The notes beneath the pieces were generated by a model, which did no database searches, had not been told where the DNA came from, and saw only the letters and a list, made by a program, of their open reading frames with translations. This document shows, in pieces, positions 1 through 64,000 of a stretch of 64,000 nucleotides of DNA. Within the stretch, counting starts at the first letter, position 1; every line of letters begins with the position of its first letter. The translations under genes were made by a program, and so were the position numbers. Location of the stretch: the NCBI GenBank assembly GCA_035515355.1, contig DATJBL010000064.1, positions 2,269-66,268 of the forward strand, written 5' to 3'. This stretch comes from Methylocella sp. (lineage in GTDB: Bacteria; Pseudomonadota; Alphaproteobacteria; Rhizobiales; Beijerinckiaceae).

Positions 1-1
1 T

Positions 2-727
2 GCTTGGTTTTGGCAAGAACCGCAGCAAGGCAATCTGGTCCGTTGGGGCACGGCGCTGCATGACCGTTTCATGCTGCCGCATTTTGTCTGGGAGGATTTT
101 CTCGGCGTTCTCGCCGACCTCGAGCGGGCAGGCTATGCGTGCGATCCCGCCTGGTACCAGGCGCAGTTCGAATTCCGCTTTCCCTTCTTCGGCGCCGTCG
201 AGCACAGTGGCGTCAAACTCGAACTGCGGCAGGCGCTCGAACCTTGGCATGTGATGGGGGAGCAGGGCATCGCCGGCGGCACCGTGCGCTATGTCGATTC
301 CTCGGTCGAACGCTTGCAGATAAAGGTCAACGGCCTCGTGCAAGGCCGCCACATCATTGCCTGCAATGGGCGCCGTGTGCCGTTGACTGCAACCGGAACG
401 TCGGGCGAGGCCGTCGCGGGAGTCCGCTTCAAGGCCTGGCAACCCCCCAATGGCCTTCATCCGACGATCCCGGTTCATGCACCTTTGACGTTCGACATTG
501 TTGATAGCTGGAACGGCCGCGCGCTAGGCGGTTGCGTCTACCATGTCGCACATCCGGGCGGGCGCCACTACGAGACCTTTCCGGTCAACAACTTCGAGGC
601 GGAAGCGCGTCGGCTTGCCCGTTTCCAGGACCACGGACACACGCCTGGCGCTTTTGATCTGCCTGCGGAGGAGCGCTCGGCTGATTTCCCGTTGACGCTC
701 GATCTGCGCCGCCCCCGCGCCATCTGA
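2..727 (+). CDS. transglutaminase-family protein (DUF2126-type), C-terminal fragment; 5' end lies upstream of the window
   Basis: The frame is open from base 2 ([33 protein letters not shown]...) and runs into the listed 71..727 ORF. The sequence recalls the conserved C-terminal region of large DUF2126/transglutaminase-like proteins (recognised by eye, not searched). Confidence 0.6.
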
Positions 728-913
728 GGGCCTTGCATCGCGGCGAGGCACGATGAACTCCATGCTTGTGAAGCGGGGCGCATCGCTCTCGGCGATGAGA
801 AACCAGCAAATCTTTCCGATCGAAGAATAAAACCGGTATCTGCGGCCGTAACCTTAACCAGGCGTTAACCATACGTTGCGTAAATCGATGAAAGCGATTT
901 TCGAGGCGCCCCC

Positions 914-1717
914 GTGACAGCCGTTGCAACTTCCCGTCATTCCATAAGATTTCATGGCCGCTCCTACCACGCCATGGTTTTGGCGCCGGAGCCACCCTTG
1001 TCGAATTGGCTTACCGAGCTCGATGCCTGGCTCGCACGGTCGCCGGGGTTTTTCTTCGGGCGGCCGGTCGTGCTCGATGTTGCAGTTTTACAGCCTGGCA
1101 AGCAGGGCATCGCGGAACTCTTACAAGGCCTCGCCGAGCGCAATATCAAGGTGATGGGCATTGAAGGCGCCGAGCCATCGTGGCTCGACTTCGCGATGCC
1201 GCCGCTGCTTTTGAGCGGGCGACAATCGACTGGCCGCAGCGACGATCCTGCGGTTGCCGCGGCACTTGCTTCTCAGTCTTCCTCCGAAATTACCGTTTCT
1301 CCCGATCCCGCTCAGGAGGCAGCCGACGGCAGCTCCTCTCCGCCTGGGGCCGCAGCGCCTGCGGAGCCGCCCCCGCCGCCGCCGCCACAGCATCCAAATT
1401 CCCTTTTGCTGGACAGCCCGGTCCGCTCTGGTCAATGCATCGTGCATCCCGAAGGGGACGTGATTGTCGTTGGATCCGTCGCCTCAGGTGCCGAAGTCAT
1501 CGCGGGCGGTTCCATCCATATCTACGGTACGCTGCGGGGAAGGGCAGTCGCGGGTTCGCGCGATGCCCGCGCGCGGATTTTCTGCCGCAAGCTTGAAGCG
1601 GAGCTTCTTTCGATCGATGGCCTTTACATGGTCGCCGAGGACATGCCCGCACACCTCCGCGGCCAGCCTATCCAGGTTTGGCTCGAGGGTGATTCGATGG
1701 TGATGGCTCAGGACTGA
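914..1717 (+). CDS. minC: septum site-determining protein MinC
   Basis: 267-aa ORF immediately upstream of minD-minE. It has a Pro/Ala-rich linker (PPGAAAPAEPPPPPPPQHP) and a C-terminal beta-helix region (VRSGQCIVHPEGDVIVVGSVASGAEVIAGGSIHIYGTLRGRAVAG) typical of MinC. GTG start. Confidence 0.85.
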   Translation: MTAVATSRHSIRFHGRSYHAMVLAPEPPLSNWLTELDAWLARSPGFFFGRPVVLDVAVLQPGKQGIAELLQGLAERNIKVMGIEGAEPSWLDFAMPPLLLSGRQSTGRSDDPAVAAALASQSSSEITVSPDPAQEAADGSSSPPGAAAPAEPPPPPPPQHPNSLLLDSPVRSGQCIVHPEGDVIVVGSVASGAEVIAGGSIHIYGTLRGRAVAGSRDARARIFCRKLEAELLSIDGLYMVAEDMPAHLRGQPIQVWLEGDSMVMAQD

Positions 1718-1738
1718 GTGAAAATGGGAGACAAAAAC

Positions 1739-2554
1739 ATGGCCAAGGTTCTGGTCGTAACATCGGGCAAAGGAGGCGTCGGCAAGACGACGTCCACCGC
1801 GGCATTGGGCGCCGCACTGGCAACCGCCGGCAAGAATGTGGTGCTCATCGATTTCGACGTCGGGCTGCGCAACCTCGATCTCGTCATGGGCGCCGAGCGC
1901 CGCGTTGTCTATGATTTGATCAACGTCGTGCAGGGGGACGCCAAACTCGCCCAAGCCCTTATCCGCGACAAGCGTGTGCCAAGCCTTTCGTTGCTTCCCG
2001 CCTCGCAGACCCGCGACAAGGATGCTCTGACGGACGAAGGTGTTTCGAAGGTCATCACCGAATTGAAAGAAAAATTCGATTGGGTGATCTGCGACAGCCC
2101 CGCGGGCATCGAACGGGGCGCGACACTTGCCATGCGCCACGCCGATGTCGCGATCGTCGTGACCAATCCCGAGGTCTCCTCGGTTCGCGATTCGGACCGC
2201 ATCATCGGTCTTCTCGATTCCAAGACCGAGAAGGCGGAGAAAGGCGAGCGCATCGAGAAGCATCTTCTGCTCACACGCTTCGATGCGGCGCGCGCCGGTC
2301 GCGGTGAAATGCTGAATATTGCAGACGTCCTCGAGATCCTTTCCATTCCTCTTCTCGGGATCATTCCAGAAAGCAGCGAAGTTCTGCGCGCGTCCAATCT
2401 TGGTTCACCAGTCACGCTCAACAACCCTGTGAGCGCGGCGGCGCGTGCTTACTTCGACGCAGCCAAGCGGTTGAATGGCGAAGCGCTGGATGTGATTATA
2501 CCGAGTGACAGAAAGAGCCTGTTTGGCAAGCTGTTCGGACGGAGGGCCGCATGA
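1739..2554 (+). CDS. minD: septum site-determining ATPase MinD
   Basis: Deviant Walker [14 protein letters not shown], a full-length MinD/ParA-type sequence, and a C-terminal amphipathic helix ([11 protein letters not shown]). ATG 1739 is preferred over the upstream in-frame GTG 1718. Confidence 0.95.
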
Positions 2555-2955
2555 AACTCATCAATTTCTTCAAGCGCCCAAGCACCGCGCCAGTTGCGAG
2601 GGAGCGGCTCCAACTCCTGCTGGCGCATGAACGCGCTGTCTCCGGAAAATCCGATCTGATCGCCATACTTCAGGAAGAAATCATGGCGGTGATCGCCAGA
2701 CACTTCCCGGTGGAGCAGGAAGGAATCAAGGTCAAGATGGAGCGTGGCGAAGCCGTTTCGACCCTCGAAGTCGAAGTTGAGATTCCAACGCCCATGTGTC
2801 CAAGCTTTCCGTTGCCCGCCAAGCCGGCCAAGGTCGCCGCGCTCGTTCCGGGTGACTCGAGCGAACCGAAGAAGTTGGGCGAGGCGCCCGATCGCGATGA
2901 ATTGGCCTACGACACGGCCCCGGCGGAAATGGCCAAAACGGGCACCGAGGCATGA
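2551..2955 (+). CDS. minE: cell division topological specificity factor MinE (with C-terminal extension)
   Basis: ATGA overlap with the minD stop. The N-terminus [28 protein letters not shown] is MinE-like. At 134 aa it is about 45 aa longer than usual. Confidence 0.85.
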
Positions 2956-3154
2956 TCTCCAAAAGCTCCAGACTTTTCGGAAAAGATCATCCAAGGCAAC
3001 TCACCCATTAAAGGCGTGGCCCGGTTCCTTCGAGCCTGACCACGATTTGCCCCAGAGCATGATCGCATTTGGTGAATTGCTCCCGGGTTCTAAGGCTTTG
3101 CTTGTTGCAGAGGATCTTATCGTAAACGTCGGCAACTTATCTTCAAATGAAGCT

Positions 3155-3820
3155 CTAACGCGAAACATAGTCCGGCGCGGCTGTCGGGTCGCCGATCTGC
3201 AGCCATACATTCTGGTCAAATTGTGCCTGGCGTTTGACGAACCGGTAGCCGGTCCGGTCCCAGGATTTTACCTCGTCATTCAGATTGTCGAGGATGAACT
3301 CGCCGGCGTCGGTCTTGACGGTCAAGACGGCATGGCCCTCGTTGTGGGCATCCTTGGCGACTGTCATGAGGAGCGCCTGACGCGGAAAGCCTTCGAGGAG
3401 AAGGATCTTGCGCTTGAACAGCGCATAGTCTTCGCAATCGCCTTTGCCATCGGTTGGGTAATCCCATTGGTCGATCACGCCCCAATGGTCCATGTCCGAC
3501 ACCGATTTCACATGAGCATTCACCCATGTGTTGACCCATTCGATTTCCTTCATGGCTTTTGGCGTGAGAGTAATATCGAGCGCGGGAAGCACCCCAGCAT
3601 CGCACTCACCGGCGTAGCGGCGGCAGAATTCCGCCCAGCCATACGGCGTAGTGGTCTCACCGCCTATCAGGGCTGAAGAGGCCATGGGCGTGTTGGAGGA
3701 ACGGGGGGCTGCGGCCAGCGATGGGGTTAGCGCGATTGACCCCGCCTCAGCGGTGGCAATCAAAGACAGGGCCGCCGCGAAATTTGCGGCGTTATGTCTA
3801 AAATCCTTCCAATACCCCAT
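3155..3820 (-). CDS. transglutaminase-like cysteine peptidase (BTLCP family), secreted
   Basis: Putative Cys-His-Asp triad context (GKGDCEDYAL ... GHAVL ... ILDNL). A signal-like N-terminus follows MGYWKDFRHNAANFAAALSLIATA. ATG 3820 is chosen inside the longer 3155..3967 ORF. Confidence 0.8.
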   Translation of the reverse strand: MGYWKDFRHNAANFAAALSLIATAEAGSIALTPSLAAAPRSSNTPMASSALIGGETTTPYGWAEFCRRYAGECDAGVLPALDITLTPKAMKEIEWVNTWVNAHVKSVSDMDHWGVIDQWDYPTDGKGDCEDYALFKRKILLLEGFPRQALLMTVAKDAHNEGHAVLTVKTDAGEFILDNLNDEVKSWDRTGYRFVKRQAQFDQNVWLQIGDPTAAPDYVSR

Positions 3821-4184
3821 TTTTCCCGTCTCCCGCGCCTTTGCGTATGGGGACTGTGCCAACCTTACTTTGCGGCAGCGATAAGTAAAGTGATCGGATT
3901 TGATCAAAATAGAGCCGGGGGACCGGAAAACCATTGATGATGTGAAACATTTTTCAACGGACTGCATTGAATTGTGCGGACCGTTTTTCGCGAAGGCAGA
4001 TTGAAGTAAATCCTACAGCCAAGGAGTGCCGAGGTCACGCTTGGTCATTGGCCTTCAAGACATAAGTTTACTATATAAATTACGCTAGCGCGGGTTGAGA
4101 GCGCGCCGATCAAGTCGGGGGCTGCGGCATGAGTGTTTGTTGGGATGCGGCCATTTTCGGTGGCCGCGGTAAGCGAGGCTTCTC

Positions 4185-5090
4185 ATGAGTTCCCTGGTGA
4201 GCCAGGAGCCATCCAATTCCGGGGATTTCCTCCTCCCCGCGGGCGCGTCCAGGCTGTCGATCGAAGATCGCCAGGCTCTGGAACGCGCTGTGCGGGAACT
4301 CGAACGAACGAGTTTGGCGATCCGGTTGAGTTCGATTCTCGGACGGAAGGCGGGTGCCATCGGATCCATTCTGCCAGGAAACATCGCGGCAATCGCGAAT
4401 AGCGCGGCGGAGGCGGCTGTTCGAACTGGACTGGATTTCGCGCTGCGGAGCCTCGCTGGTAAGCCGGTCAAGGACAGGCGCCGTATGCATACGAGCATCA
4501 CGGTGCTCGCCGGCGCCGCCGGGGGCGCTTTTGGCATTTCGAGCCTTCCGGTTGAATTGCCTTTTTCCACCGCGATCATGCTGCGCTCGATTGCCGACAT
4601 CGGCCGTTCCGAAGGGCAAGACCTGTCAGATCCGCGAGCCGCGCTCGCATGCCTTGAGGTCTTTGCCTTTGGAGGGAGGGCCGGTTCCAGCCAAGCCGTC
4701 CGCCTGCCGGATGCCGATGATCAGGAGTCGAATCTGAGAGATGGCGCTATGCTGGAAACCGGTTATTTCGCGCTTCGCGCCATACTAGCGAAGTCGGTGA
4801 GCGAGGCCGCGAGCTACCTCGCGGCGCGGGGCGGCGCTCGCGAGGCGGCGCCGGCGCTGGTTCGCTTGGTGGTGCAGATCGCCAGCCATTTCGGAATTGC
4901 CATCTCGCAAAAAATTGTCGCTCAAAGCGTTCCGCTGATCGGCGCCGCAGGAGGAGCGGCGATCAATTACGCGTTCGCCGATCATTTTCAAGCGGTTGCG
5001 CGCGGCCATTTCACAGTTCTGAGGCTTGAACGCCGGTATGGCATTCTTGTCATCCGCGACGAATATGAAAGGCTGCGCAAAGGCGCGTGA
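4185..5090 (+). CDS. EcsC family protein
   Basis: 301-aa ORF. The central region VLAGAAGGAFGISSLPVELPFSTAIMLRSIADIGRSEGQDLSDP resembles the EcsC (PF12787-type) signature as I recall it. Confidence 0.65.
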   Translation: MSSLVSQEPSNSGDFLLPAGASRLSIEDRQALERAVRELERTSLAIRLSSILGRKAGAIGSILPGNIAAIANSAAEAAVRTGLDFALRSLAGKPVKDRRRMHTSITVLAGAAGGAFGISSLPVELPFSTAIMLRSIADIGRSEGQDLSDPRAALACLEVFAFGGRAGSSQAVRLPDADDQESNLRDGAMLETGYFALRAILAKSVSEAASYLAARGGAREAAPALVRLVVQIASHFGIAISQKIVAQSVPLIGAAGGAAINYAFADHFQAVARGHFTVLRLERRYGILVIRDEYERLRKGA

Positions 5091-5152
5091 GACAGGCAGC
5101 CGCCCACCTCGACAAGAGGACCTCGTTGATCTAAACGCCTGGCTTTTGAACT

Positions 5153-5746
5153 ATGGGTTTAATTATGAGAGTTTCAAGCGACCATCGCCGATGGGCGATT
5201 GCTTTATGGACAGTTGGTGCTTTGTCTGGCGCCTTCTTTCCGGGAACCGCCAAAGCTGGTTTTTTTGATTTTCTGTTTCCGCCTGCCGTCCAGGAGAGGC
5301 AGGCTTACTTTCCACGTCCCCGTTTCCACCGCCATTTCGGCCATGGTAGTTTCCATGGGCATACGGTCGCGGCGCACCGCAAGGTTTTACTTGCCGAGAA
5401 GGCAGATCATCCCGCGCGACCCTCAGGGCCGACGAACATCATGGATGATCAGAGTTTGAAGCGTGGCGATGCGGTGATGACGCAAGCCGGGATCAGGATC
5501 TTCGTCGGCTATTCCAGCACTCCCCACAGGCCGGGAGATTTTCGAAAAATTTCCGAAGTCAAGAAACTGTCCCAGCGGGAACGTAAAGCTCTTGCGGCGC
5601 TAGATACACCAGACGCGAATTCCGCTGGCCAATCAGCCCGTGGGCCCAGCGTAGCTCTAGGGCGGTCGGCGACCGAACGTAAGGTCACCGCGGGAGAAAC
5701 AATCACGGATCCGAACGGCCGAACAGTCCGCTACGTCGGCCCGTAA
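5153..5746 (+). CDS. hypothetical secreted protein
   Basis: Signal-peptide-like N-terminus (RRWAIALWTVGALSGAFFPGTAKA). No family recognised. Coding potential is judged from ORF length and the absence of a competing ORF. Confidence 0.5.
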   Translation: MGLIMRVSSDHRRWAIALWTVGALSGAFFPGTAKAGFFDFLFPPAVQERQAYFPRPRFHRHFGHGSFHGHTVAAHRKVLLAEKADHPARPSGPTNIMDDQSLKRGDAVMTQAGIRIFVGYSSTPHRPGDFRKISEVKKLSQRERKALAALDTPDANSAGQSARGPSVALGRSATERKVTAGETITDPNGRTVRYVGP

Positions 5747-5771
5747 TGGCGCCGCCGCCGGCCAGCGTGCG

Positions 5772-6518
5772 CTATCTGAAAAGATCCTGTTCGTTGCAGC
5801 TTCCAGCTTTCTCCTCGGTGTCCGCCATGGCGGTCAGCACGTCTGCCGCGATCGCCCTGGAGATCCGGCACTGGCGGGCCAAAGCCTCTCGGTCGAGCGC
5901 CTCGATAAAGGACCGCGCTGCGCCGAGCGAGCGCTCAAGCCTAAGAGCGATATAGCTGACCACACCAACGTCAACGACAAGCTGCCGGTCGATCAGGAGT
6001 TTGACGAGAACCGCCCGCATTAAGTCATCGTCCGGCGGCCCGATCGTGACTGAAGGCGCAAGGCGCAGCCGCGACAAAAGATCGGCGGTCCGCAAACCCC
6101 AGGAATCGGGTGGCGCCTTGGCGGTGAGCACCAGCGCCTTGCGGCGCTCGCGCATAAGATTGACGAGATGGAAAAGCTGCGCTTCGGCGCTGCCGATCGC
6201 GTCGGCGTCCTCGAGAAGAAGCGGCCCCGCTGCCACCAGCTCCTCGATATCAGCATCCGCCAAGGAAGCCGCGGGACGAATGTTGGCCTCGGCACGGGAG
6301 GCCCAGATCGCGCCAAGATGGCTTTTGCCAGCTCCCGGCGACCCCAGGATAAGCAACATCGGATCAGGCCAGTTCGGCCAGAGCTCGATCATCGCATAGG
6401 CGCGCTCATTCGAGCCCGACACGACGAAATTTTCAACCTCGAAGCCAGGCTCCGGGGCAAGTTCGAGAGTCAACTGAGCGCTTGCCAGGCGCGGCTTCCG
6501 GGGTTGATCCCCAGTCAT
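5772..6518 (-). CDS. hdaA: DnaA regulatory inactivator HdaA
   Basis: ~248-aa DnaA-domain-III-like protein with Walker A GSPGAGKSHL. Size and layout are typical of alphaproteobacterial HdaA. It sits next to the perM-like gene and purMN, as in many alphaproteobacteria. Confidence 0.8.
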   Translation of the reverse strand: MTGDQPRKPRLASAQLTLELAPEPGFEVENFVVSGSNERAYAMIELWPNWPDPMLLILGSPGAGKSHLGAIWASRAEANIRPAASLADADIEELVAAGPLLLEDADAIGSAEAQLFHLVNLMRERRKALVLTAKAPPDSWGLRTADLLSRLRLAPSVTIGPPDDDLMRAVLVKLLIDRQLVVDVGVVSYIALRLERSLGAARSFIEALDREALARQCRISRAIAADVLTAMADTEEKAGSCNEQDLFR

Positions 6519-7654
6519 TGCCGGGGTGTCCCCTCGCTATCGATAAGAATTTTAGGGTTGGGCCCGGACGTGCTGACATAAAGATCGCTTTCACGGTAGC
6601 GCTTGATTGCAAAGCGCAGGATCACTCCGGCTGTGGCGGCAAGCGGAACCGCCGTGATGAGGCCTGTAAAACCGAAAAGGCTGCCGAAGGCGAGAAGCGC
6701 GAAAATCAGCCAGACCGGATGCAGACCAACTGAGTCGCCGACGAGCTTCGGTGACAAAATATTGCCTTCGAGGAATTGGCCAATGAGAAAGACCGCCAGC
6801 GATAAGGCAAGCAGCTTCCATTGCGGCCAGCCCTGGACGATGGCGACGGTCGAGGACAAGATCAGGGCGGTTAACGAGCCGACATAAGGGATGAAGCTCA
6901 GGAGTCCGGCCGTGATGCCGATCAAAAGGCCGAAGTTGAGGCCGATCAGCGAAAGTCCGATCCCGTACCAGGCGCCGAGAAAGAGGCACACAAGCGCTTG
7001 TCCGCGCAAGAACCCTGCGAGGGCGGCATCGATCTCGCGTGCGAGCGCCCTCACAGTCTCGCGATGACGCAGAGGTACCAGTCCGTCGATCGTCGCGATC
7101 ATTTTATCCCAATCAAGAAGCATATAGAAAACAACGACAGGCGTTACGAAAAGGAGCGATAGCAGGCTGATCAACGCCGCGCCGCCAGTCACGAGCGAGT
7201 TCAAGAACGAAGCTGCCCATTGCGCCGCCTGGGCAATAAGATCCTGCGTGGCGGATGCGAACTCACCACTGGCCTTGGTGCCAAGTCCAAGTCTGTTCAG
7301 CAAGATGCCGCCATAATCTTGCAAGAGGCGCTGTGTTTCCTCCGAAATCAGGCCTTCGAGTTTGGTGGCATAGGTTGGCAATGCCGCGATGAAACTTGCG
7401 AGCTGACGCCAAAGGATCGGGAGGATCAAGATCGCGATCAGTCCGATGACGAGTGCACAGCCAGCCAATATGAAAAGGGTCGCGCCAAGCCTGCTAAAAC
7501 CTAATCGCTCCAGCCGGTCGGCGAGCGGATTCAAAAGATAGCCAATTGCGACGGCAGCGACGAAAGGCAGAAGCACGCCACTGAAAAGCCACAGCAGGAG
7601 AATGAGCAGCAAAAATGCGCCGATCCAAAATCCGATCTGCCATTCGATCCGCAT
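6515..7654 (-). CDS. AI-2E family transporter (PerM-like permease)
   Basis: Polytopic membrane protein with AI-2E-like C-terminal motifs (FIPYVGS ... GDSVGLHPVWLIFALL). ATG 7654 (MRIEWQIGFWIGAF) is preferred; the ORF is open up to 7768. Confidence 0.8.
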   Translation of the reverse strand: MRIEWQIGFWIGAFLLLILLLWLFSGVLLPFVAAVAIGYLLNPLADRLERLGFSRLGATLFILAGCALVIGLIAILILPILWRQLASFIAALPTYATKLEGLISEETQRLLQDYGGILLNRLGLGTKASGEFASATQDLIAQAAQWAASFLNSLVTGGAALISLLSLLFVTPVVVFYMLLDWDKMIATIDGLVPLRHRETVRALAREIDAALAGFLRGQALVCLFLGAWYGIGLSLIGLNFGLLIGITAGLLSFIPYVGSLTALILSSTVAIVQGWPQWKLLALSLAVFLIGQFLEGNILSPKLVGDSVGLHPVWLIFALLAFGSLFGFTGLITAVPLAATAGVILRFAIKRYRESDLYVSTSGPNPKILIDSEGTPRQ

Positions 7655-7795
7655 CGCCGTCGCCGCCCTCTCTCTGCTTTCGTGCCGGCCTGTGCTGGGA
7701 GTTTTTCGAGCCGCCGCCGAGTTTCGCTGGCCGGAATTCCATGTGCCTCGCTGCCAAGCGGCGGCCAACCAGCGGGCCTAGGCGGTATCTTCCCG

Positions 7796-8341
7796 TTAAA
7801 AATTCATGTGTTTGATCCACTGGCGGAAATAGGCGGCGGTCGAGGCAAGGGTCAGAGCTGCCACCGAGTAAAGCGAAAGATCGAACATGTGGCCAGCGGG
7901 AAAACTGAACGCCTTGGTGGCGAGAACCAACGCCGCGAAGCCGAGTTGCGCCGCCGTGTTGAGCTTCGAAATCATCAACGGCCTGACCTTCACCGGCTTG
8001 CCCAAGATAAGCGATATCATGAACGCGCCAATGATCATCAAGTCGCGGGCGACGACGATGATCGTGACCGTCGCCGGCACCGCCGCCACAATGGCGAGTG
8101 CCACGTAAATCGAAACGAGGAGCGCTTTGTCAGCGAGGGGATCGAGATAGGCACCAAGTTCGGTGGTCAGACTGAAGGTCTTGGCGATCCAGCCATCTAC
8201 CGCGTCGGAAATTCCAGCGATGATGAAAAAAATGCAGGCCTCTTTCCATCGTTCCGTGGCGATCATCGCGACGATCGCGGGCACGAGCAGGAAGCGGCCG
8301 AGCGAGATCAAGTTTGGCAAACTGCGGTAATAAGACTTCAT
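7796..8341 (-). CDS. CDP-alcohol phosphatidyltransferase family protein
   Basis: Signature D-x2-D-G-x2-A-[RK]-x8-G-x3-D-x3-D is present (SDAVDGWIAKTFSLTTELGAYLDPLADK). Start MKSYYRSLPNLISLGR at 8341; the ORF is open to 8404. Confidence 0.85.
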   Translation of the reverse strand: MKSYYRSLPNLISLGRFLLVPAIVAMIATERWKEACIFFIIAGISDAVDGWIAKTFSLTTELGAYLDPLADKALLVSIYVALAIVAAVPATVTIIVVARDLMIIGAFMISLILGKPVKVRPLMISKLNTAAQLGFAALVLATKAFSFPAGHMFDLSLYSVAALTLASTAAYFRQWIKHMNF

Positions 8342-8750
8342 CGGCTCGGTTCGATAATTTGAAGCCGCGGTGTTTGCGGAAGTGCCGCGAGACGTCTGTT
8401 CCACGACCGTCGGCGAGGGCTTCGAAGAACAGTGCCAAAGTTCTCAAGACCCAAACGTCCACGGCTTTGGAGGAGCCGCCGCAGGCAGGTCGCCGGAACG
8501 GCCGGAAGGACCGTTCGGCAGCCCGCTTGATTCGTGTAACATGATGGCGCCCACTCCCAAGAGCAAGATTTTTTCCGGGCGTGGTGAGGCCTATCCGCCG
8601 GATCTTGCCTTAAAAGGGGCCGGCGACTACAGGAGTTTGCCAAATCGCTGCAAGGGCTGGAAAAGAATACGTTAATTCGATCCTCTATGGCTCTTTTGGT
8701 CGCGATATGGAAAGACCTCTGGCAAGGGCGGGCTTTGCGCCGGGAGCGAT

Positions 8751-9815
8751 ATGACAGACAAGAATGGCCTCACCTATGCCAGTGCTGGCGTCGATATCGA
8801 TGCAGGCAATGCAATGGTCGAAAAAATCAAGCCGATCGTGCGGGCGACGAGACGGCGCGGTGCCGATGCCGAAATTGGCGGCTTCGGAGGCGTTTTCGAT
8901 CTTAAGGCGGCAGGCTTTCGCGATCCGCTCCTTGTTGCCGCTAATGATGGGGTCGGCACCAAGGTCAAAATCGCAATCGACACCGGCATACACGATATGA
9001 TTGGGATCGATCTCGTCGCCATGTGCGTCAACGACCTCGTCGTGCAAGGCGCCGAGCCGCTTTTCTTTCTCGATTATTACGCGACCGCAAAACTCGATCC
9101 CGAGGCTGCGGCGCGAGTCATCGGCGGGATTGCGCGGGGGTGTATCGAGGCCGGAGCTGCGCTGATTGGCGGCGAGACGGCCGAGATGCCTGGACTTTAT
9201 GCCGGGGCTGACTACGATCTTGCTGGCTTTGCCGTCGGCGCGGTGGAGCGTGATAAGCTTCTTCCGAGAGGGGACATCAAGGCCGGCGATGTGATCTTTG
9301 GCCTCGCCTCCTCCGGCCTCCATTCCAATGGATTTTCGCTGGTTCGGAAAATCGTCGCCCAAGCGTCGCTCGCCTGGATGGCCTCGGCGCCCTTCGAGAC
9401 CGGAAAGTCTCTGGCGGAGGCATTGCTCGCCCCGACCCGCATCTACGTGAAGCCAATTCTCCGGGTGCTGGCCGAGACAGAGGGCATCAAGGGGTTGGCG
9501 CATATCACCGGGGGCGGCTTTCCTGAGAATATCCCCCGAGTTCTGCCAGCAGACCTTGGGGCCCGTATCGATGTTGCGGCGATCCCCGTTCAAGCCGTCT
9601 TCCGATGGCTCGCGGCGGCGGGCGGTATTCGCCAGAACGAAATGCTGCGCACCTTCAACTGCGGCATTGGAATGGTTGTGATCGCCGGCTCTGACAAGGG
9701 CGGCGAGGTTTCCCGCGCCCTCCGCGCTGCCGGCGAGGATCCGGTTCTGCTTGGCGAAATCGTCCCCTGCGGGGCCAGCGAGCGGCTCATCCTTTCTGGG
9801 CGGCTCGGATTGTGA
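8751..9815 (+). CDS. purM: phosphoribosylformylglycinamidine cyclo-ligase (AIR synthetase)
   Basis: Full-length PurM-like sequence ([12 protein letters not shown] ... [10 protein letters not shown] ... HITGGGF). Confidence 0.95.
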
Positions 9816-10474
9816 CGGCTCGGCGCAAGCGCACGGCTGTTTTGATTTCCGGACGCGGCTCCAACATGCGAGCTCTGGTCGAGCGCGCACGAGATCCTTC
9901 CTATCCAGCCGAAATTGCGCTTGTTTTGTCGAACCGGCCGGATGCGGCCGGTCTAAGATTCGCCGTGGAAGCCAAAATCGCCTGCGCTGTCACCGACCAC
10001 AAGCTCTATGCCAGCCGGGAGGAGTTCGAACGCTCGATGCAGATCTTGCTCGAATTGCATCGCATCGAGCTGATCTGCCTCGCGGGGTTCATGCGGATGC
10101 TGACGCCCTGGTTCGTCCGCCAGTGGCAGGGGCGGCTCTTGAACATTCACCCGGCGCTCCTGCCCGCCTATCGTGGTCTCGACACCCATGCGCGGGCTCT
10201 GGCGGACGGCGTCAAGATTCATGGTTGCACGGTGCATTTCGTGGTACCGGCCATGGATGAAGGCCCGATTATCGCGCAGGCCGCGGTCGCGGTTCTCGAT
10301 TCCGATACGCCCGAATCCCTTGCCGCACGGGTACTTGCGGAAGAACATGCGATCTATCCGGCGGCGCTTGCCTGCGTCGCAGAAGGGCATCTGCGAATCC
10401 AAGGCAATCGCGTCTTATCTTCGAGCTGCTCCGCGGGTCTGCCCGCACCCTTGCGGTTCCCGTTCAGCGACTAG
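9812..10474 (+). CDS. purN: phosphoribosylglycinamide formyltransferase
   Basis: Overlaps the purM stop by 4 nt. Motifs ISGRGSN and [16 protein letters not shown]. Confidence 0.95.
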
Positions 10475-10493
10475 GTCGGGAATCGCTGATAGA

Positions 10494-10916
10494 CTACCCG
10501 ACGATCTCATTGCCAGAAAACCACTGCGAGATCTCGGCCAAGGCTGTTTCTGGCCCATCCGACCCATGCGCGGAATTCTCGCCAAGCGAGAGCGCAAATT
10601 CTTTGCGAATTGTTCCAGGCTCGGCTTTCGCGGGGTCGGTCGCTCCAAGCATGTCCCGATATTTCTTGATCGCATCCTCGGCTTCGAGCACCTGCACGAC
10701 GACCGGACCCGCTGTCATGGTTTCGACAAGTTTGCCGAAGAAGGGACGCGCCTTGTGGATGGCGTAAAAGGTCTCCGCTTGCTCGCGTGTCATCCGGACG
10801 CGCTTTTGCGCGACGATGCGCAGCCCCGCCTTTTCGATCAGTGCGTTGATCGCTCCGGTGAGGTTTCGCCGGGTCGCATCTGGCTTCAGAATGGAAAAAG
10901 TACGTTCGATCGCCAT
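10494..10916 (-). CDS. ndk: nucleoside-diphosphate kinase
   Basis: [23 protein letters not shown] ... [12 protein letters not shown]. 140-aa Ndk starting at ATG 10916 inside the longer ORF. Confidence 0.95.
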
Positions 10917-11024
10917 GATGTTCCTGGATTGAAGAGAGCCAAAAAATGGGCGCCGCTTAATAGCGAATGTGGTGGCCAATGCAAAGGTGCAGGCTGACCT
11001 TAAGATCAACGGCTTCCACAAGCG

Positions 11025-11615
11025 TCAGTCGAAGTCGTCGGCGAGTTCGCTCCGCATGGCTTCGGGCATAATCGCTATATGGCTGTAAGCGGGATGCTTG
11101 AAACCAACCATGACCTCCGTGCCAGGATTGCGAAACGCGGCGATTTGTCCGGGCGTGAAGCCAAAGTGAACGAATTGAACTGAAGAGGCCTTGCCATCGG
11201 CGCGGGTACGTTCCTGATCGGCCTCCTGCACACCCGCGATGCGCTCGCCGCCGATTGAGAGGAACGCCGTTTCCTCGATCCCGCCAAGACTCCCGAGAAC
11301 GCGTTTGCGCCGATCAGGATCGTCGATCTCGATCATGAAAGTGGCGACAAGTTCCCGGCCCTTGGGGATCAATGGATTATAAGCTTCGAGCTCCTGTTTG
11401 ACCTGCTCGGTACCGCCTCTTTCGATGTAAACCATTTCATGGACCTGGCTCCACATGGTCTGGTAATTCTCGAAATAGAAGGTGACATGGGGGCCGACCT
11501 CGATCCGCCGATTGCGTTTGCGCTCGGCGTTTTTCTTGCGGCTCTCCACCCGGATCTTGCCGTATTCCTCGGGCGTCAGAATATCGCTCGGCGTCAGATT
11601 ATGCTTCTGGTTCAT
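11025..11615 (-). CDS. DUF3501 family protein
   Basis: 196-aa protein from ATG 11615 (MNQKHNLTPSDILTPEEY...). It is the last gene of the rubrerythrin / Fe-S operon, the usual partner context for DUF3501. Confidence 0.7.
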   Translation of the reverse strand: MNQKHNLTPSDILTPEEYGKIRVESRKKNAERKRNRRIEVGPHVTFYFENYQTMWSQVHEMVYIERGGTEQVKQELEAYNPLIPKGRELVATFMIEIDDPDRRKRVLGSLGGIEETAFLSIGGERIAGVQEADQERTRADGKASSVQFVHFGFTPGQIAAFRNPGTEVMVGFKHPAYSHIAIMPEAMRSELADDFD

Positions 11616-11658
11616 GGGCTGCTCCGAAAATCCTCGAAAGCTGCGCGTGGGGCCCTCA

Positions 11659-13005
11659 TCATTTGCCAATCCCATAGGCCTCGGCGATGATTTCGATCGG
11701 ATGCCCGACAAGGCGCGGCTTGTCCCCGGCGCCGCTCTGACGTTCGATTCCTTGCGCGATGTGGAGTCCAGCAAGAGGGCACTCGGAGGTGACGACGGCC
11801 TTGCCGCTTGCGGCTGCCTGCCGTGCGACGGGGGCGCCGACCTTCATGGCCGTTTCGAAATTGGCGTGCTTATAACCCCAGGAACCGCCATGACCGGAGC
11901 ACCGCTCGATCACTTGCAGATTGGCCTCCGGAATGAGTTTCAACATCTCACGGGCCTTTTGACCGATGTTCTGCGCCCGCGAGTGGCAGGAAATATGTAG
12001 GGCGACACCATCGCTCGCGACGGGCTTCAATCCCGGCGCGAGACCCTCCTTGCGGGCGATGTCGACGACATATTCGCTGAGGTCGAAGGTGGATTTTGCC
12101 AGGAGCGCGACGTCCGGGTCCCCCGGCAGAATCAGTGGCCATTCTTGCTTCAACATCAAGGCACAGGATGGCACCGGCGCGATGACGAAATAGCCTTGTT
12201 CGATCCAAGACCGCATCGCGAGGGCGACGGTCTTCGCCGCCTTCGCGACCTCGGCGATATTTCCCTGCTCCAGCATGGGCATGCCGCAGCAATGCGGGTA
12301 CAGAACCTGCGTTTCGACACCGTTCTTTGCAAGCACCGCACGCGCCGAGAGCCCAAGCGCAGGCTCGTTGTAATCAGCAAAGCAGGTCGCATAGATCACC
12401 GCCTTGCGGCCATAGGCCGGAGCCTCGCGGTTAACGGGGGGCGGAGTCTCGCCGCTGATTTTTTCGAACGTCTTCGCCTGGTATTTCGGCAAGGAGGCTT
12501 GCTTGTCGAGACCGGTGACTTTTTCGAGAATGCTCCGGGCGAATTTGTGGGACCGGTCCGTCGCCCAATTTGCGAGCGGCGCGAGAAAACGCGCGAGCTT
12601 GCCGTTGCGGTCGGTCTTGGCAAGCTCGAGGTCCGCCGTCGCAATCTTGCCCCGCTTTGCCTCGACGGCCCGGTAGCGCAGCATCAGATGCGGGAAATCG
12701 AGATTGAATTCATGCGGCGGGACATAGGGGCATTTCGTCATGAAGCACATATCGCAAAGCGTGCAGGCATCGACGACCGGCTTGAAGTCCTTGCTGTCGA
12801 CACCGTCGAGTTCGCCGCTCGGCGTGGCATCGACGAGATCGAAGAGGCGCGGAAAGGAATCACATAGATTGAAGCAGCGGCGGCAGCCATGGCAGATGTC
12901 GAACACCCGCCGCAGTTCCGCATCGAGCTTGGCTTCGTCGTAGAAATCCGGGTTCTGCCAGTCCAACGGGTGTCTGGTTGGAGCGTCGAGACCACCTTCA
13001 CTCAT
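11659..13005 (-). CDS. (Fe-S)-binding protein, heterodisulfide-reductase-related (two 4Fe-4S motifs plus two CCG domains)
   Basis: CHGCRRCFNLCDSFP and CTLCDMCFMTKCPY ferredoxin-type motifs. These are followed by Cys-rich CCG-like segments (CFADYNEP ... CCGMP; CALML ... CSGHGG). Confidence 0.85.
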   Translation of the reverse strand: MSEGGLDAPTRHPLDWQNPDFYDEAKLDAELRRVFDICHGCRRCFNLCDSFPRLFDLVDATPSGELDGVDSKDFKPVVDACTLCDMCFMTKCPYVPPHEFNLDFPHLMLRYRAVEAKRGKIATADLELAKTDRNGKLARFLAPLANWATDRSHKFARSILEKVTGLDKQASLPKYQAKTFEKISGETPPPVNREAPAYGRKAVIYATCFADYNEPALGLSARAVLAKNGVETQVLYPHCCGMPMLEQGNIAEVAKAAKTVALAMRSWIEQGYFVIAPVPSCALMLKQEWPLILPGDPDVALLAKSTFDLSEYVVDIARKEGLAPGLKPVASDGVALHISCHSRAQNIGQKAREMLKLIPEANLQVIERCSGHGGSWGYKHANFETAMKVGAPVARQAAASGKAVVTSECPLAGLHIAQGIERQSGAGDKPRLVGHPIEIIAEAYGIGK

Positions 13006-13046
13006 GCGCTGTGCTTCTTAAGGAGAAAATGACTGTCGAGGAACCG

Positions 13047-13084
13047 GCGAAAGAAGGATGGCCCGGCGGCTAACCGGGCCATCC
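13047..13084 (-). terminator. GC-rich hairpin with partial T-tract between the rubrerythrin and Fe-S genes (possible attenuator or terminator)
   Basis: Perfect 11-bp stem ggatggcccgg (13056-13066) / ccgggccatcc (13074-13084) with a 7-nt loop. On the minus strand it is followed by TTCTTTC. Confidence 0.4.
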
Positions 13085-13245
13085 CTCGGTTGGACGAAAA
13101 TCTTATGTTGCTTCCAGCCCTAAGTACCGTTTGGCGAAGCCGTATCTCGGCTGGCTGTCGCCCACCAACGAGCTTCTGCCCCTTTATCCAAAAAGGAACT
13201 CGCTTCGGGAAGACAACCGACTTCCCGCTGCTCGTGGGCGATGGG

Positions 13246-13668
13246 TTATTTCGGCAATTCGTCGAGGGCTTTCTGAAAGCGGCCGGCATGCGAGCGCTCG
13301 GCCTTGGCGAGCGTCTCGAACCAATCGGCGATTTCTTCAAAGCCTTCTTCGCGGGCCGTGCGCGCCATGCCGGGATACATGTCCGTATACTCATGCGTTT
13401 CGCCGGCAACGGCAGCGGTGAGGTTCTTCGATGTCTCGCCGATCGGCAAGCCGGTGGCGGGATCACCAACTGCCTCGAGAAACTCAAGATGTCCATGCGC
13501 GTGGCCAGTTTCGCCTTCGGCGGTCGAGCGGAACACCGCGGCCACATCGTTGTAGCCCTCGACATCGGCCTTTTGTGCGAAATAAAGGTACCGCCGGTTT
13601 GCCTGAGACTCACCGGCAAAGGCGGCCTTCAGATTGGATTCGGTCTTGCTGCCGTTAAGTGCTGCCAT
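13246..13668 (-). CDS. rubrerythrin family protein (ferritin-like diiron domain only)
   Basis: ExxH diiron motifs ([28 protein letters not shown]). 140 aa with no rubredoxin domain. Confidence 0.9.
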
Positions 13669-13738
13669 GTCTGATTCCCTTTGAAATCACAAATTGCGCA
13701 AGCCAACGTCTTAGCCTTTCGGGCGAAATAAGTTCGGC

Positions 13739-13753
13739 TTAGAATTGTTCTAA
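13739..13753. promoter_or_regulatory. iron control element (ICE)-like Irr box
   Basis: Perfect inverted repeat TTAGAA-ttg-TTCTAA about 70 nt upstream of the rubrerythrin start. It matches the Bradyrhizobium ICE consensus TTTAGAA-N3-TTCTAAA at 12 of 14 positions. Confidence 0.55.
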
Positions 13754-14076
13754 CCGCTGGCGCCCTTTTGGGCAAGCGCAACCTTTGAGCTTTGTTCCTG
13801 GACCGCAGGAGCTCGAGCGTGACTTTACGTTTCAAAGCGAGAACGCGACGGTTGGGCCCGCAAACCTGACTGATAGAGCTCATTTTGTCGAAGCATGAGC
13901 TCTTTTGCCTTCGATGGGCCGCATTAACGATGTTTCTAAATCCTTGCAATCGCTGAGTTTGAATCCTTTCGTTCCGGTTGTAAGGTAAGATTTGGTTAAC
14001 GGTTCCGCTTGGGATCGCTCATGTGTGTCCGCGGGAAGCTTCGGCTTTTCTGCGAGAGAGTTTGAAGAGGCGTCCG

Positions 14077-17000
14077 ATGGCGAGTTCCAACAAGGCTCAA
14101 GACCCCGCGGCGGCGGCGCTATTGGCTATCGAAGAGGCGTTGAATCTTTGCGCCCAAGGCCCAGTCGCCGAACCTGGCACGGTACCGGCAAATCCCGCCG
14201 GCGCCGCTGGCACCGACAAAGCGAAGGTACGCTCGCCGGGAGATCGCGACTCCGGGGTTCCGCGTCCCGAGTCGCTGCGCCGTGGACGCGAAGGCGCGCG
14301 AGGGCCGGAGCCTGCGATGACAGCAATCGGCGAAGAGCGCTTGTTTGGTCCAGCTCCGACAAATTCCCCGCAAGCTGATGAGCGGCAAGTCCCGGAACAA
14401 GCCAGCGCAGCGGCACCGGCGATGCGGCCCGCCAATGACGATCGTCAATCCGCTGGCGAGATTCTCCGCACGTTTCAGAGCCGTTACAACCGTAGCCCGG
14501 CGGTCTTCGTCATCGCCTGTTCGGTGTTGTGGGTCCTCCTCACGCTCACCTATTTTATCGCCAACCGCGCGGTCCTCTTCAACGGGGCGCCGGGGACTTT
14601 GCTGCCGCAGGCCACGCTTTATCTGATGACGATTGGCGGCCCCGTGGTTTTCTTCTTGGTCACTGCGGCCTTGCTTCGCCGCGGCCAAGAGATGCGGCTC
14701 GCTGCGCGATCCATGACCGAGGTCGCGGTCCGTTTGGCGGAGCCCGAAACCATTGCGACAGAGCAGATGGTCACGCTTTCCCAAGCGATCCGCCGCGAAG
14801 TCGCTTCGATGGGCGATGGCATCGAACGCGCGCTTGCGAGAGCAAGCGAACTTGAGACCCTCGTAAGATCCGAGGTCTCCAACCTGGAGCGGTCCTATTC
14901 AGACAACGAGCGCCGTGTCCGTTCCTTGATCAACGAACTGGTTTCCGAGCGGGAATCCATCCTGACCAATGCCGATCGCGTGCGCGGCGCGATTGCCTTG
15001 GCGCATGATAGCTTATCTCGTGATCTCGCCGGAGCTTCCTCGCGATTTGCGGAGAGCGTTGGCGAGGCGGCTGGCCGGGTCACCGCTTCGCTGAACGCCA
15101 AGGGCGAGGAAATCAAAGCAGCCCTCACCCATGGCCGTGACGAACTCGTTAACCAATTGTCGTCGCATGGAAACGAGCTTATCAGCCGGCTGACCCAATC
15201 GGGACAGGACGCCACCGTCAGTCTCACAGGGGCGACCAATTCGATCGCGCAGACCCTCGCCGACCGTTTGGCGGAAATGGACGACCGGTTCAAGGCAGGC
15301 AGGGAGACACTCGCTGCCGACCTCGAGGTCCGCGGCGATGCTCTCGCGCAGCGGCTCGATGCGACTGGGGCCCGGATTGCCGACACAATCTTCTCGCGCG
15401 GTGAAAATCTCGTGGTCCGTTTGGCCGAGACAAGCAGCCGGCTGCACGAGGTTGTTGCCGTTCAAGGCAGCGCGCTTCACGATAGTCTCGCTGAGACGAG
15501 CGAACGCGTCGCAGGCCTCATTCAAAACCGCACTGCTGAAGCACGGGAGTCCTTCGAGAACTCGACGAGAACGCTTACCGCGCTTCTCAATGAGAGCCAA
15601 GCCCGCTTCCAATCTCAATTCGAGCAGCACGGCAACGATCTTCATCAGCGCTTTGCCGCGACTGCGGAAACAACCGCTGGAGCTTTAACAAGCCATACCG
15701 AAGCGTTGCATCAGCGGATCGCCGCGACGGTCGCGGACACGCTCGCTTCCTTGGCAAGTCACACAAACCATTTGCACGACCATTTGATGTCGACCGCGCG
15801 AGATACGGTTGCGACTTTCACAAGCCATACGGAGACGCTGAACGAACGCCTCGGCGCGACGCTTGATCAAACCTTGAATGCCTTGACCACTCATTCCACC
15901 CAAATGAGCGAGCGTCTCGAAACGACAGCCAGAACCACGCTCGCTGCGCTCACGGGGCAAACCGGGGCGCTGCGCGAGCAGCTCGCCGCGACGAGCGCGG
16001 AGACTCTTGGCGCGCTCTCAAACCATTGGAATGATATGAGTGAACGCCTCGAATTAACCGCCCAACATTCCGTTGATGCGCTGACTGGCCACACTGACGC
16101 TCTTCAGGCCCGGTTGGAGGCGACCGTCGGCGAAACCCTCGATGCGTTGTCAAACCATTCGGATGCCATGAGCGAACGCCTCGAAACAACGACGCAGCAT
16201 TCGGTGACCGCGTTTACGAATCACACCGAAGCGCTCCATGCCCGCTTGAATGCTGCCGTGAGCGAAACCTTTGGCGCGCTCACCAGCCACGCCGACGAAT
16301 TGAGCCGGCGGCTCGAATCGGCGGCAACCCATGCGGCGTCGGCGCTTGCCGGCCATACGGAGGCTCTGCAATCGCGCTTGGCTTCCACCGTTGGGGAGAC
16401 GCTCGGCGCCTTGACCGGATACTCCGAACAAATAAGCGAGCGGCTCGAAGCGGTCGCCCAGCACTCTGACGAAGCCTATGCAAACCATGCCGAGGCTTTG
16501 CATGAACGGCTTGCTGCCACGCTTGATGACACATTAGGCGCCCTCAGGAAGCATGCCGATGAGATGACCGAACATCTGGCGAGCGCTGCGCAAGGTGCCG
16601 TCGCAATCTTCGCGGATCACACTGGAGCGCTTGGTGAGAATTTCGATGCGACCGCGCAACAGGCAATCGCGTCGATTGGCTATCAGGCCAATGATCTTAA
16701 CGAGCGCTTCGCGGAAACCGCGAATGAAGCGATCAATGCGATTGCAACACATGCCGATCGGGTCAATGAAGCCCTTTCCAGCCGCCTACTGAAGTTCGAG
16801 GAGACTGTTGTTGGCCAGGGTGGGGCTGTCACCGAAAGCATCGATGCGCATGTGGAGCGGTTTACGGCGACGCTTTCCGATCGCCTAGGATCGATCGAAA
16901 CGACGCTCACACTGCAAGGTGGCGAGCTTGACAACAAGCTCAGCGTGCGCGCGCGAGAAGCCGCCGAAGTATTGGCAGCCCATATCGAAGCCTTCGAATC

Positions 17001-19395
17001 GCGCACCGCCGCCAAGGCCGAGGAGGTTGGCGAGGCCATCTCCAATCTCATTGCCCGCATCGATCAAGGATTGGATTCCCGCGCGCAAGCGCTCAGCGAG
17101 ACTTTGACAGGAAGGGCCGTTGATATTGCCAGAGCTCTTGGAGAAGGCAGCGGTGACGCGATTCGCGTGCTCGACGAGAAAGCTCAGGAAGCGAGTGCGA
17201 TCCTGACCGCGCGCTCTGCCGAAATAGCCGAGACTTTCGCGGCTAAGGCGAATGAGCTTGACGCGACGCTTGGTGGCCGCGCAGCCGCAATCGCTGAAGC
17301 CTTGGACGGCCGCGTCACGCAATTCGAGGAGCGCGTCATCAATCGTCTTACGGCCGTCTCCGGGGAACTCGATCAGACGGGCCGCGCCGTCTCCGAAACA
17401 CTCGCAGCGAGAACCCAGGAAATTGATCAGACCCTCAGCCTTCATACCGGCAACATCTACGCGGCGCTGGATCGTGAAGCAGGGCAGTTGGGCCAAGTGC
17501 TCGCCGGGCGTGCTGAGGAAATTCGCGAGATGATTGCCCAGGCTGTCGAGGATCTCGACAAGACTCTCGCCGGTCGCGCCGGAGATATAGGCGATGGACT
17601 TGCTCAGCGCATCAATCAAATCAGCGTGGCGCTGGCGGACCGGCTGAGCGACCTCGAAGGAGCTCTTGGGGAACGTGGTCAGGCGCTGCAGGCGGCTCTG
17701 GCAACACGTTCCGGCGAATTGCGAGAGCTTTTCGATACGCGCGGGGAGCGGCTCGTCGAGGCACTCTCCACGCTCGGCAAAGAGATCGCCCGGGAGGTGA
17801 TGAATCTTGGCGATACCACCACCCAAACGATCGAGGGCCGTGCGAACGCCGTCATCCAGCACCTTGGGGACAAGCAGAACGAATTCACGGCGGCAGTCGA
17901 ACGGTCGGCGGCGCATTTGCGCACATCGATCGAAACCGGTACGGCGGCCTCGATTGAAGCTTTGGTTGAGACAGATGAAAGGTTGCGGACCGGAATGGCT
18001 GAGGTGATTGATCGCCTCGCCAACAGCAGCGAGGCATTGCAAACGACGATTGGCGCAACGGGCTCGGAATTCGCGGCAGCCGAGCAAGCGTTGAGCAGCC
18101 GGATAGAAGATTTCCGTTCGATCCTCTCGCGCTTCTCTGGAGAGATCGATCAGTTCAATCAATCGACCCAGGCCACGCTTAACGAAGCCGGCAGCCTCGC
18201 GGAAACGATTGTTCAGCATCGGGCAAGTTTGGCGGAGTCCGCGGGCGATCTTTCGCGCGAGCAAGGCGAACTTGACCAGTTGCTCAGCGCACGACGTGAC
18301 TCCCTCGAATTGCTCGTCAAAAGCATCAAAGAGCGGCGAGACGAATTGGAGGGCCTCATGCAAGCCTTCGCGGAGCGAATCGACGATTCGTTCGAGAGAG
18401 CCGCAGCGGGCGCTCGCGAAATCGGCGCATTGCTTACCGAAACCTCGGAATCCACCAGGGGCTTGGTCGATCAGCAGTTTGCCGGCATCCGCGGCAATAT
18501 TGAGCAAGAGGGCGAGAGCATGGCCGGGGCCGTGCGCGCAGCTTGCGAGCAGGCCAATGTGGAACTCGAAAGTATTTTAGGGCAGACCACCGAGCGTTTC
18601 CAATCGGCGGCGGCGGAATTACGCGGCATGTCCCGCGAGATTCAGCGCGAACTCGAATCAACCCGAGAGGCCTTGCGCCGCAGCGCCGTCGAGTTGCCGC
18701 AGGAGACGGCACAACAGGCGGCGTCCATGCGGCGTGTGGTTGCCGACCAGATCAAGGCACTCGAAGAGCTGAACGACATCGTGACAAGATCTGGCCGTGC
18801 CTACGATGTCTCGCAACCGGCTCCCGCGAGTGTCGGCCGTGCCGCCCCGCCAGTGTCGCCGCGCCGTCTCGAACCGGCGCGCGCCGGGGCCGACCAGCAG
18901 CGGCCAGGGGAGCCGCAAAAGCCGCGTCCCGCGGCCGCGCCGACGGGTGCGAAAGTGGCCGAGCGTGGCAGCGGCTGGATCTCGGACCTCCTCGCGCGTG
19001 TCGATAGCGATGAACGAGCGGCTCCGCCAAATCCTCCGGCCAAGGTTGCGCAACCGGCGCAACGGCTCGAAGCGATTTCTCTCGACGTAGCTCAGATGGT
19101 CGATCATGCAGCAGCCACCGCCGCATGGGATCGCTATCGCCGCGGTGATAACAACGCCTTCACAAGACGGATCTATGTCGGCCGTGGTCCCCAGACCTTC
19201 GATGAAATTCGCCGGCGCTACCGGCTCGATCCGGAGTTCCGGGGAACAGTTGATCGCTACATACAGGAGTTCGAGCGGCTGTTGGCCAGCCTCGGCCAAG
19301 ATGAAGCCAGCGAAGGTGCAGCGAAGACATATCTCCTCTCGGAGACCGGCAAGGTTTATACCTTGCTCGCGCATGCGGCGGGCAAGCTGGGCTGA
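14077..19395 (+). CDS. very large membrane-anchored helical-repeat (apolipoprotein-like) protein; possible GPR/RgsE-type growth-pole protein
   Basis: Uninterrupted 5.3-kb ORF. SD GAAGAGG lies 6 nt before ATG 14077 (ORF open from 14023). Two hydrophobic segments sit near residues 170-230, followed by about 1,350 aa of periodic helical repeats, a Pro-rich spacer, and a non-repetitive C-terminal domain. Confidence 0.85.
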   Translation: MASSNKAQDPAAAALLAIEEALNLCAQGPVAEPGTVPANPAGAAGTDKAKVRSPGDRDSGVPRPESLRRGREGARGPEPAMTAIGEERLFGPAPTNSPQADERQVPEQASAAAPAMRPANDDRQSAGEILRTFQSRYNRSPAVFVIACSVLWVLLTLTYFIANRAVLFNGAPGTLLPQATLYLMTIGGPVVFFLVTAALLRRGQEMRLAARSMTEVAVRLAEPETIATEQMVTLSQAIRREVASMGDGIERALARASELETLVRSEVSNLERSYSDNERRVRSLINELVSERESILTNADRVRGAIALAHDSLSRDLAGASSRFAESVGEAAGRVTASLNAKGEEIKAALTHGRDELVNQLSSHGNELISRLTQSGQDATVSLTGATNSIAQTLADRLAEMDDRFKAGRETLAADLEVRGDALAQRLDATGARIADTIFSRGENLVVRLAETSSRLHEVVAVQGSALHDSLAETSERVAGLIQNRTAEARESFENSTRTLTALLNESQARFQSQFEQHGNDLHQRFAATAETTAGALTSHTEALHQRIAATVADTLASLASHTNHLHDHLMSTARDTVATFTSHTETLNERLGATLDQTLNALTTHSTQMSERLETTARTTLAALTGQTGALREQLAATSAETLGALSNHWNDMSERLELTAQHSVDALTGHTDALQARLEATVGETLDALSNHSDAMSERLETTTQHSVTAFTNHTEALHARLNAAVSETFGALTSHADELSRRLESAATHAASALAGHTEALQSRLASTVGETLGALTGYSEQISERLEAVAQHSDEAYANHAEALHERLAATLDDTLGALRKHADEMTEHLASAAQGAVAIFADHTGALGENFDATAQQAIASIGYQANDLNERFAETANEAINAIATHADRVNEALSSRLLKFEETVVGQGGAVTESIDAHVERFTATLSDRLGSIETTLTLQGGELDNKLSVRAREAAEVLAAHIEAFESRTAAKAEEVGEAISNLIARIDQGLDSRAQALSETLTGRAVDIARALGEGSGDAIRVLDEKAQEASAILTARSAEIAETFAAKANELDATLGGRAAAIAEALDGRVTQFEERVINRLTAVSGELDQTGRAVSETLAARTQEIDQTLSLHTGNIYAALDREAGQLGQVLAGRAEEIREMIAQAVEDLDKTLAGRAGDIGDGLAQRINQISVALADRLSDLEGALGERGQALQAALATRSGELRELFDTRGERLVEALSTLGKEIAREVMNLGDTTTQTIEGRANAVIQHLGDKQNEFTAAVERSAAHLRTSIETGTAASIEALVETDERLRTGMAEVIDRLANSSEALQTTIGATGSEFAAAEQALSSRIEDFRSILSRFSGEIDQFNQSTQATLNEAGSLAETIVQHRASLAESAGDLSREQGELDQLLSARRDSLELLVKSIKERRDELEGLMQAFAERIDDSFERAAAGAREIGALLTETSESTRGLVDQQFAGIRGNIEQEGESMAGAVRAACEQANVELESILGQTTERFQSAAAELRGMSREIQRELESTREALRRSAVELPQETAQQAASMRRVVADQIKALEELNDIVTRSGRAYDVSQPAPASVGRAAPPVSPRRLEPARAGADQQRPGEPQKPRPAAAPTGAKVAERGSGWISDLLARVDSDERAAPPNPPAKVAQPAQRLEAISLDVAQMVDHAAATAAWDRYRRGDNNAFTRRIYVGRGPQTFDEIRRRYRLDPEFRGTVDRYIQEFERLLASLGQDEASEGAAKTYLLSETGKVYTLLAHAAGKLG
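15613..16800 (+). repeat. 17-18 tandem in-frame 66-nt (22-aa) coding repeats inside the giant ORF
   Basis: Units such as GALTSHTEALHQRIAATVADTL / ASLASHTNHLHDHLMSTARDTV / DALSNHSDAMSERLETTTQHSV align with no indels. Pattern: x-A-L-[TS]-x-H-[TS]-x-x-[LM]-x-x-R-L-x-x-[TA]-x-x-x-[TS]-[LV]. Confidence 0.9.
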
Positions 19396-19409
19396 GCCGT
19401 TCTATTCCC

Positions 19410-19442
19410 GGAGGTCGCAGCGATCGACTGCGATCTCCTTTT
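19410..19442 (+). terminator. rho-independent terminator of the giant ORF
   Basis: 11-bp stem ggaggtcgcag / ctgcgatctcc (one G-U pair), a 7-nt loop, then TTTT. It starts 15 nt after the stop codon. Confidence 0.75.
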
Positions 19443-19459
19443 CCGTGCGCAAGGCTAGA

Positions 19460-19846
19460 GTGCCAGCCGGCCTGTAAGCCGGGTTTTGTATGGCGCGCGG
19501 ACGTTGCCGCGCGCGTGACGGCCATTCCTCTGGGACGGCCGTTGCCGGCCGCCTCGAGCAACCAACCCGGGCGACGATCCGGAGACGGATCTAAGGATTT
19601 CTCGGGTGAGAAACGCCTTGTGTCGCCCCTATTCGGTTTTGCTCCCGGTGGGGCTTGCCGTGCCGCTCATGTTGCCATGCGCGCGGTGCGCTCTTACCGC
19701 ACCTTTTCACCCTTGCCTTGCGGCGGTCTGTTTTCTGTGGCGCTTTCCCTAGGGTTGCCCCCGCCGGAAGTTATCCGGCACCGTGTCTCCGTGGAGCCCG
19801 GACTTTCCTCCGCTAGGATCGCGGCGGCCATCCGGCCGGCTGACCA
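19460..19846 (-). ncRNA. rnpB: RNase P RNA, bacterial type A
   Basis: The minus strand contains the universal motifs GAGGAAAGUCCGGGCUCC, ACAGAAAACAGACCGCC, GGUAAGAGCGCACC and ACAAAACCCGGCUUA. P1 pairing is CAGCCGGCC (5') with GGCCGGCUG (3'). Length is about 385 nt; ends are approximate. Confidence 0.93.
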
Positions 19847-20141
19847 AAGGCACATAGATGCGCTTTGCCAATGCGTCAATTGTCGAATTAGAAAGGTTGG
19901 CGTGGTAGAAGAGCCGCTCGGGCCGTGCAATTGGGTGGACAGGCGAGAGTTCCATCTTGACCCCGCCCGTGTGAGCTGGATGAATGAGAAATTGGAGATA
20001 CGCCTGGAATAGTTCGTGCATGATCTTAAAAAAGATCCAGAGTTTCCGGAGGAAGATCATACGAGAAAACCAGAGCGAAAGGGACATGATCCTTTCCAAT
20101 TTGAAGAGATCATGCTCTTGAAGGATACGCTAGGAAGAGGC

Positions 20142-20498
20142 ATGCAAAAGAATTTCACTTTGACGTTACTCCTCATCTCTACCGCCGCGCTTGCTGGCTG
20201 CGGCTATACGCCTGAGCAACGCGGCGCAAGCGGTGCGGCTCTCGGAGGAGCGACGGGCGCGGCGATCGGAGCTGCAACCGGCGGCGGTGTCGGGGCGGCG
20301 CTTGCCGGGGGCGCCCTCGGCGCGGCGACCGGCGCGATCGTTGGCGCGACCACGGCGCCGCCGCCCCCACCGCCCCCTGGTGCTTATCCGCCCCCACCAC
20401 CCCCTGGTGCTTATCCGCCGCCACCTCCGGGACGTTGTGCGCGGGTTGGTTATGATGCCTATGGCAATCAAGTATGCACGGCGTATTACGGTTATTGA
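20142..20498 (+). CDS. glycine-zipper lipoprotein with polyproline repeats
   Basis: SD GGAAGAGG precedes ATG 20142. Lipobox LLLISTAALAGC. Gly-zipper (GAALGGATGAAIGAATGGGVGAALAGGALGAATGAIVGA), then PPPPPPPGAYPPPPPPGAYPPPPPG and a Cys-containing tail. Confidence 0.8.
   Translation: MQKNFTLTLLLISTAALAGCGYTPEQRGASGAALGGATGAAIGAATGGGVGAALAGGALGAATGAIVGATTAPPPPPPPGAYPPPPPPGAYPPPPPGRCARVGYDAYGNQVCTAYYGY
20364..20417 (+). repeat. 27-nt tandem duplication (x2, 1 mismatch) encoding PPPPPGAYP
   Basis: cccccaccgccccctggtgcttatccg (20364-20390) versus cccccaccaccccctggtgcttatccg (20391-20417). Confidence 0.9.
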
Positions 20499-21244
20499 CA
20501 CCAGATTGCACGCTTCCGGCGGTTGTTCGTCCCTCTCCCAATCATGGCGAGCGCAAGGGAGCGGTGGCTGATGCGATCATCCTGCATTATACAGGTATCG
20601 CGACGGGCACGGCTGCCCTCGAGCGCCTCTGCTCGGAAGCCTCGCAAGTCTCTGCGCATTATCTCGTGCAGGAGGATGGCGAGCTTTTTCAGCTCGTGCC
20701 GGAGGAGCGCCGCGCTTGGCACGCCGGGATCGGTGTTTGGGCCGGCGACCGCGATATGAACACGGTCTCCATTGGCATCGAGATCGCGAATTACGGCCAT
20801 GCCGGCGGCTTGCCGCCCTATCCTCCGGCGCAGATCGAGACGGTCATCGCACTTTGCCGGGACATTTCAAGACGTTGGAAGATCAAGCCGGCGCGCATTC
20901 TCGCCCATTCCGATCTCGCGCCCGACCGCAAGATTGATCCGGGCGAGCATTTCCCTTGGGGCAAATTGGCCCAGGCCGGGGTCGGCCATTTCGTGGTGCC
21001 CTGCGCCATCGAGGAGGGTCCGTGCCTCAAGCCTGGCGCTAAGGGGCCAGAGGTCGAAGCACTGCAAGCGATGCTTGTGAGCTACGGCTATGGCCTAGAG
21101 GTGACGGGTCTCTATGATGCCAAAACTCAATCCACCATCACTGCTTTTCAACGCCATTTCCGGCCGGCCCGCGTCGACGGGATCGCGGATCCCTCGACCA
21201 TCTCTACTCTGCGCAAGCTCATCGAAACATTGCCGGCGTCCTAA
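20474..21244 (+). CDS. N-acetylmuramoyl-L-alanine amidase (AmpD-like) with C-terminal peptidoglycan-binding domain
   Basis: Amidase_2-like motifs (SPNHGER ... ILHYT ... SAHYLV ... RAWHAG ... SIGIEI ... ILAHSD ... KIDPG). PG_binding_1-like tail ([16 protein letters not shown] ... DGIADPSTI). The start is uncertain; it overlaps the lipoprotein gene end. Confidence 0.85.
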
Positions 21245-21366
21245 AGAGCAGGCAGGAGGGGTCTTCGAACCGTGTTTGCCCTACGCGAGCCCTGCACAAC
21301 AAGGCAGCGCGTAATTCCATTAGGCTGCCGCTTTGCGAAGAGCGCGCGGCACTCGAGGAGCATCTC

Positions 21367-22377
21367 GTGAACGACGCTGTAACGCCCGCAAACCTATTCA
21401 ACATCGGGTTCGGTTTCTGGGGATCGAAAGTTCTGCTCAGCGCCGTGGAGCTCGGACTCTTCACCGAACTCGCTAAGGGACCGGCCGATCTTGAAACGCT
21501 GTCTCCGCAGCTTGGCTTGCACGGTCGCGCTGCCCGCGATTTTCTCGATGCGCTTGTCGCCCTGAAATTGCTCGAACGGCGGGACGCAGACTACAGCAAC
21601 ACGCTGGAGACGGATTTCTTTCTCGACCGGGCCAAGCCAAGCTATGTTGGCGGGCTCCTCGAAATGGCAAACGCTCGTCTTTATGAGGCGTGGGGCTCAC
21701 TGACCGAAGCGCTCAAAACAGGCTGTCATCAGAACGAGGCCAAGGGCGCAGGCGACGTGTTCACCACGCTCTATGCTGATCCAGAAAGGTTGCGCGGATT
21801 CCTTGCCGCCATGAGCGGAGTTAGCCTTGGCGCCGCTCAAGCGATTGCCGCCAAATTTCCATGGAAGGACTATAAGACCTTTACGGATATTGGCTGCGCG
21901 CAAGGCATGGTGGCGGCAACCCTTGCCGCGGCACACCCGCATCTCTCCGGAATTGGATATGACTTGCCACCGGTCAAGCCGGTCTTTGAGGAATTCCTGG
22001 CCAAGCGCGGAGGATTGGATCGGGTCGAATTCAGATCTGGCAATTTTTTCGAAGATCCGCTGCCGTCCGCTGATGTCCTCATCATGGGCCATATTCTTCA
22101 CGATTGGGATTTGTCACAAAAACGCATGCTGCTCGCAAAGGCCCATGCCGCGCTCCCAGAGGGCGGGGCACTGATTGTCTATGAGGCGATCATCGACGAT
22201 GAGCGGCGCGAAAACGCGTTCGGTCTTATGATGAGCTTGAACATGCTGATCGAGACAACGGGCGGTTTTGACTTTACCGGGGCCGATTGCCAGACATGGA
22301 TGCGCGAGGCCGGGTTTTCGCAAACGCGCGTTCAGCCGCTTGCGGGTCCAGATTCGATGGTCGTCGCGATCAAATAG
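21367..22377 (+). CDS. class I SAM-dependent O-methyltransferase (Methyltransf_2 type, with N-terminal dimerisation domain)
   Basis: SAM motif FTDIGCAQG, followed by DLPPV ... [23 protein letters not shown], typical of COMT/ASMT-like bacterial O-methyltransferases. Confidence 0.8.
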
Positions 22378-22432
22378 AAGGGTCACAAAGCCGCGCGGCA
22401 GAATTGTGCCTCCCGCGCATTTCCGGCGCTGG

Positions 22433-25400
22433 CTAGGTAGGAGTTTCCGGAACGGCGCCCGAAACACGCGGGAATAGCCGGCGCCATTGCCTTTTTCCCC
22501 ACAGCCGGAACCGGTCGAGGTAGAGATAGAGAACGGGCGTGGTGTAAAGGGTCAAGAGCTGGCTGACAATCAGCCCGCCGACGATCGCGATCCCGAGCGG
22601 GCGCCTGATCTCGCCGCCATCGCCGAAACTGAGCGCCAGCGGTATGGCACCGAAGATCGCGGCGAATGTTGTCATCATGATCGGCCGGAAGCGCAAGAGG
22701 CAGGCGCGAAAGATTGCATCACGCGGCGAAAGCCCTTCGGAGCGTTCCGCTTCAAGCGCGAAGTCGATCATCATGATCGCGTTCTTCTTGACGATGCCGA
22801 TCAGCAAAATCACCCCGATCATCGCGATGATGCTGAACTCCGTGTGAAACAGCAAAAGCGCAAGGACGGCGCCGACGCCGGCGGAGGGCAGCGTTGAAAG
22901 AATGGTGACCGGATGGACGAAGCTCTCGTAAAGGATTCCTAAAACGATGTAGATCGTCGCAAGCGCGGCGATGATCAGAAAGCGTTCGTTCGCAAGCGAC
23001 TGCTCGAAGGCGCGGGCGGTGCCCTGAAGACCGCCATGAATCGTTTGGGGCGGCTGAAGCTTTTTCATCGTCTGATCGATCTCGTTCGCCGCATCGCCCA
23101 ACGATGTACCGAGAGGGAGATTGAAGGAGATCGTGCTCGCGACGAAGAGGCCCTGATGGTTGACCGCCAAAGGTGTGTGGCCCGGGCCAATATGAGTAAA
23201 GGCGGCAAGCGGAATCATCGTTTCCTGCGAGGTGCTGACCGCCGCGCCCGCCGAAGTGCCTTGCCGGCCGGTGTTGGCGAGTGCGTTGGTTTGGGCATTG
23301 CGCGCCTCTTGCCCTGCCGCCGCTGTGGCCTGGCCGGAGGCGACTGCCAGCGTTCCCGGCGCGGGGAGGGGAGCGCTCTGCGATACCGTCCCCGCCACGG
23401 CATTGGTCGTTGCCGTGCCATTCGGGCTGGCGCCAACGGTGCTGACATAAAGATCCTTCAGGATCGAAGGATCTTGCCAATAACGCGGGTCGACTTCCAT
23501 CACGACGTGATATTGGTTGACGGCGCTGTAGATTGTCGAGACTTGGCGCTGGCCGAATGCATCATAGAGCGTATTGTCGATCTGGCTCATGACGAGGCCG
23601 AGACGGGACGCCGTGTCGCGGTCGACGGTAACGTCAGTCTCAAGGCCTTTCTGCTGCTGATCTGAATTGACATCTTTGAGGATGGAGCTGTCTTGCAACG
23701 CCTTAAGGAGGCGGGGCTCGAAGGCATAAAGCTCGGCCGTGTCGTCGCCTTCCAACGTATATTGGTATTGCGCATTACTGAGCCGTCCGCCCATTCTGAT
23801 GTCCTGTACCGACTGCAGATAAAGGCGCGCCCCAGCGACCTGAGCGAGCTTGCCGCGCAGGCGGTCAATCACTTCGTCCGATGTTTCGCGGCGCTGGGCT
23901 GGGGGTTTGAGGTCGATATAGACCAGTCCGGCATTGGTGCCACCTGCTCCTGCTCCTGTATATCCCTTGACGGTGGCGACCGCCGGATCGCTTTGCACAA
24001 TGGCCTGAAGCTGCGCGAGCTTTTTCTGCATCGCTTGGAACGAGATCGACTGATCGGCTTGAATGCTGCCGATGATACGGCTGGTGTCTTGCTGCGGAAA
24101 AAAGCCTTTTGGTATGACCTTAAACAGGACCACGTTGAGGCACACGGTCGCAAACAAAACAAGCATGACGAGGCCGCCATGGCGCAGCGCGACGTTGAGC
24201 GTTCGTTCATAGCCACGCAGAATCTTGGCGAACGGATCAAACCGGCGCCTCGCAACCTCGCCGGGCCTCGGCCGCAGAAACAGCGCGCACATCATGGGCG
24301 TTGCGGTCAAGGAGAGGGAGAGCGAGACAAGGATCGCAACCGAAAGAGTGACAGCGAATTCGCGGAACAGTCGGCCGATAATCCCGCCCATGAAAAGAAT
24401 TGGAATGAACACCGCAATGAGAGAGATGCTGATCGACAGCACCGTGAACCCCACTTCTCCCGCACCAATAAGGGCAGCCTCGATGCGTCCTCTCCCTTCC
24501 TCGAGGTGGCGCGCAATGTTTTCTTGAACCACAATCGCATCATCGACTACGAAGCCCGTCGCGATGGTCAGAGCCATGAGAGACAAATTGTTCAGGCTGA
24601 AGTTCAAGAGATACATCACACCGAAGGTGCCGATGATCGAAACAGGCACCGCGATGCTTGGAATGATCGCGGCGTGGATATCGCGCAGGAACAAAAACAC
24701 AATCAGCGTGACGAGAAGAACCGCTGTCACCAAAGTCCATTCGGTATCATGCAAGGAAGCACGGATCGTATTGCTGCGGTCGTTGGCCTGCGAGAACACG
24801 ATATCGCTCGGCAACGCCGCTTGGAGATGCGGCAATTCGGCCTTCACGCGCTCGACTGCATCAATAATATTCGCGCCCGGCTGACGAAATATAATGACGA
24901 AAACCGCCGGCTTGCCGTCAGAGAGGCCCTCATTGCGAACGTCCTCGACCGAATCCAACACTTCAGCAACGTCGGTAAGATGGACGGGGGCACCATTGCG
25001 GTAGGCGATGACGAGAGGTTTGTAGTCAGCCGCTTTGGTCGCTTGATCGTTGGTGTAGATTTGGAAATGCCTAGCATCGTCTTCAATCGCGCCCTTTGGG
25101 CTGTTGGCGTTGGCCGACGCCAGCGCCGCGCGCACGTCCTCAAGCCCAATGCCGTACTTCGACAAGGCATGCGGGTTGAGCTCCACGCGCACCCCCGGCA
25201 AAGCGGCGCCGCCGATGACAACCTGACCTATGCCGTCAAGCTGGGAAATCCTTTGCTGCAGGATGTTTGAGGCGTAATCATACATCTGGCCGCGTGTCTT
25301 GGTCTTCGATGTCATCGTGAGGATGAGAATCGGTGCATCGGCCGGGTTGATTTTGCGGTAGGTGGGATTCGTCGGCAGATTCGTCGGGAGGTCGGCAAGC

Positions 25401-25744
25401 GAAGCATTTATTGCCGCCTCGACATCGCGCGCGGCGCCGTCGATGTCGCGATCAAGATCGAACTGAAGGATGATCCGGGTCTGACCGAGGCTGCTTGACG
25501 AGGTCATCTCGGTGACATGGGCAATCTGACCGAGATGCCGCTCAAGAGGGCTTGCAAGGCTTGCCGCCACCGTGTCCGGGCTCGCGCCGGGAAGCTGCGC
25601 CTGTACTAAGATCGTCGGAAAATCGACTTGCGGAAGTGGCGAGACCGGCAGGTGCAGAAAAGCAAGGCACCCCGCCAGCGCGATCCCGAAGGTCAAGAGG
25701 GTCGTTGCGACCGGACGCGCGATAAAAGGTGCCGAGAGGTTCAT
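22433..25744 (-). CDS. mdtC: multidrug efflux RND permease, MdtC-like
   Basis: N-terminus ([11 protein letters not shown] ... [22 protein letters not shown] ... [27 protein letters not shown]) closely parallels E. coli MdtC. It is the second of two tandem RND genes. 1,103 aa, with a low-complexity insertion. Confidence 0.9.
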
Positions 25745-28700
25745 CCCTGTGGTGCCTCGCCAGCGGCCATCGGAGGCCTATTGGGGCGCCGCCCTCTCAA
25801 CCGTAGCGCCAAGCGATCGAAATAGAGGTAAATCACCGGGGTGGTGAAAAGCGTCAGGACCTGGCTCACGATGAGTCCACCGACGATGGCGATGCCGAGC
25901 GGATTGCGGAGTTCCGAGCCGGTGCCGGCTCCAAGCATCAAGGGCAACGCGCCGAGGATCGCCGCGAAGGTGGTCATCAAGATCGGACGAAAGCGCAAAA
26001 GACACGCTTGGTAGATGGCTTCACGTGGAGCCATCCCTTCGGAGCGCTCGGCATCGAGCGCGAAATCGATCATAAGGATCGCGTTTTTCTTCACGATGCC
26101 GATGAGGAGGATAATTCCAATGATCGCGATGACATCGAGATCATGGCCGGATGCCATTAACGCGAGGAGCGCGCCGACTCCCGCCGAGGGCAAGGTCGAG
26201 AGAATCGTGATGGGATGAATGAAGCTCTCGTAAAGCACGCCAAGCACAATATACATCGTGACCACTGCGGCGATGATTAAAAAAAGCTCATTCGTCAAGG
26301 ATGCACGGAACGCCGCGGCTGCACCCTGGAAGGATGTCACGAAACTCGCGGGGAGCCCGAGTTCTTGCTCGGTCTTTTCGATTGCCGCCACCGCGGCGCC
26401 GAGCGAGGCGCCTGGGGCGGGATTGAAGGAAATCGCCGTTGCTGGAAATTGCGAAAGATGGGTAATCAGCAAAGGTCCTTCGCGTTCCTGCACCTGGACA
26501 ACCGCCGAAAACGGAACCTGGCCATTGCTGGAGGAGGACGAGGATGGCAGGTAAAATGAGGAAAGGCTGGAGAGCGCGCGCTGCAAGGCTGGATCGGCTT
26601 CCATAATGACGCGGTATTGGTTCGACTGCGTGTAGATCGTCGAGATGATGCGCTGACCAAAAGAGTCATAAAGCGCATTATCGACGCTGCCCGGGGTAAT
26701 TCCAAACCGGGCGGCGGTTTTGCGGTCAATCGTGAGGTCGACCGCAAGACCCTTGTTCTGCATGTCGCTTGCGACGTCGCGAAGCTCCGGTTGCTTTCCG
26801 AGCGCTTGCACAAGCTTCGGCACCCAGATGTCGAGAGCGGCGGGGTTGGCGTCCTGCAAGATAAAGCGATATTGGGCGCGGCTGATGCTGGAATCAATTG
26901 TAAGGTCCTGAACCGGCTGCATGTAAAGCGAGACTCCGGCAATTCTAGAGACCTCTTTCTGAAGGCGCCGGACGACTTCGCTGGCGGTGAGCTGCCGCTC
27001 GGATCTGGGCTTCAGATTGATCAGAAATCTGCCGCCGCTCAGGGTTGTGTTGTCACCGTCGATGCCAATGAACGAACTTACGTTTTCGACCGCCGGATCC
27101 CGCAGGATGACATCCGTGAGCTGGCGCTGATACTTGGCCATCGCCTCGAAGGAAACACTCTGCGGGGCTTCCGTGATCGCCTGAATCATGCCGGTGTCTT
27201 GCACCGGGAAAAATCCCTTTGGAATCACGATGTAGAGGACCACTGTCAGGCCAAGCGTCGCAACCGCGACAAAAAGTGTGAGGGGCTGATGCCGCAGCAC
27301 GACCTCGAGGGCGCGGCCGTAATGCCTAATCAGTTCATTGAAGGCCCTCTCGGACGCAAGATCAAAGCGGTTGCGCGCGGCGTCCGGCCGGTGCCGGATC
27401 AGGCGCGCGCAGAGCATGGGGACCAATGTGAGCGACACAATCGCCGAGATCACGATCGTGACAGCCAGCGTGACCGCGAATTCGTGAAAAATCCGGCCTG
27501 CCACATCACCCATGAACAGCAGCGGAATAAGAACCGCGATCAAGGATACGGTGAGCGAAACGATGGTAAAACCGATCTGCCCGGAACCTTTCAGGGCTGC
27601 CTCCAAAGGAGGATCCCCCGCCTCGACATAGCGTGCGATGTTCTCGATCATGACAATCGCATCATCGACGACGAAGCCCGTCGAGATCGTCAAAGCCATG
27701 AGTGAAAGATTGTCGAGACTGAATCCCAGCATGTACATCGCGGCGAAGGTGCCGACGAGGGATAAGGGGACGGAAAGGCTTGGAATGATGGTCGCGGGCA
27801 GGTTCCGCAGAAACACAAAGATTACCAAGACGACCAGGGCCACCGCAAGCGCGAGCTCGAACTCAACGTCTTCCACGGATGCGCGGATGGTGGTCGTGCG
27901 GTCGCTCAGCACCGCGACATCTGCTGCGGGCGGCAGACTCGCCACGATTGTCGGCAGCAAGCGTTTGATCGAGTCAACCACGGCAATGACATTTGCCCCT
28001 GGCTGACGTCGGATGCTGAGAATGATCGCCGGAGTGGTATTGGCCAAGGCGCCGAGCTTATCGTTTTCTGCGCCCGCAGTGGCGGTGGCAACGTCCGAAA
28101 GCCGGACGGGAGCGCCATTACGGTAGGCAATCACGAGGTCGTTGTAGGCGGAGGCGCTGTTCATTTGATCGTTGTCATTGATCGTCGATGCCTGCGCCGG
28201 ACCGTCAAAGCTGCCCTTTGGCAGATTGACGTTGTCATTGCTGATCGTCGTTCGAAGATCATCTATGTTAAGGCCGTAGGCGGCGAGCGCGGCGGGATTG
28301 AACTTGATCCGTACCGCCGGTCTCTGGCCGCCGCTAATCGTTACAAGACCGACGCCTGGCTGTTGTGACAGCTTTTGCGCGAGCCGCGTCTCGCTGATGT
28401 CCTCAAGCTCGGTTAAAGGCAAGGTCTTTGAGGTGACTGAAAGCGTCATGATCGGCGCGTCAGCCGGGTTGATCTTGGCATAGATGGGGGGCGCAGGTAG
28501 GCCACTTGGGAGGAGGTTGTTGGCAGCGTTGATCGCGGCCTGAACCTCTTGTTCGGCGACATCGAGACTTATGCTGAGGCTGAACTGCAGAGTTATGACT
28601 GAAGCCCCTGCTGAACTTGCCGACGTCATTTGATTGAGACCCGGCATCTGTCCCAATTGCCGCTCAAGCGGCGCCGTCACCGAAGAGGTCATCACCTCCG

Positions 28701-28866
28701 GGCTTGCACCGGGCAGAAAGGTCTGGACCTGAATGGTGGGATAATCGACTTCGGGCAGGGCAGAGAGCGGCAGAAAGCCATAGGCAACCCCGCCGGCGAG
28801 CATGATCGCCGCCATTAGAAGCGTAGTTGCAACTGGGCGCAGGATAAAAAGTCGTGATGGATTCAT
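25741..28866 (-). CDS. mdtB: multidrug efflux RND permease, MdtB-like
   Basis: N-terminus ([23 protein letters not shown] ... [41 protein letters not shown]) closely parallels E. coli MdtB. 4-nt overlap with the downstream RND gene. Confidence 0.92.
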
Positions 28867-28918
28867 GGGGAAAGCCTGGCGCAGGATGGCGCCGCTTGCT
28901 CATTCATCTTCGGCATCT

Positions 28919-30334
28919 TCATGGCCGGGTTGGCTCTCCTCCAGAATGATCGCTGTGATGATGGTTGCCTGAGCGCCCTTTTGCGTTTTCGTGCCCTCCG
29001 GATTGCGCGGGCTTGCCGTCGGAGCCACCTTCGGCCGTCGAAACCAAAACCCGGGCGCCATCCCGCAAGCGGTCGGTGCCGTCGACGACGACCCGCTCGC
29101 CAAGCGAAAGACCTGAATCGACGGCGTACATAGCTCCATCGAGCGGGCCAAGCTTGACGGGTCGCGCCGAGACCTTGTCATCGGCGCCGACGACGTAGAC
29201 GTAGGTTCCAGGTGCACCGCGCTGAACCGCGCTCGAAGGCACCGTCATGACGCCATGTAGTGATTTGAGAAGGAGCCGAGCATTAACAAACTGGTTTGGA
29301 AAAAGCTTGTCATCCAGATTATCGAAAATAGCGCGGATCTTCACGGTGCCCGTTGTCGGGTCGATCTGATTGTCTATTGTCTCGACTTTTCCTACCGAAA
29401 GGGGGGTGACATTAGCGCGGTCATAGGCCGTGACCTCGAGCGGCGTGCCAGCTTTGATCCCGGCCATGATTTCTTGAATATCGTCCTCAGGAACCACGAA
29501 AATCACCGTGATCGGATGCAGTTGCGTGAGCACCGCGAGGCCGTTGGCGTCGGTTGTCTGAACATAATTTCCAGCATCAACGAGGCGCAGGCCAACACGG
29601 CCGTCAATAGGCGAAACGATCCGCGCATAGATCAAGTTCAATTTTTGATTGTCGATCTGAGCTTGATCGAGCTTGACCGAGCCCTCGTATTGCTTGACGA
29701 TATATTCCTGATCTTCCGCCTGCTGCCGTGCGATCGAATTCTGTTTGACAAGGGCTTGATAGCGGGCCAGATCCATCTTGGCTTGTTCGAGCAGACCCTG
29801 ATCATGGATGAGCTGCCCCTCGTATTGAACTTCGGCCAATTGAAATGGGCGCGGATCGATCTGCGCCAAAAAATCACCTTTCTTAACCAATTGGCCTTCC
29901 TCGAAGCCGACCTCGAGCAGTTGGCCATTGACCTGGGTTCGTACGGTGACCGTCGCGAGGGGTGTCACCGCGCCAAGACCTGTCACTATGACTTTGATGT
30001 CTCCCGTTCCGATGGTGGCTATGCCGACCGGCTGCGGCGCGTTTAGTTGCTCGACAGGAGACTCTCCTCGTGGCGCACGGAACGCCGTTGCTATCCTGTA
30101 GAGCCCAAATCCAAGCAAAACAGCGACGCCAAGCAAGACGAGCGGCCAAAGCCGTGCTTTCGGTCGTGCCTTCTGATCGGGAAGCTTGCGCGCATAATCC
30201 CGACCGGCGGTGCCGTCGCGCAGGTATGTTTCCGCTGCGACCTCTGTCTTAGCCCTGTCTGTTAAGTCATCCATGCTTTTAGGGTCCGCTGCAGGCTCTA
30301 TATCTTGCGCCATCGGAAGACATAGTAGAGTCAT
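28919..30334 (-). CDS. mdtA: efflux RND periplasmic adaptor (membrane fusion protein), MdtA-like
   Basis: TM anchor (LWPLVLLGVAVLLGFGL). HlyD/MFP-type lipoyl, hairpin and beta-barrel regions (VRTQVNGQLLEVGFEEGQLVKKGDFLAQIDPRPF ...). Directly upstream of mdtB. The start codon is uncertain. Confidence 0.88.
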   Translation of the reverse strand: MTLLCLPMAQDIEPAADPKSMDDLTDRAKTEVAAETYLRDGTAGRDYARKLPDQKARPKARLWPLVLLGVAVLLGFGLYRIATAFRAPRGESPVEQLNAPQPVGIATIGTGDIKVIVTGLGAVTPLATVTVRTQVNGQLLEVGFEEGQLVKKGDFLAQIDPRPFQLAEVQYEGQLIHDQGLLEQAKMDLARYQALVKQNSIARQQAEDQEYIVKQYEGSVKLDQAQIDNQKLNLIYARIVSPIDGRVGLRLVDAGNYVQTTDANGLAVLTQLHPITVIFVVPEDDIQEIMAGIKAGTPLEVTAYDRANVTPLSVGKVETIDNQIDPTTGTVKIRAIFDNLDDKLFPNQFVNARLLLKSLHGVMTVPSSAVQRGAPGTYVYVVGADDKVSARPVKLGPLDGAMYAVDSGLSLGERVVVDGTDRLRDGARVLVSTAEGGSDGKPAQSGGHENAKGRSGNHHHSDHSGGEPTRP

Positions 30335-30529
30335 TGTTCACGGCGCGGGTTAACGCTCAAGTTCCGTAGGGTGAAACTTTCGTAATCTTTCGACACCGAA
30401 TTGTTTCGATCAACGTTTAGCTCTGGACTTACAAGGGCTCCACACGCGGAGACAGCCAACATCTGGGCCCCAGAATACCGGATTTATGTGTGTGTGCCGT
30501 TTTGTCTCGCCTATCGCCGAGGAATGGTT

Positions 30530-32014
30530 CTAAAGCCTGGGTATGAGAGGATTGATATGCTCCAATGCGTCGGCCGTCGGCAGGAGACCCGTATCCCACC
30601 CGCCACCGAGCGCCTCGATCAGAGCAACGGCGGCAAGAAACCTGCTTTGCCTAACCGCGAGCGCCGATTCCTGGTCGGCGAGCAACATGGCTTCGCCCAC
30701 GACGACAGCGGTGAAGACAATGGTGCCTGCGCGATATTGGTTGAGCAGAATATTGACCTCTTCTTGCGCTGCCTTGACCGCTTCATCCGCGACCTTCTGC
30801 TGACGTGCCAAGATCCGGATTGCCGCAAGCTGGTCTTCCACTTGCTGGAACGCCGTCAGCACGGTCTGCCGGTAGGTAGCGACGCTCTGATAGTAGAGAG
30901 CCGTTGCGGACTCGACCTCCGCATTGCGCAGTCCCGCATCGAAGGCCGGTTGCACGACGGAGCCTGCGACTGTCCAAATCTCATTGGCGGCGGAGATCAC
31001 GAGCGCGCCTTTCCCCGTGAACCCGAACAAGCCAGATAGGCTGACGTCGGGATAGTAAAGGGCAATTGCGGCGCCAATCAAAGCATTTTCTTGCTGGACA
31101 TTGCGTTCGGATGCCGAGATGTCCGGCCGCCGTTCGAGCAGCGCTGAAGGCACGGTCACCGGAATCTCGGGGAGTTTGTAGCCAAGCGGTATCGGTTCGA
31201 TTGTCAATTCTGCCGGGGGTTTGCCCAGTAAGACGGCGATTGCATGTTCGAACTGCGCTCGCGTCACACCGACATTGATCGCTTGCGATTCGGTGGTGAG
31301 AACCTGCGCCCGTGCAGTCGCGACGTCCGCCATAGAGGCGGTGCCGGCCTTATACTGATTCTCGGTAATCTCGAGCGTCTTTTTATAGTCCACGACTGTC
31401 TCGTTGAGCAGCTTCTCCAACGCATCCGCAGCCCTTAAATTGTAATAAGCCGTAGCGAGGAGAGCCTGGGCCGAAAGCTTGGCATTTGCGAGATCAGCGG
31501 CGGAAACCTGGGCGCCTGCGACGTCGCTCTCGATCGTGCGGCGGATTTTCGCCCAAAGATCGAGATCCCAGGTGCCGGTGGCTGAAAGCGTGAAAACCCC
31601 AGTGGTCACGCCAGTTCCGAGAGCATTGCCGACCGCCGCCGCTCCGAAATGTGAACCAGTTTCATTGTAATTCAAGTTGACCGCGGGGAACAGCCCGGCT
31701 TGCGCCTGTTTGATGATGGCGAGCGATTGCCGGTAGGCGCCCTCGGTGGCAGCGACGGTCTGGTTGGAGAGTTCGACCTGCGGCTCGAAACCATCGAGTT
31801 TTGAATCCTTGAACACCGTCCACCAGAAGCCGCGGTCGCTCTCATCGACGGGCGTTGCGCGCTTCCAGCCTTTGAGCTCTTTATAGGCCGTTGGCACGGG
31901 TGCGGAAGGGCGCATATAGTCCGGCCCAACCGTGCAGCCAGAAAAGCCGGCGCTGAAAAGGCTCGCAAAAAAACCCGCCCAAGCTTTTGACCGGCGGTTA
32001 GGTTTGGGCCACAT
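30530..32014 (-). CDS. efflux outer-membrane factor lipoprotein, NodT family
   Basis: Lipobox FSAGFSGCTVGPDY, two TolC-type repeats, and a C-terminal ALGGGW motif. First gene of the 4-gene efflux operon. ATG 32014 is preferred; the ORF is open to 32062. Confidence 0.88.
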   Translation of the reverse strand: MWPKPNRRSKAWAGFFASLFSAGFSGCTVGPDYMRPSAPVPTAYKELKGWKRATPVDESDRGFWWTVFKDSKLDGFEPQVELSNQTVAATEGAYRQSLAIIKQAQAGLFPAVNLNYNETGSHFGAAAVGNALGTGVTTGVFTLSATGTWDLDLWAKIRRTIESDVAGAQVSAADLANAKLSAQALLATAYYNLRAADALEKLLNETVVDYKKTLEITENQYKAGTASMADVATARAQVLTTESQAINVGVTRAQFEHAIAVLLGKPPAELTIEPIPLGYKLPEIPVTVPSALLERRPDISASERNVQQENALIGAAIALYYPDVSLSGLFGFTGKGALVISAANEIWTVAGSVVQPAFDAGLRNAEVESATALYYQSVATYRQTVLTAFQQVEDQLAAIRILARQQKVADEAVKAAQEEVNILLNQYRAGTIVFTAVVVGEAMLLADQESALAVRQSRFLAAVALIEALGGGWDTGLLPTADALEHINPLIPRL

Positions 32015-32294
32015 GAGACAAGATAGCTCCGGCGTCGCGACTAGAGGGCGAGTTTTGCGCAATCCCGACGTCAGCCACTCTGCAACAACTGAAATGTGGC
32101 CAATTAGCTAGCCAATGCGGCAAGACTAAAGCCAAACCCAAAGCTTTGCTATTCACGAATCTTTGAGCCCGCCACCGTCGAGGGGCGGGAAACATCTCAT
32201 CCGGAGCCAACGTATGATAGCCGAGGCAAAAGCGATCTGCTTCCGGTTTTTCACGGTTAAGCTGATGTGCCAATAGCTTTCCTGGAGAGATAGA

Positions 32295-33188
32295 ATGTTA
32301 CCGTGGACTGATCGGGCTGGACGATTCGCTCCGTTGAAATGCGCGGCTTTTGCCGGCGTCCTAATACCAGCGCTTTGGATCGCCATCGAGGCAAGGTTTG
32401 ACTGGCTGGGCGAGCGCCCGGTTACGGAGGCCATTCATCAGTCCGGGCTTTGGGCGATACGTCTTCTTGCTCTGACCCTGGCGGTGACGCCTTTGCGGCG
32501 GGCATTGCGCTGGTCCAAGGTCGTCTCGATTAGGCGCATTCTTGGCGTGTCAGTCCTAGCTTACGCTCTTCTGCATTTCGCGCTTTACATCCTCAATCAA
32601 CACTTCGATGTGGCACATGTCGCGTCCGAAATTTTATTGCGGATCTATCTTGCGATCGGCTTCATCGCCTTTTGTGGATTATGTGCGCTCGGTGTGACTT
32701 CGACCGATGGCATGATCGCAAGGCTTGGAGCCGTAAGGTGGAAAAGCCTGCACAGGCTTATCTACGCAATAACAGTGTTGGTGACGGTGCATTTTTTCAT
32801 GCAGTCGAAGCTCGACATAACGCAGCCCATCATCATGGCCGGAATTTTTTCACTTCTTCTGATTCATCGGCTTTTGCAGAGCTGGGTTGGCGATCTGTCG
32901 CCTCTGCAATCGGGGGGAGTGGCTGTCGCCGTTGCTTGTGCAACTGCCTTGGGCGAGGCCCTCTGGTACGCCTTTTCCTATGGTGCACCATTGGTTCAGG
33001 TGCTCGCGGCCAATTTCGATTTTTCGCTCGCGGTGCGGCCTTGCTGGTTCGTGCTCGGTGCCGGGCTCATGCTTTCCCTTGCACGGCTGGCGCGGTCCTG
33101 GATGCCAATCGGCAAAGCTTCCTCTTCGCCCGGCGTGGAGAGGTCCTACCTTCGGTCGGGAGCAACTCCCTCCGATGGCATGGCCTAG
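32295..33188 (+). CDS. ferric-reductase-like transmembrane heme protein (MsrQ/YedZ-like) with C-terminal extension
   Basis: YedZ-like core (WAIRLLALTLAVTPLRR ... LLHFALYI ... GVTSTDGMIARLG ... WKSLHRLIYAITVLVTVHFF) plus about 90 extra C-terminal residues containing hydrophobic segments. No msrP is adjacent. Confidence 0.7.
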   Translation: MLPWTDRAGRFAPLKCAAFAGVLIPALWIAIEARFDWLGERPVTEAIHQSGLWAIRLLALTLAVTPLRRALRWSKVVSIRRILGVSVLAYALLHFALYILNQHFDVAHVASEILLRIYLAIGFIAFCGLCALGVTSTDGMIARLGAVRWKSLHRLIYAITVLVTVHFFMQSKLDITQPIIMAGIFSLLLIHRLLQSWVGDLSPLQSGGVAVAVACATALGEALWYAFSYGAPLVQVLAANFDFSLAVRPCWFVLGAGLMLSLARLARSWMPIGKASSSPGVERSYLRSGATPSDGMA

Positions 33189-33192
33189 TCCG

Positions 33193-33516
33193 TCAGCTTC
33201 TCTGCCCCTGTTCCGGAATTGCTGGGCTTTGAGCGGATCTCGATCTCTCGGCTTCGGATGGCGGTCTAGTCTGGCCAAAGCGACGTGGCACGGTGTCTTG
33301 GCGCGGAGCGCTCAAATCATCATGGCGAGGGAGGCTTCCATTTTTGGCAAGGAGACGTGCCGCCCGTTCGGCCGCCAGCGGATCGGAAAAACGCTGCCCT
33401 TCCATGACATTGAAAGGGCGAGCCGCCGAAAAGAAATTGAAACTATGGCTGTGCGAGTCCCGGGCGACGATGCCCGCTGTGCGGCCGCAAACCTCGATGA
33501 CATAGGCGTCGGGCAT
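33193..33516 (-). CDS. hypothetical protein
   Basis: SD GAGGAG lies 9 nt before ATG 33516 (MPDAYVIEVCGRTAGIVARD ...). No family recognised. Confidence 0.5.
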   Translation of the reverse strand: MPDAYVIEVCGRTAGIVARDSHSHSFNFFSAARPFNVMEGQRFSDPLAAERAARLLAKNGSLPRHDDLSAPRQDTVPRRFGQTRPPSEAERSRSAQSPAIPEQGQRS

Positions 33517-33903
33517 AGGCAGAGCTCCTCTAGGTCTCAAAAGGGTAATTCTATACACTAACTCATTTGTATCAACCTGAAGCGTTGGCCTCCGGGCGCC
33601 TCAGGCGCTGTCTGCGAATCGAGCATACACAATGAATAAGACGGGTAAGTTGAAGAAAAGGTGCCAGTTTCAAGGCGAATTATCCGCGGGAGGCCCCTTG
33701 ACCTTTTAGTAGAAAGCATTTCGCGTGCCAGCTCGAACTTCCGGCAATTGATCAGCTGCCGAATGCCTCATCACCCTTGAGCTCACGTGGGTTTCGGGGG
33801 TTTCCAAATCTCCTGAGAGAAAGCGTATGATCTGCAGGGATGGCCGGCTTTTTGGACCGCGATCAGGACAAAGAAAGGGCACGGTGAGGATTTGATCTTG
33901 GGT

Positions 33904-34836
33904 CTAATCAAAAAGGCTCGAAACGCTTTCTTCCTTCGCGGTCCGGGCGATCGCTTCGCCGATCAAAGGTGCGATCGAAACAATCCGGATGTTGTTGGAG
34001 ACCCGGATTGCTTCTGTTGCTTGAATGGTATCGGTGAGAACGAGCTCTTTGAGCCGGGAGGCGGAGATGCGCGCCACTGCGCCACCGGAGAGAACGCCGT
34101 GGGTGATATAGGCGTAGACTTCCTTTGCGCCCTTATCCAATAAGGCATCGGCAGCATTGCATAATGTGCCTCCCGAATCGACGATGTCGTCGACTAGAAT
34201 GCAGCTTTTTCCGGCAACGTCGCCGATGATATTCATGACCTCCGAATCGCCCGCGCGTTCGCGCCGTTTATCGACGATGGCAAGCGGGGCATCGATGCGT
34301 TTCGCCAAGGCGCGGGCCCTTATCACGCCGCCGACATCTGGGGACACCACCATGACGTTATCGAGTTCCAGCCGCTCCTTCATGTCCCGGACCAGGACCG
34401 GCGCTGCATAAAGATTGTCGGTTGGGATATCGAAGAAACCCTGAATTTGACCGGCGTGGAGATCCACGGTGAGGACACGGTCGGCGCCAGCCCGCGTGAT
34501 GAGATTGGCGACGAGCTTGGCCGAAATAGGCGTACGCGGGCCGGGTTTGCGATCCTGCCTTGCGTAACCGAAATAGGGGATTACCGCAGTAATGCGCCGT
34601 GCCGAGGCGCGCCGCAAGGCGTCGGTCATGATCAGCACTTCCATCAAATGATCGTTCGCCGGATATGACGTCGATTGCACGACGAAAGTGTCCTGGCCAC
34701 GCACATTCTCCTGAATCTCAACGAAAATCTCAAGGTCAGCGAAGCGGCGAACCTGGCATTTGGTCAAAGGAATGCCAAGATAGGCTGCTATGGCCTCCGT
34801 CAGGGCTCTGTTCGAGTTGCCGGCTAGTATCTTCAT
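33904..34836 (-). CDS. prs: ribose-phosphate pyrophosphokinase
   Basis: [21 protein letters not shown] ... [14 protein letters not shown] ... [14 protein letters not shown] 34836 is chosen inside the longer ORF. Confidence 0.95.
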
Positions 34837-34983
34837 CGCGTCCGTTACCCATTCGATCCATCGTTCGCGGGTCGCTTCCAGCCGCCCGCCAACCATAAAT
34901 GATTTCATAGACCGGCACGGCCAAGCGCCCCGAGGATCCGAAATCGCAGTCTTGAGCTAGAGCATCTAAACCCGCTTTGTCGG

Positions 34984-36129
34984 TTATTTACCCGATTTTA
35001 TCCGCGCCCATTCTCGATCAATGAACTTTTCGGTCGGCGAGTCGTAGTTCCTGGGAGGGAATAGCCGTTGCATGACGGACGCGTCGGGGTAAATCGACGG
35101 ATTTTCCGAAATGGTCTTGTCGATCGCGGATTTCGACGGCAGGACGCCATTGGCGAGATGGGTGAAGTTCGTATTGCGGGCGGCGATCTGAGGCCGCAAA
35201 AGGAAATCGATAAAGGCATAGGCTTCCTCGATATGCGGGGCATCCTTTGGAATTGCGAGATTGTCGAACATGATTGGGGCGCCTTCCTTGGGAATGGCGT
35301 AGTCGATCACAATTCCGTTTCCTGCCTCGCGCGCCTGGTCGCGAGCGTGGAAACTGTCTTCAGAATAGCCAACCGCCAGGCAAATGTCGCCATTAGCCAG
35401 GGCGTCGGCATATTCGGCGGCCCCGAATTTTTTCACATCGCGCGATAGGCTGCTCAAGAGATCGGCGGCGCGTTTGAGATCGGCTTGGCGGAAGGAGGCA
35501 GGGTCAATCCGCAGATAGTGCAAGGCGATCGCGAACAGATCATCGGGACTATCGAGAACGCCGACGCCGCAGCTGGAGAACTGCTTTAGATTTTCTGGTC
35601 TGAACAGGATGCTCCAAGAGTCGAACAAGGCAGCCGGGGCCGTTGGCGTTCCAGACGAAGCACCAGCTGGCGCGGTGCCGACAAGTTCCTTGGCCTTCTC
35701 GACATTGTAGGCGATGCCTGCCGTCGACCACAGATAGTTCACGGCATATTGGTTCCCGGGATCATAAACCGTCAGATGGGCCATCACCTCAGGCCAGAGA
35801 GTCTTGCTGTTCGGCAGCCTGCCCTTATCGAGCCTGAGATAGAGGCCTGCCGCGATCTGTTTTTGCAACAGGCGGCCAGATACGACCACGACATCAAAGC
35901 CGGTTCTGCCGCCTTGAAGCCGCGTCGCCAGGGTCCCGTCCGAATCGTAAGAGTCGTAGGTAACTTTTATTCCGGTCTCGTTGGTAAAGTCCTCGATGAC
36001 CCTGGGATCGATGCCGTCGCCCCACCCAAAGACATTGACGATCCTGCCTTGGGCGAATGCGGGAAGAAGGGCGAACATAAAGAGCCCAAACGCGCAACCA
36101 GCAATGCGAAAAATTTTCATTCGATCCAT
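34984..36129 (-). CDS. polyamine (putrescine/spermidine-type) ABC transporter substrate-binding protein, orphan
   Basis: Signal peptide (IAGCAFGLFMFALLPAFAQG) followed by a PotF/PotD-like sequence (NVFGWGDGIDPRVIEDFTNETGIKVTYDSYDS ...). No permease or ATPase genes are adjacent. Confidence 0.8.
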   Translation of the reverse strand: MDRMKIFRIAGCAFGLFMFALLPAFAQGRIVNVFGWGDGIDPRVIEDFTNETGIKVTYDSYDSDGTLATRLQGGRTGFDVVVVSGRLLQKQIAAGLYLRLDKGRLPNSKTLWPEVMAHLTVYDPGNQYAVNYLWSTAGIAYNVEKAKELVGTAPAGASSGTPTAPAALFDSWSILFRPENLKQFSSCGVGVLDSPDDLFAIALHYLRIDPASFRQADLKRAADLLSSLSRDVKKFGAAEYADALANGDICLAVGYSEDSFHARDQAREAGNGIVIDYAIPKEGAPIMFDNLAIPKDAPHIEEAYAFIDFLLRPQIAARNTNFTHLANGVLPSKSAIDKTISENPSIYPDASVMQRLFPPRNYDSPTEKFIDREWARIKSGK

Positions 36130-36261
36130 CGGGGCGGGATCCAGTCGAATTCGATTTGTCTTTTAGGAAGGAAATGGGATTCGCGCTAGGGCACGCTCCC
36201 CAAAAGCTGCGGGGTCGGCGCCGGCCGAAGCTCATACGGCGCAAAGCGGGAGGCAAATTCT

Positions 36262-37479
36262 CTATCCATCGCCCATCCGGGCGCGCAAATTTTCATCGAT
36301 CTTGTCGAGGAATCCGGTCGTCGACAGCCACCGCTGGTCGGCGCCGACCAGTAGCGCGAGGTCCTTCGTCATGTAGCCAGCCTCGACGGTCGCGACGCAG
36401 GTTGTCTCAAGTGTTTCCGCGAATTTCGCAAGTTCGGCATTGTCGTCGAGCTTTGCACGATGCGCCAGACCTCGCGTCCATGCAAAAATTGAAGCAATCG
36501 AATTGGTCGAGGTTTCCTTGCCCTTTTGATGTTCCCGGTAATGCCGGGTCACGGTCCCGTGCGCGGCCTCGGCTTCGACAGTTTTGCCGTCCGGGGTCAT
36601 GAGGACCGATGTCATCAGACCTAGCGATCCGAAGCCTTGGGCAACGGTGTCAGATTGAACGTCGCCATCATAATTCTTGCACGCCCAGACATAGCCGCCG
36701 GACCATTTGAGCGAAGAGGCGACCATATCATCGATAAGACGATGCTCGTACGTGAGGCCGGCCTCGCTATAGGCACTTTTGAACTCCGTTTCGTAAACCT
36801 CCTGGAACAAGTCCTTGAAGCGGCCATCATAGGATTTCAGGATCGTGTTCTTCGTCGATAGATAGACCGGATATTTGCGGGTGAGCCCATAATTCATCGA
36901 AGCACGGGCGAAGTCACGGATTGAGTCGTCGAGATTATACATGGACAAGGAGACGCCCGGTCCTGGATAATCATAGACCTTTCGTTCGATGACTGTGCCA
37001 TCGTCGCCTTCGAATCTAATGGTGACTCGGCCCTTGCCGGGGATCTTGAAGTCGGTCGCGCTATATTGATCGCCGAACGCATGACGGCCGATAACGATTG
37101 GCCGTGTCCAGCCGGGCACAAGGCGTGGAACGTTCTGACAAATGATAGGTTCGCGGAAAATCACGCCGCCGAGGATATTGCGGATCGTGCCATTCGGCGA
37201 TTTCCACATCTGCTTGAGCTTGAACTCCTCGACCCTTGCTTCGTCGGGGGTAATGGTCGCGCATTTGACGCCGACGCCGTGTTTTTTGATGGCATTCGCG
37301 GCTTCCACCGTAACCTGATCATTCGTCGCGTCGCGGTTTTCGATCGAAAGGTCATAATATTCGAGTTGAATGTCGAGGTAGGGATGGACAAGCTTGTCTC
37401 GTATATAATGCCATATAATCCGTGTCATCTCGTCGCCATCAAGCTCGACAACCGGATTTTTAACCTTAATCTTCTTCAT
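36262..37479 (-). CDS. icd: NADP-dependent isocitrate dehydrogenase (eukaryote-like ~404-aa type)
   Basis: [23 protein letters not shown] ... full-length match to the homodimeric NADP-IDH family. Confidence 0.95.
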
Positions 37480-37683
37480 CGTTGCTGCCTTCGGCTAGTT
37501 CGGAATATCGAGATGCTAGGATTTCGCTTTGCCTTATCTGGACACGGAGGGATCTCGGCATCCGTCGCCGAAGCTCCGCGCGTCGGGGCTCCATTCACCA
37601 ACTCTGCTCGAAGTCGTCAACCTCGTGGGGGTGGTTGAGGATCCGGCTTTTCCGGCGCCGCTCCAAATCCACGAGATGGTCAC

Positions 37684-38436
37684 TCATTTTGGCTGGTCGG
37701 AGTGCAGCGATTGGGCCATGGCCGGGTCAACGTCAGCGACAAGAGATTCGAAGATCGGTTGATTCTGGGGCCAAGCGTTGCGATAGGCGACAATGATGGC
37801 TTGCTGCAATTCCGGCGCGCTGTTTAAAATCTCCCGTAGATCGCTTTTAACAAAGGTCTGCATATCCTTGTCCGAGAGGGCGTTTGAGGTTGCTGCACGT
37901 TCAAGGCGCCACGGGGCAAGGGCCGGCGCACTCGGCGCGGTGAAATAAGACATTTCGAGAAGCATTCCGACGCGGTTCTCGGCGTCCGGCGACGTGGCCG
38001 GAAGTTTGGCCAGGAACAGCCACGCCGCACCATTGATGGGCGCCAGGGCGAGTGCCGACTCCGCATCGGCTTTGGCTTTGGCGAGTTGTTCCAAGTCCGC
38101 CCGGCTAAGACTGGCCGAATGGTCGCTCCACATGAAGCGTGCGTAGGTGAATGCCGCTTTGGCCCAGAGATCCCCCCTGACCACGCCAATTTCCGCCGCT
38201 GCAGTCGCGCCTGCCCGGTGCGCGGCGGCGGCTTCCGCGACGCTACGATCGAACGGAAGACCAGCGATCTTCGGGCTCAGCAAGTCCGGAATCAACATCC
38301 AGATGCCGGAAAGCCCGAGAACAATGCCGAGGGTAAAGAGGGCCGGGCGTAACCTCGTGGGGTATGTGGATAGCATGGATTTCTGCCTTGCCTGGAGATT
38401 ATGGAGCAGCGAATTGGGCAGGTTTGACATCGACAT
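37684..38436 (-). CDS. hypothetical membrane-anchored protein
   Basis: One N-terminal TM segment (ALFTLGIVLGLSGIWMLIP) and an Ala-rich helical remainder. No family recognised. Confidence 0.55.
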   Translation of the reverse strand: MSMSNLPNSLLHNLQARQKSMLSTYPTRLRPALFTLGIVLGLSGIWMLIPDLLSPKIAGLPFDRSVAEAAAAHRAGATAAAEIGVVRGDLWAKAAFTYARFMWSDHSASLSRADLEQLAKAKADAESALALAPINGAAWLFLAKLPATSPDAENRVGMLLEMSYFTAPSAPALAPWRLERAATSNALSDKDMQTFVKSDLREILNSAPELQQAIIVAYRNAWPQNQPIFESLVADVDPAMAQSLHSDQPK

Positions 38437-38530
38437 GATTTGCGAGCCGGGAAAACCAGAATCATCACAAACGATCGTTTTGGTGGCAGAAGCCTAAAGC
38501 ACCATGCGGGCCGGCCAAACCGGATAATTT

Positions 38531-39271
38531 TTAAAGGAAGAGGATCTTGTCTTGCTCTAATTTTAGGCAGGTCAAGCGGCCGGTTGCATAAGCTCCCGTG
38601 TCGATGTTGATGCGGTTTGTCCGCACGTCCGGTTCCCTCACCGGGGTATGGCCATGCACGATGATCTTTTCGAACGGTTCTTCGTGCAGTAAGAAATCAT
38701 CTCTAATCCAAAGCAGATCTTCCTCACGTTGGCGGGAGAGAGGCCTTCCTGGCCGCACGCCAGCATGGGCGAAGAAAAAATCCCCGCAAGCGAAACACAG
38801 CTTGAGATCAGCGAGAAACTCGCCGTGGCTCTTTGGCATGGCGTTCGAAAGACCCAAAGCAAGATCCGCCTGTTCCTTGGGACTTGCGTTGATCGTCGGA
38901 GTTAGTCCGTACGAGACGAGCGTCGGCAAGGCTCCATAATGCGCCCATGATGCGAGAATGCGCGGATTTTCGAGAAATTCTGAAAGATAGATTTCATGGT
39001 TGCCCTTGAGGCACGTCATGCGATGGCCGCCGGCACGTTCGATCAATAGATCCAAGACGGCGGCGGAATCCTGCCCCCGGTCAATGTAATCGCCGAGAAA
39101 GATATGAATGGTTTCGGCTATGGGGTTGTTTTTGATGTCCTCATCGATCCGCGCGAACAATTGTTTGAGTAGATCTGCCCTTCCGTGAACGTCACCGACC
39201 GCATAAATCCGCAGCCCCTCGGGAACGAGCGGCCGTACGGGAAGTACAGAAGTACGACGCAATTTCAACAT
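38531..39271 (-). CDS. metallophosphoesterase (PPP-family Ser/Thr phosphatase / ApaH-like)
   Basis: Motifs GDVHGR, GDYIDRG, GNHE and HGHT. ATG 39271 (MLKLRRTSVLP) is preferred; the ORF is open to 39361. Confidence 0.85.
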   Translation of the reverse strand: MLKLRRTSVLPVRPLVPEGLRIYAVGDVHGRADLLKQLFARIDEDIKNNPIAETIHIFLGDYIDRGQDSAAVLDLLIERAGGHRMTCLKGNHEIYLSEFLENPRILASWAHYGALPTLVSYGLTPTINASPKEQADLALGLSNAMPKSHGEFLADLKLCFACGDFFFAHAGVRPGRPLSRQREEDLLWIRDDFLLHEEPFEKIIVHGHTPVREPDVRTNRINIDTGAYATGRLTCLKLEQDKILFL

Positions 39272-39466
39272 TTCAATGAGCGCTCGACTCTTCAGCTTCC
39301 TAAGAAAATATTGCGCGATGCAACATGGCTTTGAGAATGCCGGTTCGTGACGCGCTGTCAATAGGGGGCGGAGAAGGTTTCTCGCCGTAGCACTCGCTGG
39401 AAGACTATCAAAGCTTGCAACTTCGCTGATCCTGAAGACTGAAAACTAAACTGCTTCATCAAACGC

Positions 39467-40987
39467 CTAAAACAAATCGATGGCGGCCAAGTTCGAATAG
39501 GCGCGCATCGCTTTATTAAGTTCCTTTTCTATCCCCTTCTTCGATTGCGGGGGGCGTTGGTCAGTGGACTTCGCGCCGTAATCGATGGGCGCTCCGTCTC
39601 CCCAGACCCCGCTTTCCAAGAATTCGGCAAGGGCCTCTTCGTCGCGGATAGTGCCGAGCGCCGTTTGCAGCTTTTCGCAGCAATCGATAAGCTTTTTCAA
39701 GCGCTTGCGCTCCTGTGCGATGCCCGGGACATCGACGAAGGGCTCCGCCATATAGCGCAGCTCCTTTGCCGTTATGCGAAGCTGGTGGCGGGGGCCGGGC
39801 GCGAGATGGGCGAGATCAGCGCCTTGCTTCACGAGTTTCTTGTGGCGCTTCTTCAGAGCGAGGCTGACAAAGCCTTGCAACGGCTCTCTCAGGATACTGG
39901 AAGGCTGTCTCAGCCAGCGTCCATCGTCGAGCCAAACCCCGAGTTCAAGAAGCAAGATGCGGCCCCGTTCGCTGTTCAAGGCATCGACTGCAGCTTGGCG
40001 TGCATGCAGACGCTCGGCTTGGCAACGGCCGACAAGGTCTTTCACCCGCGCAGTTTGCCCACCGGCGATCTGCTGCAAGCGCTCTTGTAAAACGTCGAGA
40101 TCTCGCGCCGCGCCAAGCAGCCGTGCGAGCCATTTCAGTTCGGCGCGAATGTTTCCATATGCGATGTCGAAGACCATGGGTTTAAACAGCGCCAAGGCGG
40201 CGCGAAGGCGCCTGATCGCGACGCGCGCCTGGTGAACTGCCTCGACATTGTCGAGTTTCTCGAACCCAGGCCTGTTCAATTCGAAGTCATGAAGGCAGGT
40301 CCGGCAAATTTCCTGGAAGGCTTGCTCGCAGGTCATGTCCTTGCCAAGGCGCGGCTTTGATCCTTTTGCCGCTTGGCCAAAGGCGCCCTCCGCAAGAAGG
40401 TGACCCCGTTCGGCCTTGCTGATCGAGCTTGGATGGAGCGGCGCTTGCGATACGAACGCGCGGGCAAGATTGAAAAGGGCCGGACGTGGCCCGCTCCTCA
40501 ATTCAAGTTCGAATTCCCGCACCCCAAGTTTTTCGCCAGCTGCTTCGATTGCGCCTCGATCGATTGAGGCTTCGATCACGCCGCCGCCTGCCTCTAGCCA
40601 ATGGGATGTCCGCTCGACATTCACCTCGAAGGCGGGCCTCAGGGCCGCACGGATGGAAGGTTTGGCGGCAAGACGCGCGAGCGGCGTTTTTTTGATCAGG
40701 TCAAAGTCGGGCGCGAGCGCATCGGTTGCGTTTTCCCATTCCTCCCGATCGACACCAGAGGAGGAGTGCCGCTTGACGGTTTGAACGTAGCTTTTCCCGC
40801 TCGCCTCTACTCGTAAACTGAACCCATGCTTCCATAGATCCGAATTTGGCGTGTCGAAATAGACCGCCCGATGGCGCTGATGGAGCGGTGGTCTTACGGC
40901 CGAGACCCCCGAAATCAATCCGTTGATTTTGGCTAAGTCTCTTTCCCCAAATAGGAATTTGAATTCGACTTCGCCGCCGGCAGCCAT
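39467..40987 (-). CDS. CYTH and CHAD domain-containing protein (triphosphate tunnel metalloenzyme fused to a polyphosphate-granule-associated domain)
   Basis: N-terminal ExExK motif (EVEFKFL) and CYTH-like strands. C-terminal CHAD-like helices (VHQARVAIRRLRAALALFKP ... HQLRITAKELRY). Confidence 0.85.
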   Translation of the reverse strand: MAAGGEVEFKFLFGERDLAKINGLISGVSAVRPPLHQRHRAVYFDTPNSDLWKHGFSLRVEASGKSYVQTVKRHSSSGVDREEWENATDALAPDFDLIKKTPLARLAAKPSIRAALRPAFEVNVERTSHWLEAGGGVIEASIDRGAIEAAGEKLGVREFELELRSGPRPALFNLARAFVSQAPLHPSSISKAERGHLLAEGAFGQAAKGSKPRLGKDMTCEQAFQEICRTCLHDFELNRPGFEKLDNVEAVHQARVAIRRLRAALALFKPMVFDIAYGNIRAELKWLARLLGAARDLDVLQERLQQIAGGQTARVKDLVGRCQAERLHARQAAVDALNSERGRILLLELGVWLDDGRWLRQPSSILREPLQGFVSLALKKRHKKLVKQGADLAHLAPGPRHQLRITAKELRYMAEPFVDVPGIAQERKRLKKLIDCCEKLQTALGTIRDEEALAEFLESGVWGDGAPIDYGAKSTDQRPPQSKKGIEKELNKAMRAYSNLAAIDLF

Positions 40988-41103
40988 GCAACCCGCCCGG
41001 GACCTTGCATAAGAGCTGTGGAAAAATAACCTCTCAGCTCCATTCTGTCACCTGCTGCCGTCCAAGAATGTGTCCGAAAAGCCTGCGACATCTTGGATCA
41101 AGG

Positions 41104-42324
41104 TTAGCCTGTCCGGAAATGCTTTGACAGCTTAAGGCCCTGTCCCTGGTAGTTCGAGACGGCGCTCGCGCCATAAAGAAGGTGGGGGGCCTCGGCCATT
41201 TTCTCGTACACGAGGCGGCCGATGACCTGCCCGTCCTCCAGGAAAAACGGGACCTCGTAGCTACGCACTTCAAGGACCGCGCGGGCAGAAGGCCGGTTGT
41301 TCGGCCCGACGCCAAAGCCCGGATCGAAAAAACCGGCATAATGGACCCGGAATTCCCCCATGGCCGGGTCGATCGGGACCATTTCGGCGGCAAGATCCGG
41401 TGGGATTTGGAGTTTTTCTCGGGAGGCGAGGATGTAAAACTCGTCCGGGTCGAGGATCAGCCTTTTGTCGGGCCGGGCTCGAACAGGCTCCCAGTAATCG
41501 TAGGCCGGGTAGGCAGCAATCTTGTCTATGTCGATGATATCGGCATGCTTCTGCGCCCGATAGCCAACCACCCCATCAAGGGCCTCGGCACTCAGGCCAA
41601 CCCGAAGAACGAGACCGTTGCGCCGCCATTCAAAATCCCCATCGACCAGCGGCAGTATTTTATCCCGTTCGCGCAATTCCTTCTCATCGATGGGGAATTC
41701 GGTGCGTTCGAGCTGCTGCGAGTTCAGCCTACGGAAGCGGATCTGATTGAGTTTTGAGCCCTTGCGCACCCGAACACTGAAGGTGCGTGGCGAGACCTCG
41801 GCGTAAAGGCGCCCAGTGTAGCCTCGCGCCACGCGGTCGAACACATCGCAATTATCCGTGGAAAGCCGGGTGAAAACATCCAGGCGTCCGGTCGAACTCT
41901 TCGGGTTTGCAATGCCAGCAATATCTTTCGGCAGGTGCAAATATTCGAGGAGAGGCACCACATAGACGCACCCCCGTTCGAGAACGGCGCCATGACCCTC
42001 GAGGCTAACCGCGTCGTCATCGCTTTGGAGGGCGCGCAGCCGTTCTTCCACGGTATGGTCTCGGCCCGGCAGAAAACTCGCCCGGACGCGATAAGCGCGG
42101 GCGCCCAGACGCAGGTCGAGGCTCGCGGGCTGAAACTGCTCATCTTCGATTGTAGTTTCGGCCTGGATCATCTTGCGGCGCGCCATGAGCTCGATTTTTT
42201 CACGCGGGAGCAGGCCGAATTGCGTCCCAAAATCGTTCAGACCAAAAAGCGGGGTGTCTGAGCGGCTATCACGTCCCGCATCAGCGAAAAATAGAGGCGA
42301 TCCGAGCGTCATGCCAGCCTTCAA
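41104..42324 (-). CDS. 2'-deoxycytidine 5'-triphosphate deaminase-like protein (duplicated DCD-fold type common in alphaproteobacteria)
   Basis: ~400-aa protein. Segments such as QPASLDLRLG ... and ... FRVHYAGFFDPGFG resemble the long dCTP-deaminase family. Start uncertain (42324 or 42312). Confidence 0.7.
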   Translation of the reverse strand: MKAGMTLGSPLFFADAGRDSRSDTPLFGLNDFGTQFGLLPREKIELMARRKMIQAETTIEDEQFQPASLDLRLGARAYRVRASFLPGRDHTVEERLRALQSDDDAVSLEGHGAVLERGCVYVVPLLEYLHLPKDIAGIANPKSSTGRLDVFTRLSTDNCDVFDRVARGYTGRLYAEVSPRTFSVRVRKGSKLNQIRFRRLNSQQLERTEFPIDEKELRERDKILPLVDGDFEWRRNGLVLRVGLSAEALDGVVGYRAQKHADIIDIDKIAAYPAYDYWEPVRARPDKRLILDPDEFYILASREKLQIPPDLAAEMVPIDPAMGEFRVHYAGFFDPGFGVGPNNRPSARAVLEVRSYEVPFFLEDGQVIGRLVYEKMAEAPHLLYGASAVSNYQGQGLKLSKHFRTG

Positions 42325-42527
42325 ATTCTCTGTTCAAAAGGCACTTCAACAGGGTGCCTGATGAGATCAAACAGCGGCCCCGCTGATTCCCCCATATTCC
42401 CCATTATCTGTCCACCGCCTTGAGATATTTTACATCAAGGGGTAAATAGCCGATAGCTCTGGAAGGGCCAAGGGCCGCAGGGTTCACGGCAAGGCGATCC
42501 TTTCCGGTGGCGGCCAAGGAGATCGGA

Positions 42528-43754
42528 ATGAACGCGCGCGGGCAAAAACGAGAATTAAAAGCCCTGCATCCAGCGACCCAGCTCGTTCACGGCGGCACCA
42601 ATCGCTCGCAGTTCGGCGAAATCTCCGAGGCGCTGTTCCTGACTCAGGCCTATGCCTATCCGGACATGGAAACGGCCGAAGCGCGGATGAAAGGCGCGGA
42701 GCCAGGTTTTGTCTATTCGCGCTATTCTAACCCGACCGTTGCCATGTTCGAGGAGCGGATGGCCCTGCTTGAAGGGGCAGATGCGGCTCGCGCGACGGCG
42801 AGCGGGATGGCGGCGGTCACGACCGCGCTCATGGCACAGCTCAAGGCGGGTGACCACGTTGTGGCCTCCCGAGCCATGTTCGGCGCCTGTCTCTACGTGG
42901 TGGAGGAGCTGTTGCCGCGCTTTGGCGTCGCCTCGACCCTTGTCGATGGCGCCGATCTTGACCAGTGGCAAGCCGCGATGCGGCCGGAAACCAAGGTCCT
43001 GTTTCTCGAAACCCCGACCAATCCTTGTCTAGAAGTCTATGATATCGCTGCAATTTCTGCCATTGCGCATGAAAATGGCGCTCGTCTGGTCGTCGACAAT
43101 GTCTTTGCGACGCCGATTTTTCAAAAGCCGCTGCAGCTCGGGGCCGATTGCGTCGTCTACTCGGCGACCAAGCATATCGACGGGCACGGCCGATGTCTTG
43201 GTGGCATTATTCTTGGCGGCCGCGACCTCATCGAAAATGAGATCCACAATTTTTATAAACAGACCGGCCCTTGCCTGTCGCCCGTGAATGCCTGGATTTT
43301 CCTGAAATCACTCGAAACCCTTGCCTTGCGCGTCCGCCAGCAGGCGCAGAACGCCGAGCGGATCGCGGAATTTCTGAGCGGTCACCGGCACATTCTTAAG
43401 GTTCGCTACCCGGGTCGGCCGGATCATCCGCAGGCTGATCTTGTGAAGCGCCAGATGTCGGGCGGCGGAACCCTCGTTGCTTTTGAAGTCGTTGGCGGAA
43501 AGCAGGCGGCCTTTGCTTTTGCCAATCAGCTTTCCCTTATCACCATCGCAAATAATCTCGGCGATGCCAAAAGCCTTATCACGCATCCCGCAACAACAAC
43601 GCATCAAAGGCTGACGCCCGAGGCGCGGGCCGCCTTGGGCGTGGGGGAGGGGCTTTTGCGCCTCTCAGCTGGGCTTGAGGATGCGGCCGATCTCATCGCA
43701 GATTTGGAGGCGGCGCTTGCGATCCTTGATCGCGAAAATCTCGCTGCGGAGTGA
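42528..43754 (+). CDS. metZ: O-succinylhomoserine sulfhydrylase
   Basis: Cys/Met-metabolism PLP enzyme with the PLP-lysine motif YSATKHIDGHG. The N-terminus (TQLVHGG ... SEALFLTQAY ... FVYSRYSNPT) is MetZ-like. SD AAGGAG lies 6 nt before ATG 42528. Confidence 0.85.
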   Translation: MNARGQKRELKALHPATQLVHGGTNRSQFGEISEALFLTQAYAYPDMETAEARMKGAEPGFVYSRYSNPTVAMFEERMALLEGADAARATASGMAAVTTALMAQLKAGDHVVASRAMFGACLYVVEELLPRFGVASTLVDGADLDQWQAAMRPETKVLFLETPTNPCLEVYDIAAISAIAHENGARLVVDNVFATPIFQKPLQLGADCVVYSATKHIDGHGRCLGGIILGGRDLIENEIHNFYKQTGPCLSPVNAWIFLKSLETLALRVRQQAQNAERIAEFLSGHRHILKVRYPGRPDHPQADLVKRQMSGGGTLVAFEVVGGKQAAFAFANQLSLITIANNLGDAKSLITHPATTTHQRLTPEARAALGVGEGLLRLSAGLEDAADLIADLEAALAILDRENLAAE

Positions 43755-43847
43755 GGCGTGCGCCAGGCGGCGTGGCTTGACGCGGACCTCATGTCTTCTT
43801 ACCTTGCCCGTTAACAAGCGGAGCCCCGCTCCCAAGTCTCATGAGAG

Positions 43848-44174
43848 ATGGCCATGTCCACCGTTAAAGTCACGGATGCCAATTTCAAATCCGAAGTCGT
43901 CGGCGCGAGTCAGCCAGTCGTGGTGGATTTCTGGGCCGAATGGTGCGGTCCCTGCAAGATGATCGGACCAGCGCTTGAGGAAATCGCCAAGGAAATGCAG
44001 GGCCAGGTGACGATTGCTAAGCTTAATGTTGATGAGAACCCCGGCGTTGCCGGAGCCTACGGGATTCGCAGCATACCCACCCTGATGCTTTTCAAAAATG
44101 GCAAGATGGCGTCGACCAAGGTTGGTGCCGCGCCGAAGGGCGAGTTGAAAAAATGGATCACTGAGGCTATCTGA
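43848..44174 (+). CDS. trxA: thioredoxin
   Basis: WCGPC active site in a 108-aa canonical TrxA sequence. Confidence 0.95.
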
Positions 44175-44194
44175 CCGCTGGACGCGCTGGTCGA

Positions 44195-44223
44195 AAAAGG
44201 GCCTCACGCGAGGCCCTTTTTGC
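44195..44223 (+). terminator. rho-independent terminator after trxA
   Basis: aaaaaGGGCCTCacgcGAGGCCCtttttg: 7-bp GC stem flanked by an A-tract and a T-tract (could act in both directions). Confidence 0.75.
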
Positions 44224-44377
44224 TTTAAAAGGCCCCTTGACGTGTAAGCGTCATTCCGAGTCGGCTCCGGCATGAACGGCGGCCCGTTTGATCTTTTCGC
44301 AACCATCACGTGGATAAGCCGTGCGTCGCGTCGCGGCTTTTAGCGTGCAATTCTAGCCGTTGGATAAGGGCGGCCGC

Positions 44378-45013
44378 ATGGGCAAATATGCGGTGAAGGA
44401 GATCTTCCTCACTTTGCAGGGCGAGGGCGCGAACGCGGGGCGCGCTGCCGTATTTTGCCGCTTTTCCGGTTGCAATTTGTGGTCTGGCCAGGAAAAGGAT
44501 CGGGGCGAGGCCATCTGCCGCTTTTGCGATACTGATTTTGTCGGTGCGGACGGTCTTAACGGCGGGCGCTTTGCCAGCGCTGAGGCTCTTGCTCGGAAGA
44601 TAGAGGGCGCTTGGACGGGCGGCGAAACGAGCCGCTTTGTGGTTTTCACCGGCGGCGAACCTTTGTTGCAGCTCGATACGGCGCTCATCCATGCGGTCCA
44701 CGCGCGGGGTTTCGAGATTGCGGTGGAAACCAATGGAACGCTGGCGCCACCGCCCGGCCTTGACTGGCTTTGCGTCAGTCCGAAGGCGGGCGCGCCACTC
44801 TTTGCGAATGCGGGATCCGAGCTCAAGCTCGTTTTCCCGCAACAAGGTCTGCCGCCGGAGGTCTTATCCGCGCTTTCCTTTTCGTATTTCTGGTTGCAAC
44901 CGATGGATGGCCCTGATCGCGCTGCCAATACGGCCGCGGCGATTGCTTATTGCCGTGCACACCCGCGCTGGCGTTTAAGCCTGCAAACCCATAAGTTGAT
45001 CGGTATCCCATGA
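44378..45013 (+). CDS. queE: 7-carboxy-7-deazaguanine synthase (radical SAM)
   Basis: MGKYAVKEIFLTLQGEGANAGRAAVFCRFSGCNLW ... CRFCDTDF. QueE family of the long proteobacterial type. Confidence 0.9.
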   Translation: MGKYAVKEIFLTLQGEGANAGRAAVFCRFSGCNLWSGQEKDRGEAICRFCDTDFVGADGLNGGRFASAEALARKIEGAWTGGETSRFVVFTGGEPLLQLDTALIHAVHARGFEIAVETNGTLAPPPGLDWLCVSPKAGAPLFANAGSELKLVFPQQGLPPEVLSALSFSYFWLQPMDGPDRAANTAAAIAYCRAHPRWRLSLQTHKLIGIP

Positions 45014-45023
45014 AGGTATGTGT

Positions 45024-45380
45024 GTGAAGATTTCGCAGGCTTTCCATTTCGAGGCGGCCCACCTTCTGCCGAATGTTGCCGAAGAGCACCGCTGCCGGCG
45101 GCTGCATGGGCACTCCTATCGCGTTGAATTGCGGCTTGAGGGTCCAGTGGATCCCCTCACCGGCTTTGTCGCCGATTTCCTCGTGATCGAGAAAGCTTTC
45201 CAGCCTTTGCTCGATCGCCTCGACCATCATTATTTGAACGACGTCGAGGGCCTTGAGAATCCGACGGCGGAAAATATTGCGATCTGGATCTGGGAGCGGA
45301 CGAAGAAAGCGCTCCCCCAACTTGCGAGCGTTATCGTGTTCGAAACCCAAGATTGCTTCGCGGAATTCGAAGGAGACTGA
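45024..45380 (+). CDS. queD: 6-carboxy-5,6,7,8-tetrahydropterin synthase
   Basis: (M)KISQAFHFEAAHLLP ... CRRLHGHSY, the QueD/PTPS signature. GTG 45024 has better SD spacing than ATG 45018. Confidence 0.9.
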   Translation: MKISQAFHFEAAHLLPNVAEEHRCRRLHGHSYRVELRLEGPVDPLTGFVADFLVIEKAFQPLLDRLDHHYLNDVEGLENPTAENIAIWIWERTKKALPQLASVIVFETQDCFAEFEGD

Positions 45381-45479
45381 GTACGGGGCCCTGCCGGTGC
45401 GTGCCTTTGTCGCTCTCCTGACACCTCCTTCGGTGTATAGCTGGGCTGGCAAACCGGAAGGAACCATCGGGAGGAGACC

Positions 45480-46667
45480 ATGGTTACGACTCATCGCCCA
45501 CGACACCACCAGGCGAGTGGTGCTGGCCGATTTCGTCCGCAATTGGATCCACCGCGCTTCACGCAGGCACCAACCCATTCTGGGCGGCCATATCAGGATT
45601 TTCCTCTCGGACCTGGTGCTGCGCCCTACCGCGTGAAATTGGAGGACCTCGTCAGCCATCTGCCGGATGGTCTAGACCAGAAGATGGTTTTTCATATTTG
45701 CGGCGATACAGGCGGGGTGAGAAATCCGGCGCCGCAACAACTCGTGGCCTCGGCGATGGAAGCCGACGCTGCGGACAACACCTCGGGTGGTGAGGCAGCC
45801 TTTTTCTACCATCTCGGCGACGTCGTATATTACAACGGCGAAACGAGCGAATATTACCCGCAGTTCTATTTGCCCTACGAATATTATCCTCTCCCCATCA
45901 TGGGCATTCCAGGCAATCACGACGGTGACCCACTGACGACACCTGATATGCCGCAGCCCTTCGAGCCTAGTCTCTCGGCCTGGAAACGGAACTTTTGTTC
46001 GGACAGCGGCGGCGTCACCAATGAGGCAGGAGAAACTCCGCGCCGCGCCATGAAGCAGCCAAATCCATTCTGGACCTTGCAAACCCCGAAGGCGAATTTC
46101 ATCGGCCTCTACACCAATGTGCCGGAAGGCGGTGTCGTGGACGATAATCAGAAGTCGTGGCTCATTAGCGAGCTCAAACATGCTGCGCACGAACACGGCA
46201 AGGCGTTGTTCGTATGCTTGCATCATCCCGTGTTTTCCGCCGATGCGCATTACAGCGGCAGCCCTGCGATGAAGGAACTCCTAGACACAGCGGTGCAGGA
46301 AAGCGGCGCCTATCCAGATATCGTCTTTACCGCCCATGTGCACAACTATCAGCGCTTTACCCGCACGATCGACGGACAGCAATTCACCTATATTGTTGCT
46401 GGCGCCGGCGGCTATTGGCATTTGCACAGCATGGCCAAATTCAAGGGCGCGAAGGTCACGCCCCCGTTTCGGCAGCTGGACGATCCCAATGTCATCTTGG
46501 AAAACTACGTGGATGACACGCACGGGTTCATGCGGGTCGAAATCGAGGACGATGTGATCACCGCCCGTTATTTCGCAGTTCCGCGTCCGCACGAACCTCC
46601 GGAAACGCCGCCACGCGTCGCCGATTTGTTTCAGCTGCAGTTCAAGTCCAACAAACTCGTGCGCTGA
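45480..46667 (+). CDS. metallophosphoesterase family protein (calcineurin-like / purple-acid-phosphatase-like)
   Basis: SD GGGAGGAG precedes ATG 45480. Motifs GDTGG, GDVVY, GNHD, HHP and AHVHNY. Confidence 0.8.
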   Translation: MVTTHRPRHHQASGAGRFRPQLDPPRFTQAPTHSGRPYQDFPLGPGAAPYRVKLEDLVSHLPDGLDQKMVFHICGDTGGVRNPAPQQLVASAMEADAADNTSGGEAAFFYHLGDVVYYNGETSEYYPQFYLPYEYYPLPIMGIPGNHDGDPLTTPDMPQPFEPSLSAWKRNFCSDSGGVTNEAGETPRRAMKQPNPFWTLQTPKANFIGLYTNVPEGGVVDDNQKSWLISELKHAAHEHGKALFVCLHHPVFSADAHYSGSPAMKELLDTAVQESGAYPDIVFTAHVHNYQRFTRTIDGQQFTYIVAGAGGYWHLHSMAKFKGAKVTPPFRQLDDPNVILENYVDDTHGFMRVEIEDDVITARYFAVPRPHEPPETPPRVADLFQLQFKSNKLVR

Positions 46668-46677
46668 AGAGCGAGGT

Positions 46678-46812
46678 CTAAGCGGTGGAGCGGCTCGGCG
46701 TTGTGTCGGCCGTTTGGTCTGCGCTCTCTTCTTGGGCTTCGAGCCACATTGCGTTGATGATTGAGAATGAGATGGCGAAACTTACTCCGAGCATCCAAGA
46801 AAAATACCACAT
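46678..46812 (-). CDS. cydX: cytochrome bd oxidase small subunit CydX
   Basis: 44-aa ORF not in the track (below its size cut-off): MWYFSWMLGVSFAISFSIINAMWLEAQEESADQTADTTPSRSTA. The MWYFxW start and single TM helix are typical of CydX. It starts 18 nt downstream of the cydB stop. Confidence 0.8.
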   Translation of the reverse strand: MWYFSWMLGVSFAISFSIINAMWLEAQEESADQTADTTPSRSTA

Positions 46813-46830
46813 GGAACGATCCTCTGCTGG

Positions 46831-47973
46831 CTAGTAAACGCCCGAACTGTTTTTTTCGATATAGGCGCTTGTGACGCGGCCGCGCAGCACCCGGTAGACA
46901 AACGAGGTATACGCCAAAACAATCGGCAAAAAGACCAGCGTCGCAAAGAGCATGATCAGCAACGTTGTCCGGCTGGAGGAGGTGTCCCAAACGGTGAGGC
47001 TTGCATTGGGGTCGAGTGAGGACGGCAGCAGGAAGGGAAAAGTGCTAAGGCCTGCCGTGGCGACGACGCCGGCAACGGCGGCGGCGCTCGCAATCCATGC
47101 AAGACCAGCTCGCTTTCCTCCCCGCACAAGGGCGCTCGTCAATGCGGCTGCTACGAAAACCAAAGCCGGCGCTAACAGCATCAATGGGTAGGCCGTATAG
47201 TTCGACAGCAAGGCTCCTGGGGCCCGGGTCACCGTCTTCAGCAAGGGATTGGATGGTCCATCATGTACAAGATCACTTGTGATCTTGTAGCCATCCACGC
47301 CGATGGCCGCATAGACCCCGCAAAGAGCGAAAAGCGCTAGCAGGACAAGGACGGCGCCTCTCGCACAGGCCGCCGCGCGCGCCGCCACCGGCTGGTCGGC
47401 TTTAAGCGCGAGATAGACGCCGCCATGCATGACAAGCATCGCGCAACTTACGGCGCCGCAAAGAAGTGCGAAAGGATTGAGAAGGCCGAGCAGGTCCCCC
47501 TCGTAGGTCATGCGCAACGTGTCGTCGAAGCGGAAAGGGACACCTTGCAACGCGTTGCCGACAGCAACGCCAAAAATCAAGGCGGGAACGGCGCCGCTGA
47601 CAAAGAAGGCAAAGTCCCAAAATCCCCGCCAAAGCGAATTCTCGAGGTCTGAGCGAAACTTGAAGCTCACGGGGCGCAAGATCAAGGCCGCGAGTGCAAC
47701 GAACATCGCAAGGTAAAAGCCAGAGAAGGCAACCGCATAGAGCGTCGGCCAAGCCGCGAAGATGGCGCCGGCGCCAAGGATCAGCCAGACTTGGTTTCCT
47801 TCCCAGACCGGACCAACCGTGTTGATAACGATCCGGCGCTCACTGTCAGATCGCGCGACAAAGGGCAACAGCATAGCGGCGCCGAGGTCAAAACCATCCA
47901 TGACCGCAAAACCGATCAGGAGGGTGCCGAGCAGAAGCCACCAAATGAGGCGCAAGGATTCATAGTCCAGCAT
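46831..47973 (-). CDS. cydB: cytochrome bd ubiquinol oxidase subunit II
   Basis: MLDYESLRLIWWLLLGTLLIGFAVMDGFDLG ..., the canonical CydB N-terminus. 380 aa. Confidence 0.95.
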   Translation of the reverse strand: MLDYESLRLIWWLLLGTLLIGFAVMDGFDLGAAMLLPFVARSDSERRIVINTVGPVWEGNQVWLILGAGAIFAAWPTLYAVAFSGFYLAMFVALAALILRPVSFKFRSDLENSLWRGFWDFAFFVSGAVPALIFGVAVGNALQGVPFRFDDTLRMTYEGDLLGLLNPFALLCGAVSCAMLVMHGGVYLALKADQPVAARAAACARGAVLVLLALFALCGVYAAIGVDGYKITSDLVHDGPSNPLLKTVTRAPGALLSNYTAYPLMLLAPALVFVAAALTSALVRGGKRAGLAWIASAAAVAGVVATAGLSTFPFLLPSSLDPNASLTVWDTSSSRTTLLIMLFATLVFLPIVLAYTSFVYRVLRGRVTSAYIEKNSSGVY

Positions 47974-47991
47974 GACAAGCTCCTCTAAATC

Positions 47992-49563
47992 CTATTCTGC
48001 GCTGCTCGGGGACGGCAGTGGCTCTGCGCCTGGTACGGGTGCGAGTTCCTCTGGTCCGAGCCGCACGGCTTTGACCATGAGAAAGATGTCGACAAGGAGC
48101 AAGGCCGAGTAAAAGCCGATGAAGCCGATAAGGGTGACGACGACGTTGTCCGCGGAGATGCTCGAAACCGCGATGAAGGTTGGCAAGACGCCCTCGATCG
48201 CCCATGGTTGGCGCCCAACCTCCGCGACGAACCATCCTGCCTCAGCGGCGATCCAGGGAAGCGGCAAAGTGAAGACCAGCACCCAAAGCAGCCAACGCGT
48301 CTTCATGAGGCATCCAATTGATGCAAGATAAAAGGCAAGGCCGAACAACAAGATAAAGTAGAAGCCAAGTCCGACCATGAGGCGGAACGTCCAAAAGAGT
48401 GCCGCGACATCGGGGACGGTTCCCCAGGCTGCCTTGGTGATATCCGTATCGCTCGCATTTTCGATGTCGGGACGGATTTTCTTGAGAAGGAGAGCATAGC
48501 CGAGATCGCCGGCATTTTTCTCAAGCTGGCCCTTGGCCGTTGCATCGCCGGAAGCGGTGCGCAGCTTTTGAAGCGCGGAATATGCGATAAGGCCGTTGCG
48601 AATATGCTGCTCGTTGCGCTGAACGAGTTCCTTGATGCCTGGCACCTTTTCGTCGAGCGAATGAGTCGTGACAAGGCCAAGCACCCAGGGGATCTCTACG
48701 GCATAATCGGTCCGCTCCTCAGTGAGGTTGGGGAACCCGAAAAGCGTGAACGATGCAGGCGGCGCCTCGGTCTCCCACATCGCCTCGATCGCAGCGATTT
48801 TCATCCTTTGGTTTATAGTCGCCGTATATCCGCTGGCGTCTCCGAGCACGACGACGGAAAGGGCCGACGCAACGCCAAAGCTCACGGCCACTCTCATCGA
48901 ACGGCGGGCGATTTCGATGTGCTTGCCGCTAAGGAGATAAATGGCGCTCACCGCGGCAACGAAAACGGCGCCGGTCACATAGCCGGCACTCACCGTGTGG
49001 ACAAATTTTTCCTGCGCGACCTCATTGAATATGATCGATCCGAAATTGGTGACTTCCATACGCATTGTTTCTGCGTTGAAATGCGCACCGACAGGATGTT
49101 GCATCCAGCCATTTGCGATCAGAATCCAGAGCGCCGAAAGATTGGCGCCGATTGCGACGAGCCAGGTTACAAGCAGATGGGCCCGCTTTGAGAGGCGGTC
49201 CCAGCCAAAGAAGAAGAGGCCAACGAAGGTGGCTTCAAGAAAAAAAGCCATCAGACCCTCGATGGCGAGAGGCGCGCCAAAGATATCGCCGACGTAGTGG
49301 CTGTAGTAGGCCCAGTTCATGCCGAACTGGAATTCCATGGTGATGCCGGTGGCGACACCCATGGCGAAGTTGATGCCAAAGAGGACGCCCCAGAACTTCG
49401 TCGCTTGCCGCCAGACCTCCTTTCCGGTCATGACATAGACGCTTTCCATGATGCCGAGCAAAATCGAAAGGCCGAGCGTCAAGGGAACGAAGAGGAAATG
49501 ATACATGGCGGTCAGGCCGAATTGCAGCCTGGAGAGCTGCACAACATCCATGGCGGTGGTCAT
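47992..49563 (-). CDS. cydA: cytochrome bd ubiquinol oxidase subunit I
   Basis: LSRLQFGLTAMYHFLFVPLTLGL ... and GWFVAEVGRQPW motifs. 523 aa. Confidence 0.95.
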   Translation of the reverse strand: MTTAMDVVQLSRLQFGLTAMYHFLFVPLTLGLSILLGIMESVYVMTGKEVWRQATKFWGVLFGINFAMGVATGITMEFQFGMNWAYYSHYVGDIFGAPLAIEGLMAFFLEATFVGLFFFGWDRLSKRAHLLVTWLVAIGANLSALWILIANGWMQHPVGAHFNAETMRMEVTNFGSIIFNEVAQEKFVHTVSAGYVTGAVFVAAVSAIYLLSGKHIEIARRSMRVAVSFGVASALSVVVLGDASGYTATINQRMKIAAIEAMWETEAPPASFTLFGFPNLTEERTDYAVEIPWVLGLVTTHSLDEKVPGIKELVQRNEQHIRNGLIAYSALQKLRTASGDATAKGQLEKNAGDLGYALLLKKIRPDIENASDTDITKAAWGTVPDVAALFWTFRLMVGLGFYFILLFGLAFYLASIGCLMKTRWLLWVLVFTLPLPWIAAEAGWFVAEVGRQPWAIEGVLPTFIAVSSISADNVVVTLIGFIGFYSALLLVDIFLMVKAVRLGPEELAPVPGAEPLPSPSSAE

Positions 49564-49745
49564 GGGAGAACATTCCTTGGCTGCGGGTTGACCGATAGGG
49601 TGCCGATCAGACGTTCCTGCATTGTTGCCGCGTCGATCCTCGGTCGCTGACCTGGGTTGAACACGAACAGGGCAGCGGCCACGATAAGGGCCAGCTTGAC
49701 CGCCAAGGCAAAAGTAACTTCCGGGACAAGCGGATGGCGCGACAT
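49560..49745 (-). CDS. cydP: putative cytochrome oxidase small subunit CydP
   Basis: 61-aa single-TM peptide (MSRHPLVPEVTFALAVKLALIVAAALFVFNPGQRPRIDAATMQERL ...). Its stop overlaps the cydA start (ATGA). It resembles the CydP family annotated upstream of cydA in proteobacteria. ATG 49745 lies inside the listed 49560..49850 ORF. Confidence 0.55.
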   Translation of the reverse strand: MSRHPLVPEVTFALAVKLALIVAAALFVFNPGQRPRIDAATMQERLIGTLSVNPQPRNVLP

Positions 49746-49779
49746 GCTTAGCCCTCTATTGTATTGGAGCCGCCCAAAT

Positions 49780-49793
49780 TTGATACGGATCAG
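49780..49793. promoter_or_regulatory. FNR/FixK/Anr-type box (TTGAT-N4-ATCAg)
   Basis: TTGATacggATCAG matches 9 of 10 positions of TTGAT-N4-ATCAA. It lies in the divergent cyd / aldehyde-dehydrogenase intergenic region, 35-48 nt upstream of cydP. Confidence 0.4.
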
Positions 49794-50029
49794 TTCATGG
49801 CTTCTAAATGTCGACAACACATGACAGCGCCGAAGACGAATGAACGTCAAGATGGCAATTTTTCCACTTCAGCTTTACCCGGCGCCCAGGGGTGAAGCCT
49901 GCGGCCGGTCTCAACCCCTTCAGATGCGAGAAGTCTATTCTCAAGAACCGGTGGAGCGCTACATCTAGATTGGATAGAAAGAAAGCCGGGCGTCGCCGGA
50001 GAGCAGGCGCTGAGATTAGGGAGGCAAAC

Positions 50030-51550
50030 ATGGTCGACAAGATTTTGGCCGACATCGCCAGTCAGATTGCGATCAGGCCCCATTACGACAATTTTATCGG
50101 CGGCAAATGGGTCGCGGCGGTCAAGGGGCAGACCTTTGAGAATGTTTCGCCGATCGACGGCCATCGGGTTTGCACCATGGCTCGCTCCACTGCAGAAGAC
50201 GTCGAATTGGCGCTCGACGCCGCGCATGAAGCGCGGGAGGCCTGGGGACGGAGCTCTCCGGCGGAGCGGGCACAGACGCTTCTACGCATCGCGGATCGAA
50301 TGGAGCAGAAGCTCGATCTGCTCGCCTTGGTCGAGACGATCGACAATGGCAAGCCGATCCGCGAAACGAAGGCTGCTGATCTGCCGCTCGCGATCGATCA
50401 CTTCCGCTACTTTGCCGGGTGCATAAGGGCGCAGGAGGGAAGTCTCTCCGAGATTGACCATGATACGGTTGCTTATCACTTCCATGAGCCGCTGGGCGTT
50501 GTGGCACAGATCATCCCGTGGAATTTCCCGATCTTGATGGCGACATGGAAACTTGCACCTGCGCTCGCCGCTGGAAATTGCGTTGTTTTGAAACCCGCCG
50601 AACAGACGCCGATGAGCATCATGGTCCTCATGGACATGATCGGCGACCTCCTGCCGCCGGGCGTCGTGAATGTGATCAATGGCTTTGGAGTCGAGGCGGG
50701 CAAGCCGCTTGCCCAGAGCACACGGGTCGCCAAGGTGGCCTTCACCGGTGAGACGACGACCGGCCGTCTCATCATGCAATATGCCGCCGACAACATCATC
50801 CCGGTGACATTGGAACTCGGCGGCAAGTCGCCCAACATTTTCTTCGAGGATGTCGCGGCGAAAGACGATGATTTTCTCGACAAGGCGCTCGAGGGCTTTG
50901 CGATGTTCGCCTTCAACCAGGGCGAAGTCTGCACCTGCCCCTCGCGCGCGCTCGTTCACGAGAAAATCTACGACCGCTTCATGGAGCGGGCCATCGCCAG
51001 GGTCAAGGCGATGAAACAAGGCAATCCGCTTGACCCTTCAACCCAGGTTGGCGCCCAAGCCTCGAACGACCAGCTCGAAAAAATCCTTTCCTACCTCGAC
51101 ATTGGCCGCCAAGAAGGCGCCAAGGTTCTGACGGGAGGTGCACGTGCCGATGTGGGGCCGGAGCTTTCGGGCGGATTCTATGTTCAGCCGACCATTCTCG
51201 AAGGTCACAATAAAATGCGCATCTTCCAGGAGGAGATTTTCGGCCCCGTTCTTTCGGTGACGAAATTCAAGGATGATGACGAGGCCATCGCCCTTGCCAA
51301 TGATACGCTTTACGGGCTTGGCGCCGGGATCTGGACTCGTGATGGCACCCGCGCCTATTGGGCGGGCCGCGCCATCAAGGCAGGGCGCGTGTGGACCAAC
51401 TGCTACCATCTCTATCCGGCGCATGCGGCGTTTGGCGGCTATAAGCAATCAGGGATCGGCCGCGAGAACCATAAGATGATGCTCGACCATTATCAGCAGA
51501 CCAAGAATCTTCTCGTCAGCTACAGCCCCAAAGCGCTTGGGTTCTTCTGA
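50030..51550 (+). CDS. NAD-dependent aldehyde dehydrogenase (acetaldehyde dehydrogenase AcoD/ExaC-like)
   Basis: SD AGGGAGG precedes ATG 50030. 506 aa with ELGGKSP and the catalytic-Cys region [11 protein letters not shown]. Followed by DUF779, as is typical. Confidence 0.92.
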
Positions 51551-51610
51551 GCATTTTTCCTGCGCGGGCGCCATGTCCGCGCAGTTTCCAGACCGGACCG
51601 GAGTTTGCGG

Positions 51611-51991
51611 ATGGTGGATCGTGTCGTCGCAACTGAAAAGGCGGAAGAACTCATCGCGCGTCTCAAAGAGCAACATGGAGCGCTTCTTTTCCACCAGTCG
51701 GGGGGCTGTTGCGATGGCAGCTCACCGATGTGTTTCCCCGAGGTCGAGTTCCGCACCGGACCGAGCGACGTGCTCCTTGGCGAGATCGGGGGCTGCCCCT
51801 TTTATATTGGAGCTGCCCAATTCGAATATTGGGCCCATACGCAACTTATTATCGATGTTGTTCCAGGCCGGGGTTCGGGCTTTTCGCTTGAGGCGCCTGA
51901 GGGGTTGAGATTTCTAACGCGGGGGCGGGTATTCAGCGAATCGGAAGTGGCTTCTCTCAAGGAGGCACCCGCATTGTTCGGGAGGCCCTGA
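51611..51991 (+). CDS. DUF779 domain-containing protein
   Basis: MVDRVVATEKAEELIARLKEQHGALLFHQSGGCCDGSSPMC ..., the characteristic DUF779 sequence, in the conserved position after aldehyde dehydrogenase. Confidence 0.85.
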   Translation: MVDRVVATEKAEELIARLKEQHGALLFHQSGGCCDGSSPMCFPEVEFRTGPSDVLLGEIGGCPFYIGAAQFEYWAHTQLIIDVVPGRGSGFSLEAPEGLRFLTRGRVFSESEVASLKEAPALFGRP

Positions 51992-52110
51992 GTCCTCAAC
52001 CCCCCCTACAGGCGCAAGGGTGTCTTTTAAGCCTCTACACGCCTATCGCGAATCCCGCTTGACCTGCACGCTGAGATAAGTCTTCCCCTTCGAGCGTTCT
52101 ACAATCCAGG

Positions 52111-52144
52111 AAAAAAACCCGACAGGGCGGGGTTTCACCCTTTT
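52111..52144. terminator. hairpin flanked by an A7 tract and T-rich sequence (possible bidirectional terminator)
   Basis: aaaaaaaCCCGacagggCGGGGtttcaccctttt. On the minus strand the stem is followed directly by TTTTTTT. On the plus strand it lies about 120 nt after the DUF779 gene. Confidence 0.4.
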
Positions 52145-52389
52145 GTCTGATGCGCTTAATCAACCATGATGCAAAACTGAAACCTAAATCAGAAACGGTT
52201 CACGGCTGAGCTGCAGCTTGACTTTAATTTTGTGTCGGTAATGTTGCGATCAAATTCGCAAACATTTTGATATCGTTTTTTAGATCGTCCTTTTCTGTGT
52301 GTTTTGTCGCACAATTTCATTCAGAAAATCTGCAACACTCCCGCGCATGCCCCAGGGCTCAACCCCTGTGACAGAGGAATGATCCGGCC

Positions 52390-52584
52390 ATGATTGACCT
52401 CGACGTAAAGATGCCTTCCGAGCGTTTCATCGAAACTATTCAAAAACAGATTGCTCAGCTCGAGGCGTTAGAGACCACAGGCACCGCCACATTGGACACT
52501 TACGAGGTGCTTGCAAATCTCCATGAGCTCCTGGATAAGCTTTATACGATGTTCCTGGAAGTTTCCCGCGAGACGTTCCATTGA
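52390..52584 (+). CDS. hypothetical small helical protein
   Basis: 64-aa ORF with SD AGAGGA upstream in an AT-richer region. No family recognised. An antisense ORF of similar size exists, so coding status is uncertain. Confidence 0.35.
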   Translation: MIDLDVKMPSERFIETIQKQIAQLEALETTGTATLDTYEVLANLHELLDKLYTMFLEVSRETFH

Positions 52585-52882
52585 CGCGACGGTTTTCAGA
52601 CGAACGCGGCAGAAATTCGCAAACGCCTCAAGAGGGCTTGCCCTTAGGGCCCATGAGGCGGGCTCCGGGTGGGTCAAGAACAGGCTCGAACAACGCCGGT
52701 GTTCGCCTGACGGGTTAATGCGACTTGGAAACAGGAAGCTGTCCCGCGCGGTTGCATTCGGAGCATGAAAATGGGGGATTGGCTCCCGTCAGCAAATCGC
52801 TCTTGAGCCTCGTCACACTTCCTCAATTAGCGACATGGACTGCTGGATCCATCAGTGCAGGAGCGAGCACAGCGAGTCGTGT

Positions 52883-53239
52883 TCACCCTCTGCTGCTTTC
52901 ATCGTTCTCGAATAACTCCCCAAACAACTCGCGCACTTTGGCCTTGGCGGATAAGAGCGCTTTACGTCCTGCCGCCGTCCCCCGATAGACCCGGCGCTCG
53001 CTGCTGCCAACTCGCTTCTTTGCCGAAGTGAGCAAGCCTTTTTCCTCAAGACTGTGAAGAATTGGATAAAGAGTGCCCGCGCTTAGCTCATAGCCGTGGC
53101 GGCGGAGCTCTTCAATCATGGCAAGGCCGTAGACCTCATCCTTCACCGCGTGGTGCAACACGTGAAGGCGAATGAGGCCAGTATAGAGGATGCGATAGTC
53201 AACTTCTGGCGACTTTACGGCAGTGCGCTTTTGGTCCAC
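52883..53239 (-). CDS. PadR family transcriptional regulator
   Basis: Winged-helix core YGLAMIEELRRHGYELSAGTLYPILHSLEEKGLL ... RRVYRGTAAGRKAL is the PadR signature. Confidence 0.9.
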   Translation of the reverse strand: MDQKRTAVKSPEVDYRILYTGLIRLHVLHHAVKDEVYGLAMIEELRRHGYELSAGTLYPILHSLEEKGLLTSAKKRVGSSERRVYRGTAAGRKALLSAKAKVRELFGELFENDESSRG

Positions 53240-53458
53240 TTCGCTCTCCGTTAGGTTCTCTATGCCGCGGATCTGGGGGACTCCCTGGCCGCGCGCAGCG
53301 GCGACGCCCCTTTTGACCGAGCGCCGCCAACAGGTTCATCTGCGCCTGATTGGAACTGATAACCGCTGTGGCGTAGTGAAGGCGCGCCCGGTCGGCAATA
53401 TCCTCAGCCAGGAGTGCGTCGATCACAAGCCCCGTGCCCGCTTTCGGGTTGCCTCACC

Positions 53459-54616
53459 TCAGCGGTCATGGGAACTTTCGCCGGCGACCCAGGTGGCGAG
53501 GACTTCAAGATCTCCGGGACGGAACGCGACAATATCGGCGCGGTATCCTGGAGCGAGCCGGCCAAGAAAATGCCCGAGGCCCAAGAAGTTCGCGGGCTCA
53601 CTCGAGGCGATGGCCAATGCCTGTTCCAATGGCAGACCCAAAAGCTGAATGCAGTTGCGCACCGCGGCTGCCATATTGATTGCCGAACCGGCCAGCGCTC
53701 CCTGCGCTGTCGAGCACCGGCCATCACGGACCGTGATCTTTTGTCCTTGGAGGAAAAATTCCTGTTTGCAACCGCCGACTGGCGGCATCGAATCCGTCAC
53801 GAGCATAGGATGGCCGGTGCCGCCGCGTATTGCGAGCCGAAGCATCGCCGGGGCGACATGTTCGCCATCGACGATCATTCCGTAGAATGCGTTCGGCGAT
53901 TCGAGCGCAGCCGCGATCGGCCCAGGCTCGCGGCTGGAAAGCGGCCGCATCGCGTTGAAGAGATGCGTAAAGCCGGTGAGTCCTTCCGCCATGGCAGCTC
54001 GGGTTTGCAGATAGGTGGCCATGGAATGGCCGAGTGAAACTTTGACCCCCGCGGTGACGAGCTCCGCAATAAAGCCCTGCGGCGTCTCCTCGGGAGCCAG
54101 GGTGACCAGCGACACGCCGTCCCGAAGCCGGGTGAGCATTTGGCGGTGGCGGGGTTCGGGGCGGCGACACAAGTCCGGGCGATGCACCCCGGATTTTTCG
54201 GGCGACAGAAAGGGGCCTTCGAAATGAATCCCAAGCACCCCCGGCTCGCGGGCTATCATCCTCTCGATGGCGCTCAAGGAAGCCGCCATTACTTCGTCGG
54301 TGTCGGTGATCAACGTCGGCAGGAGCGCCGTCGTGCCGAACTTGCGGTGGGCACGGACAATCTTCGAGATGCCTTCTGGCGTCGGATCGGCATTGAATAA
54401 AACGTCGCCTCCACCGTTGACTTGAACATCAATGAAGCCAGGCGCCAGCCATGCACCGGGAGGCAATTTGAATGTTTCACCAAACGCAGACATTTGGCTG
54501 CGCGGCATGAGCGCCCCGATTCGGGACCCTTCGATCACTACGACGCTGTCGCGGTGGGTCACCGCACCATCGAAGATGAAGTCCGCGGCAATCGCGTGTC
54601 GATCACAGCCGCTCAT
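53459..54616 (-). CDS. nagA: N-acetylglucosamine-6-phosphate deacetylase
   Basis: GFIDVQVNGGGDVLFN, HFEGPFLSPEK and HLFNAM motifs. ATG 54616 overlaps the stop of the upstream SIS gene (ATGA). Confidence 0.9.
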   Translation of the reverse strand: MSGCDRHAIAADFIFDGAVTHRDSVVVIEGSRIGALMPRSQMSAFGETFKLPPGAWLAPGFIDVQVNGGGDVLFNADPTPEGISKIVRAHRKFGTTALLPTLITDTDEVMAASLSAIERMIAREPGVLGIHFEGPFLSPEKSGVHRPDLCRRPEPRHRQMLTRLRDGVSLVTLAPEETPQGFIAELVTAGVKVSLGHSMATYLQTRAAMAEGLTGFTHLFNAMRPLSSREPGPIAAALESPNAFYGMIVDGEHVAPAMLRLAIRGGTGHPMLVTDSMPPVGGCKQEFFLQGQKITVRDGRCSTAQGALAGSAINMAAAVRNCIQLLGLPLEQALAIASSEPANFLGLGHFLGRLAPGYRADIVAFRPGDLEVLATWVAGESSHDR

Positions 54617-55671
54617 CGCGTATGTGTAATTTTCTGCAAGTGACGGGGCTGATCTGCGTCCGTTCCTCGCGCAGCAGATAGACGCACGACCATGGCATAG
54701 AAGCTTTGGATGAGACAAATCGGATCGGTTTCGGGATGATCGGGGGGAAGCGCCGCGAGCCTATTTGGCGTCGTATCATCCATGTCGGTGGTAAACACAG
54801 CTGCTTCCATTTTCCTCAGGTCGTCGGCCAGTTGCCTCATGCTCGTGCTCGCGGCATCGGTCGGCATGAACATCAGAATTGGATAACCTGAAGACACCAG
54901 GGAGATAGGCCCATGTTGGAACTCGGCGCCACTAAAAGCTTCTGCATGGAGATTGGACGTTTCCTTCAATTTCAGCGCCGCCTCTCGCGCAATAGCCAGC
55001 GTCGGGCCTCGCCCAATCGTAACGAGGCTCTCCGCTCCGCTGATATGCTCCACCAGATGGCTCCAATCCAGTTTGCAGGAGGCCGCAAGGCGCTCCGGCA
55101 ATCTTTGCAACGCTGCAGCGAACGCCTCATCCTCGGCCCACAATGCTGTCAGATGCGCCAGAGCCGAAAGCGATGCAATGAAAGTTTTCGTCGCGGGCAC
55201 ACTGAGCTCGGGCCCGGCCGCCATTGGCAAGATAAATTCACAGTTTTGCGCGAGCTCGCTGCCAGTGTCGTTCGTGATGCACGCTGTCACCGCGCCGCAA
55301 GCGCGGGCCGCTGCAGCCTGCTCGATCAGATCGCCACTCATTCCGGATTGCGAAATTGCCAAGAATAGTTGGTCGGCCAAGCACAGCCGCTTTCGGTAAA
55401 CGCTCGCGATGTTCGGTGCCGCTGCCGCGACCGGAATGCCAAGATACCGCTCGATCAAATGCTTCCCGAAGGTCGCCGCATGCGCGGAACTGCCGCGCGC
55501 GCAAGTCACGACCACCTGTGGTGGCTTGTGCCTCAGTCGCGCGACCAATGGAGTCAGATTGGGCGGAAGAATCTGCTCCTGCCGCTTCACGGCTTCTGGA
55601 GCCGCTTTCAATTCGGCACTCATTTGGACGTCGAGCATCATCATCGGATGCTTTACTGTCTGCTGCGTCAC
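54613..55671 (-). CDS. SIS-domain sugar-phosphate isomerase/deaminase (GlmS-C-terminal-like, NagB-II type)
   Basis: Two SIS domains (VVTCARGSSAHAATF ... AISQSGMSGDL ...; TIGRGPTLAIAREAALKLKET ... AEAFSGAEFQHGP). Translationally coupled to nagA. The start is uncertain (several in-frame ATG/GTG codons at 55621-55671). Confidence 0.8.
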   Translation of the reverse strand: MTQQTVKHPMMMLDVQMSAELKAAPEAVKRQEQILPPNLTPLVARLRHKPPQVVVTCARGSSAHAATFGKHLIERYLGIPVAAAAPNIASVYRKRLCLADQLFLAISQSGMSGDLIEQAAAARACGAVTACITNDTGSELAQNCEFILPMAAGPELSVPATKTFIASLSALAHLTALWAEDEAFAAALQRLPERLAASCKLDWSHLVEHISGAESLVTIGRGPTLAIAREAALKLKETSNLHAEAFSGAEFQHGPISLVSSGYPILMFMPTDAASTSMRQLADDLRKMEAAVFTTDMDDTTPNRLAALPPDHPETDPICLIQSFYAMVVRLSAARGTDADQPRHLQKITHTR

Positions 55672-55846
55672 GCCACGTCAATCATCTCACAAAGGTGTGG
55701 GTGAGGCGAGCGGCAAATGCACTGCCGTCGTGTGAGGGCGAAGGACACTCCTGGTTGCGCTTCTATTTGTAATCAGGAGAACCCAACTGGATCGAATGCG
55801 TTTCGCTCTAGCGACGCGTTCGAAAATGACCGCTCAGAGGCTCCTC

Positions 55847-56809
55847 ATGGAAACGGAACGCCCAAGCCCCCGCTATTCCAGGATCGATCTTTGGGAACCA
55901 TCGGAGATCCTGGAAGCGATGATCGAGGGGCAATTTTCAGCCGTCGCTGCCGTGCGAGCCGCACGCCCGGCGATTGAGCGGGCGGCAGTCGCGATCGTGC
56001 GCCGATTAAGCGGCCCCGGACGACTCATTTATGTGGGAGCTGGAACGTCCGGCCGTTTGGCCGTCCAGGACGGGGCGGAACTGATGCCGACGTTTAGCTG
56101 GCCCCAGGACCGACTTTTGCTTCTGGTGGCCGGTGGGAAAGATGCTCTTCTACGAGCGGTCGAAGGCGCCGAGGATCAGGTTGGGCGCGCCGTCGAACTG
56201 GTGCGTCAGCATGGCGTGAACGCGGCTGATGTCATGATTGCGGTAGCGGCGAGCGGGACGACGCCATTTACGGTGGCGTGCTTGCGCGAAGCAAAACGAG
56301 CAGGCGCTCTTACGATCGGCCTTGCGAACAATCGAGAGACCCCGCTTCTGCAGGAAGCCGATCATTCAATCTTCCTCGATACGGGCCCGGAGCCGATCGC
56401 CGGTTCGACTCGGATGAAAGCCGGAACGGCCCAGCGGACTGCCCTGATCTTGCTCTCCTCGCTCGTCATGATTCTCTTCGGCCGGGTCTATGAGGGCCTG
56501 ATGGTGGACGTGCAGGCCTCCAACAAGAAGCTGATCCAAAGAAGTGAAAAGATATTATCGCGGTTGAGCGGCCGCAGCAGCGAGGAAATCTACGACGCTT
56601 TGCACCGAGCCGGAGGGAGCGTCAAGCTCGCCTTTCTCCTTCTGCAAGGTTTTAGCTTGAACGAGGCTGAGACTGCTCTCGATCGCACCCACGGTCACCT
56701 CCGCCGAGCAATGAGTTTGATCGCCGATCTTCGGTCCCCGGCTCCTGATCGCGGCGACACACGTCATGCTGCGAGCGCCGGCTCCGGGGAGCGCGGCACC
56801 CCCGAATAG
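55847..56809 (+). CDS. murQ: N-acetylmuramic acid 6-phosphate etherase
   Basis: METERPSPRYSRIDLW ... YVGAGTSGRLAVQDGAEL ... VAASGTTPF ... GSTRMKAGTAQ. SD AGAGG lies 6 nt before ATG 55847; the ORF is open from 55796. Confidence 0.88.
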   Translation: METERPSPRYSRIDLWEPSEILEAMIEGQFSAVAAVRAARPAIERAAVAIVRRLSGPGRLIYVGAGTSGRLAVQDGAELMPTFSWPQDRLLLLVAGGKDALLRAVEGAEDQVGRAVELVRQHGVNAADVMIAVAASGTTPFTVACLREAKRAGALTIGLANNRETPLLQEADHSIFLDTGPEPIAGSTRMKAGTAQRTALILLSSLVMILFGRVYEGLMVDVQASNKKLIQRSEKILSRLSGRSSEEIYDALHRAGGSVKLAFLLLQGFSLNEAETALDRTHGHLRRAMSLIADLRSPAPDRGDTRHAASAGSGERGTPE

Positions 56810-57477
56810 AAGCAGAAGTGCGATCGTGTCTTGATCTTGGCTAGTGCGGCGACGCTGACTGCAAGCGTCGAGGGGTGGATGATGTGCTCGTCATCTCGTA
56901 CTGGAGCGGCAGAACGAGTGAACATATCAAATCCAGAATTGACGCGCTCCAATGTCCGCTGACGAGGACAGGGAAACTCTTTGGGACCTCACAGACGGCG
57001 GAATTCTTTTCGCCTGACCCGCCTTGGGACTGCACCACAAACTTTAGCGAGGTTATCTTTTATGTTGTGCATCTAATCTTTTCTGACATTATTATGGAAA
57101 GAGTAGGTGCGCATGGCGGCGCGCGCCTGCCAAAGCGCCCCTTAAGAGGCGTTGACCCGCGAGCGGCTTATAGGGTCGCCGGACTTGTCCAAAGCGAGGC
57201 CCCCCAGTCTGGTTTTCAGGTCCCGGGCCGAGGGGCTTTGCTTGGACTTCGTGTTGCCCCCTTTCAACCGCTAACGGCGTTGGTCCTCCTCGGCGGCAAG
57301 CTACTGTCTTAGTTAAGTATTGACACTGGCTCCGCGTCTGATCGTTTTGACCTGGGCTTGTCCCCGCTCTCGCGCTCTGCCAGTCGGCCGTACCGTCGCC
57401 ACCAATTTTTGCTCTGAAACTCGGAACGAGCGCGGTCTAATTTTGTTGAACTGGAGGCCAAGTTAGGGGGTTATCCT

Positions 57478-57615
57478 ATGTCGATCAGCACCATCGTCAT
57501 GATTACCGCACTCATCGCTGCGATCACCGTCCTTCTCATCGGTCTCCGCCCGCCGCCATTGTACGGCCCCCCGGAGAAGGATGACGAGGCGGATAGTCAC
57601 AAACCTACCCACTAG
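57478..57615 (+). CDS. possible 45-aa single-pass membrane peptide
   Basis: Not in the ORF track. SD TAGGGGG lies 7 nt before the ATG. MSISTIVMITALIAAITVLLIGLRPPPLYGPPEKDDEADSHKPTH has a hydrophobic helix followed by a charged tail. No homology known to me. Confidence 0.3.
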   Translation: MSISTIVMITALIAAITVLLIGLRPPPLYGPPEKDDEADSHKPTH

Positions 57616-57828
57616 TGAACTAAAGTTCCGGGCGGCTCTTTCCGTATTCGGTTCCTGGTTTGCGGCCGCCCAGTGGAACCTGACCTGTGGCGGCGGTGAG
57701 CGTTCGCCGGGTGCGAACGTGAGCTTGTTTATTGGGACGTTTTGCCTTGCTTTCGGCGAGGCCGCAGCTTTCTGGACTTGTGCTCCCTTTTTCAGATCGG
57801 TGCCGTCACGGATAGTGCTGGCTATCAG

Positions 57829-58176
57829 CTAAGCGATGAAGGCGTTTGCGAAGAAACTAGTTGCACTGCATAGAAATACGCGCGTCACCATCCGGCAGAG
57901 GGTGCCTGCGAGCGCAAGCAGCTTTTGCCCGGTCCCATTCTTCTGTCCCTCCGGTCCTAGTTCGCATCGCCAAAGCATTTTCTCTGGGTCACATTCATCG
58001 ATCACAAGTGCGATCCCATTCTCCGGCCCATGGGTGAGGAGCCGTTCGAGCACTTCTATTCTTTGTTTATCGCCGGGTATTCCCGCGCCGAGTCTCACCA
58101 TCTCTTTCAGTTCGGCAAGTTCTCGCCGCAGCCGTCTCGTATCCTTGGCGACGCTGATGGTCTCAAGTCCATTCAT
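57829..58176 (-). CDS. hypothetical protein, divergent from the RiPP precursor gene
   Basis: SD GGAGGTG lies 4 nt before ATG 58176 (MNGLETISVAKDTRRLRRELAELKEMV ...). 115 aa. No family recognised. Confidence 0.45.
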   Translation of the reverse strand: MNGLETISVAKDTRRLRRELAELKEMVRLGAGIPGDKQRIEVLERLLTHGPENGIALVIDECDPEKMLWRCELGPEGQKNGTGQKLLALAGTLCRMVTRVFLCSATSFFANAFIA

Positions 58177-58651
58177 GGCCACCTCCACTCCCTCGCGAGC
58201 TTCGAAGCCTGCGTCGGGTAAAATTACCGCCGCTCTCGCGGCAAGCCAGGGCGCCAGCCTGAATTTGGTTGACTATTATTAGTTTTCAATGCAATAACGT
58301 CCTACAATATATTATTAATCATTTACGCGGAGAGAATGCGCTAGACCCATTTGAGTTATGGCAATCAAACAGCGCATCCGCCTCGTTGTGGCGGCAGACG
58401 GCGACCGCGACGATGATGGTTGAATATAGGTCGCGTACTGGAAGGTTTAAGCTATAAGCTGGTGACATGCCGTGGCGTCAACAACCTAGCGGGCATCCCC
58501 AGCAGGCTGAAAATAACTCGATTTGCGAGGGAGGCGGTCACCCATCGGCCGTGCTTGGTGCTGGTGCTGTTCAAAGCATACGAAAAGTGTTACCGATATA
58601 GTCCGGTTGGTCGCGCATTTGTTCGATGGAAGCTAGAGGAGGAACTCTGCT

Positions 58652-59152
58652 ATGTCGCAAACGAAGCGTGCTTCGCAGGGGAAGCGTCCAAGTAAAGCTG
58701 CATCCGTGCTGGGAATGGCCGGGGCTTCTCTGGCAGCATCGACCAGCGGATCAATAGCCGATTTGTCGGTGACGGATATACCGTCGCAGAACACGGTACC
58801 GTTTCAGGTTATTCTCGGCGAAGAGGAAATTTCCGACGTCAGCCTGGCGACGTTCCATGTCTTCGACAAGGAAGACCTCGGAGCACTGGGGTCAGGGATA
58901 CAACTTGCTGCTCGAGGAGGCTGTGGCTGCGGCGGGCATGGCTGTGGCGGCTGCGGACACGGCTGTGGCGGCTGCGGACACGGCGGCTGGGGCGGTAGAG
59001 GCTGCTTTGCACACGGCTGCGGACGCGGCTGCGGTAGAGGCGGTTTTGGTAGAGGCTGCGGCTGTGGCTGGGGAGGCTGCGGCGGCTGCGGCTGGGGGTA
59101 TGGCTGGGGCGGCTGCTGCTTGTCATGGGGAGGTTGTTCCCCCTGGTGTTAG
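58652..59152 (+). CDS. Cys/Gly-rich RiPP precursor peptide (TOMM / linear azole-containing peptide type)
   Basis: Strong SD GAGGAGGA lies 9 nt before the ATG. The 166 aa comprise a 90-aa leader-like region and a 76-aa C-terminus with 17 Cys and about 50% Gly (CGCGGHGCGGCGHGCGGCGH ... GGCCLSWGGCSPWC). It sits immediately upstream of the cyclodehydratase and dehydrogenase genes. Confidence 0.8.
   Translation: MSQTKRASQGKRPSKAASVLGMAGASLAASTSGSIADLSVTDIPSQNTVPFQVILGEEEISDVSLATFHVFDKEDLGALGSGIQLAARGGCGCGGHGCGGCGHGCGGCGHGGWGGRGCFAHGCGRGCGRGGFGRGCGCGWGGCGGCGWGYGWGGCCLSWGGCSPWC
58940..58981 (+). repeat. exact 21-nt tandem duplication inside the precursor core (encodes GCGGCGH x2)
   Basis: ggctgtggcggctgcggacac at 58940-58960 is repeated exactly at 58961-58981. 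The surrounding sequence is a degenerate GGC/TGC/GGN periodic tract. Confidence 0.9.
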
Positions 59153-59252
59153 CCGAGCGGGGGCGATCAGTTTCGGCCCTGCGAATGGCGTCTTGTTTGC
59201 AGTGGTGCGCAGGTGATGCGCCCTTCAGGCGTGCACATGGCGGCCGAGTGAA

Positions 59253-59311
59253 CCACCAAGCTTAATCAGGAAACGCTCGATTCAGAAAAAGCTAACGTGC
59301 GAGCTTGGTGG
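59253..59311 (+). repeat. 10-bp perfect inverted repeat between the precursor and cyclodehydratase genes (possible processing or attenuation stem)
   Basis: ccaccaagct (59253-59262) ... agcttggtgg (59302-59311), with 39 nt enclosed. Confidence 0.5.
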
Positions 59312-59385
59312 CGGAGGGCTAGCAACCGGAGAATGCGCCTTGCAATGGCGTCCGGAGTTGTGACGAAGGTGCACGTACTGACCTA

Positions 59386-61647
59386 ATGACAGGCGATCAC
59401 GGAAACAGCTTTACGCGGCATAATGGCAAAGACGTTCCGCGGTTCGCGCCGAATTTCACTGTCTATGTGCTACCACCCAATATCGTGTGCCTCTATTCTG
59501 AGGACCGGAAGTTCTTGCTTCACGGCGAGCTTTATTGCGCACTCGCCTCCGCGATAGGTGAGGGTGGAAAGAGCTTTCGGGAACTTGTTCGCGAGCTGGA
59601 ACAGGATTTTCCATCCGACAAAATCCACGAAGCCCTGAAGCGGCTGGTCGACCGACGCTATATTCTTCCAGCATCGCGCTCTTCGAATGGCACTGTTGCC
59701 GCCTATTGGGCGAGCCTCGGCCTGTCGCCGGAGATCGCGGAGCGAAATCTCCAGAAATGTCGGGTGCGCGTTCAATCGATCGACGTGGAGGGAGCAACGG
59801 AACTCGGGGCCGCCCTGAGTTGGCTCGGCGTTCGCGTCGTCAAGCGCTCCCCCGACCTGACGGTGACGTTGGTAAATGATTATCTCGAGGGGCGACTGCC
59901 GGAATTGAACCGGCAGCATTTGTCGGACCGCACGCCCTGGGTGCTCGTCCAACCCTCTGGCATTTTTCCCCTGGTGGGGCCGGTGTTCAGACCGGGGCAG
60001 GGCGCCTGCTGGATGTGTCTTGCCGAACGGATGAAAAGGAACCGGGAGGTCAAGGCGCTCCTTGACCGCAAACAGGCCCGCTGCCTCACCGTTTCCCCTT
60101 TGGCTCGGCGCCCCTTTGGAGAGAGTGCCATCCAACTTGCGGCCGTCGAGGTCGCGAAAGCGATCGCCACCGATTTTCGCACGCAATTGTCTGATCACAT
60201 CATCAGTCTTGATCTGTTGGGCTCGACCATCGTGAAGCACCACGTGGCGGCCCGCCCGCAATGTCCGAGCTGCGGTCACAAGAAGCTGCGCGATCCCCGC
60301 CGTGCACCAGTCCCGGTCGAGCTTGGCGTAGGTGGCAAGGTCGTCATGACGAGCGGGGGATACCGAAGCGTTTCGCCATCGGCCACGGTTTCGCGTTTCC
60401 GCAAGCACGTGAGCCCCTTGACCGGCGTGGTCTCGCACCTCGAGAGGATTCAAGCCGATTTGCCCTTGAACACCAACTACTATGCCAAGCACAATTTTTC
60501 GGGGCTGGCCGAGACGGTCAATGAACTTAGGGTAGGGCTGAGCAGCGGCAGCTTCGGCAAGGGCAGCACCGCCGAGCAGGGGGAAGCTAGCGCCCTCATG
60601 GAGGCGATTGAGCGCTATTCCGGAATCTTTCAGGGCGACGAGATCAGAGCAAAGCGGCGGTTTACCGATTTCTCGTCGGGCGAGGCCATTTCTCCGAACA
60701 AAGTCCTGCTGTTCAGCGAGGCGCAATTGCGGCGAGGCCGGGCGCCGACGCCCGGCTCGGACGATTGGGAGGCGATCCCGGCGCTATTCGATCGATCGGC
60801 TGAAATCGAGTGGTCGCCAGTCTGGTCTTTGCGTGACGAACGCTTCAAATATCTTCCGACCAGCCTGTTGTATTTTTTCTACAGAGGCCCTGCCGCCTTC
60901 GCAGCAGATTCCAACGGCTGTGCGGCCGGCAACACGCTCGAGGAGGCAATCGTCCAGGGATTCCTTGAGCTGGTGGAACGGGATGCATACGCCATCTGGT
61001 GGTACGATCGATCGCAGCGGCCGGAATTGGACCTCGATCAGTTCGACGATTCCTACGTCCGCGATCTGCGAAACAAGCTGGCCGAAACCGGCCGCCGGCT
61101 TTGGGTGCTCGACGTCACCAGCGATCTCGGGATTCCGACATTTGTGGCGATAACGCACTGGATGCAAAACGGGCGCGAAAATATCGAATTCGGTTCCGGC
61201 GCCCATTTCGATGCGCGAATCGCCTTGTTGCGTACATTGACGGAGCTTAATCAGTTTCTATCCCTGGGTCTCATGAGCGGTGGGACTGGGGAGAAATCGA
61301 GCCTTGATGGCATCGCTCCATTGCGCCTGCAGGACCATCCCTATTTGACTCCGAGCGGAAATCCGCTGGTCCGACCGGACTTCGGCTCGAAGTTTGGCCA
61401 TTTCGACACGCGCGAGCAGGTGACGGCCTGCGTGCGCCTCGCCAAGCAAGCGGGCCACGATTTCCTCGTCCTCGATCAGACGCGTCCCGACATCGAGGTT
61501 CCGGTCGTCAGAGTAATCGTTCCAGGATTGCGGCATTTCTATCGCCGTTTCGCGCCTGGCCGGCTTTACAATGTGCCGGTAAAGCTCGGATTGCGTGACC
61601 AGCCGCTCAAAGAAAACGAGCTCAATCCGATTCACCCCCATACTTGA
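59386..61647 (+). CDS. fused TOMM cyclodehydratase: leader-binding (RRE) / E1-like domain plus YcaO domain
   Basis: The N-terminal ~320 aa carry a winged-helix-like segment (LHGELYCALASAIGEGGKSFRELVRELEQDFPSDKIHEALKRLVDRRYIL) and paired CxxC motifs (CWMC ... CPSC). The C-terminal ~420 aa are YcaO-like (GKGSTAEQGEASALMEAIERYSG ... SNGCAAGNTLEEAIVQGFLELVERD ... GIPTFVA). Confidence 0.85.
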   Translation: MTGDHGNSFTRHNGKDVPRFAPNFTVYVLPPNIVCLYSEDRKFLLHGELYCALASAIGEGGKSFRELVRELEQDFPSDKIHEALKRLVDRRYILPASRSSNGTVAAYWASLGLSPEIAERNLQKCRVRVQSIDVEGATELGAALSWLGVRVVKRSPDLTVTLVNDYLEGRLPELNRQHLSDRTPWVLVQPSGIFPLVGPVFRPGQGACWMCLAERMKRNREVKALLDRKQARCLTVSPLARRPFGESAIQLAAVEVAKAIATDFRTQLSDHIISLDLLGSTIVKHHVAARPQCPSCGHKKLRDPRRAPVPVELGVGGKVVMTSGGYRSVSPSATVSRFRKHVSPLTGVVSHLERIQADLPLNTNYYAKHNFSGLAETVNELRVGLSSGSFGKGSTAEQGEASALMEAIERYSGIFQGDEIRAKRRFTDFSSGEAISPNKVLLFSEAQLRRGRAPTPGSDDWEAIPALFDRSAEIEWSPVWSLRDERFKYLPTSLLYFFYRGPAAFAADSNGCAAGNTLEEAIVQGFLELVERDAYAIWWYDRSQRPELDLDQFDDSYVRDLRNKLAETGRRLWVLDVTSDLGIPTFVAITHWMQNGRENIEFGSGAHFDARIALLRTLTELNQFLSLGLMSGGTGEKSSLDGIAPLRLQDHPYLTPSGNPLVRPDFGSKFGHFDTREQVTACVRLAKQAGHDFLVLDQTRPDIEVPVVRVIVPGLRHFYRRFAPGRLYNVPVKLGLRDQPLKENELNPIHPHT

Positions 61648-63121
61648 AGGTGATCTCGGCTTGCGCGCTCCCGAACCAAAGAGAGTGCGTCGGGCCGCGT
61701 CGGCGACCATTTCCGCCCGGCTCGGTGGTCGCGTCACGCTCGAAACGCACGCGACTGGAGAAATCATCGCCTGCTTCGATGGCTATTCGGTCGGCTTGGG
61801 AATGTTCAGCGCCAGCGCGGCGGATCGGGCGCGGGATCTGCGCACGGGTCTTCCACTCGCCTCATTTGTGGGCAGCCGCCGGAACATTGACAAAGAGATT
61901 GATCTTTTGGTCCGGCGATTGGCCAGCCGCGGTCTGTTGGAATACCGCCTTGGGGGCTCGCGCAATGGAGAGGACCTGCTCGTCATCGAACCGCAGGTTC
62001 CCGATTATTGGCCGCGAACGCCGCAGCTCGGCAACTCAGACGCTCTCGTCTTGTCACGGTTCGCGTACCTTCGACGGCGCGGTAACGAGATGGTCCTGGA
62101 ATCGCCGCGCGCCGGCGCCTTGTTCAAAATTTGCGATCCGAAGATTGCGGCCACCTTGGCCATGCTCTCTACTCCGCAACAAATCAAACAGCTGCGTCGG
62201 CTGGATGGTTTTCCAGGGGTCGAGCTTCTTGGCCTGCTCCTTGATTGCCAAATCGTTTTCAAGATCGACGTCGCCGGTGAAAGTGGCCTTCGACCGGCCG
62301 AGGGTGACCACAACCTCGTTCTTTGGGACTTTCACGATCTTCTATTCCACACGCGCAGCACGGAAGGCCGGCACGCCAACCCGCTGGGCGGAGTTTATCC
62401 GTATGCCGGCGTCATTTCTCCGCTGCCGGCGGTGCGGCCCCGCTGGCCCGGAAAAAAAATCGATCTGCGCAAGTTCTTGGCCGCTCATCCAGCGGCAATC
62501 TCGCCGGTCGCAAAGCTTCTGCGGGAGCGTCGTTCGACGCGTAGCTTTGATGACCACCGACCGATCACGCTCGCCGAGCTTTCGGCGTTTCTCGACGGCA
62601 CCGCGCGGGTCCTGTCGACCGCGAGCAGCGAGCCCGGCCACGACGACGGCGGTCACACCGTCAGACCATATCCGTCGGCGGGCGGCAGCTACGAGCTCGA
62701 GCTCTATCTAGCGGTCGACAAATGCGAGGGACTTGCACGAGGCTTCTATCATTACGATGCCAGCGCCCACGCATTGGTACCGATCGGCGTTTCCCCGCAT
62801 GAGCTCGAAGTGCAGTTGATGGGAGGCGAATATTCAACGGGTGCACCCGCTGCGCCCCAGATCTTGATCACGATCGCTGCGCGCTTTGGCCGGATTTCAT
62901 GGAAGTACAGCTCGATCGCCTATTCGCTCATTTTGAAGGACGTCGGTGTATTAATGCAAACGCTCTACCTAATGGCGACCGACATGGGGCTCGGCGGCTG
63001 TGCGATCGGGATCACGAATATCGATCTGTTCTCAAAGATGACGGGGATCGAATTCCATGTCGAGGGCCCTGTCGGTCAATTTGCGATCGGCCGCGGCGTG
63101 AAAACGGGGGCTTCCGACTGA
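61595..63121 (+). CDS. SagB/ThcOx-type FMN-dependent dehydrogenase (azoline oxidase)
   Basis: Nitroreductase-fold motifs LRERRSTRSF, RPYPSAGGSYELELYL, GFYHYDASAHALV and LKDVGVLMQTLYLMATDMGLGGCAIG. GTG 61595 overlaps the YcaO gene end by 53 nt. An alternative GTG lies at 61685. Confidence 0.85.
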   Translation: MTSRSKKTSSIRFTPILEGDLGLRAPEPKRVRRAASATISARLGGRVTLETHATGEIIACFDGYSVGLGMFSASAADRARDLRTGLPLASFVGSRRNIDKEIDLLVRRLASRGLLEYRLGGSRNGEDLLVIEPQVPDYWPRTPQLGNSDALVLSRFAYLRRRGNEMVLESPRAGALFKICDPKIAATLAMLSTPQQIKQLRRLDGFPGVELLGLLLDCQIVFKIDVAGESGLRPAEGDHNLVLWDFHDLLFHTRSTEGRHANPLGGVYPYAGVISPLPAVRPRWPGKKIDLRKFLAAHPAAISPVAKLLRERRSTRSFDDHRPITLAELSAFLDGTARVLSTASSEPGHDDGGHTVRPYPSAGGSYELELYLAVDKCEGLARGFYHYDASAHALVPIGVSPHELEVQLMGGEYSTGAPAAPQILITIAARFGRISWKYSSIAYSLILKDVGVLMQTLYLMATDMGLGGCAIGITNIDLFSKMTGIEFHVEGPVGQFAIGRGVKTGASD

Positions 63122-63199
63122 CAATCGCACAACCTCGGTGTGGCTGGGCAACCGCCAGCCAATCAGCGATGGCGCGGCCAAAAGGCGGGTCAATAGCGG

Positions 63200-64000
63200 T
63201 TAATCTGCAGGGTTCCCGGCTTTGCCAAGACCCCGCGCATCGGAGGGATCGTGCGATGCGTCGCGCACGAAATACCCAATAGCTTTGCGAATGCGCCTAT
63301 CCAGCAGCGCGAATATGGCGCCTTGAGGGTCCGTGCAATGGACGATCCAAGCGCCGCCGGGTACTGCAGTCGGGCCATAGAGAATTTGGCCGCCGCCGGC
63401 CTCCACGCGCTTTGCCGCCGCCTCAATGTTGCCAATGTTGAAATAGTAAAGCCAGAAGGGAAGCGGCAACGTCGGAGGCTTCGTGAACATGCCGCCGATC
63501 GTCTCCCCTCCAGCGGAGAACTGCTGATACGTGCCCATCGCGCCGACTTGGGCATTCGCTTTTTGCCAGCCAAATACCTCGCCGTAGAAAGCGAACGCCT
63601 TCTCCCAGTCGGCGGCGAGCAACTCATGCCAGCCTACACGCCCCGGTGTGCCCAGCGCGGCGGACTTCTCTTGGCCCGGTTTCAGCCCTTTGACCAACGC
63701 AAGCGTTGCCATCTGCGGGTCGGCAACGACCGAAAAGCGGCTGATGTTGGGGACATCCATCGGTGGGACCTGCACCACTCCGCCAAGCTGCTTAGTCCGG
63801 TCGACGGCAGCGTCCACGTCGTCGACTCCGACATATCCAACCCAGTGCGGCATCACGCCCGTTCTCCTCGCGTCCTCCGGCAGGTTCATCAGCCCGGTGA
63901 CGGGAGTGTCTCCAACGGTAAACAGGCTATAAGTGAAGCCAGGCATCGAGGCATCGCGCGTACCCCAGCCCACGAGATTGGCGTAGAAGGCCTTGGCGGC
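63200..64000 (-). CDS. two-domain VOC (glyoxalase / bleomycin-resistance fold) family protein; 5' end beyond the window
   Basis: The frame stays open to base 64000 (... AAKAFYANLVGWGTRDASMPGFTYSLF ...). Two repeated halves each carry a W-x-E/H ... FY ... FGW pattern typical of VOC proteins. Confidence 0.8.
   Translation of the reverse strand, partial: AAKAFYANLVGWGTRDASMPGFTYSLFTVGDTPVTGLMNLPEDARRTGVMPHWVGYVGVDDVDAAVDRTKQLGGVVQVPPMDVPNISRFSVVADPQMATLALVKGLKPGQEKSAALGTPGRVGWHELLAADWEKAFAFYGEVFGWQKANAQVGAMGTYQQFSAGGETIGGMFTKPPTLPLPFWLYYFNIGNIEAAAKRVEAGGGQILYGPTAVPGGAWIVHCTDPQGAIFALLDRRIRKAIGYFVRDASHDPSDARGLGKAGNPAD

Follow-up and report, generated by a model that had tools for sequence, protein, structure and literature searches.

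A conserved four-gene cassette

The 64,000-nucleotide window analysed here (Methylocella sp., GCA_035515355.1 DATJBL010000064.1:2269-66268), from a relative of soil methane oxidisers, carries a conserved cassette of four genes: a precursor peptide, a fused heterocyclase, an azoline oxidase and a two-domain VOC-fold gene. Judged from its sequence, this is a real and uncharacterised TOMM/LAP-type locus with an ordinary biosynthetic logic, and the self-contained cassette probably makes a large poly-thiazole peptide, a TOMM/LAP-type RiPP assembled by cyanobactin-type enzymes. The three open reading frames of an earlier sequence-only reading were confirmed on the plus strand at 58652-59152, 59386-61647 and 61595-63121 (longest-ORF coordinates). 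The three-gene locus claimed there has to be enlarged, because the VOC-fold gene joins the precursor and enzymes at each locus with sufficient flank. The assignment to TOMM/LAP-type azole peptides stands, as the fused C/D cyclodehydratase and the SagB-type dehydrogenase pass curated cut-offs; the YcaO and SagB profiles proposed as a check (PF02624, TIGR03604, TIGR03882, TIGR03605 and PF00881) all match above their cut-offs. The description of the system as undescribed holds for the precursor family, which matches no curated family, but not for the enzymes, since NCBI already annotates them as TOMM proteins and they are closely related to cyanobactin enzymes of solved structure.

Of 52 scorable loci, 34 show the same gene order of precursor, heterocyclase and oxidase, with precursors that are only 39-78% identical, and this order is also seen on plasmid pHY1 of the cultured Methylovirgula sp. 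HY1. All-against-all ORF clustering of 24 long loci returned four recurring gene families, plus alternative-frame shadows only, and no conserved transporter, exporter or protease; a further transporter or protease was therefore rejected as a cassette member. The flanks of the cassette are heterogeneous between loci, and transposases border several modules. An upstream 119-aa ORF (57829-58188, minus strand) was also discarded as a member of the system, its homologue being present in no related locus.

The modification enzymes

In the fused heterocyclase (59386..61647, plus strand; 753 aa), a winged-helix/RRE part is followed by an E1-like docking part, which carries a CxxC...CxxC pair, and then by a YcaO domain. 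Residues 21-93 match the PF21084 winged helix (25.7 bits, cut-off 24.1), residues 183-349 the TIGR03882 TOMM leader-binding/E1-like model (143.1 bits, cut-off 36.9) and residues 391-751 the YcaO models PF02624 (E 2.5e-93) and TIGR03604 (235.9 bits, cut-off 219.25). The LynD (4V1T) alignment of the protein (E 2.4e-153) runs over residues 19-749 and so over its full length; TruD also aligns at full length (E 1.5e-145), and MusD aligns at E 2.6e-141. The LynD alignment spans both CxxC pairs and the GKG.T..Q..AS.L.EA.ERYSG block; CWMC, CPSC and GKGSTAEQGEASALMEAIERYSG are all found in the heterocyclase, each aligned with the equivalent LynD residues. Together, the profile matches and the LynD alignment bear out the earlier description of a winged-helix/RRE-like and E1-like N-terminus with CWMC...CPSC ahead of a C-terminal YcaO domain. 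The NCBI record of the protein (HUI21064.1) reads 'TOMM precursor leader peptide-binding protein [Methylocella sp.]'.

The third gene encodes a ThcOx/SagB-type FMN azoline oxidase, likely of 486 aa from a TTG start at 61661 (61661..63121, plus strand). In the numbering of the longest ORF (61595-63121, 508 aa, GTG at 61595), residues 151-260 match PF22767 (ThcOx), while residues 325-500 match PF00881 (83 bits, cut-off 23.5) and TIGR03605 SagB (172.9 bits, cut-off 78.4), and the SagB-type nitroreductase-fold motifs quoted earlier are present in this frame. CyaGox-type oxidases (8PZ5, 5LQ4) align at E ~8e-56 over residues 132-500, through the FMN domain and including the RFGR..WKY..IAYSLILK block. 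GenBank and RefSeq homologues begin at the codon equivalent to TTG 61661, with one at GTG 61685, and TTG 61661 lies 13 nt past the heterocyclase stop with the Shine-Dalgarno sequence GAAGGTGA 8-15 nt upstream. From these sequence comparisons, TTG 61661 is most likely the start. The 53-nt overlap between heterocyclase and oxidase requires GTG 61595 as the start, and the gene overlap and translational coupling suggested previously are probably an artefact of choosing the longest ORF, given where the annotated homologues start.

The VOC-fold partner

The fourth gene is a two-domain VOC (glyoxalase-fold) gene on the minus strand (63200..64000), whose 5' end lies beyond the window; PF00903 matches it twice and the corresponding NCBI model, P0280, has 285 aa. 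At every locus with enough flank it adjoins the module on one side or the other, following the oxidase or preceding the precursor, and neighbourhoods reached from VOC homologues contained YcaO and SagB genes in 3 of 3 scorable cases. Its best solved relative is Rv0577 of M. tuberculosis (3OXH, E 4.5e-30). The match to Ble-like_N (PF22677) scores 19.5 bits, under the Pfam cut-off of 24.5, so the protein does not qualify as Ble-like. The AlphaFold model has a mean pLDDT of 44.4, a low confidence that stems from a shallow alignment. Tentatively, the VOC-fold protein could bind the peptide or its product and thereby protect the producer.

The precursor family and its upstream region

The precursor peptide gene (58652..59152, plus strand) encodes 166 aa, with a leader of about residues 1-90 and a Gly/Cys-rich core of residues 91-166. 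The leader is conserved in the same frame across hundreds of homologues, and the ORF is therefore coding. A total of 3443 homologues were found at E<=1e-3, and at E<=1e-10 the family forms 675 clusters (50% identity) with hosts in Beijerinckiaceae, Xanthobacteraceae and Bradyrhizobium; the gene is frequently missed by RefSeq/GenBank gene calls. Scanning a genome collection with one query sequence gave 3 loci, and a look-up of contigs by the exact sequence of the window precursor gave none. No Pfam or NCBIfam model matches the precursor (NCBIfam scan, E<=0.01), nor do the NHLP, Nif11, SagA, heterocycloanthracin and PatE models of NCBIfam/Pfam, in agreement with the earlier impression that the leader is unlike those of NHLP, Nif11, SagA and heterocycloanthracin. 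Its motifs occur in no paper of the literature searched, and AlphaFold predicts the precursor to be disordered (mean pLDDT 44.6).

Upstream lies a conserved region of ~110 nt (58540..58651, plus strand; promoter/5' UTR) ending in the invariant Shine-Dalgarno sequence GAGGAGGAAC (58636-58645) ahead of the precursor ATG. In a nine-locus alignment, conservation climbs toward the ATG and GGAGGAAC is invariant. The region gave no meaningful Rfam match, no covariation-supported fold, no sigma-70 consensus match and no recognisable metal-regulator box. A structured 5' UTR or riboswitch was thus set aside, the sequence being conserved but without meaningful Rfam match or covariation, and the stretch is left as a putative promoter/operator. 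Between the precursor ORF and the heterocyclase gene there is a gap of 233 nt. A regulatory RNA or attenuator at this position was likewise rejected, as the 241-nt region folds no better than its shuffles (z = -1.21); no terminator-like site was found in it.

The leader

Residues 1-33 (58652..58750, plus strand) form a signal-peptide-like N-terminal segment, consisting of a basic stretch followed by ~20 uncharged Ala/Gly/Ser/Leu residues. This layout (basic, uncharged, small-residue) is common to all 66 distinct family sequences, in which the part ahead of the hydrophobic stretch carries a net charge of +4 to +9, the uncharged run covers 17-33 residues beginning near residue 15, and the maximum Kyte-Doolittle hydrophobicity over 11 residues is only moderate (1.4-2.4). 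The hydrophobic stretch is broken by Gly and Ser, and GGASA or ASA follows the uncharged run in most family members. No helix appears in the stretch in the AlphaFold precursor model, and the NCBIfam Tat-signal model finds no match in the precursor. Published precedent exists for Sec-routed RiPPs (PMC12452194). On balance, the question whether the segment is a Sec-type signal, by which the modified peptide would reach the periplasm or beyond, is close to evenly poised, leaning slightly against.

Counting against a signal peptide, as do the moderate hydrophobicity, the Gly and Ser interruptions, the missing helix and the missing Tat match, the hydrophobic stretch is conserved beyond what is usual in such peptides; the mean top-residue frequency of the N-terminal segment is 0.70, compared with ~0.5 in the linkers.

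The most conserved leader block is at residues 55-74 (LGEEEISDVSLATFHVFDKE; 58814..58873, plus strand), with a mean top-residue frequency of 0.89 across 67 sequences. Its motif was found in 144 of 150 representatives and is kept in orphan precursor copies. By analogy, this putative recognition sequence is presumed to be the docking site for the heterocyclase. The leader matches no PDB chain at E<=10 and has no detectable similarity to PatE, whose chains are deposited with LynD, and it is for this reason that the docking step is an analogy. The leader string LGEEEISD may resemble LAELSEEAL of PatE. This likeness to the cyanobactin recognition sequence is at most putative, as the leader matches no PDB chain and the PatE string is absent from the literature searched.

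The core

The core (residues 91-166; 58922..59149, plus strand) ends in the conserved C-terminal motif CCLSWGGCSPWC (59114-59149). A recount of the last 76 residues gave 17 Cys and 37 Gly (49%), reproducing the 17 Cys and approximately 50% Gly first noted, together with 6 Trp, 4 His and 4 Arg. This composition is exceptional, because a density of 7 Cys per 40 residues is attained at just one further place when all six frames of the 64-kb window are translated. All members of the close subfamily share the C-terminal CCxSWGxCxxC-type motif unchanged, and among 150 diverse representatives it can be recognised in 30. Averaged over the family, cores hold 31% Gly, 16% Cys and 12% Arg, with Ser at 3.8% and Thr at 1.7% (together below 6%), and the highest Cys count among 142 family cores is 21.

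Tandem DNA repeats encode the core (58919..59120, plus strand): a 21-nt unit in 3.1 copies (58919-58984), giving the heptad GCGGCGH, and a 27-nt unit in 2.4 copies (59058-59120). The number of units varies among homologues, and cores across the family are hypervariable and repeat-built. Some are rich in both His and Cys, such as GHGCGGCGHGC in the window and CHGCHGCHHGC at two other loci (L037, L066); many others are Arg-rich and without His.

Orphan precursors and neighbouring genes

The question whether homologues always neighbour YcaO/SagB genes has a divided answer, in that the enzymes lie downstream in 34 of 52 scorable loci, as given above, while in the other 18 no enzyme gene is in reach of the precursor. 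Precursor-like genes without the enzymes had been named in the earlier reading as grounds for refutation, and in part they are found. At two of the loci (L007/L008), an intact precursor adjoins the VOC gene and no enzyme is encoded within 8 kb, and a Bradyrhizobium conjugative plasmid carries an orphan precursor among IS elements and no YcaO gene. Tandem precursor genes occur at one locus (L051) and a second, opposite-strand copy at another (L034). Since the orphans keep the leader motif and tandem copies exist, processing in trans seems the better reading, and from these sequence features the orphan genes are somewhat more plausibly extra substrates than anything else.

Copper-related genes were found in 2 of ~14 independent contexts, the remainder being unrelated. 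In one (L090), an MNIO/DUF2063 bufferin-type cluster abuts the module as a separate unit; in the other, on pHY1, a multicopper oxidase and ccoNOQP flank it. A consistent copper-gene neighbourhood was rejected on these counts and is retained as a weak lead.

Proposed pathway

In the proposed pathway, the 166-aa precursor would be made as a disordered peptide whose leader block, LGEEEISDVSLATF(H/Y)VFDKE, would dock on the heterocyclase at its winged-helix/RRE and E1-like part, as in the LynD/PatE analogy. With ATP, the YcaO domain would then cyclodehydrate core Cys residues to thiazolines, as its close homology suggests, and the FMN oxidase would convert these to thiazoles. Up to 17 rings are predicted, the window core having 17 Cys and almost no Ser or Thr, and the conserved C-terminal Cys-Cys pair may give a 4,2-bisthiazole. 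For maturation and release the peptide would have to rely on host machinery, as neither a protease nor an exporter is encoded in the cassette.

Possible roles of the product

For the role of the product there are two main candidates: it may be a toxin used in competition, or it may buffer metals or stress. As a toxin, the peptide would be a microcin B17- or phazolicin-like antibiotic against related soil Alphaproteobacteria, with the VOC protein providing immunity by sequestration; this is a possible role, tentatively held. The VOC fold takes in known drug-sequestering resistance proteins and the weak Ble-like_N match points the same way, although the nearest solved relative is Rv0577 and not a bleomycin-binding protein. 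Hypervariable, repeat-driven cores and multiple or orphan copies, one of them on a conjugative plasmid, form a pattern that fits diversifying selection, and transposases lie beside several modules. The Gly-rich, predicted azole-rich composition is like that of microcin B17 (PMC6722960), cores rich in Arg are similar to cationic LAPs directed at nucleic acids or ribosomes (PMC6722960; PMC6783444), and the conserved CC pair could give a bisthiazole, McbBCD being known to form bis-heterocycles at CC sites (PMC6722960). However, characterised Gram-negative LAP antibiotics have a dedicated exporter (McbEF, PhzE; PMC6722960, PMC6783444), none of which is conserved here, and a product of at least 76 residues would somehow have to pass the outer membrane. 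A periplasmic end point would need no exporter, which argues for a buffer in that compartment: the Sec-exported modified peptide would chelate copper or another soft metal through thiazole N, His and unmodified Cys, as a YcaO-made functional counterpart of the MNIO-made bufferins. Bufferins are the precedent, being Sec-routed copper chelators with Cys-derived heterocycles (PMC12452194), and a signal-peptide-like N-terminus is present in every member of the family, but as a signal peptide it is putative. The His- and Cys-rich cores (window, L037, L066) and the two copper-related contexts (L090 and pHY1) are consistent with metal binding; on the other side, only these 2 of ~14 contexts are copper-related, no metal-regulator box was recognised upstream, and the cores are hypervariable and often Arg-rich without His, whereas the metal-binding RiPPs known so far have fixed Cys motifs. 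The buffer role, for metal or stress, is rated as rather unlikely.

The 18 of 52 loci lacking enzymes and the two loci that retain an intact precursor and VOC gene without them (L007/L008) imply that the peptide might also function unmodified, and the absence of a YcaO gene from the orphan-bearing Bradyrhizobium plasmid is in line with this. The product would then be a largely unmodified, secreted or membrane-associated Gly/Cys-rich peptide resembling metallothionein, with enzymes that are dispensable or that modify few residues. Against this, multi-copy precursors with enzymes encoded elsewhere are common in RiPPs, and tandem copies do occur in this family. Moreover, the enzymes lie directly downstream in 34 of the 52 loci, and the orphans keep the conserved leader block, for which there would be little reason if no enzyme still read it; a largely unmodified peptide is very improbable. 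For the modified, poly-thiazole product, the most far-reaching proposal is that it is the first YcaO-made azole RiPP sent through Sec by a true signal peptide, acting as a periplasmic poly-thiazole/His/Cys chelator of copper or other metals, or as an electrophile buffer, with the VOC protein as its cytoplasmic handler. This combination is improbable; if true, the bufferin strategy would have been reinvented independently on a YcaO basis, and the result would be widespread among soil Hyphomicrobiales, methanotroph relatives included.

Comparison with known systems

The locus combines a YcaO domain with E1-like and RRE parts, a SagB-type dehydrogenase and an adjacent precursor with a Cys-rich core behind a leader, all of which place it with the TOMM/LAP systems. 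Its enzymes are closest to those of the cyanobactins: PatD, TruD and LynD have the same three-part heterocyclase (winged-helix/RRE, E1-like with a zinc-type CxxC pair, YcaO), and the oxidase, like ThcOx/CyaGox, joins a ThcOx N-terminal domain to a SagB FMN domain. A PatD/LynD-type heterocyclase is thus present, whereas the PatA/PatG proteases and a PatE-type precursor are not. Neither the PatA/PatG protease/macrocyclase nor a PatB/C-like gene occurs at any locus, and no adjoining peptidase is annotated; the precursor does not match PatE and is without repeated core cassettes flanked by recognition sites. Cyanobactin cassettes are 6-8 residues long, in contrast to the 76-residue Gly/Cys core, and their hosts are cyanobacteria rather than Hyphomicrobiales, identity to cyanobacterial plasmid-borne homologues being only ~37-40%.

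Microcin B17 of E. coli (mcbABCDEFG) is alike in its Gly-rich core with many azoles and bis-heterocycles at adjacent Cys/Ser, as far as the prediction for the present core goes. Its leader is removed by the host protease TldD/E, which the cluster does not encode (PMC6722960), just as no protease is found in the present cassette. It differs in its three-protein McbBCD synthase, compared with the fused C and D here; in McbC, whose match to the oxidase is no more than distant (E 2.5e-6); in its 26-residue leader, compared with ~90 residues; and in that only Cys is available for cyclisation here. Neither the McbEF exporter nor the pentapeptide-repeat immunity protein McbG is conserved, and a VOC-fold partner is found instead. 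The sequence-only reading knew of no characterised alphaproteobacterial TOMM product, but the same order, Rhizobiales, includes alphaproteobacterial producers of two azole-modified ribosomal peptides, phazolicin and trifolitoxin (PMC6783444). Phazolicin has separate C, B and D proteins, the exporter PhzE and a short core with Ser, Thr and Cys (PMC6783444), unlike the present system, and no sequence relationship of the phazolicin or trifolitoxin precursors to this precursor was detected.

The MNIO-modified, Sec-exported, copper-binding bufferins/oxazolins share a Cys-rich precursor, an N-terminal signal-type segment (putative here) and a compact, exporterless cluster (PMC12452194), and their Cys-derived heterocycles are predicted here too. 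Their MNIO and DUF2063 enzymes are unrelated to YcaO and SagB, neither is part of the module, and their precursors have fixed Cys motifs rather than hypervariable cores. Heterocycloanthracin and the NHLP/Nif11 TOMMs also use a fused cyclodehydratase, and the long precursors with repeated Cys units of the former and the long conserved leaders of the latter (PMC4603692) have similar features in this family. The heterocycloanthracin cyclodehydratase is without the N-terminal leader-binding part and needs an ocin-ThiF-like protein (PMC4603692), whereas here the N-terminus is intact and no F-protein gene is conserved.

If the prediction holds, few known ribosomal peptides would be as heavily heterocyclised as this product. 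Its family is large and common among Alphaproteobacteria of soil and peat, although current annotation overlooks it. Relative to characterised LAP systems, the departures are the conserved VOC-fold partner, the lack of a dedicated protease or exporter and the signal-peptide-like start of the leader. These matter for how Gram-negative producers export and tolerate azole peptides, and for whether metal or stress handling, rather than antibiosis, is what YcaO chemistry was recruited for. The question can be tested directly, because one carrier, Methylovirgula sp. HY1 (plasmid pHY1), is in culture.

Precursor gene and precursor family

An ORF search recovered three co-directional ORFs at the positions assigned to them by the sequence-only reading, the first of which, the precursor gene ORF 1 (58652-59152, plus strand), encodes 166 residues. 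The C-terminal 76 residues comprise 17 Cys, 37 Gly (49%), 6 Trp, 4 His, and 4 Arg, in agreement with the 17 Cys and approximately 50% Gly claimed earlier; across the six frames of the 64-kb window, only one spot besides ORF 1 reaches at least 7 Cys per 40 residues. The core-coding DNA is built of tandem repeats (a 21-nt unit in 3.1 copies and a 27-nt unit in 2.4 copies), and the repeat number differs between homologues. The peptide is predicted to be disordered (AlphaFold, mean pLDDT 44.6), as expected for a RiPP substrate. A strong Shine-Dalgarno sequence, GAGGAGGAAC, lies 7 nt 5' of the ATG and is unchanged across related loci. The ~110 nt 5' of the precursor start (58540-58651) are likewise conserved between loci (e.g., CAAAGCGCACGAAAAGTGCTAC and CGCGCATTTGTTCGA); neither an Rfam match nor covariation nor a sigma-70 consensus was found in this stretch, which may represent an operator or promoter.

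The precursor returned no Pfam or NCBIfam match at E ≤ 0.01 from libraries that include the NHLP, Nif11, SagA, heterocycloanthracin, and PatE models, which upholds the earlier impression that its leader is unlike those of NHLP, Nif11, SagA, or heterocycloanthracin. A homology search nevertheless produced 3443 homologues at E ≤ 1e-3, all unnamed or annotated as "hypothetical", and a separate profile search, run against 1.84 billion representatives, yielded 675 clusters at 50% identity (E ≤ 1e-10). Targeted literature searches yielded no description of the family, with its motifs in none of the papers searched, and the family is absent from the text of the 2015 TOMM census.

The order of features from N- to C-terminus is constant among members: a basic N-terminus (net charge +4 to +9) is followed by a stretch of 17-33 uncharged residues (Ala/Gly/Ser/Leu) that in most cases closes with GGASA, a variable linker, a highly conserved leader block, LGEEEISDVSLATF(H/Y)VFDKE (mean top-residue frequency of 0.89), a junction of the ..QLAR.. 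type, and a hypervariable Cys-rich core that often carries CCxSWGxCxxC at the C-terminus. On average the cores contain 31% Gly, 16% Cys, and 12% Arg with scarce Ser/Thr, leaving Cys as essentially the sole cyclisable residue. The subtype found in the window occurs in Methylocella, Methylocystis, Methylovirgula, and other Beijerinckiaceae, and a branch with Arg-rich cores is formed by Xanthobacteraceae MAGs. Many members have frameshifted cores (e.g., database proteins P0132, P0168, P0180, and P0192), with Ala/Glu-rich tails corresponding to the alternative frame of GGC/TGC repeats, and in the long-read MAG locus L003 (3-4465) the heterocyclase and oxidase are also in pieces; these frameshifts and splits either arose through misassembly of repetitive, GC-rich DNA or reflect genuine decay.

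Modification enzymes

The 753-aa product of ORF 2 (59386-61647) contains a winged-helix domain (PF21084, residues 21-93), a TOMM leader-binding/E1-like domain (TIGR03882, residues 183-349), and a YcaO domain (PF02624/TIGR03604, residues 391-751), each above its curated cut-off, and ORF 3 contains a ThcOx N-terminal domain (PF22767, residues 151-260) and a SagB FMN domain (TIGR03605, residues 325-500); the YcaO and SagB model matches called for by the sequence-only reading were thus obtained, and every motif that it quoted for the two proteins was found. Three cyanobactin heterocyclases match ORF 2 along its whole length, namely LynD (E 2.4e-153), TruD (1.5e-145), and MusD (2.6e-141); the two CxxC pairs and the GKG.T..Q..AS.L.EA.ERYSG block lie within the alignment. 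ORF 3 matches CyaGox-type azoline oxidases (E ~8e-56), including the RFGR..WKY..IAYSLILK block. ORF 2 is already named [quoted passage not shown] by NCBI (HUI21064.1, on a 68,664-bp MAG contig), and the enzymatic half of the locus is therefore real but ordinary. Identity to plasmid-borne heterocyclases falls from 80% in Methylovirgula to ~40% in Thalassospira and cyanobacteria, so that the heterocyclase forms a separate clade.

The overlap reported earlier between the last two genes is present (53 nt) only if GTG 61595 is taken as the ORF 3 start. The starts annotated for homologues in GenBank and RefSeq correspond to TTG 61661 in pHY1 (the plasmid of Methylovirgula sp. HY1) and in a Beijerinckiaceae MAG locus (L090), and to GTG 61685 in the related locus L089; TTG 61661 is preceded by a Shine-Dalgarno sequence, GAAGGTGA, 8-15 nt upstream, and by the ORF 2 stop 13 nt before it. 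Homologue starts and ribosome-binding site favour TTG 61661, and the overlap is probably a longest-ORF artefact. The two tightly packed genes are surely co-transcribed.

A VOC gene completes the cassette

Directly after ORF 3, a two-domain VOC (glyoxalase-fold) gene runs on the minus strand from 63200 to beyond 64000 (NCBI model of 285 aa). A VOC gene lies beside the module at each independent locus with flanks of sufficient length, so that the locus earlier described as three-gene has a fourth member. It is convergent and 3' of the oxidase in loci L002, L003, L004, L012, L017, L039, L043, L058, L067, L069, L089, L090, L092, and pHY1, and divergent and 5' of the precursor in L032, L043, L061, L075, L077, L080, and L084. 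The association is kept despite this switch in position and precursor identity down to ~40%, which favours functional linkage over simple synteny, and a reverse search from VOC homologues found YcaO and SagB genes in all three scorable neighbourhoods. The nearest solved relative of the VOC protein is Rv0577 of M. tuberculosis (E 4.5e-30); its match to the Ble-like N-terminal model fell below the Pfam cut-off, and its AlphaFold model is of low confidence.

All-against-all ORF clustering of 24 long loci revealed no fifth recurring gene, and no protease, exporter, or immunity pump. The module flanks are heterogeneous with frequent transposases, and a 119-aa ORF upstream in the window was rejected as a cassette member, being conserved in none of the related loci. 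In two loci of the Xanthobacteraceae branch (L039 and L058, 1471-7901), two AcrB-family RND pump genes on the same strand end 100 nt 5' of the precursor, an arrangement absent from the other loci.

Just upstream of the cassette in the window is an amino-sugar catabolism cluster (53459-56809) that is unrelated to the RiPP module, comprising a 419-aa ORF (53459-54718) and an ORF at 54613-55671 that appear NagA-like and SIS-domain-like, respectively, from reading their sequences, and a MurQ/GKRP-like SIS protein (55796-56809) with Pfam matches. Local G+C drops to 0.486 at 52000-52499, compared with ~0.59-0.62 around it. A class A bacterial RNase P RNA gene on the minus strand (19459-19843, 298 bits) indicates that the contig is chromosomal; no tRNA genes were found within the 64 kb.

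Orphan and variant loci

Among the 52 loci with sufficient downstream DNA to be scored, the heterocyclase directly follows the precursor in 34, and none is in reach in 18. Precursor genes without enzymes, which the sequence-only reading had counted as evidence against it, do therefore occur, but the orphans retain the leader block nearly unaltered. Their surroundings are unrelated (transposases, a Hint-domain protein, a Na/Ca exchanger). One example, a 149-aa orphan annotated as hypothetical on the Bradyrhizobium sp. Ash2021 conjugative plasmid NZ_CP100605.1 (L094, 8863-9312), is flanked by IS1182 and IS5 transposases and a group II intron, and a search of the plasmid found no YcaO gene. L007/L008 retain an intact precursor with only the VOC gene behind it. 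Because orphans keep the leader block, and because precursor genes whose cores differ also occur in tandem or in pairs (L051 and L034), the favoured reading is that orphans would be extra substrates processed in trans. Additionally, in L001 (8001-9008) a degenerate precursor tail is followed by two short heterocyclase remnants (57% and 67% identity), one inverted, which looks like a decayed cassette copy.

Proposed maturation and export

In the proposed pathway, the heterocyclase would receive the precursor leader on its winged-helix/E1-like part. No similarity between the leader and PatE or any PDB chain was detected; the leader's LGEEEISD stretch may resemble the cyanobactin LAELSEEAL motif. 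The YcaO domain would then cyclodehydrate Cys to thiazoline with ATP, and the FMN oxidase would convert thiazoline to thiazole; these three central steps are supported by the close homology of the enzymes to structurally and biochemically defined ones. The conserved C-terminal Cys-Cys pair could become a bisthiazole, by analogy with microcin B17 synthase, which forms bis-heterocycles at CC sites (PMC6722960). Release of the product might fall to host proteases, as it does to TldD/E for microcin B17 (PMC6722960).

Dedicated exporters are a feature of characterised Gram-negative LAPs (PMC6722960, PMC6783444), whereas the cassette described here has none. In each of the 66 distinct sequences examined, the N-terminal segment is arranged like a Sec signal peptide; however, its only moderate hydrophobicity and its conservation, which is higher than usual for signal peptides, count against this reading. 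Sec-routed RiPPs are documented but termed "highly unusual", and so far consist of MNIO-modified bufferins and oxazolins (PMC12452194).

Possible biological roles

Two possible roles can be proposed for the product: it may act as a competition toxin, or it may buffer metals or stress in the periplasm. A toxin is suggested by the hypervariable cores shaped by repeats, by the presence of several precursor copies, some of them on plasmids, by the Arg-rich core variants, and by a VOC-fold partner that could sequester the product. The signal-like N-terminus, the missing exporter, and the His/Cys-rich core variants point instead to a buffer, as do two copper-related neighbourhoods, although the copper association is limited to these 2 of ~14 contexts. 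One of the two is L090 (Beijerinckiaceae MAG GCA_052143715.1), in which a bufferin-type cluster (4465-6536; an 86-aa ORF, an MNIO enzyme, PF05114, and a DUF2063/HvfC_N protein, PF09836) directly adjoins the VOC gene of the YcaO module, placing two Cys-modifying RiPP systems side by side. The other is pHY1 (L093, NZ_CP073765.1), which comes from a cultured strain; there, a gene for a multicopper oxidase, oriented divergently to the precursor, and ccoNOQP, the operon for the cbb3 oxidase, flank the module (6875-8374 and 14837-18246); the pHY1 precursor gene (9001-9474) has no annotation in this record.

Comparison with known systems

Judged from its genes, the locus is a TOMM/LAP by its predicted working, with the testable features of the class present, and the original TOMM-type assignment stands. 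Membership in the microcin B17, heterocycloanthracin, and NHLP/Nif11 families was rejected, their defining features being absent. The earlier statement that no characterised TOMM product is known from an alphaproteobacterium must be withdrawn, since phazolicin and trifolitoxin are characterised azole RiPPs of Alphaproteobacteria (PMC6783444). Overall, the locus is a good, testable target for genome mining, and would be surprising only if the Sec-routed or metal-buffer reading were true. Its heterocyclase and oxidase are of the type shared with cyanobactins, but cyanobactin identity was rejected because PatA/PatG and a PatE-type precursor are absent. The locus is distinguished by the lack of a dedicated protease or exporter, by its conserved VOC partner, and by an uncatalogued, very large precursor family with an unusually long, Cys-dense core.

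Follow-up and report, generated by a model that had tools for sequence, protein, structure and literature searches.

A conserved Gly/Cys-rich peptide with a signal-like N-terminus, predicted substrate of a compact YcaO cyclodehydratase and oxidase module of acid-soil Rhizobiales

The azole-forming YcaO systems described so far make, almost without exception, small antibiotics or toxins, and they need dedicated exporters and proteases. The precursors of cyanobactins have short cassettes and a recognition sequence, which is LAELSEEAL in PatE, and the leader of microcin B17-type precursors is 26 residues long. The locus described here lies in a window of 64,000 nucleotides from an alphaproteobacterium, Methylocella sp. 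(contig DATJBL010000064.1). The enzymes of this locus are similar to those of the cyanobactins. Its cyclodehydratase resembles LynD, TruD and MusD over the full length, including the N-terminal peptide-binding domain (E-values of 2.4e-153 to 2.6e-141), its oxidase is closest to CyaGox and contains the ThcOx domain, and the leader of its precursor contains a motif with an acidic and hydrophobic flavour similar to that of the PatE sequence. The differences from cyanobactins are the alphaproteobacterial instead of cyanobacterial host, the lack of macrocyclisation signals, and a 166-residue precursor with one long Gly/Cys tail and a signal-like N-terminus in place of short cassettes. Furthermore, no PatA/PatG-type protease is encoded beside the module in the window or among the conserved neighbours in 45 related loci.

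The microcin B17-type systems likewise combine a Gly/Cys-rich tail, in which Cys mostly follows Gly, with a YcaO cyclodehydratase and a SagB-type dehydrogenase. However, they use the proteins McbB, McbC and McbD, whereas the C and D functions are fused in the enzyme studied here, and the match to McbC is remote (E 2.5e-6). The McbEF exporter and the McbG immunity gene are absent from the locus, and no exporter or pentapeptide-repeat gene is conserved among the 45 loci. The leader is approximately 90 residues long, has a Sec-like start, and is followed by a tail with conserved ends. Long leaders, repetitive Cys-rich cores, or both, accompany YcaO enzymes in the heterocycloanthracin/sonorensin, NHLP and Nif11 families as well, and anabaenasin precursors were described as Gly- and Cys-rich (PMC4603692); the hosts of all these families belong to a different phylum from the hosts of the module. 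The precursor family and its host genera are not among the nine uncharacterised groups of the 2015 TOMM census (PMC4603692), and a literature search found no description of the family.

Bufferins and oxazolins are MNIO-modified RiPPs with long Cys-rich precursors that carry a Sec signal and can be encoded by stand-alone genes (PMC12452194). Like the module described here, they form minimal clusters without an exporter or protease, and copper binding was shown for bufferins (PMC12452194). Given this precedent, a RiPP precursor with a signal peptide is unusual, though not without parallel. The likeness is functional and architectural only, since bufferins and oxazolins rely on an MNIO/DUF692 enzyme with a DUF2063 partner, whereas the locus encodes a YcaO enzyme and an FMN oxidase without sequence relation to them. 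No Pfam domains MNIO (DUF692), DUF2063, DUF2282 or Buf_6/12Cys were detected in the module. A further relationship is to the BA14K-like proteins known from Rhizobiales (PF07886), because some paralogues of the precursor have its entire N-terminal module, a Gly/Cys/Tyr-rich middle and a C-terminal BA14K domain. In contrast, the window protein ends with a C-terminus of the CCLSWGGCxxC type and has no BA14K domain (no match at E<=5).

The cyclodehydratase gene (59386..61647, forward strand) starts 233 nt downstream of the precursor gene; the median of this gap among the loci is 254 nt. It encodes a fused E1-like/YcaO protein of 753 residues with an N-terminal winged-helix domain of the RRE type. 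The protein matches PF21084 (residues 21-93) and PF02624 (residues 391-716), scores 235.9 bits with TIGR03604 (cut-off 219.25) and 143.1 bits with TIGR03882 (cut-off 36.9), and aligns with the LynD structure 4v1t over residues 19-749. The catalytic SNGxAAGNTLEEAIxQGFxELVERD block is retained, and the enzyme is 83-92% identical over the 120 best clusters. The next gene (61661..63121, forward strand) encodes a SagB/ThcOx-type FMN dehydrogenase, or azoline oxidase, which matches PF22767, PF00881 and TIGR03605 (172.9 bits, cut-off 78.4) and has CyaGox 5lq4 and 8pz5 as the nearest solved structures (E 8e-56). The longest open reading frame of the oxidase, from GTG 61595, extends into the YcaO gene; the likelier start is TTG 61661, which is located behind AAGGTG. 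With a dehydrogenase of this kind, an E1-like/RRE-fused YcaO cyclodehydratase adjoining the precursor, and a precursor with no Cys in residues 1-90 and 17 in residues 91-166, the locus has the genetic features of a TOMM/LAP cluster, whose mature product would contain azol(in)e heterocycles. On the opposite strand (63200..64000), a frame that is open to the window end, where its 5' end is cut off, encodes a two-domain VOC protein of the glyoxalase/bleomycin-resistance fold. It is Rv0577-like and shows weak Ble-like_N matches.

In each of the 45 complete linked loci, that of the window among them, the precursor, heterocyclase and oxidase genes follow one another in this order on one strand, which supports the earlier proposal that the precursor is the adjacent substrate gene of the azole-forming pair. 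The VOC gene is present beside the module in 42 of these loci, and it was relocated together with the module in Bradyrhizobium erythrophlei and in locus L086. The flanks of the module are variable and sometimes contain transposases. No conserved transporter, protease, metal-homeostasis gene or regulator was found around the 45 linked and 24 stand-alone loci. The result is a widespread four-gene module without an exporter or protease, with a predicted 166-residue substrate that has a Sec-like start. A plasmid origin of the locus was considered and rejected, as no megablast match was found in PLSDB.

The precursor gene (58652..59152, forward strand), which encodes 166 residues plus a stop codon, is a real, conserved gene. 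A script count divided its product into a Cys-free N-terminal part of 90 residues and a tail of 76 residues, the latter identical to the core string quoted in the preliminary description. Codon positions were compared in 41 type-A genes, comprising that of the window and 40 homologues. The differences per site at codon positions 1, 2 and 3 were 0.088, 0.048 and 0.362 in the first ten residues of the tail, and 0.117, 0.102 and 0.305 in its last 26 residues; the bias towards third-position substitutions was also present in all the remaining segments. Therefore, the annotated frame is under protein-level purifying selection. The alternative-frame ORFs that cover the tract are accordingly artefacts, in agreement with their earlier dismissal, and the codon-position bias together with the conservation of the family rules out that the precursor itself is a non-coding or compositional artefact. 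The start codon is supported by the alignment of homologues from residue 1 and by the nearly invariant arrangement of the Shine-Dalgarno sequence, spacer and ATG. The Shine-Dalgarno sequence GAGGAGG (58636..58642, forward strand) is positioned 9 nt before the ATG, and the 9-nt spacer AACTCTGCT (58643-58651, forward strand) is almost invariant in upstream alignments. No Pfam or NCBIfam domain was found in the whole protein, and AlphaFold2 predicted neither a fold nor secondary structure (pLDDT 45), as expected for a peptide substrate.

Alignments of 42 and of 20 upstream regions identified conserved DNA ahead of the gene (58570..58629, forward strand). It contains one box with the sequence TTCAAAGC(A/G)xACGAAAAGTG(T/C)TA at 58570-58592 and a second box, GTCGCGCATTTGTTCGATGG, at 58610-58629. 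The boxes are probably a promoter or operator. The upstream DNA contains no match to the sigma-70 consensus on the precursor strand and no recognisable operator of a known metal regulator. A search of the region upstream of the precursor against Rfam gave no riboswitch or other RNA element at E<=1, and the alignment of 20 regions showed no conserved RNA structure in the 5' region. Downstream of the window precursor, an intrinsic terminator or attenuator was considered and rejected, because the intergenic fold has a z of -1.2 and the scan performed no better than shuffles. Hairpins are frequent after the precursor in relatives, yet with a median z of no more than -0.6 in magnitude they are weak.

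Within the leader, conservation in the family alignment is highest over EEEISDVSLATFHxFDKE. This stretch belongs to the acidic/hydrophobic motif ILGEEEISDVSLATFHVFDKEDL (residues 54-76; 58811..58879, forward strand), a candidate recognition sequence for the RRE of the heterocyclase. Nine residues of the motif are invariant (E58, I60, D62, V63, L65, A66, T67, F68 and F71), the segment has the lowest non-synonymous rate within the leader, and the motif is present in all 80 genome homologues, including copies without a nearby YcaO gene. This conservation and the winged-helix domain of the heterocyclase strengthen the earlier view of the acidic patch as a plausible RRE element. The first 75 residues are free of Cys in 73 of the 77 complete homologues, and irregular tails occur as well in two of the four exceptions. 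The junction QLAARGG between leader and tail (residues 84-90; 58901..58921, forward strand), in which Q84, A87 and G90 are invariant and R88 nearly so, is a possible, if speculative, leader-cleavage site. None of the leader families with which a comparison had been suggested matches the precursor, namely NHLP (TIGR03793), Nif11 (TIGR03798) and heterocycloanthracin (TIGR03601). NCBIfam models run against the whole precursor and the leader alone at E<=10 gave only one irrelevant match, at 0.14.

Residues 1-30 (58652..58741, forward strand) resemble a signal peptide, in which the n-region MSQTKRASQGKRPSK is followed by the h-region AASVLGMAGASLAAS. According to heuristic scoring, the net charge of the n-region is +4 or more in the family, with a median of +6; charges of +5 to +7 are above those of typical Sec signals. 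The best 12-residue Kyte-Doolittle mean has a family median of 1.96. Both the charge and the hydrophobicity thresholds were reached by 61% of the family and 3% of control ORFs, and K11 and R12 are invariant in the alignment of the precursor family. An AxA-type cleavage region is clear in distant members, for example in KRKRRSKALPVLGAAGLSLSLASGASA followed by V, with the cleavage regions ending in LSLSLASGASA before V or GGATASASA before P. The signal-like start pointed out in the preliminary description is thus a basic-then-hydrophobic pattern kept throughout the family, and a textbook Sec signal in distant relatives. By the same heuristic, the window copy has a net charge of +5, a hydrophobicity of 1.54, which is the lowest of the family, and no clear AxA site. 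Its weak h-region and indistinct cleavage site would fit a reading in which residues 1-30 are part of a long cytoplasmic leader, and the product exits through an unlinked transporter or stays inside the cell; dedicated transporters carry the majority of known YcaO RiPPs out of the cell. We regard this as rather unlikely, as more than 800 sequence clusters share the tripartite pattern, distant members show it in canonical form, no transporter is linked to the module, and the same N-terminal module is found fused to a BA14K domain.

The Gly/Cys-rich tail, which is the predicted core (residues 91-166; 58922..59149, forward strand), is composed of 37 Gly (48.7%), 17 Cys, 15 of which follow Gly, 6 Trp, 4 His, 4 Arg and 2 Ser, with no Thr. 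The unusual composition that first drew attention to the peptide is therefore confirmed. There is no acidic residue in the tail, and the propiece is strongly acidic. The two ends of the tail, CGCG(H)GCGG and GWGGCGGCG...GGCCLSWGGCxxC, show some of the strongest conservation in the whole precursor, which contradicts the notion of a freely varying core; the middle is repeat-variable. A repeat search identified a period-21 tandem array with 3.1 copies of GCGGCGH units (58919..58984, forward strand), and the exact 21-nt duplication reported previously is present, with 58940-58960 identical to 58961-58981. Comparison of tail lengths agrees with the repeat slippage proposed from this duplication: tails in the family have 33-88 residues and 11-20 Cys, and the number of GCGGCGH units varies between close relatives. 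The number of His residues per tail is 0-6, with a median of 1, and His is not conserved.

With slightly better than even confidence, we propose that the precursor is the substrate of a compact thiazole-forming RiPP module, and that its Cys residues are modified in the cytoplasm before the peptide is exported by the Sec pathway. We infer modification from the gene context only, and likewise infer which residues are modified, the binding of the motif by the RRE domain, Sec export and any cleavage. A strong ribosome-binding site of its own would provide for abundant synthesis of the peptide. The winged-helix RRE domain of the cyclodehydratase would bind EEEISDVSLATFHVFDKE (residues 56-73) in the cytoplasm, and the YcaO domain, using ATP, would cyclodehydrate Cys residues of the tail, most of them in the Gly-Cys context, to thiazolines, which the FMN oxidase would turn into thiazoles. 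Residues 1-30 would then act as a Sec signal peptide, so that the modified linear chain crosses the inner membrane. This function is assigned to the N-terminus because the module lacks a transporter and protease, and the same route across the inner membrane was shown for the MNIO-modified bufferins (PMC12452194). Release of the tail may involve another cut, at the conserved QLA(A)RGG junction. A cut at approximately residue 30 would leave a 60-residue acidic propiece, and the module offers no protease for its removal. The resulting polythiazole peptide would be unusually long (approximately 76 to 135 residues), cationic and Gly-rich and would act outside the cytoplasm, and the VOC protein would be an accompanying cytoplasmic protein of the module. 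It would be the first modified peptide of the azole type with apparent export through the general secretion pathway. If Sec export is true, the "signal-peptide RiPP" principle extends from MNIO to YcaO enzymes, and the question arises of how premature export is prevented. The cultured hosts Methylocapsa acidiphila B2, M. polymorpha RX1 and Bradyrhizobium erythrophlei make direct testing feasible.

As to the function of the peptide, we slightly favour a protective role in the envelope or periplasm, through metal or redox buffering, and consider a secreted antimicrobial somewhat less likely. The antimicrobial would be a linear azole bacteriocin like microcin B17 or phazolicin that leaves the cell by the Sec pathway, with the VOC protein as an immunity factor sequestering the peptide in the way that bleomycin-binding VOC proteins sequester their ligand. 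The enzymology and the Gly-Cys context resemble those of azole antibiotics, and a tail with Arg and His but no acidic residue behind an acidic propiece is a common arrangement in precursors of antimicrobial peptides. The VOC gene stays with the module where this has been rearranged, its product has the weak Ble-like_N matches, and the variable flanks with occasional transposases suggest mobility. Nevertheless, a bacteriocin of this kind appears doubtful to us: there is no dedicated exporter, leader protease, or immunity gene of the pentapeptide or ABC type, and paralogues that stand alone or are fused to BA14K are not easily reconciled with it. Moreover, hundreds of species share strongly conserved tail ends and enzymes, whereas the cores of most bacteriocins are strain-specific and change fast. 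The periplasmic-buffer reading leaves the VOC partner unexplained, for which an immunity protein is a better fit.

A reading that overlaps with the preferred one is that of a metal-binding peptide of the periplasm or envelope, a bufferin analogue made by YcaO or a chalkophore-like compound, in which copper or another metal would be bound by thiazole nitrogens, remaining thiols, His and Trp. Binding of Cu(II) occurs in azole-containing cyanobactins, for example the patellamides, the CC..C..C motif, invariant at the C-terminus, resembles a binding site, and the hosts are bacteria of acid soil and peat that include the methanotrophs Methylocapsa acidiphila and M. polymorpha. The Sec-type N-terminus, the lack of an exporter and the stand-alone copies are bufferin features (PMC12452194). 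In contrast, the variable number of His residues, the missing copper or other metal-homeostasis gene beside the module and the missing metal-regulator operator upstream speak against metal binding, as does the occurrence of the module in Methylocella, which is not known to have the copper enzyme pMMO. In addition, no thiolate ligands would be left if all Cys were converted to thiazole. The metal-chelating role suggested in the preliminary description thus gains no positive evidence, and we hold it to be possible but not probable. We speculate, at a similarly low level of confidence, that the 90-residue module of Sec signal and EEEISDVSLATF is a general "modify in cytoplasm, then export" tag of more than 800 Rhizobiales clusters, with protein-sized polythiazoles from a cyanobactin-type enzyme pair serving as YcaO-made counterparts of bufferins, which would buffer copper, other metals or oxidants in the periplasm or envelope of acid-soil bacteria, including methanotrophs. 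If this is true, no earlier class of azole RiPPs combines Sec export with a physiological, not antibiotic, role.

The family of the precursor is large, has no name and comes from Rhizobiales of acid soils. Searches with the leader found 742 homologues, and at least 372 species genomes contain a relative of the precursor; the 90-residue leader alone matched 809 clusters at 50% identity (E<=1e-3), always aligned at the protein N-terminus. The hosts are Beijerinckiaceae and Xanthobacteraceae, and the genera with the module include Methylocella, Methylocapsa, Methylovirgula, Roseiarcus and Bradyrhizobium. Twenty-one of the 80 genome homologues are more than 10 kb from any YcaO gene and have neither an oxidase gene within that distance nor conserved neighbours, for example in Bradyrhizobium sp. 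McL0615 (NZ_CP188254.1), B. lablabi CCBAU 23086 and the MAG OY969582.1, which has two copies. A radical-SAM gene adjoins one Bradyrhizobium stand-alone copy and is not conserved in others. Some paralogues with the same N-terminal module end with a BA14K domain (in L043 and L054; E-values of 3e-11 and 1.4e-13); that of L043 is located in tandem with a type-A precursor, ahead of the enzymes, and one BA14K-type copy persists beside a decayed YcaO fragment. The stand-alone copies and BA14K paralogues show that the N-terminal module is not exclusively tied to an adjacent cyclodehydratase, and the precursor family may work without azole formation in some lineages. Some Bradyrhizobium species, such as B. 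erythrophlei, encode both enzymes, so that stand-alone copies can be accounted for by modification in trans or by a recent loss, and the isolated appearance of the copy in L036 is due to an integrase-carrying insertion directly after the precursor gene. The distant copies with an intact motif, the BA14K-ending paralogues and the copy beside the decayed gene would suit an ordinary secreted Gly/Cys-rich envelope protein related to BA14K, which is not, or only incidentally, an enzyme substrate and in which EEEISDVSLATF has a purpose other than RRE binding, for example as a propiece or in chaperoning or sorting; this is quite improbable, given the explanations above for stand-alone copies, the invariable position of the precursor immediately upstream of the heterocyclase in complete linked loci, a tail with Cys after Gly and almost no Ser or Thr of the kind that such enzymes process, and the lack of any other candidate substrate in the module. 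The family is unannotated and has no Pfam or NCBIfam model, and a profile of the precursor would improve RiPP mining in soil metagenomes. The precursor gene is often truncated or missed by gene callers, and is often frameshifted in assemblies.

The precursor, a 166-residue ORF at 58652–59152 on the + strand, is a genuine protein-coding gene. A Shine-Dalgarno sequence, GAGGAGG, lies 9 nt 5' of the ATG, and this spacer is almost invariant among relatives. The first 100 residues of the precursor matched 742 homologues, all unnamed and mainly from soil metagenomes, and relatives turned up in at least 372 genomes when one genome was scanned per species. Used alone as the query of an exhaustive HMMER search, the 90-residue leader matched 809 clusters at 50% identity, always at the N-terminus of the protein. 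When 41 genes were aligned by codon, most of the differences in every segment fell on third positions; for the first ten tail residues, the differences per site are 0.088, 0.048 and 0.362 at codon positions 1, 2 and 3. This bias and the spread of homologues confirm that the overlapping alternative-frame ORFs are compositional artefacts, as the preliminary description had held. A script count also reproduced all of its composition figures, and the tail string is identical: the leader of 90 residues contains no Cys, and the 76-residue tail contains 17 Cys, 37 Gly (48.7%), 6 Trp, 4 His, 4 Arg, 2 Ser and no Thr, with Gly preceding 15 of the 17 Cys. A megablast search of the plasmid database PLSDB gave no match.

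The precursor belongs to a conserved module. The tblastn comparison of window proteins with 80 genome loci, combined with all-against-all ORF clustering, gave 45 complete linked loci, one of them the window and the other 44 from genomes. The order precursor–YcaO–oxidase is kept in all 45, and a VOC gene accompanies them in 42; these loci share no further conserved neighbour, be it a transporter, protease, regulator or metal gene. The 753-residue cyclodehydratase (59386–61647) contains a winged helix (PF21084), a TOMM leader-binding region (TIGR03882) and a YcaO domain (PF02624/TIGR03604), and matches the cyanobactin heterocyclases LynD (E 2.4e-153), TruD and MusD along its entire length; its NCBI name, 'TOMM precursor leader peptide-binding protein', is purely generic. 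The dehydrogenase, with ThcOx and nitroreductase domains (TIGR03605), has the cyanobactin oxidase CyaGox as its nearest match (E 8e-56), and its likeliest start is TTG 61661 rather than GTG 61595, which overlaps the upstream gene. The two-domain VOC gene (glyoxalase/bleomycin-resistance fold) extends on the - strand from 63200 to the window end at 64000, which cuts its reading frame. Its product resembles Rv0577 of M. tuberculosis (E 3e-30) and might act in immunity or as a binding protein.

At the sequence level, the locus qualifies as a TOMM/LAP cluster, and we classify it as a putative YcaO-type azole RiPP locus whose long precursor has a predicted Sec-like signal. The module lacks PatA/PatG-type proteases and is not a cyanobactin, nor is it a microcin B17-type system. 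The precursor lies outside every described leader family, and no Pfam or NCBIfam model matches it, including those of the NHLP, Nif11 and heterocycloanthracin leaders that the preliminary description had proposed for comparison. The 2015 census of TOMM clusters includes neither this precursor family nor its host genera (PMC4603692), and our literature search found no description of the family.

Based on homology to LynD and TruD, a maturation pathway can be proposed. The winged-helix domain at the cyclodehydratase N-terminus would bind the leader at its conserved motif, LGEEEISDVSLATF(H/Y)(L/V)FDKE, in which nine residues are invariant; no other part of the leader is so well conserved. The YcaO domain would then convert tail Cys into thiazoline, which the oxidase presumably converts into thiazole, and the modified peptide may leave through Sec. 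Sec export after modification is the simplest route, because the module contains no exporter or protease and the leader has a tripartite signal-peptide pattern. The window copy starts with the basic MSQTKRASQGKRPSK followed by the hydrophobic AASVLGMAGASLAAS; K11 and R12 are invariant across the family, and the net charge of the n-region is never below +4 in the 77 complete sequences (median +6). For the most hydrophobic 12-residue stretch, the Kyte-Doolittle mean has a family median of 1.96, and the window copy, at 1.54, is the family minimum. Thresholds of at least 1.9 for this mean and at least +3 for charge are both reached by 61% of the family versus 3% of control ORFs. In more distant members the Sec signal is of textbook form and includes an AxA-type cleavage region, as in KRKRRSKALPVLGAAGLSLSLASGASA|V. 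Between the signal-like start and the motif lies a variable linker that contains insertions, and a conserved QLA(A)RGG forms the junction between motif and tail. AlphaFold2 predicted no fold for the precursor (pLDDT 45). The sole experimentally supported RiPP precedent for Sec export is that of the MNIO-modified bufferins, a feature that the authors of that work call "highly unusual" (PMC12452194).

We slightly, and without strong commitment, favour a protective periplasmic or envelope peptide acting as a metal or redox buffer. Such a peptide would fit the bufferin-like architecture, the wide and conserved distribution, the conservation of both tail ends, and the existence of paralogues that stand alone or are fused to BA14K, but metal genes are not linked to the module, thiolates would be lost on thiazole formation, and His is not a conserved feature, since its number in the tails of 57 type-A members, the type to which the window copy belongs, ranges from 0 to 6 (median 1; Arg is steadier at 2–10). 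A secreted antimicrobial is slightly less favoured. It would agree with the enzymology, the acidic propiece ahead of a cationic tail and the mobile-looking flanks, and the VOC partner, which has weak Ble-like_N matches, could be a sequestering immunity protein; however, the locus lacks an exporter and a classical immunity gene, and the sequence conservation is high.

The tails of the 57 type-A members are 33–88 residues long with 11–20 Cys. Few parts of the protein are as conserved as their two ends, the initial ten residues (CGCGHGCGG) and the last ~26 (GWGGCGGCG...GGCCLSWGGCxxC), whose terminal Cys is invariant. Between these ends, GCGG(R/H/F) repeats are present in variable copy number. In the window, the 21-nt duplication is exact (58940–58960 equals 58961–58981) and lies within a period-21 array of 3.1 copies (58919–58984). 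The number of GCGGCGH units differs between close relatives, and many database copies are frameshifted inside the GC-rich repeats, yielding poly-Ala or RRL-repeat tails (public homologues P0003, P0098, P0367, P0437, P0500 and others; genome loci L020, L027, L041, L051 and L058). Both observations support the earlier proposal of repeat slippage, and the frameshifted copies may reflect either true slippage or mistakes in sequencing or assembly. Because of these frameshifts, gene callers often truncate or omit the gene (loci L082, L085 and L086). In either case, the family is hidden from annotation.

For 21 of the 80 homologues, no YcaO or oxidase gene lies within 10 kb. These stand-alone copies retain the N-terminus and motif and have no common conserved neighbours; every copy assigned to a named genus comes from Bradyrhizobium (B. 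lablabi, other strains and MAGs), a genus in which the same enzyme pair is present (B. erythrophlei). The apparent stand-alone status of one copy (L036) is due to an integrase-carrying insertion: a phage-type integrase gene (10916–12172) directly follows the precursor at the usual YcaO start, which makes the precursor–YcaO gap a possible hotspot of integration. The remaining stand-alone copies could be modified in trans. In some paralogues, the same N-terminal module is combined with a C-terminal BA14K domain (PF07886, E 3e-11 and 1.4e-13). One stands in tandem with a type-A precursor before the enzymes (L043, 10001–10540 and 11380–11868), and another (L016, 10001–10549) adjoins a decayed YcaO fragment (~10585–10900). 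The stand-alone copies and BA14K paralogues therefore identify the N-terminal module as the defining unit of the family, which can carry different Cys-rich tails. In Bradyrhizobium sp. McL0615, a 683-residue putative radical-SAM-type ORF with a CxxxCxxC motif follows a stand-alone copy (L045, 10832–12883); the remaining stand-alone loci do not share this arrangement.

Two conserved DNA boxes, TTCAAAGCxxACGAAAAGTGyTA and GTCGCGCATTTGTTCGAxGG, precede the precursor within 58570–58651 and are candidates for a specialised promoter or operator. No known operator was recognised in the boxes, and the region has no Rfam match, conserved RNA fold or sigma-70 consensus. A terminator scan and folding of the precursor–YcaO intergenic region gave nothing convincing. 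Many relatives (among loci L002–L079) have two conserved hairpins, GCGCCTTGCG...CGCAAGGCG and CCGGGTTTGACC..GGTTCGACCCGG, within 70 nt downstream of the precursor stop codon; the window instead carries a weaker one, unlike either of these (59156–59189). The post-precursor hairpin may be an attenuator setting the precursor:enzyme ratio.

The module occurs mainly in bacteria from acid soils and peat: the Beijerinckiaceae Methylocella, Methylocapsa acidiphila B2, M. polymorpha RX1 and Methylovirgula, as well as Roseiarcus and Xanthobacteraceae including Bradyrhizobium. The VOC gene moves with the module on rearrangement, being downstream and convergent in the window and upstream and divergent in Bradyrhizobium erythrophlei and a related metagenome contig. 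The flanks vary between loci and contain transposases in some. In the window, an amino-sugar/cell-wall recycling set lies upstream (nagA, 53459–54718, - strand; nagB-II, 54613–55671, - strand; murQ, 55796–56809, + strand) and does not accompany the module in other genomes. The ~1.8 kb between murQ and the precursor (56810–58650) contain no convincing gene, just short overlapping ORFs, and their content shows no conservation in related loci. One 119-residue ORF (57829–58188, - strand) matched no NCBIfam model, and its one Pfam match (Wbp11, E 3.3e-4) is weak and below threshold. The gap is lower in G+C and has a strong T excess on the + strand, with an AT skew of about -0.2 at 57000–58000.
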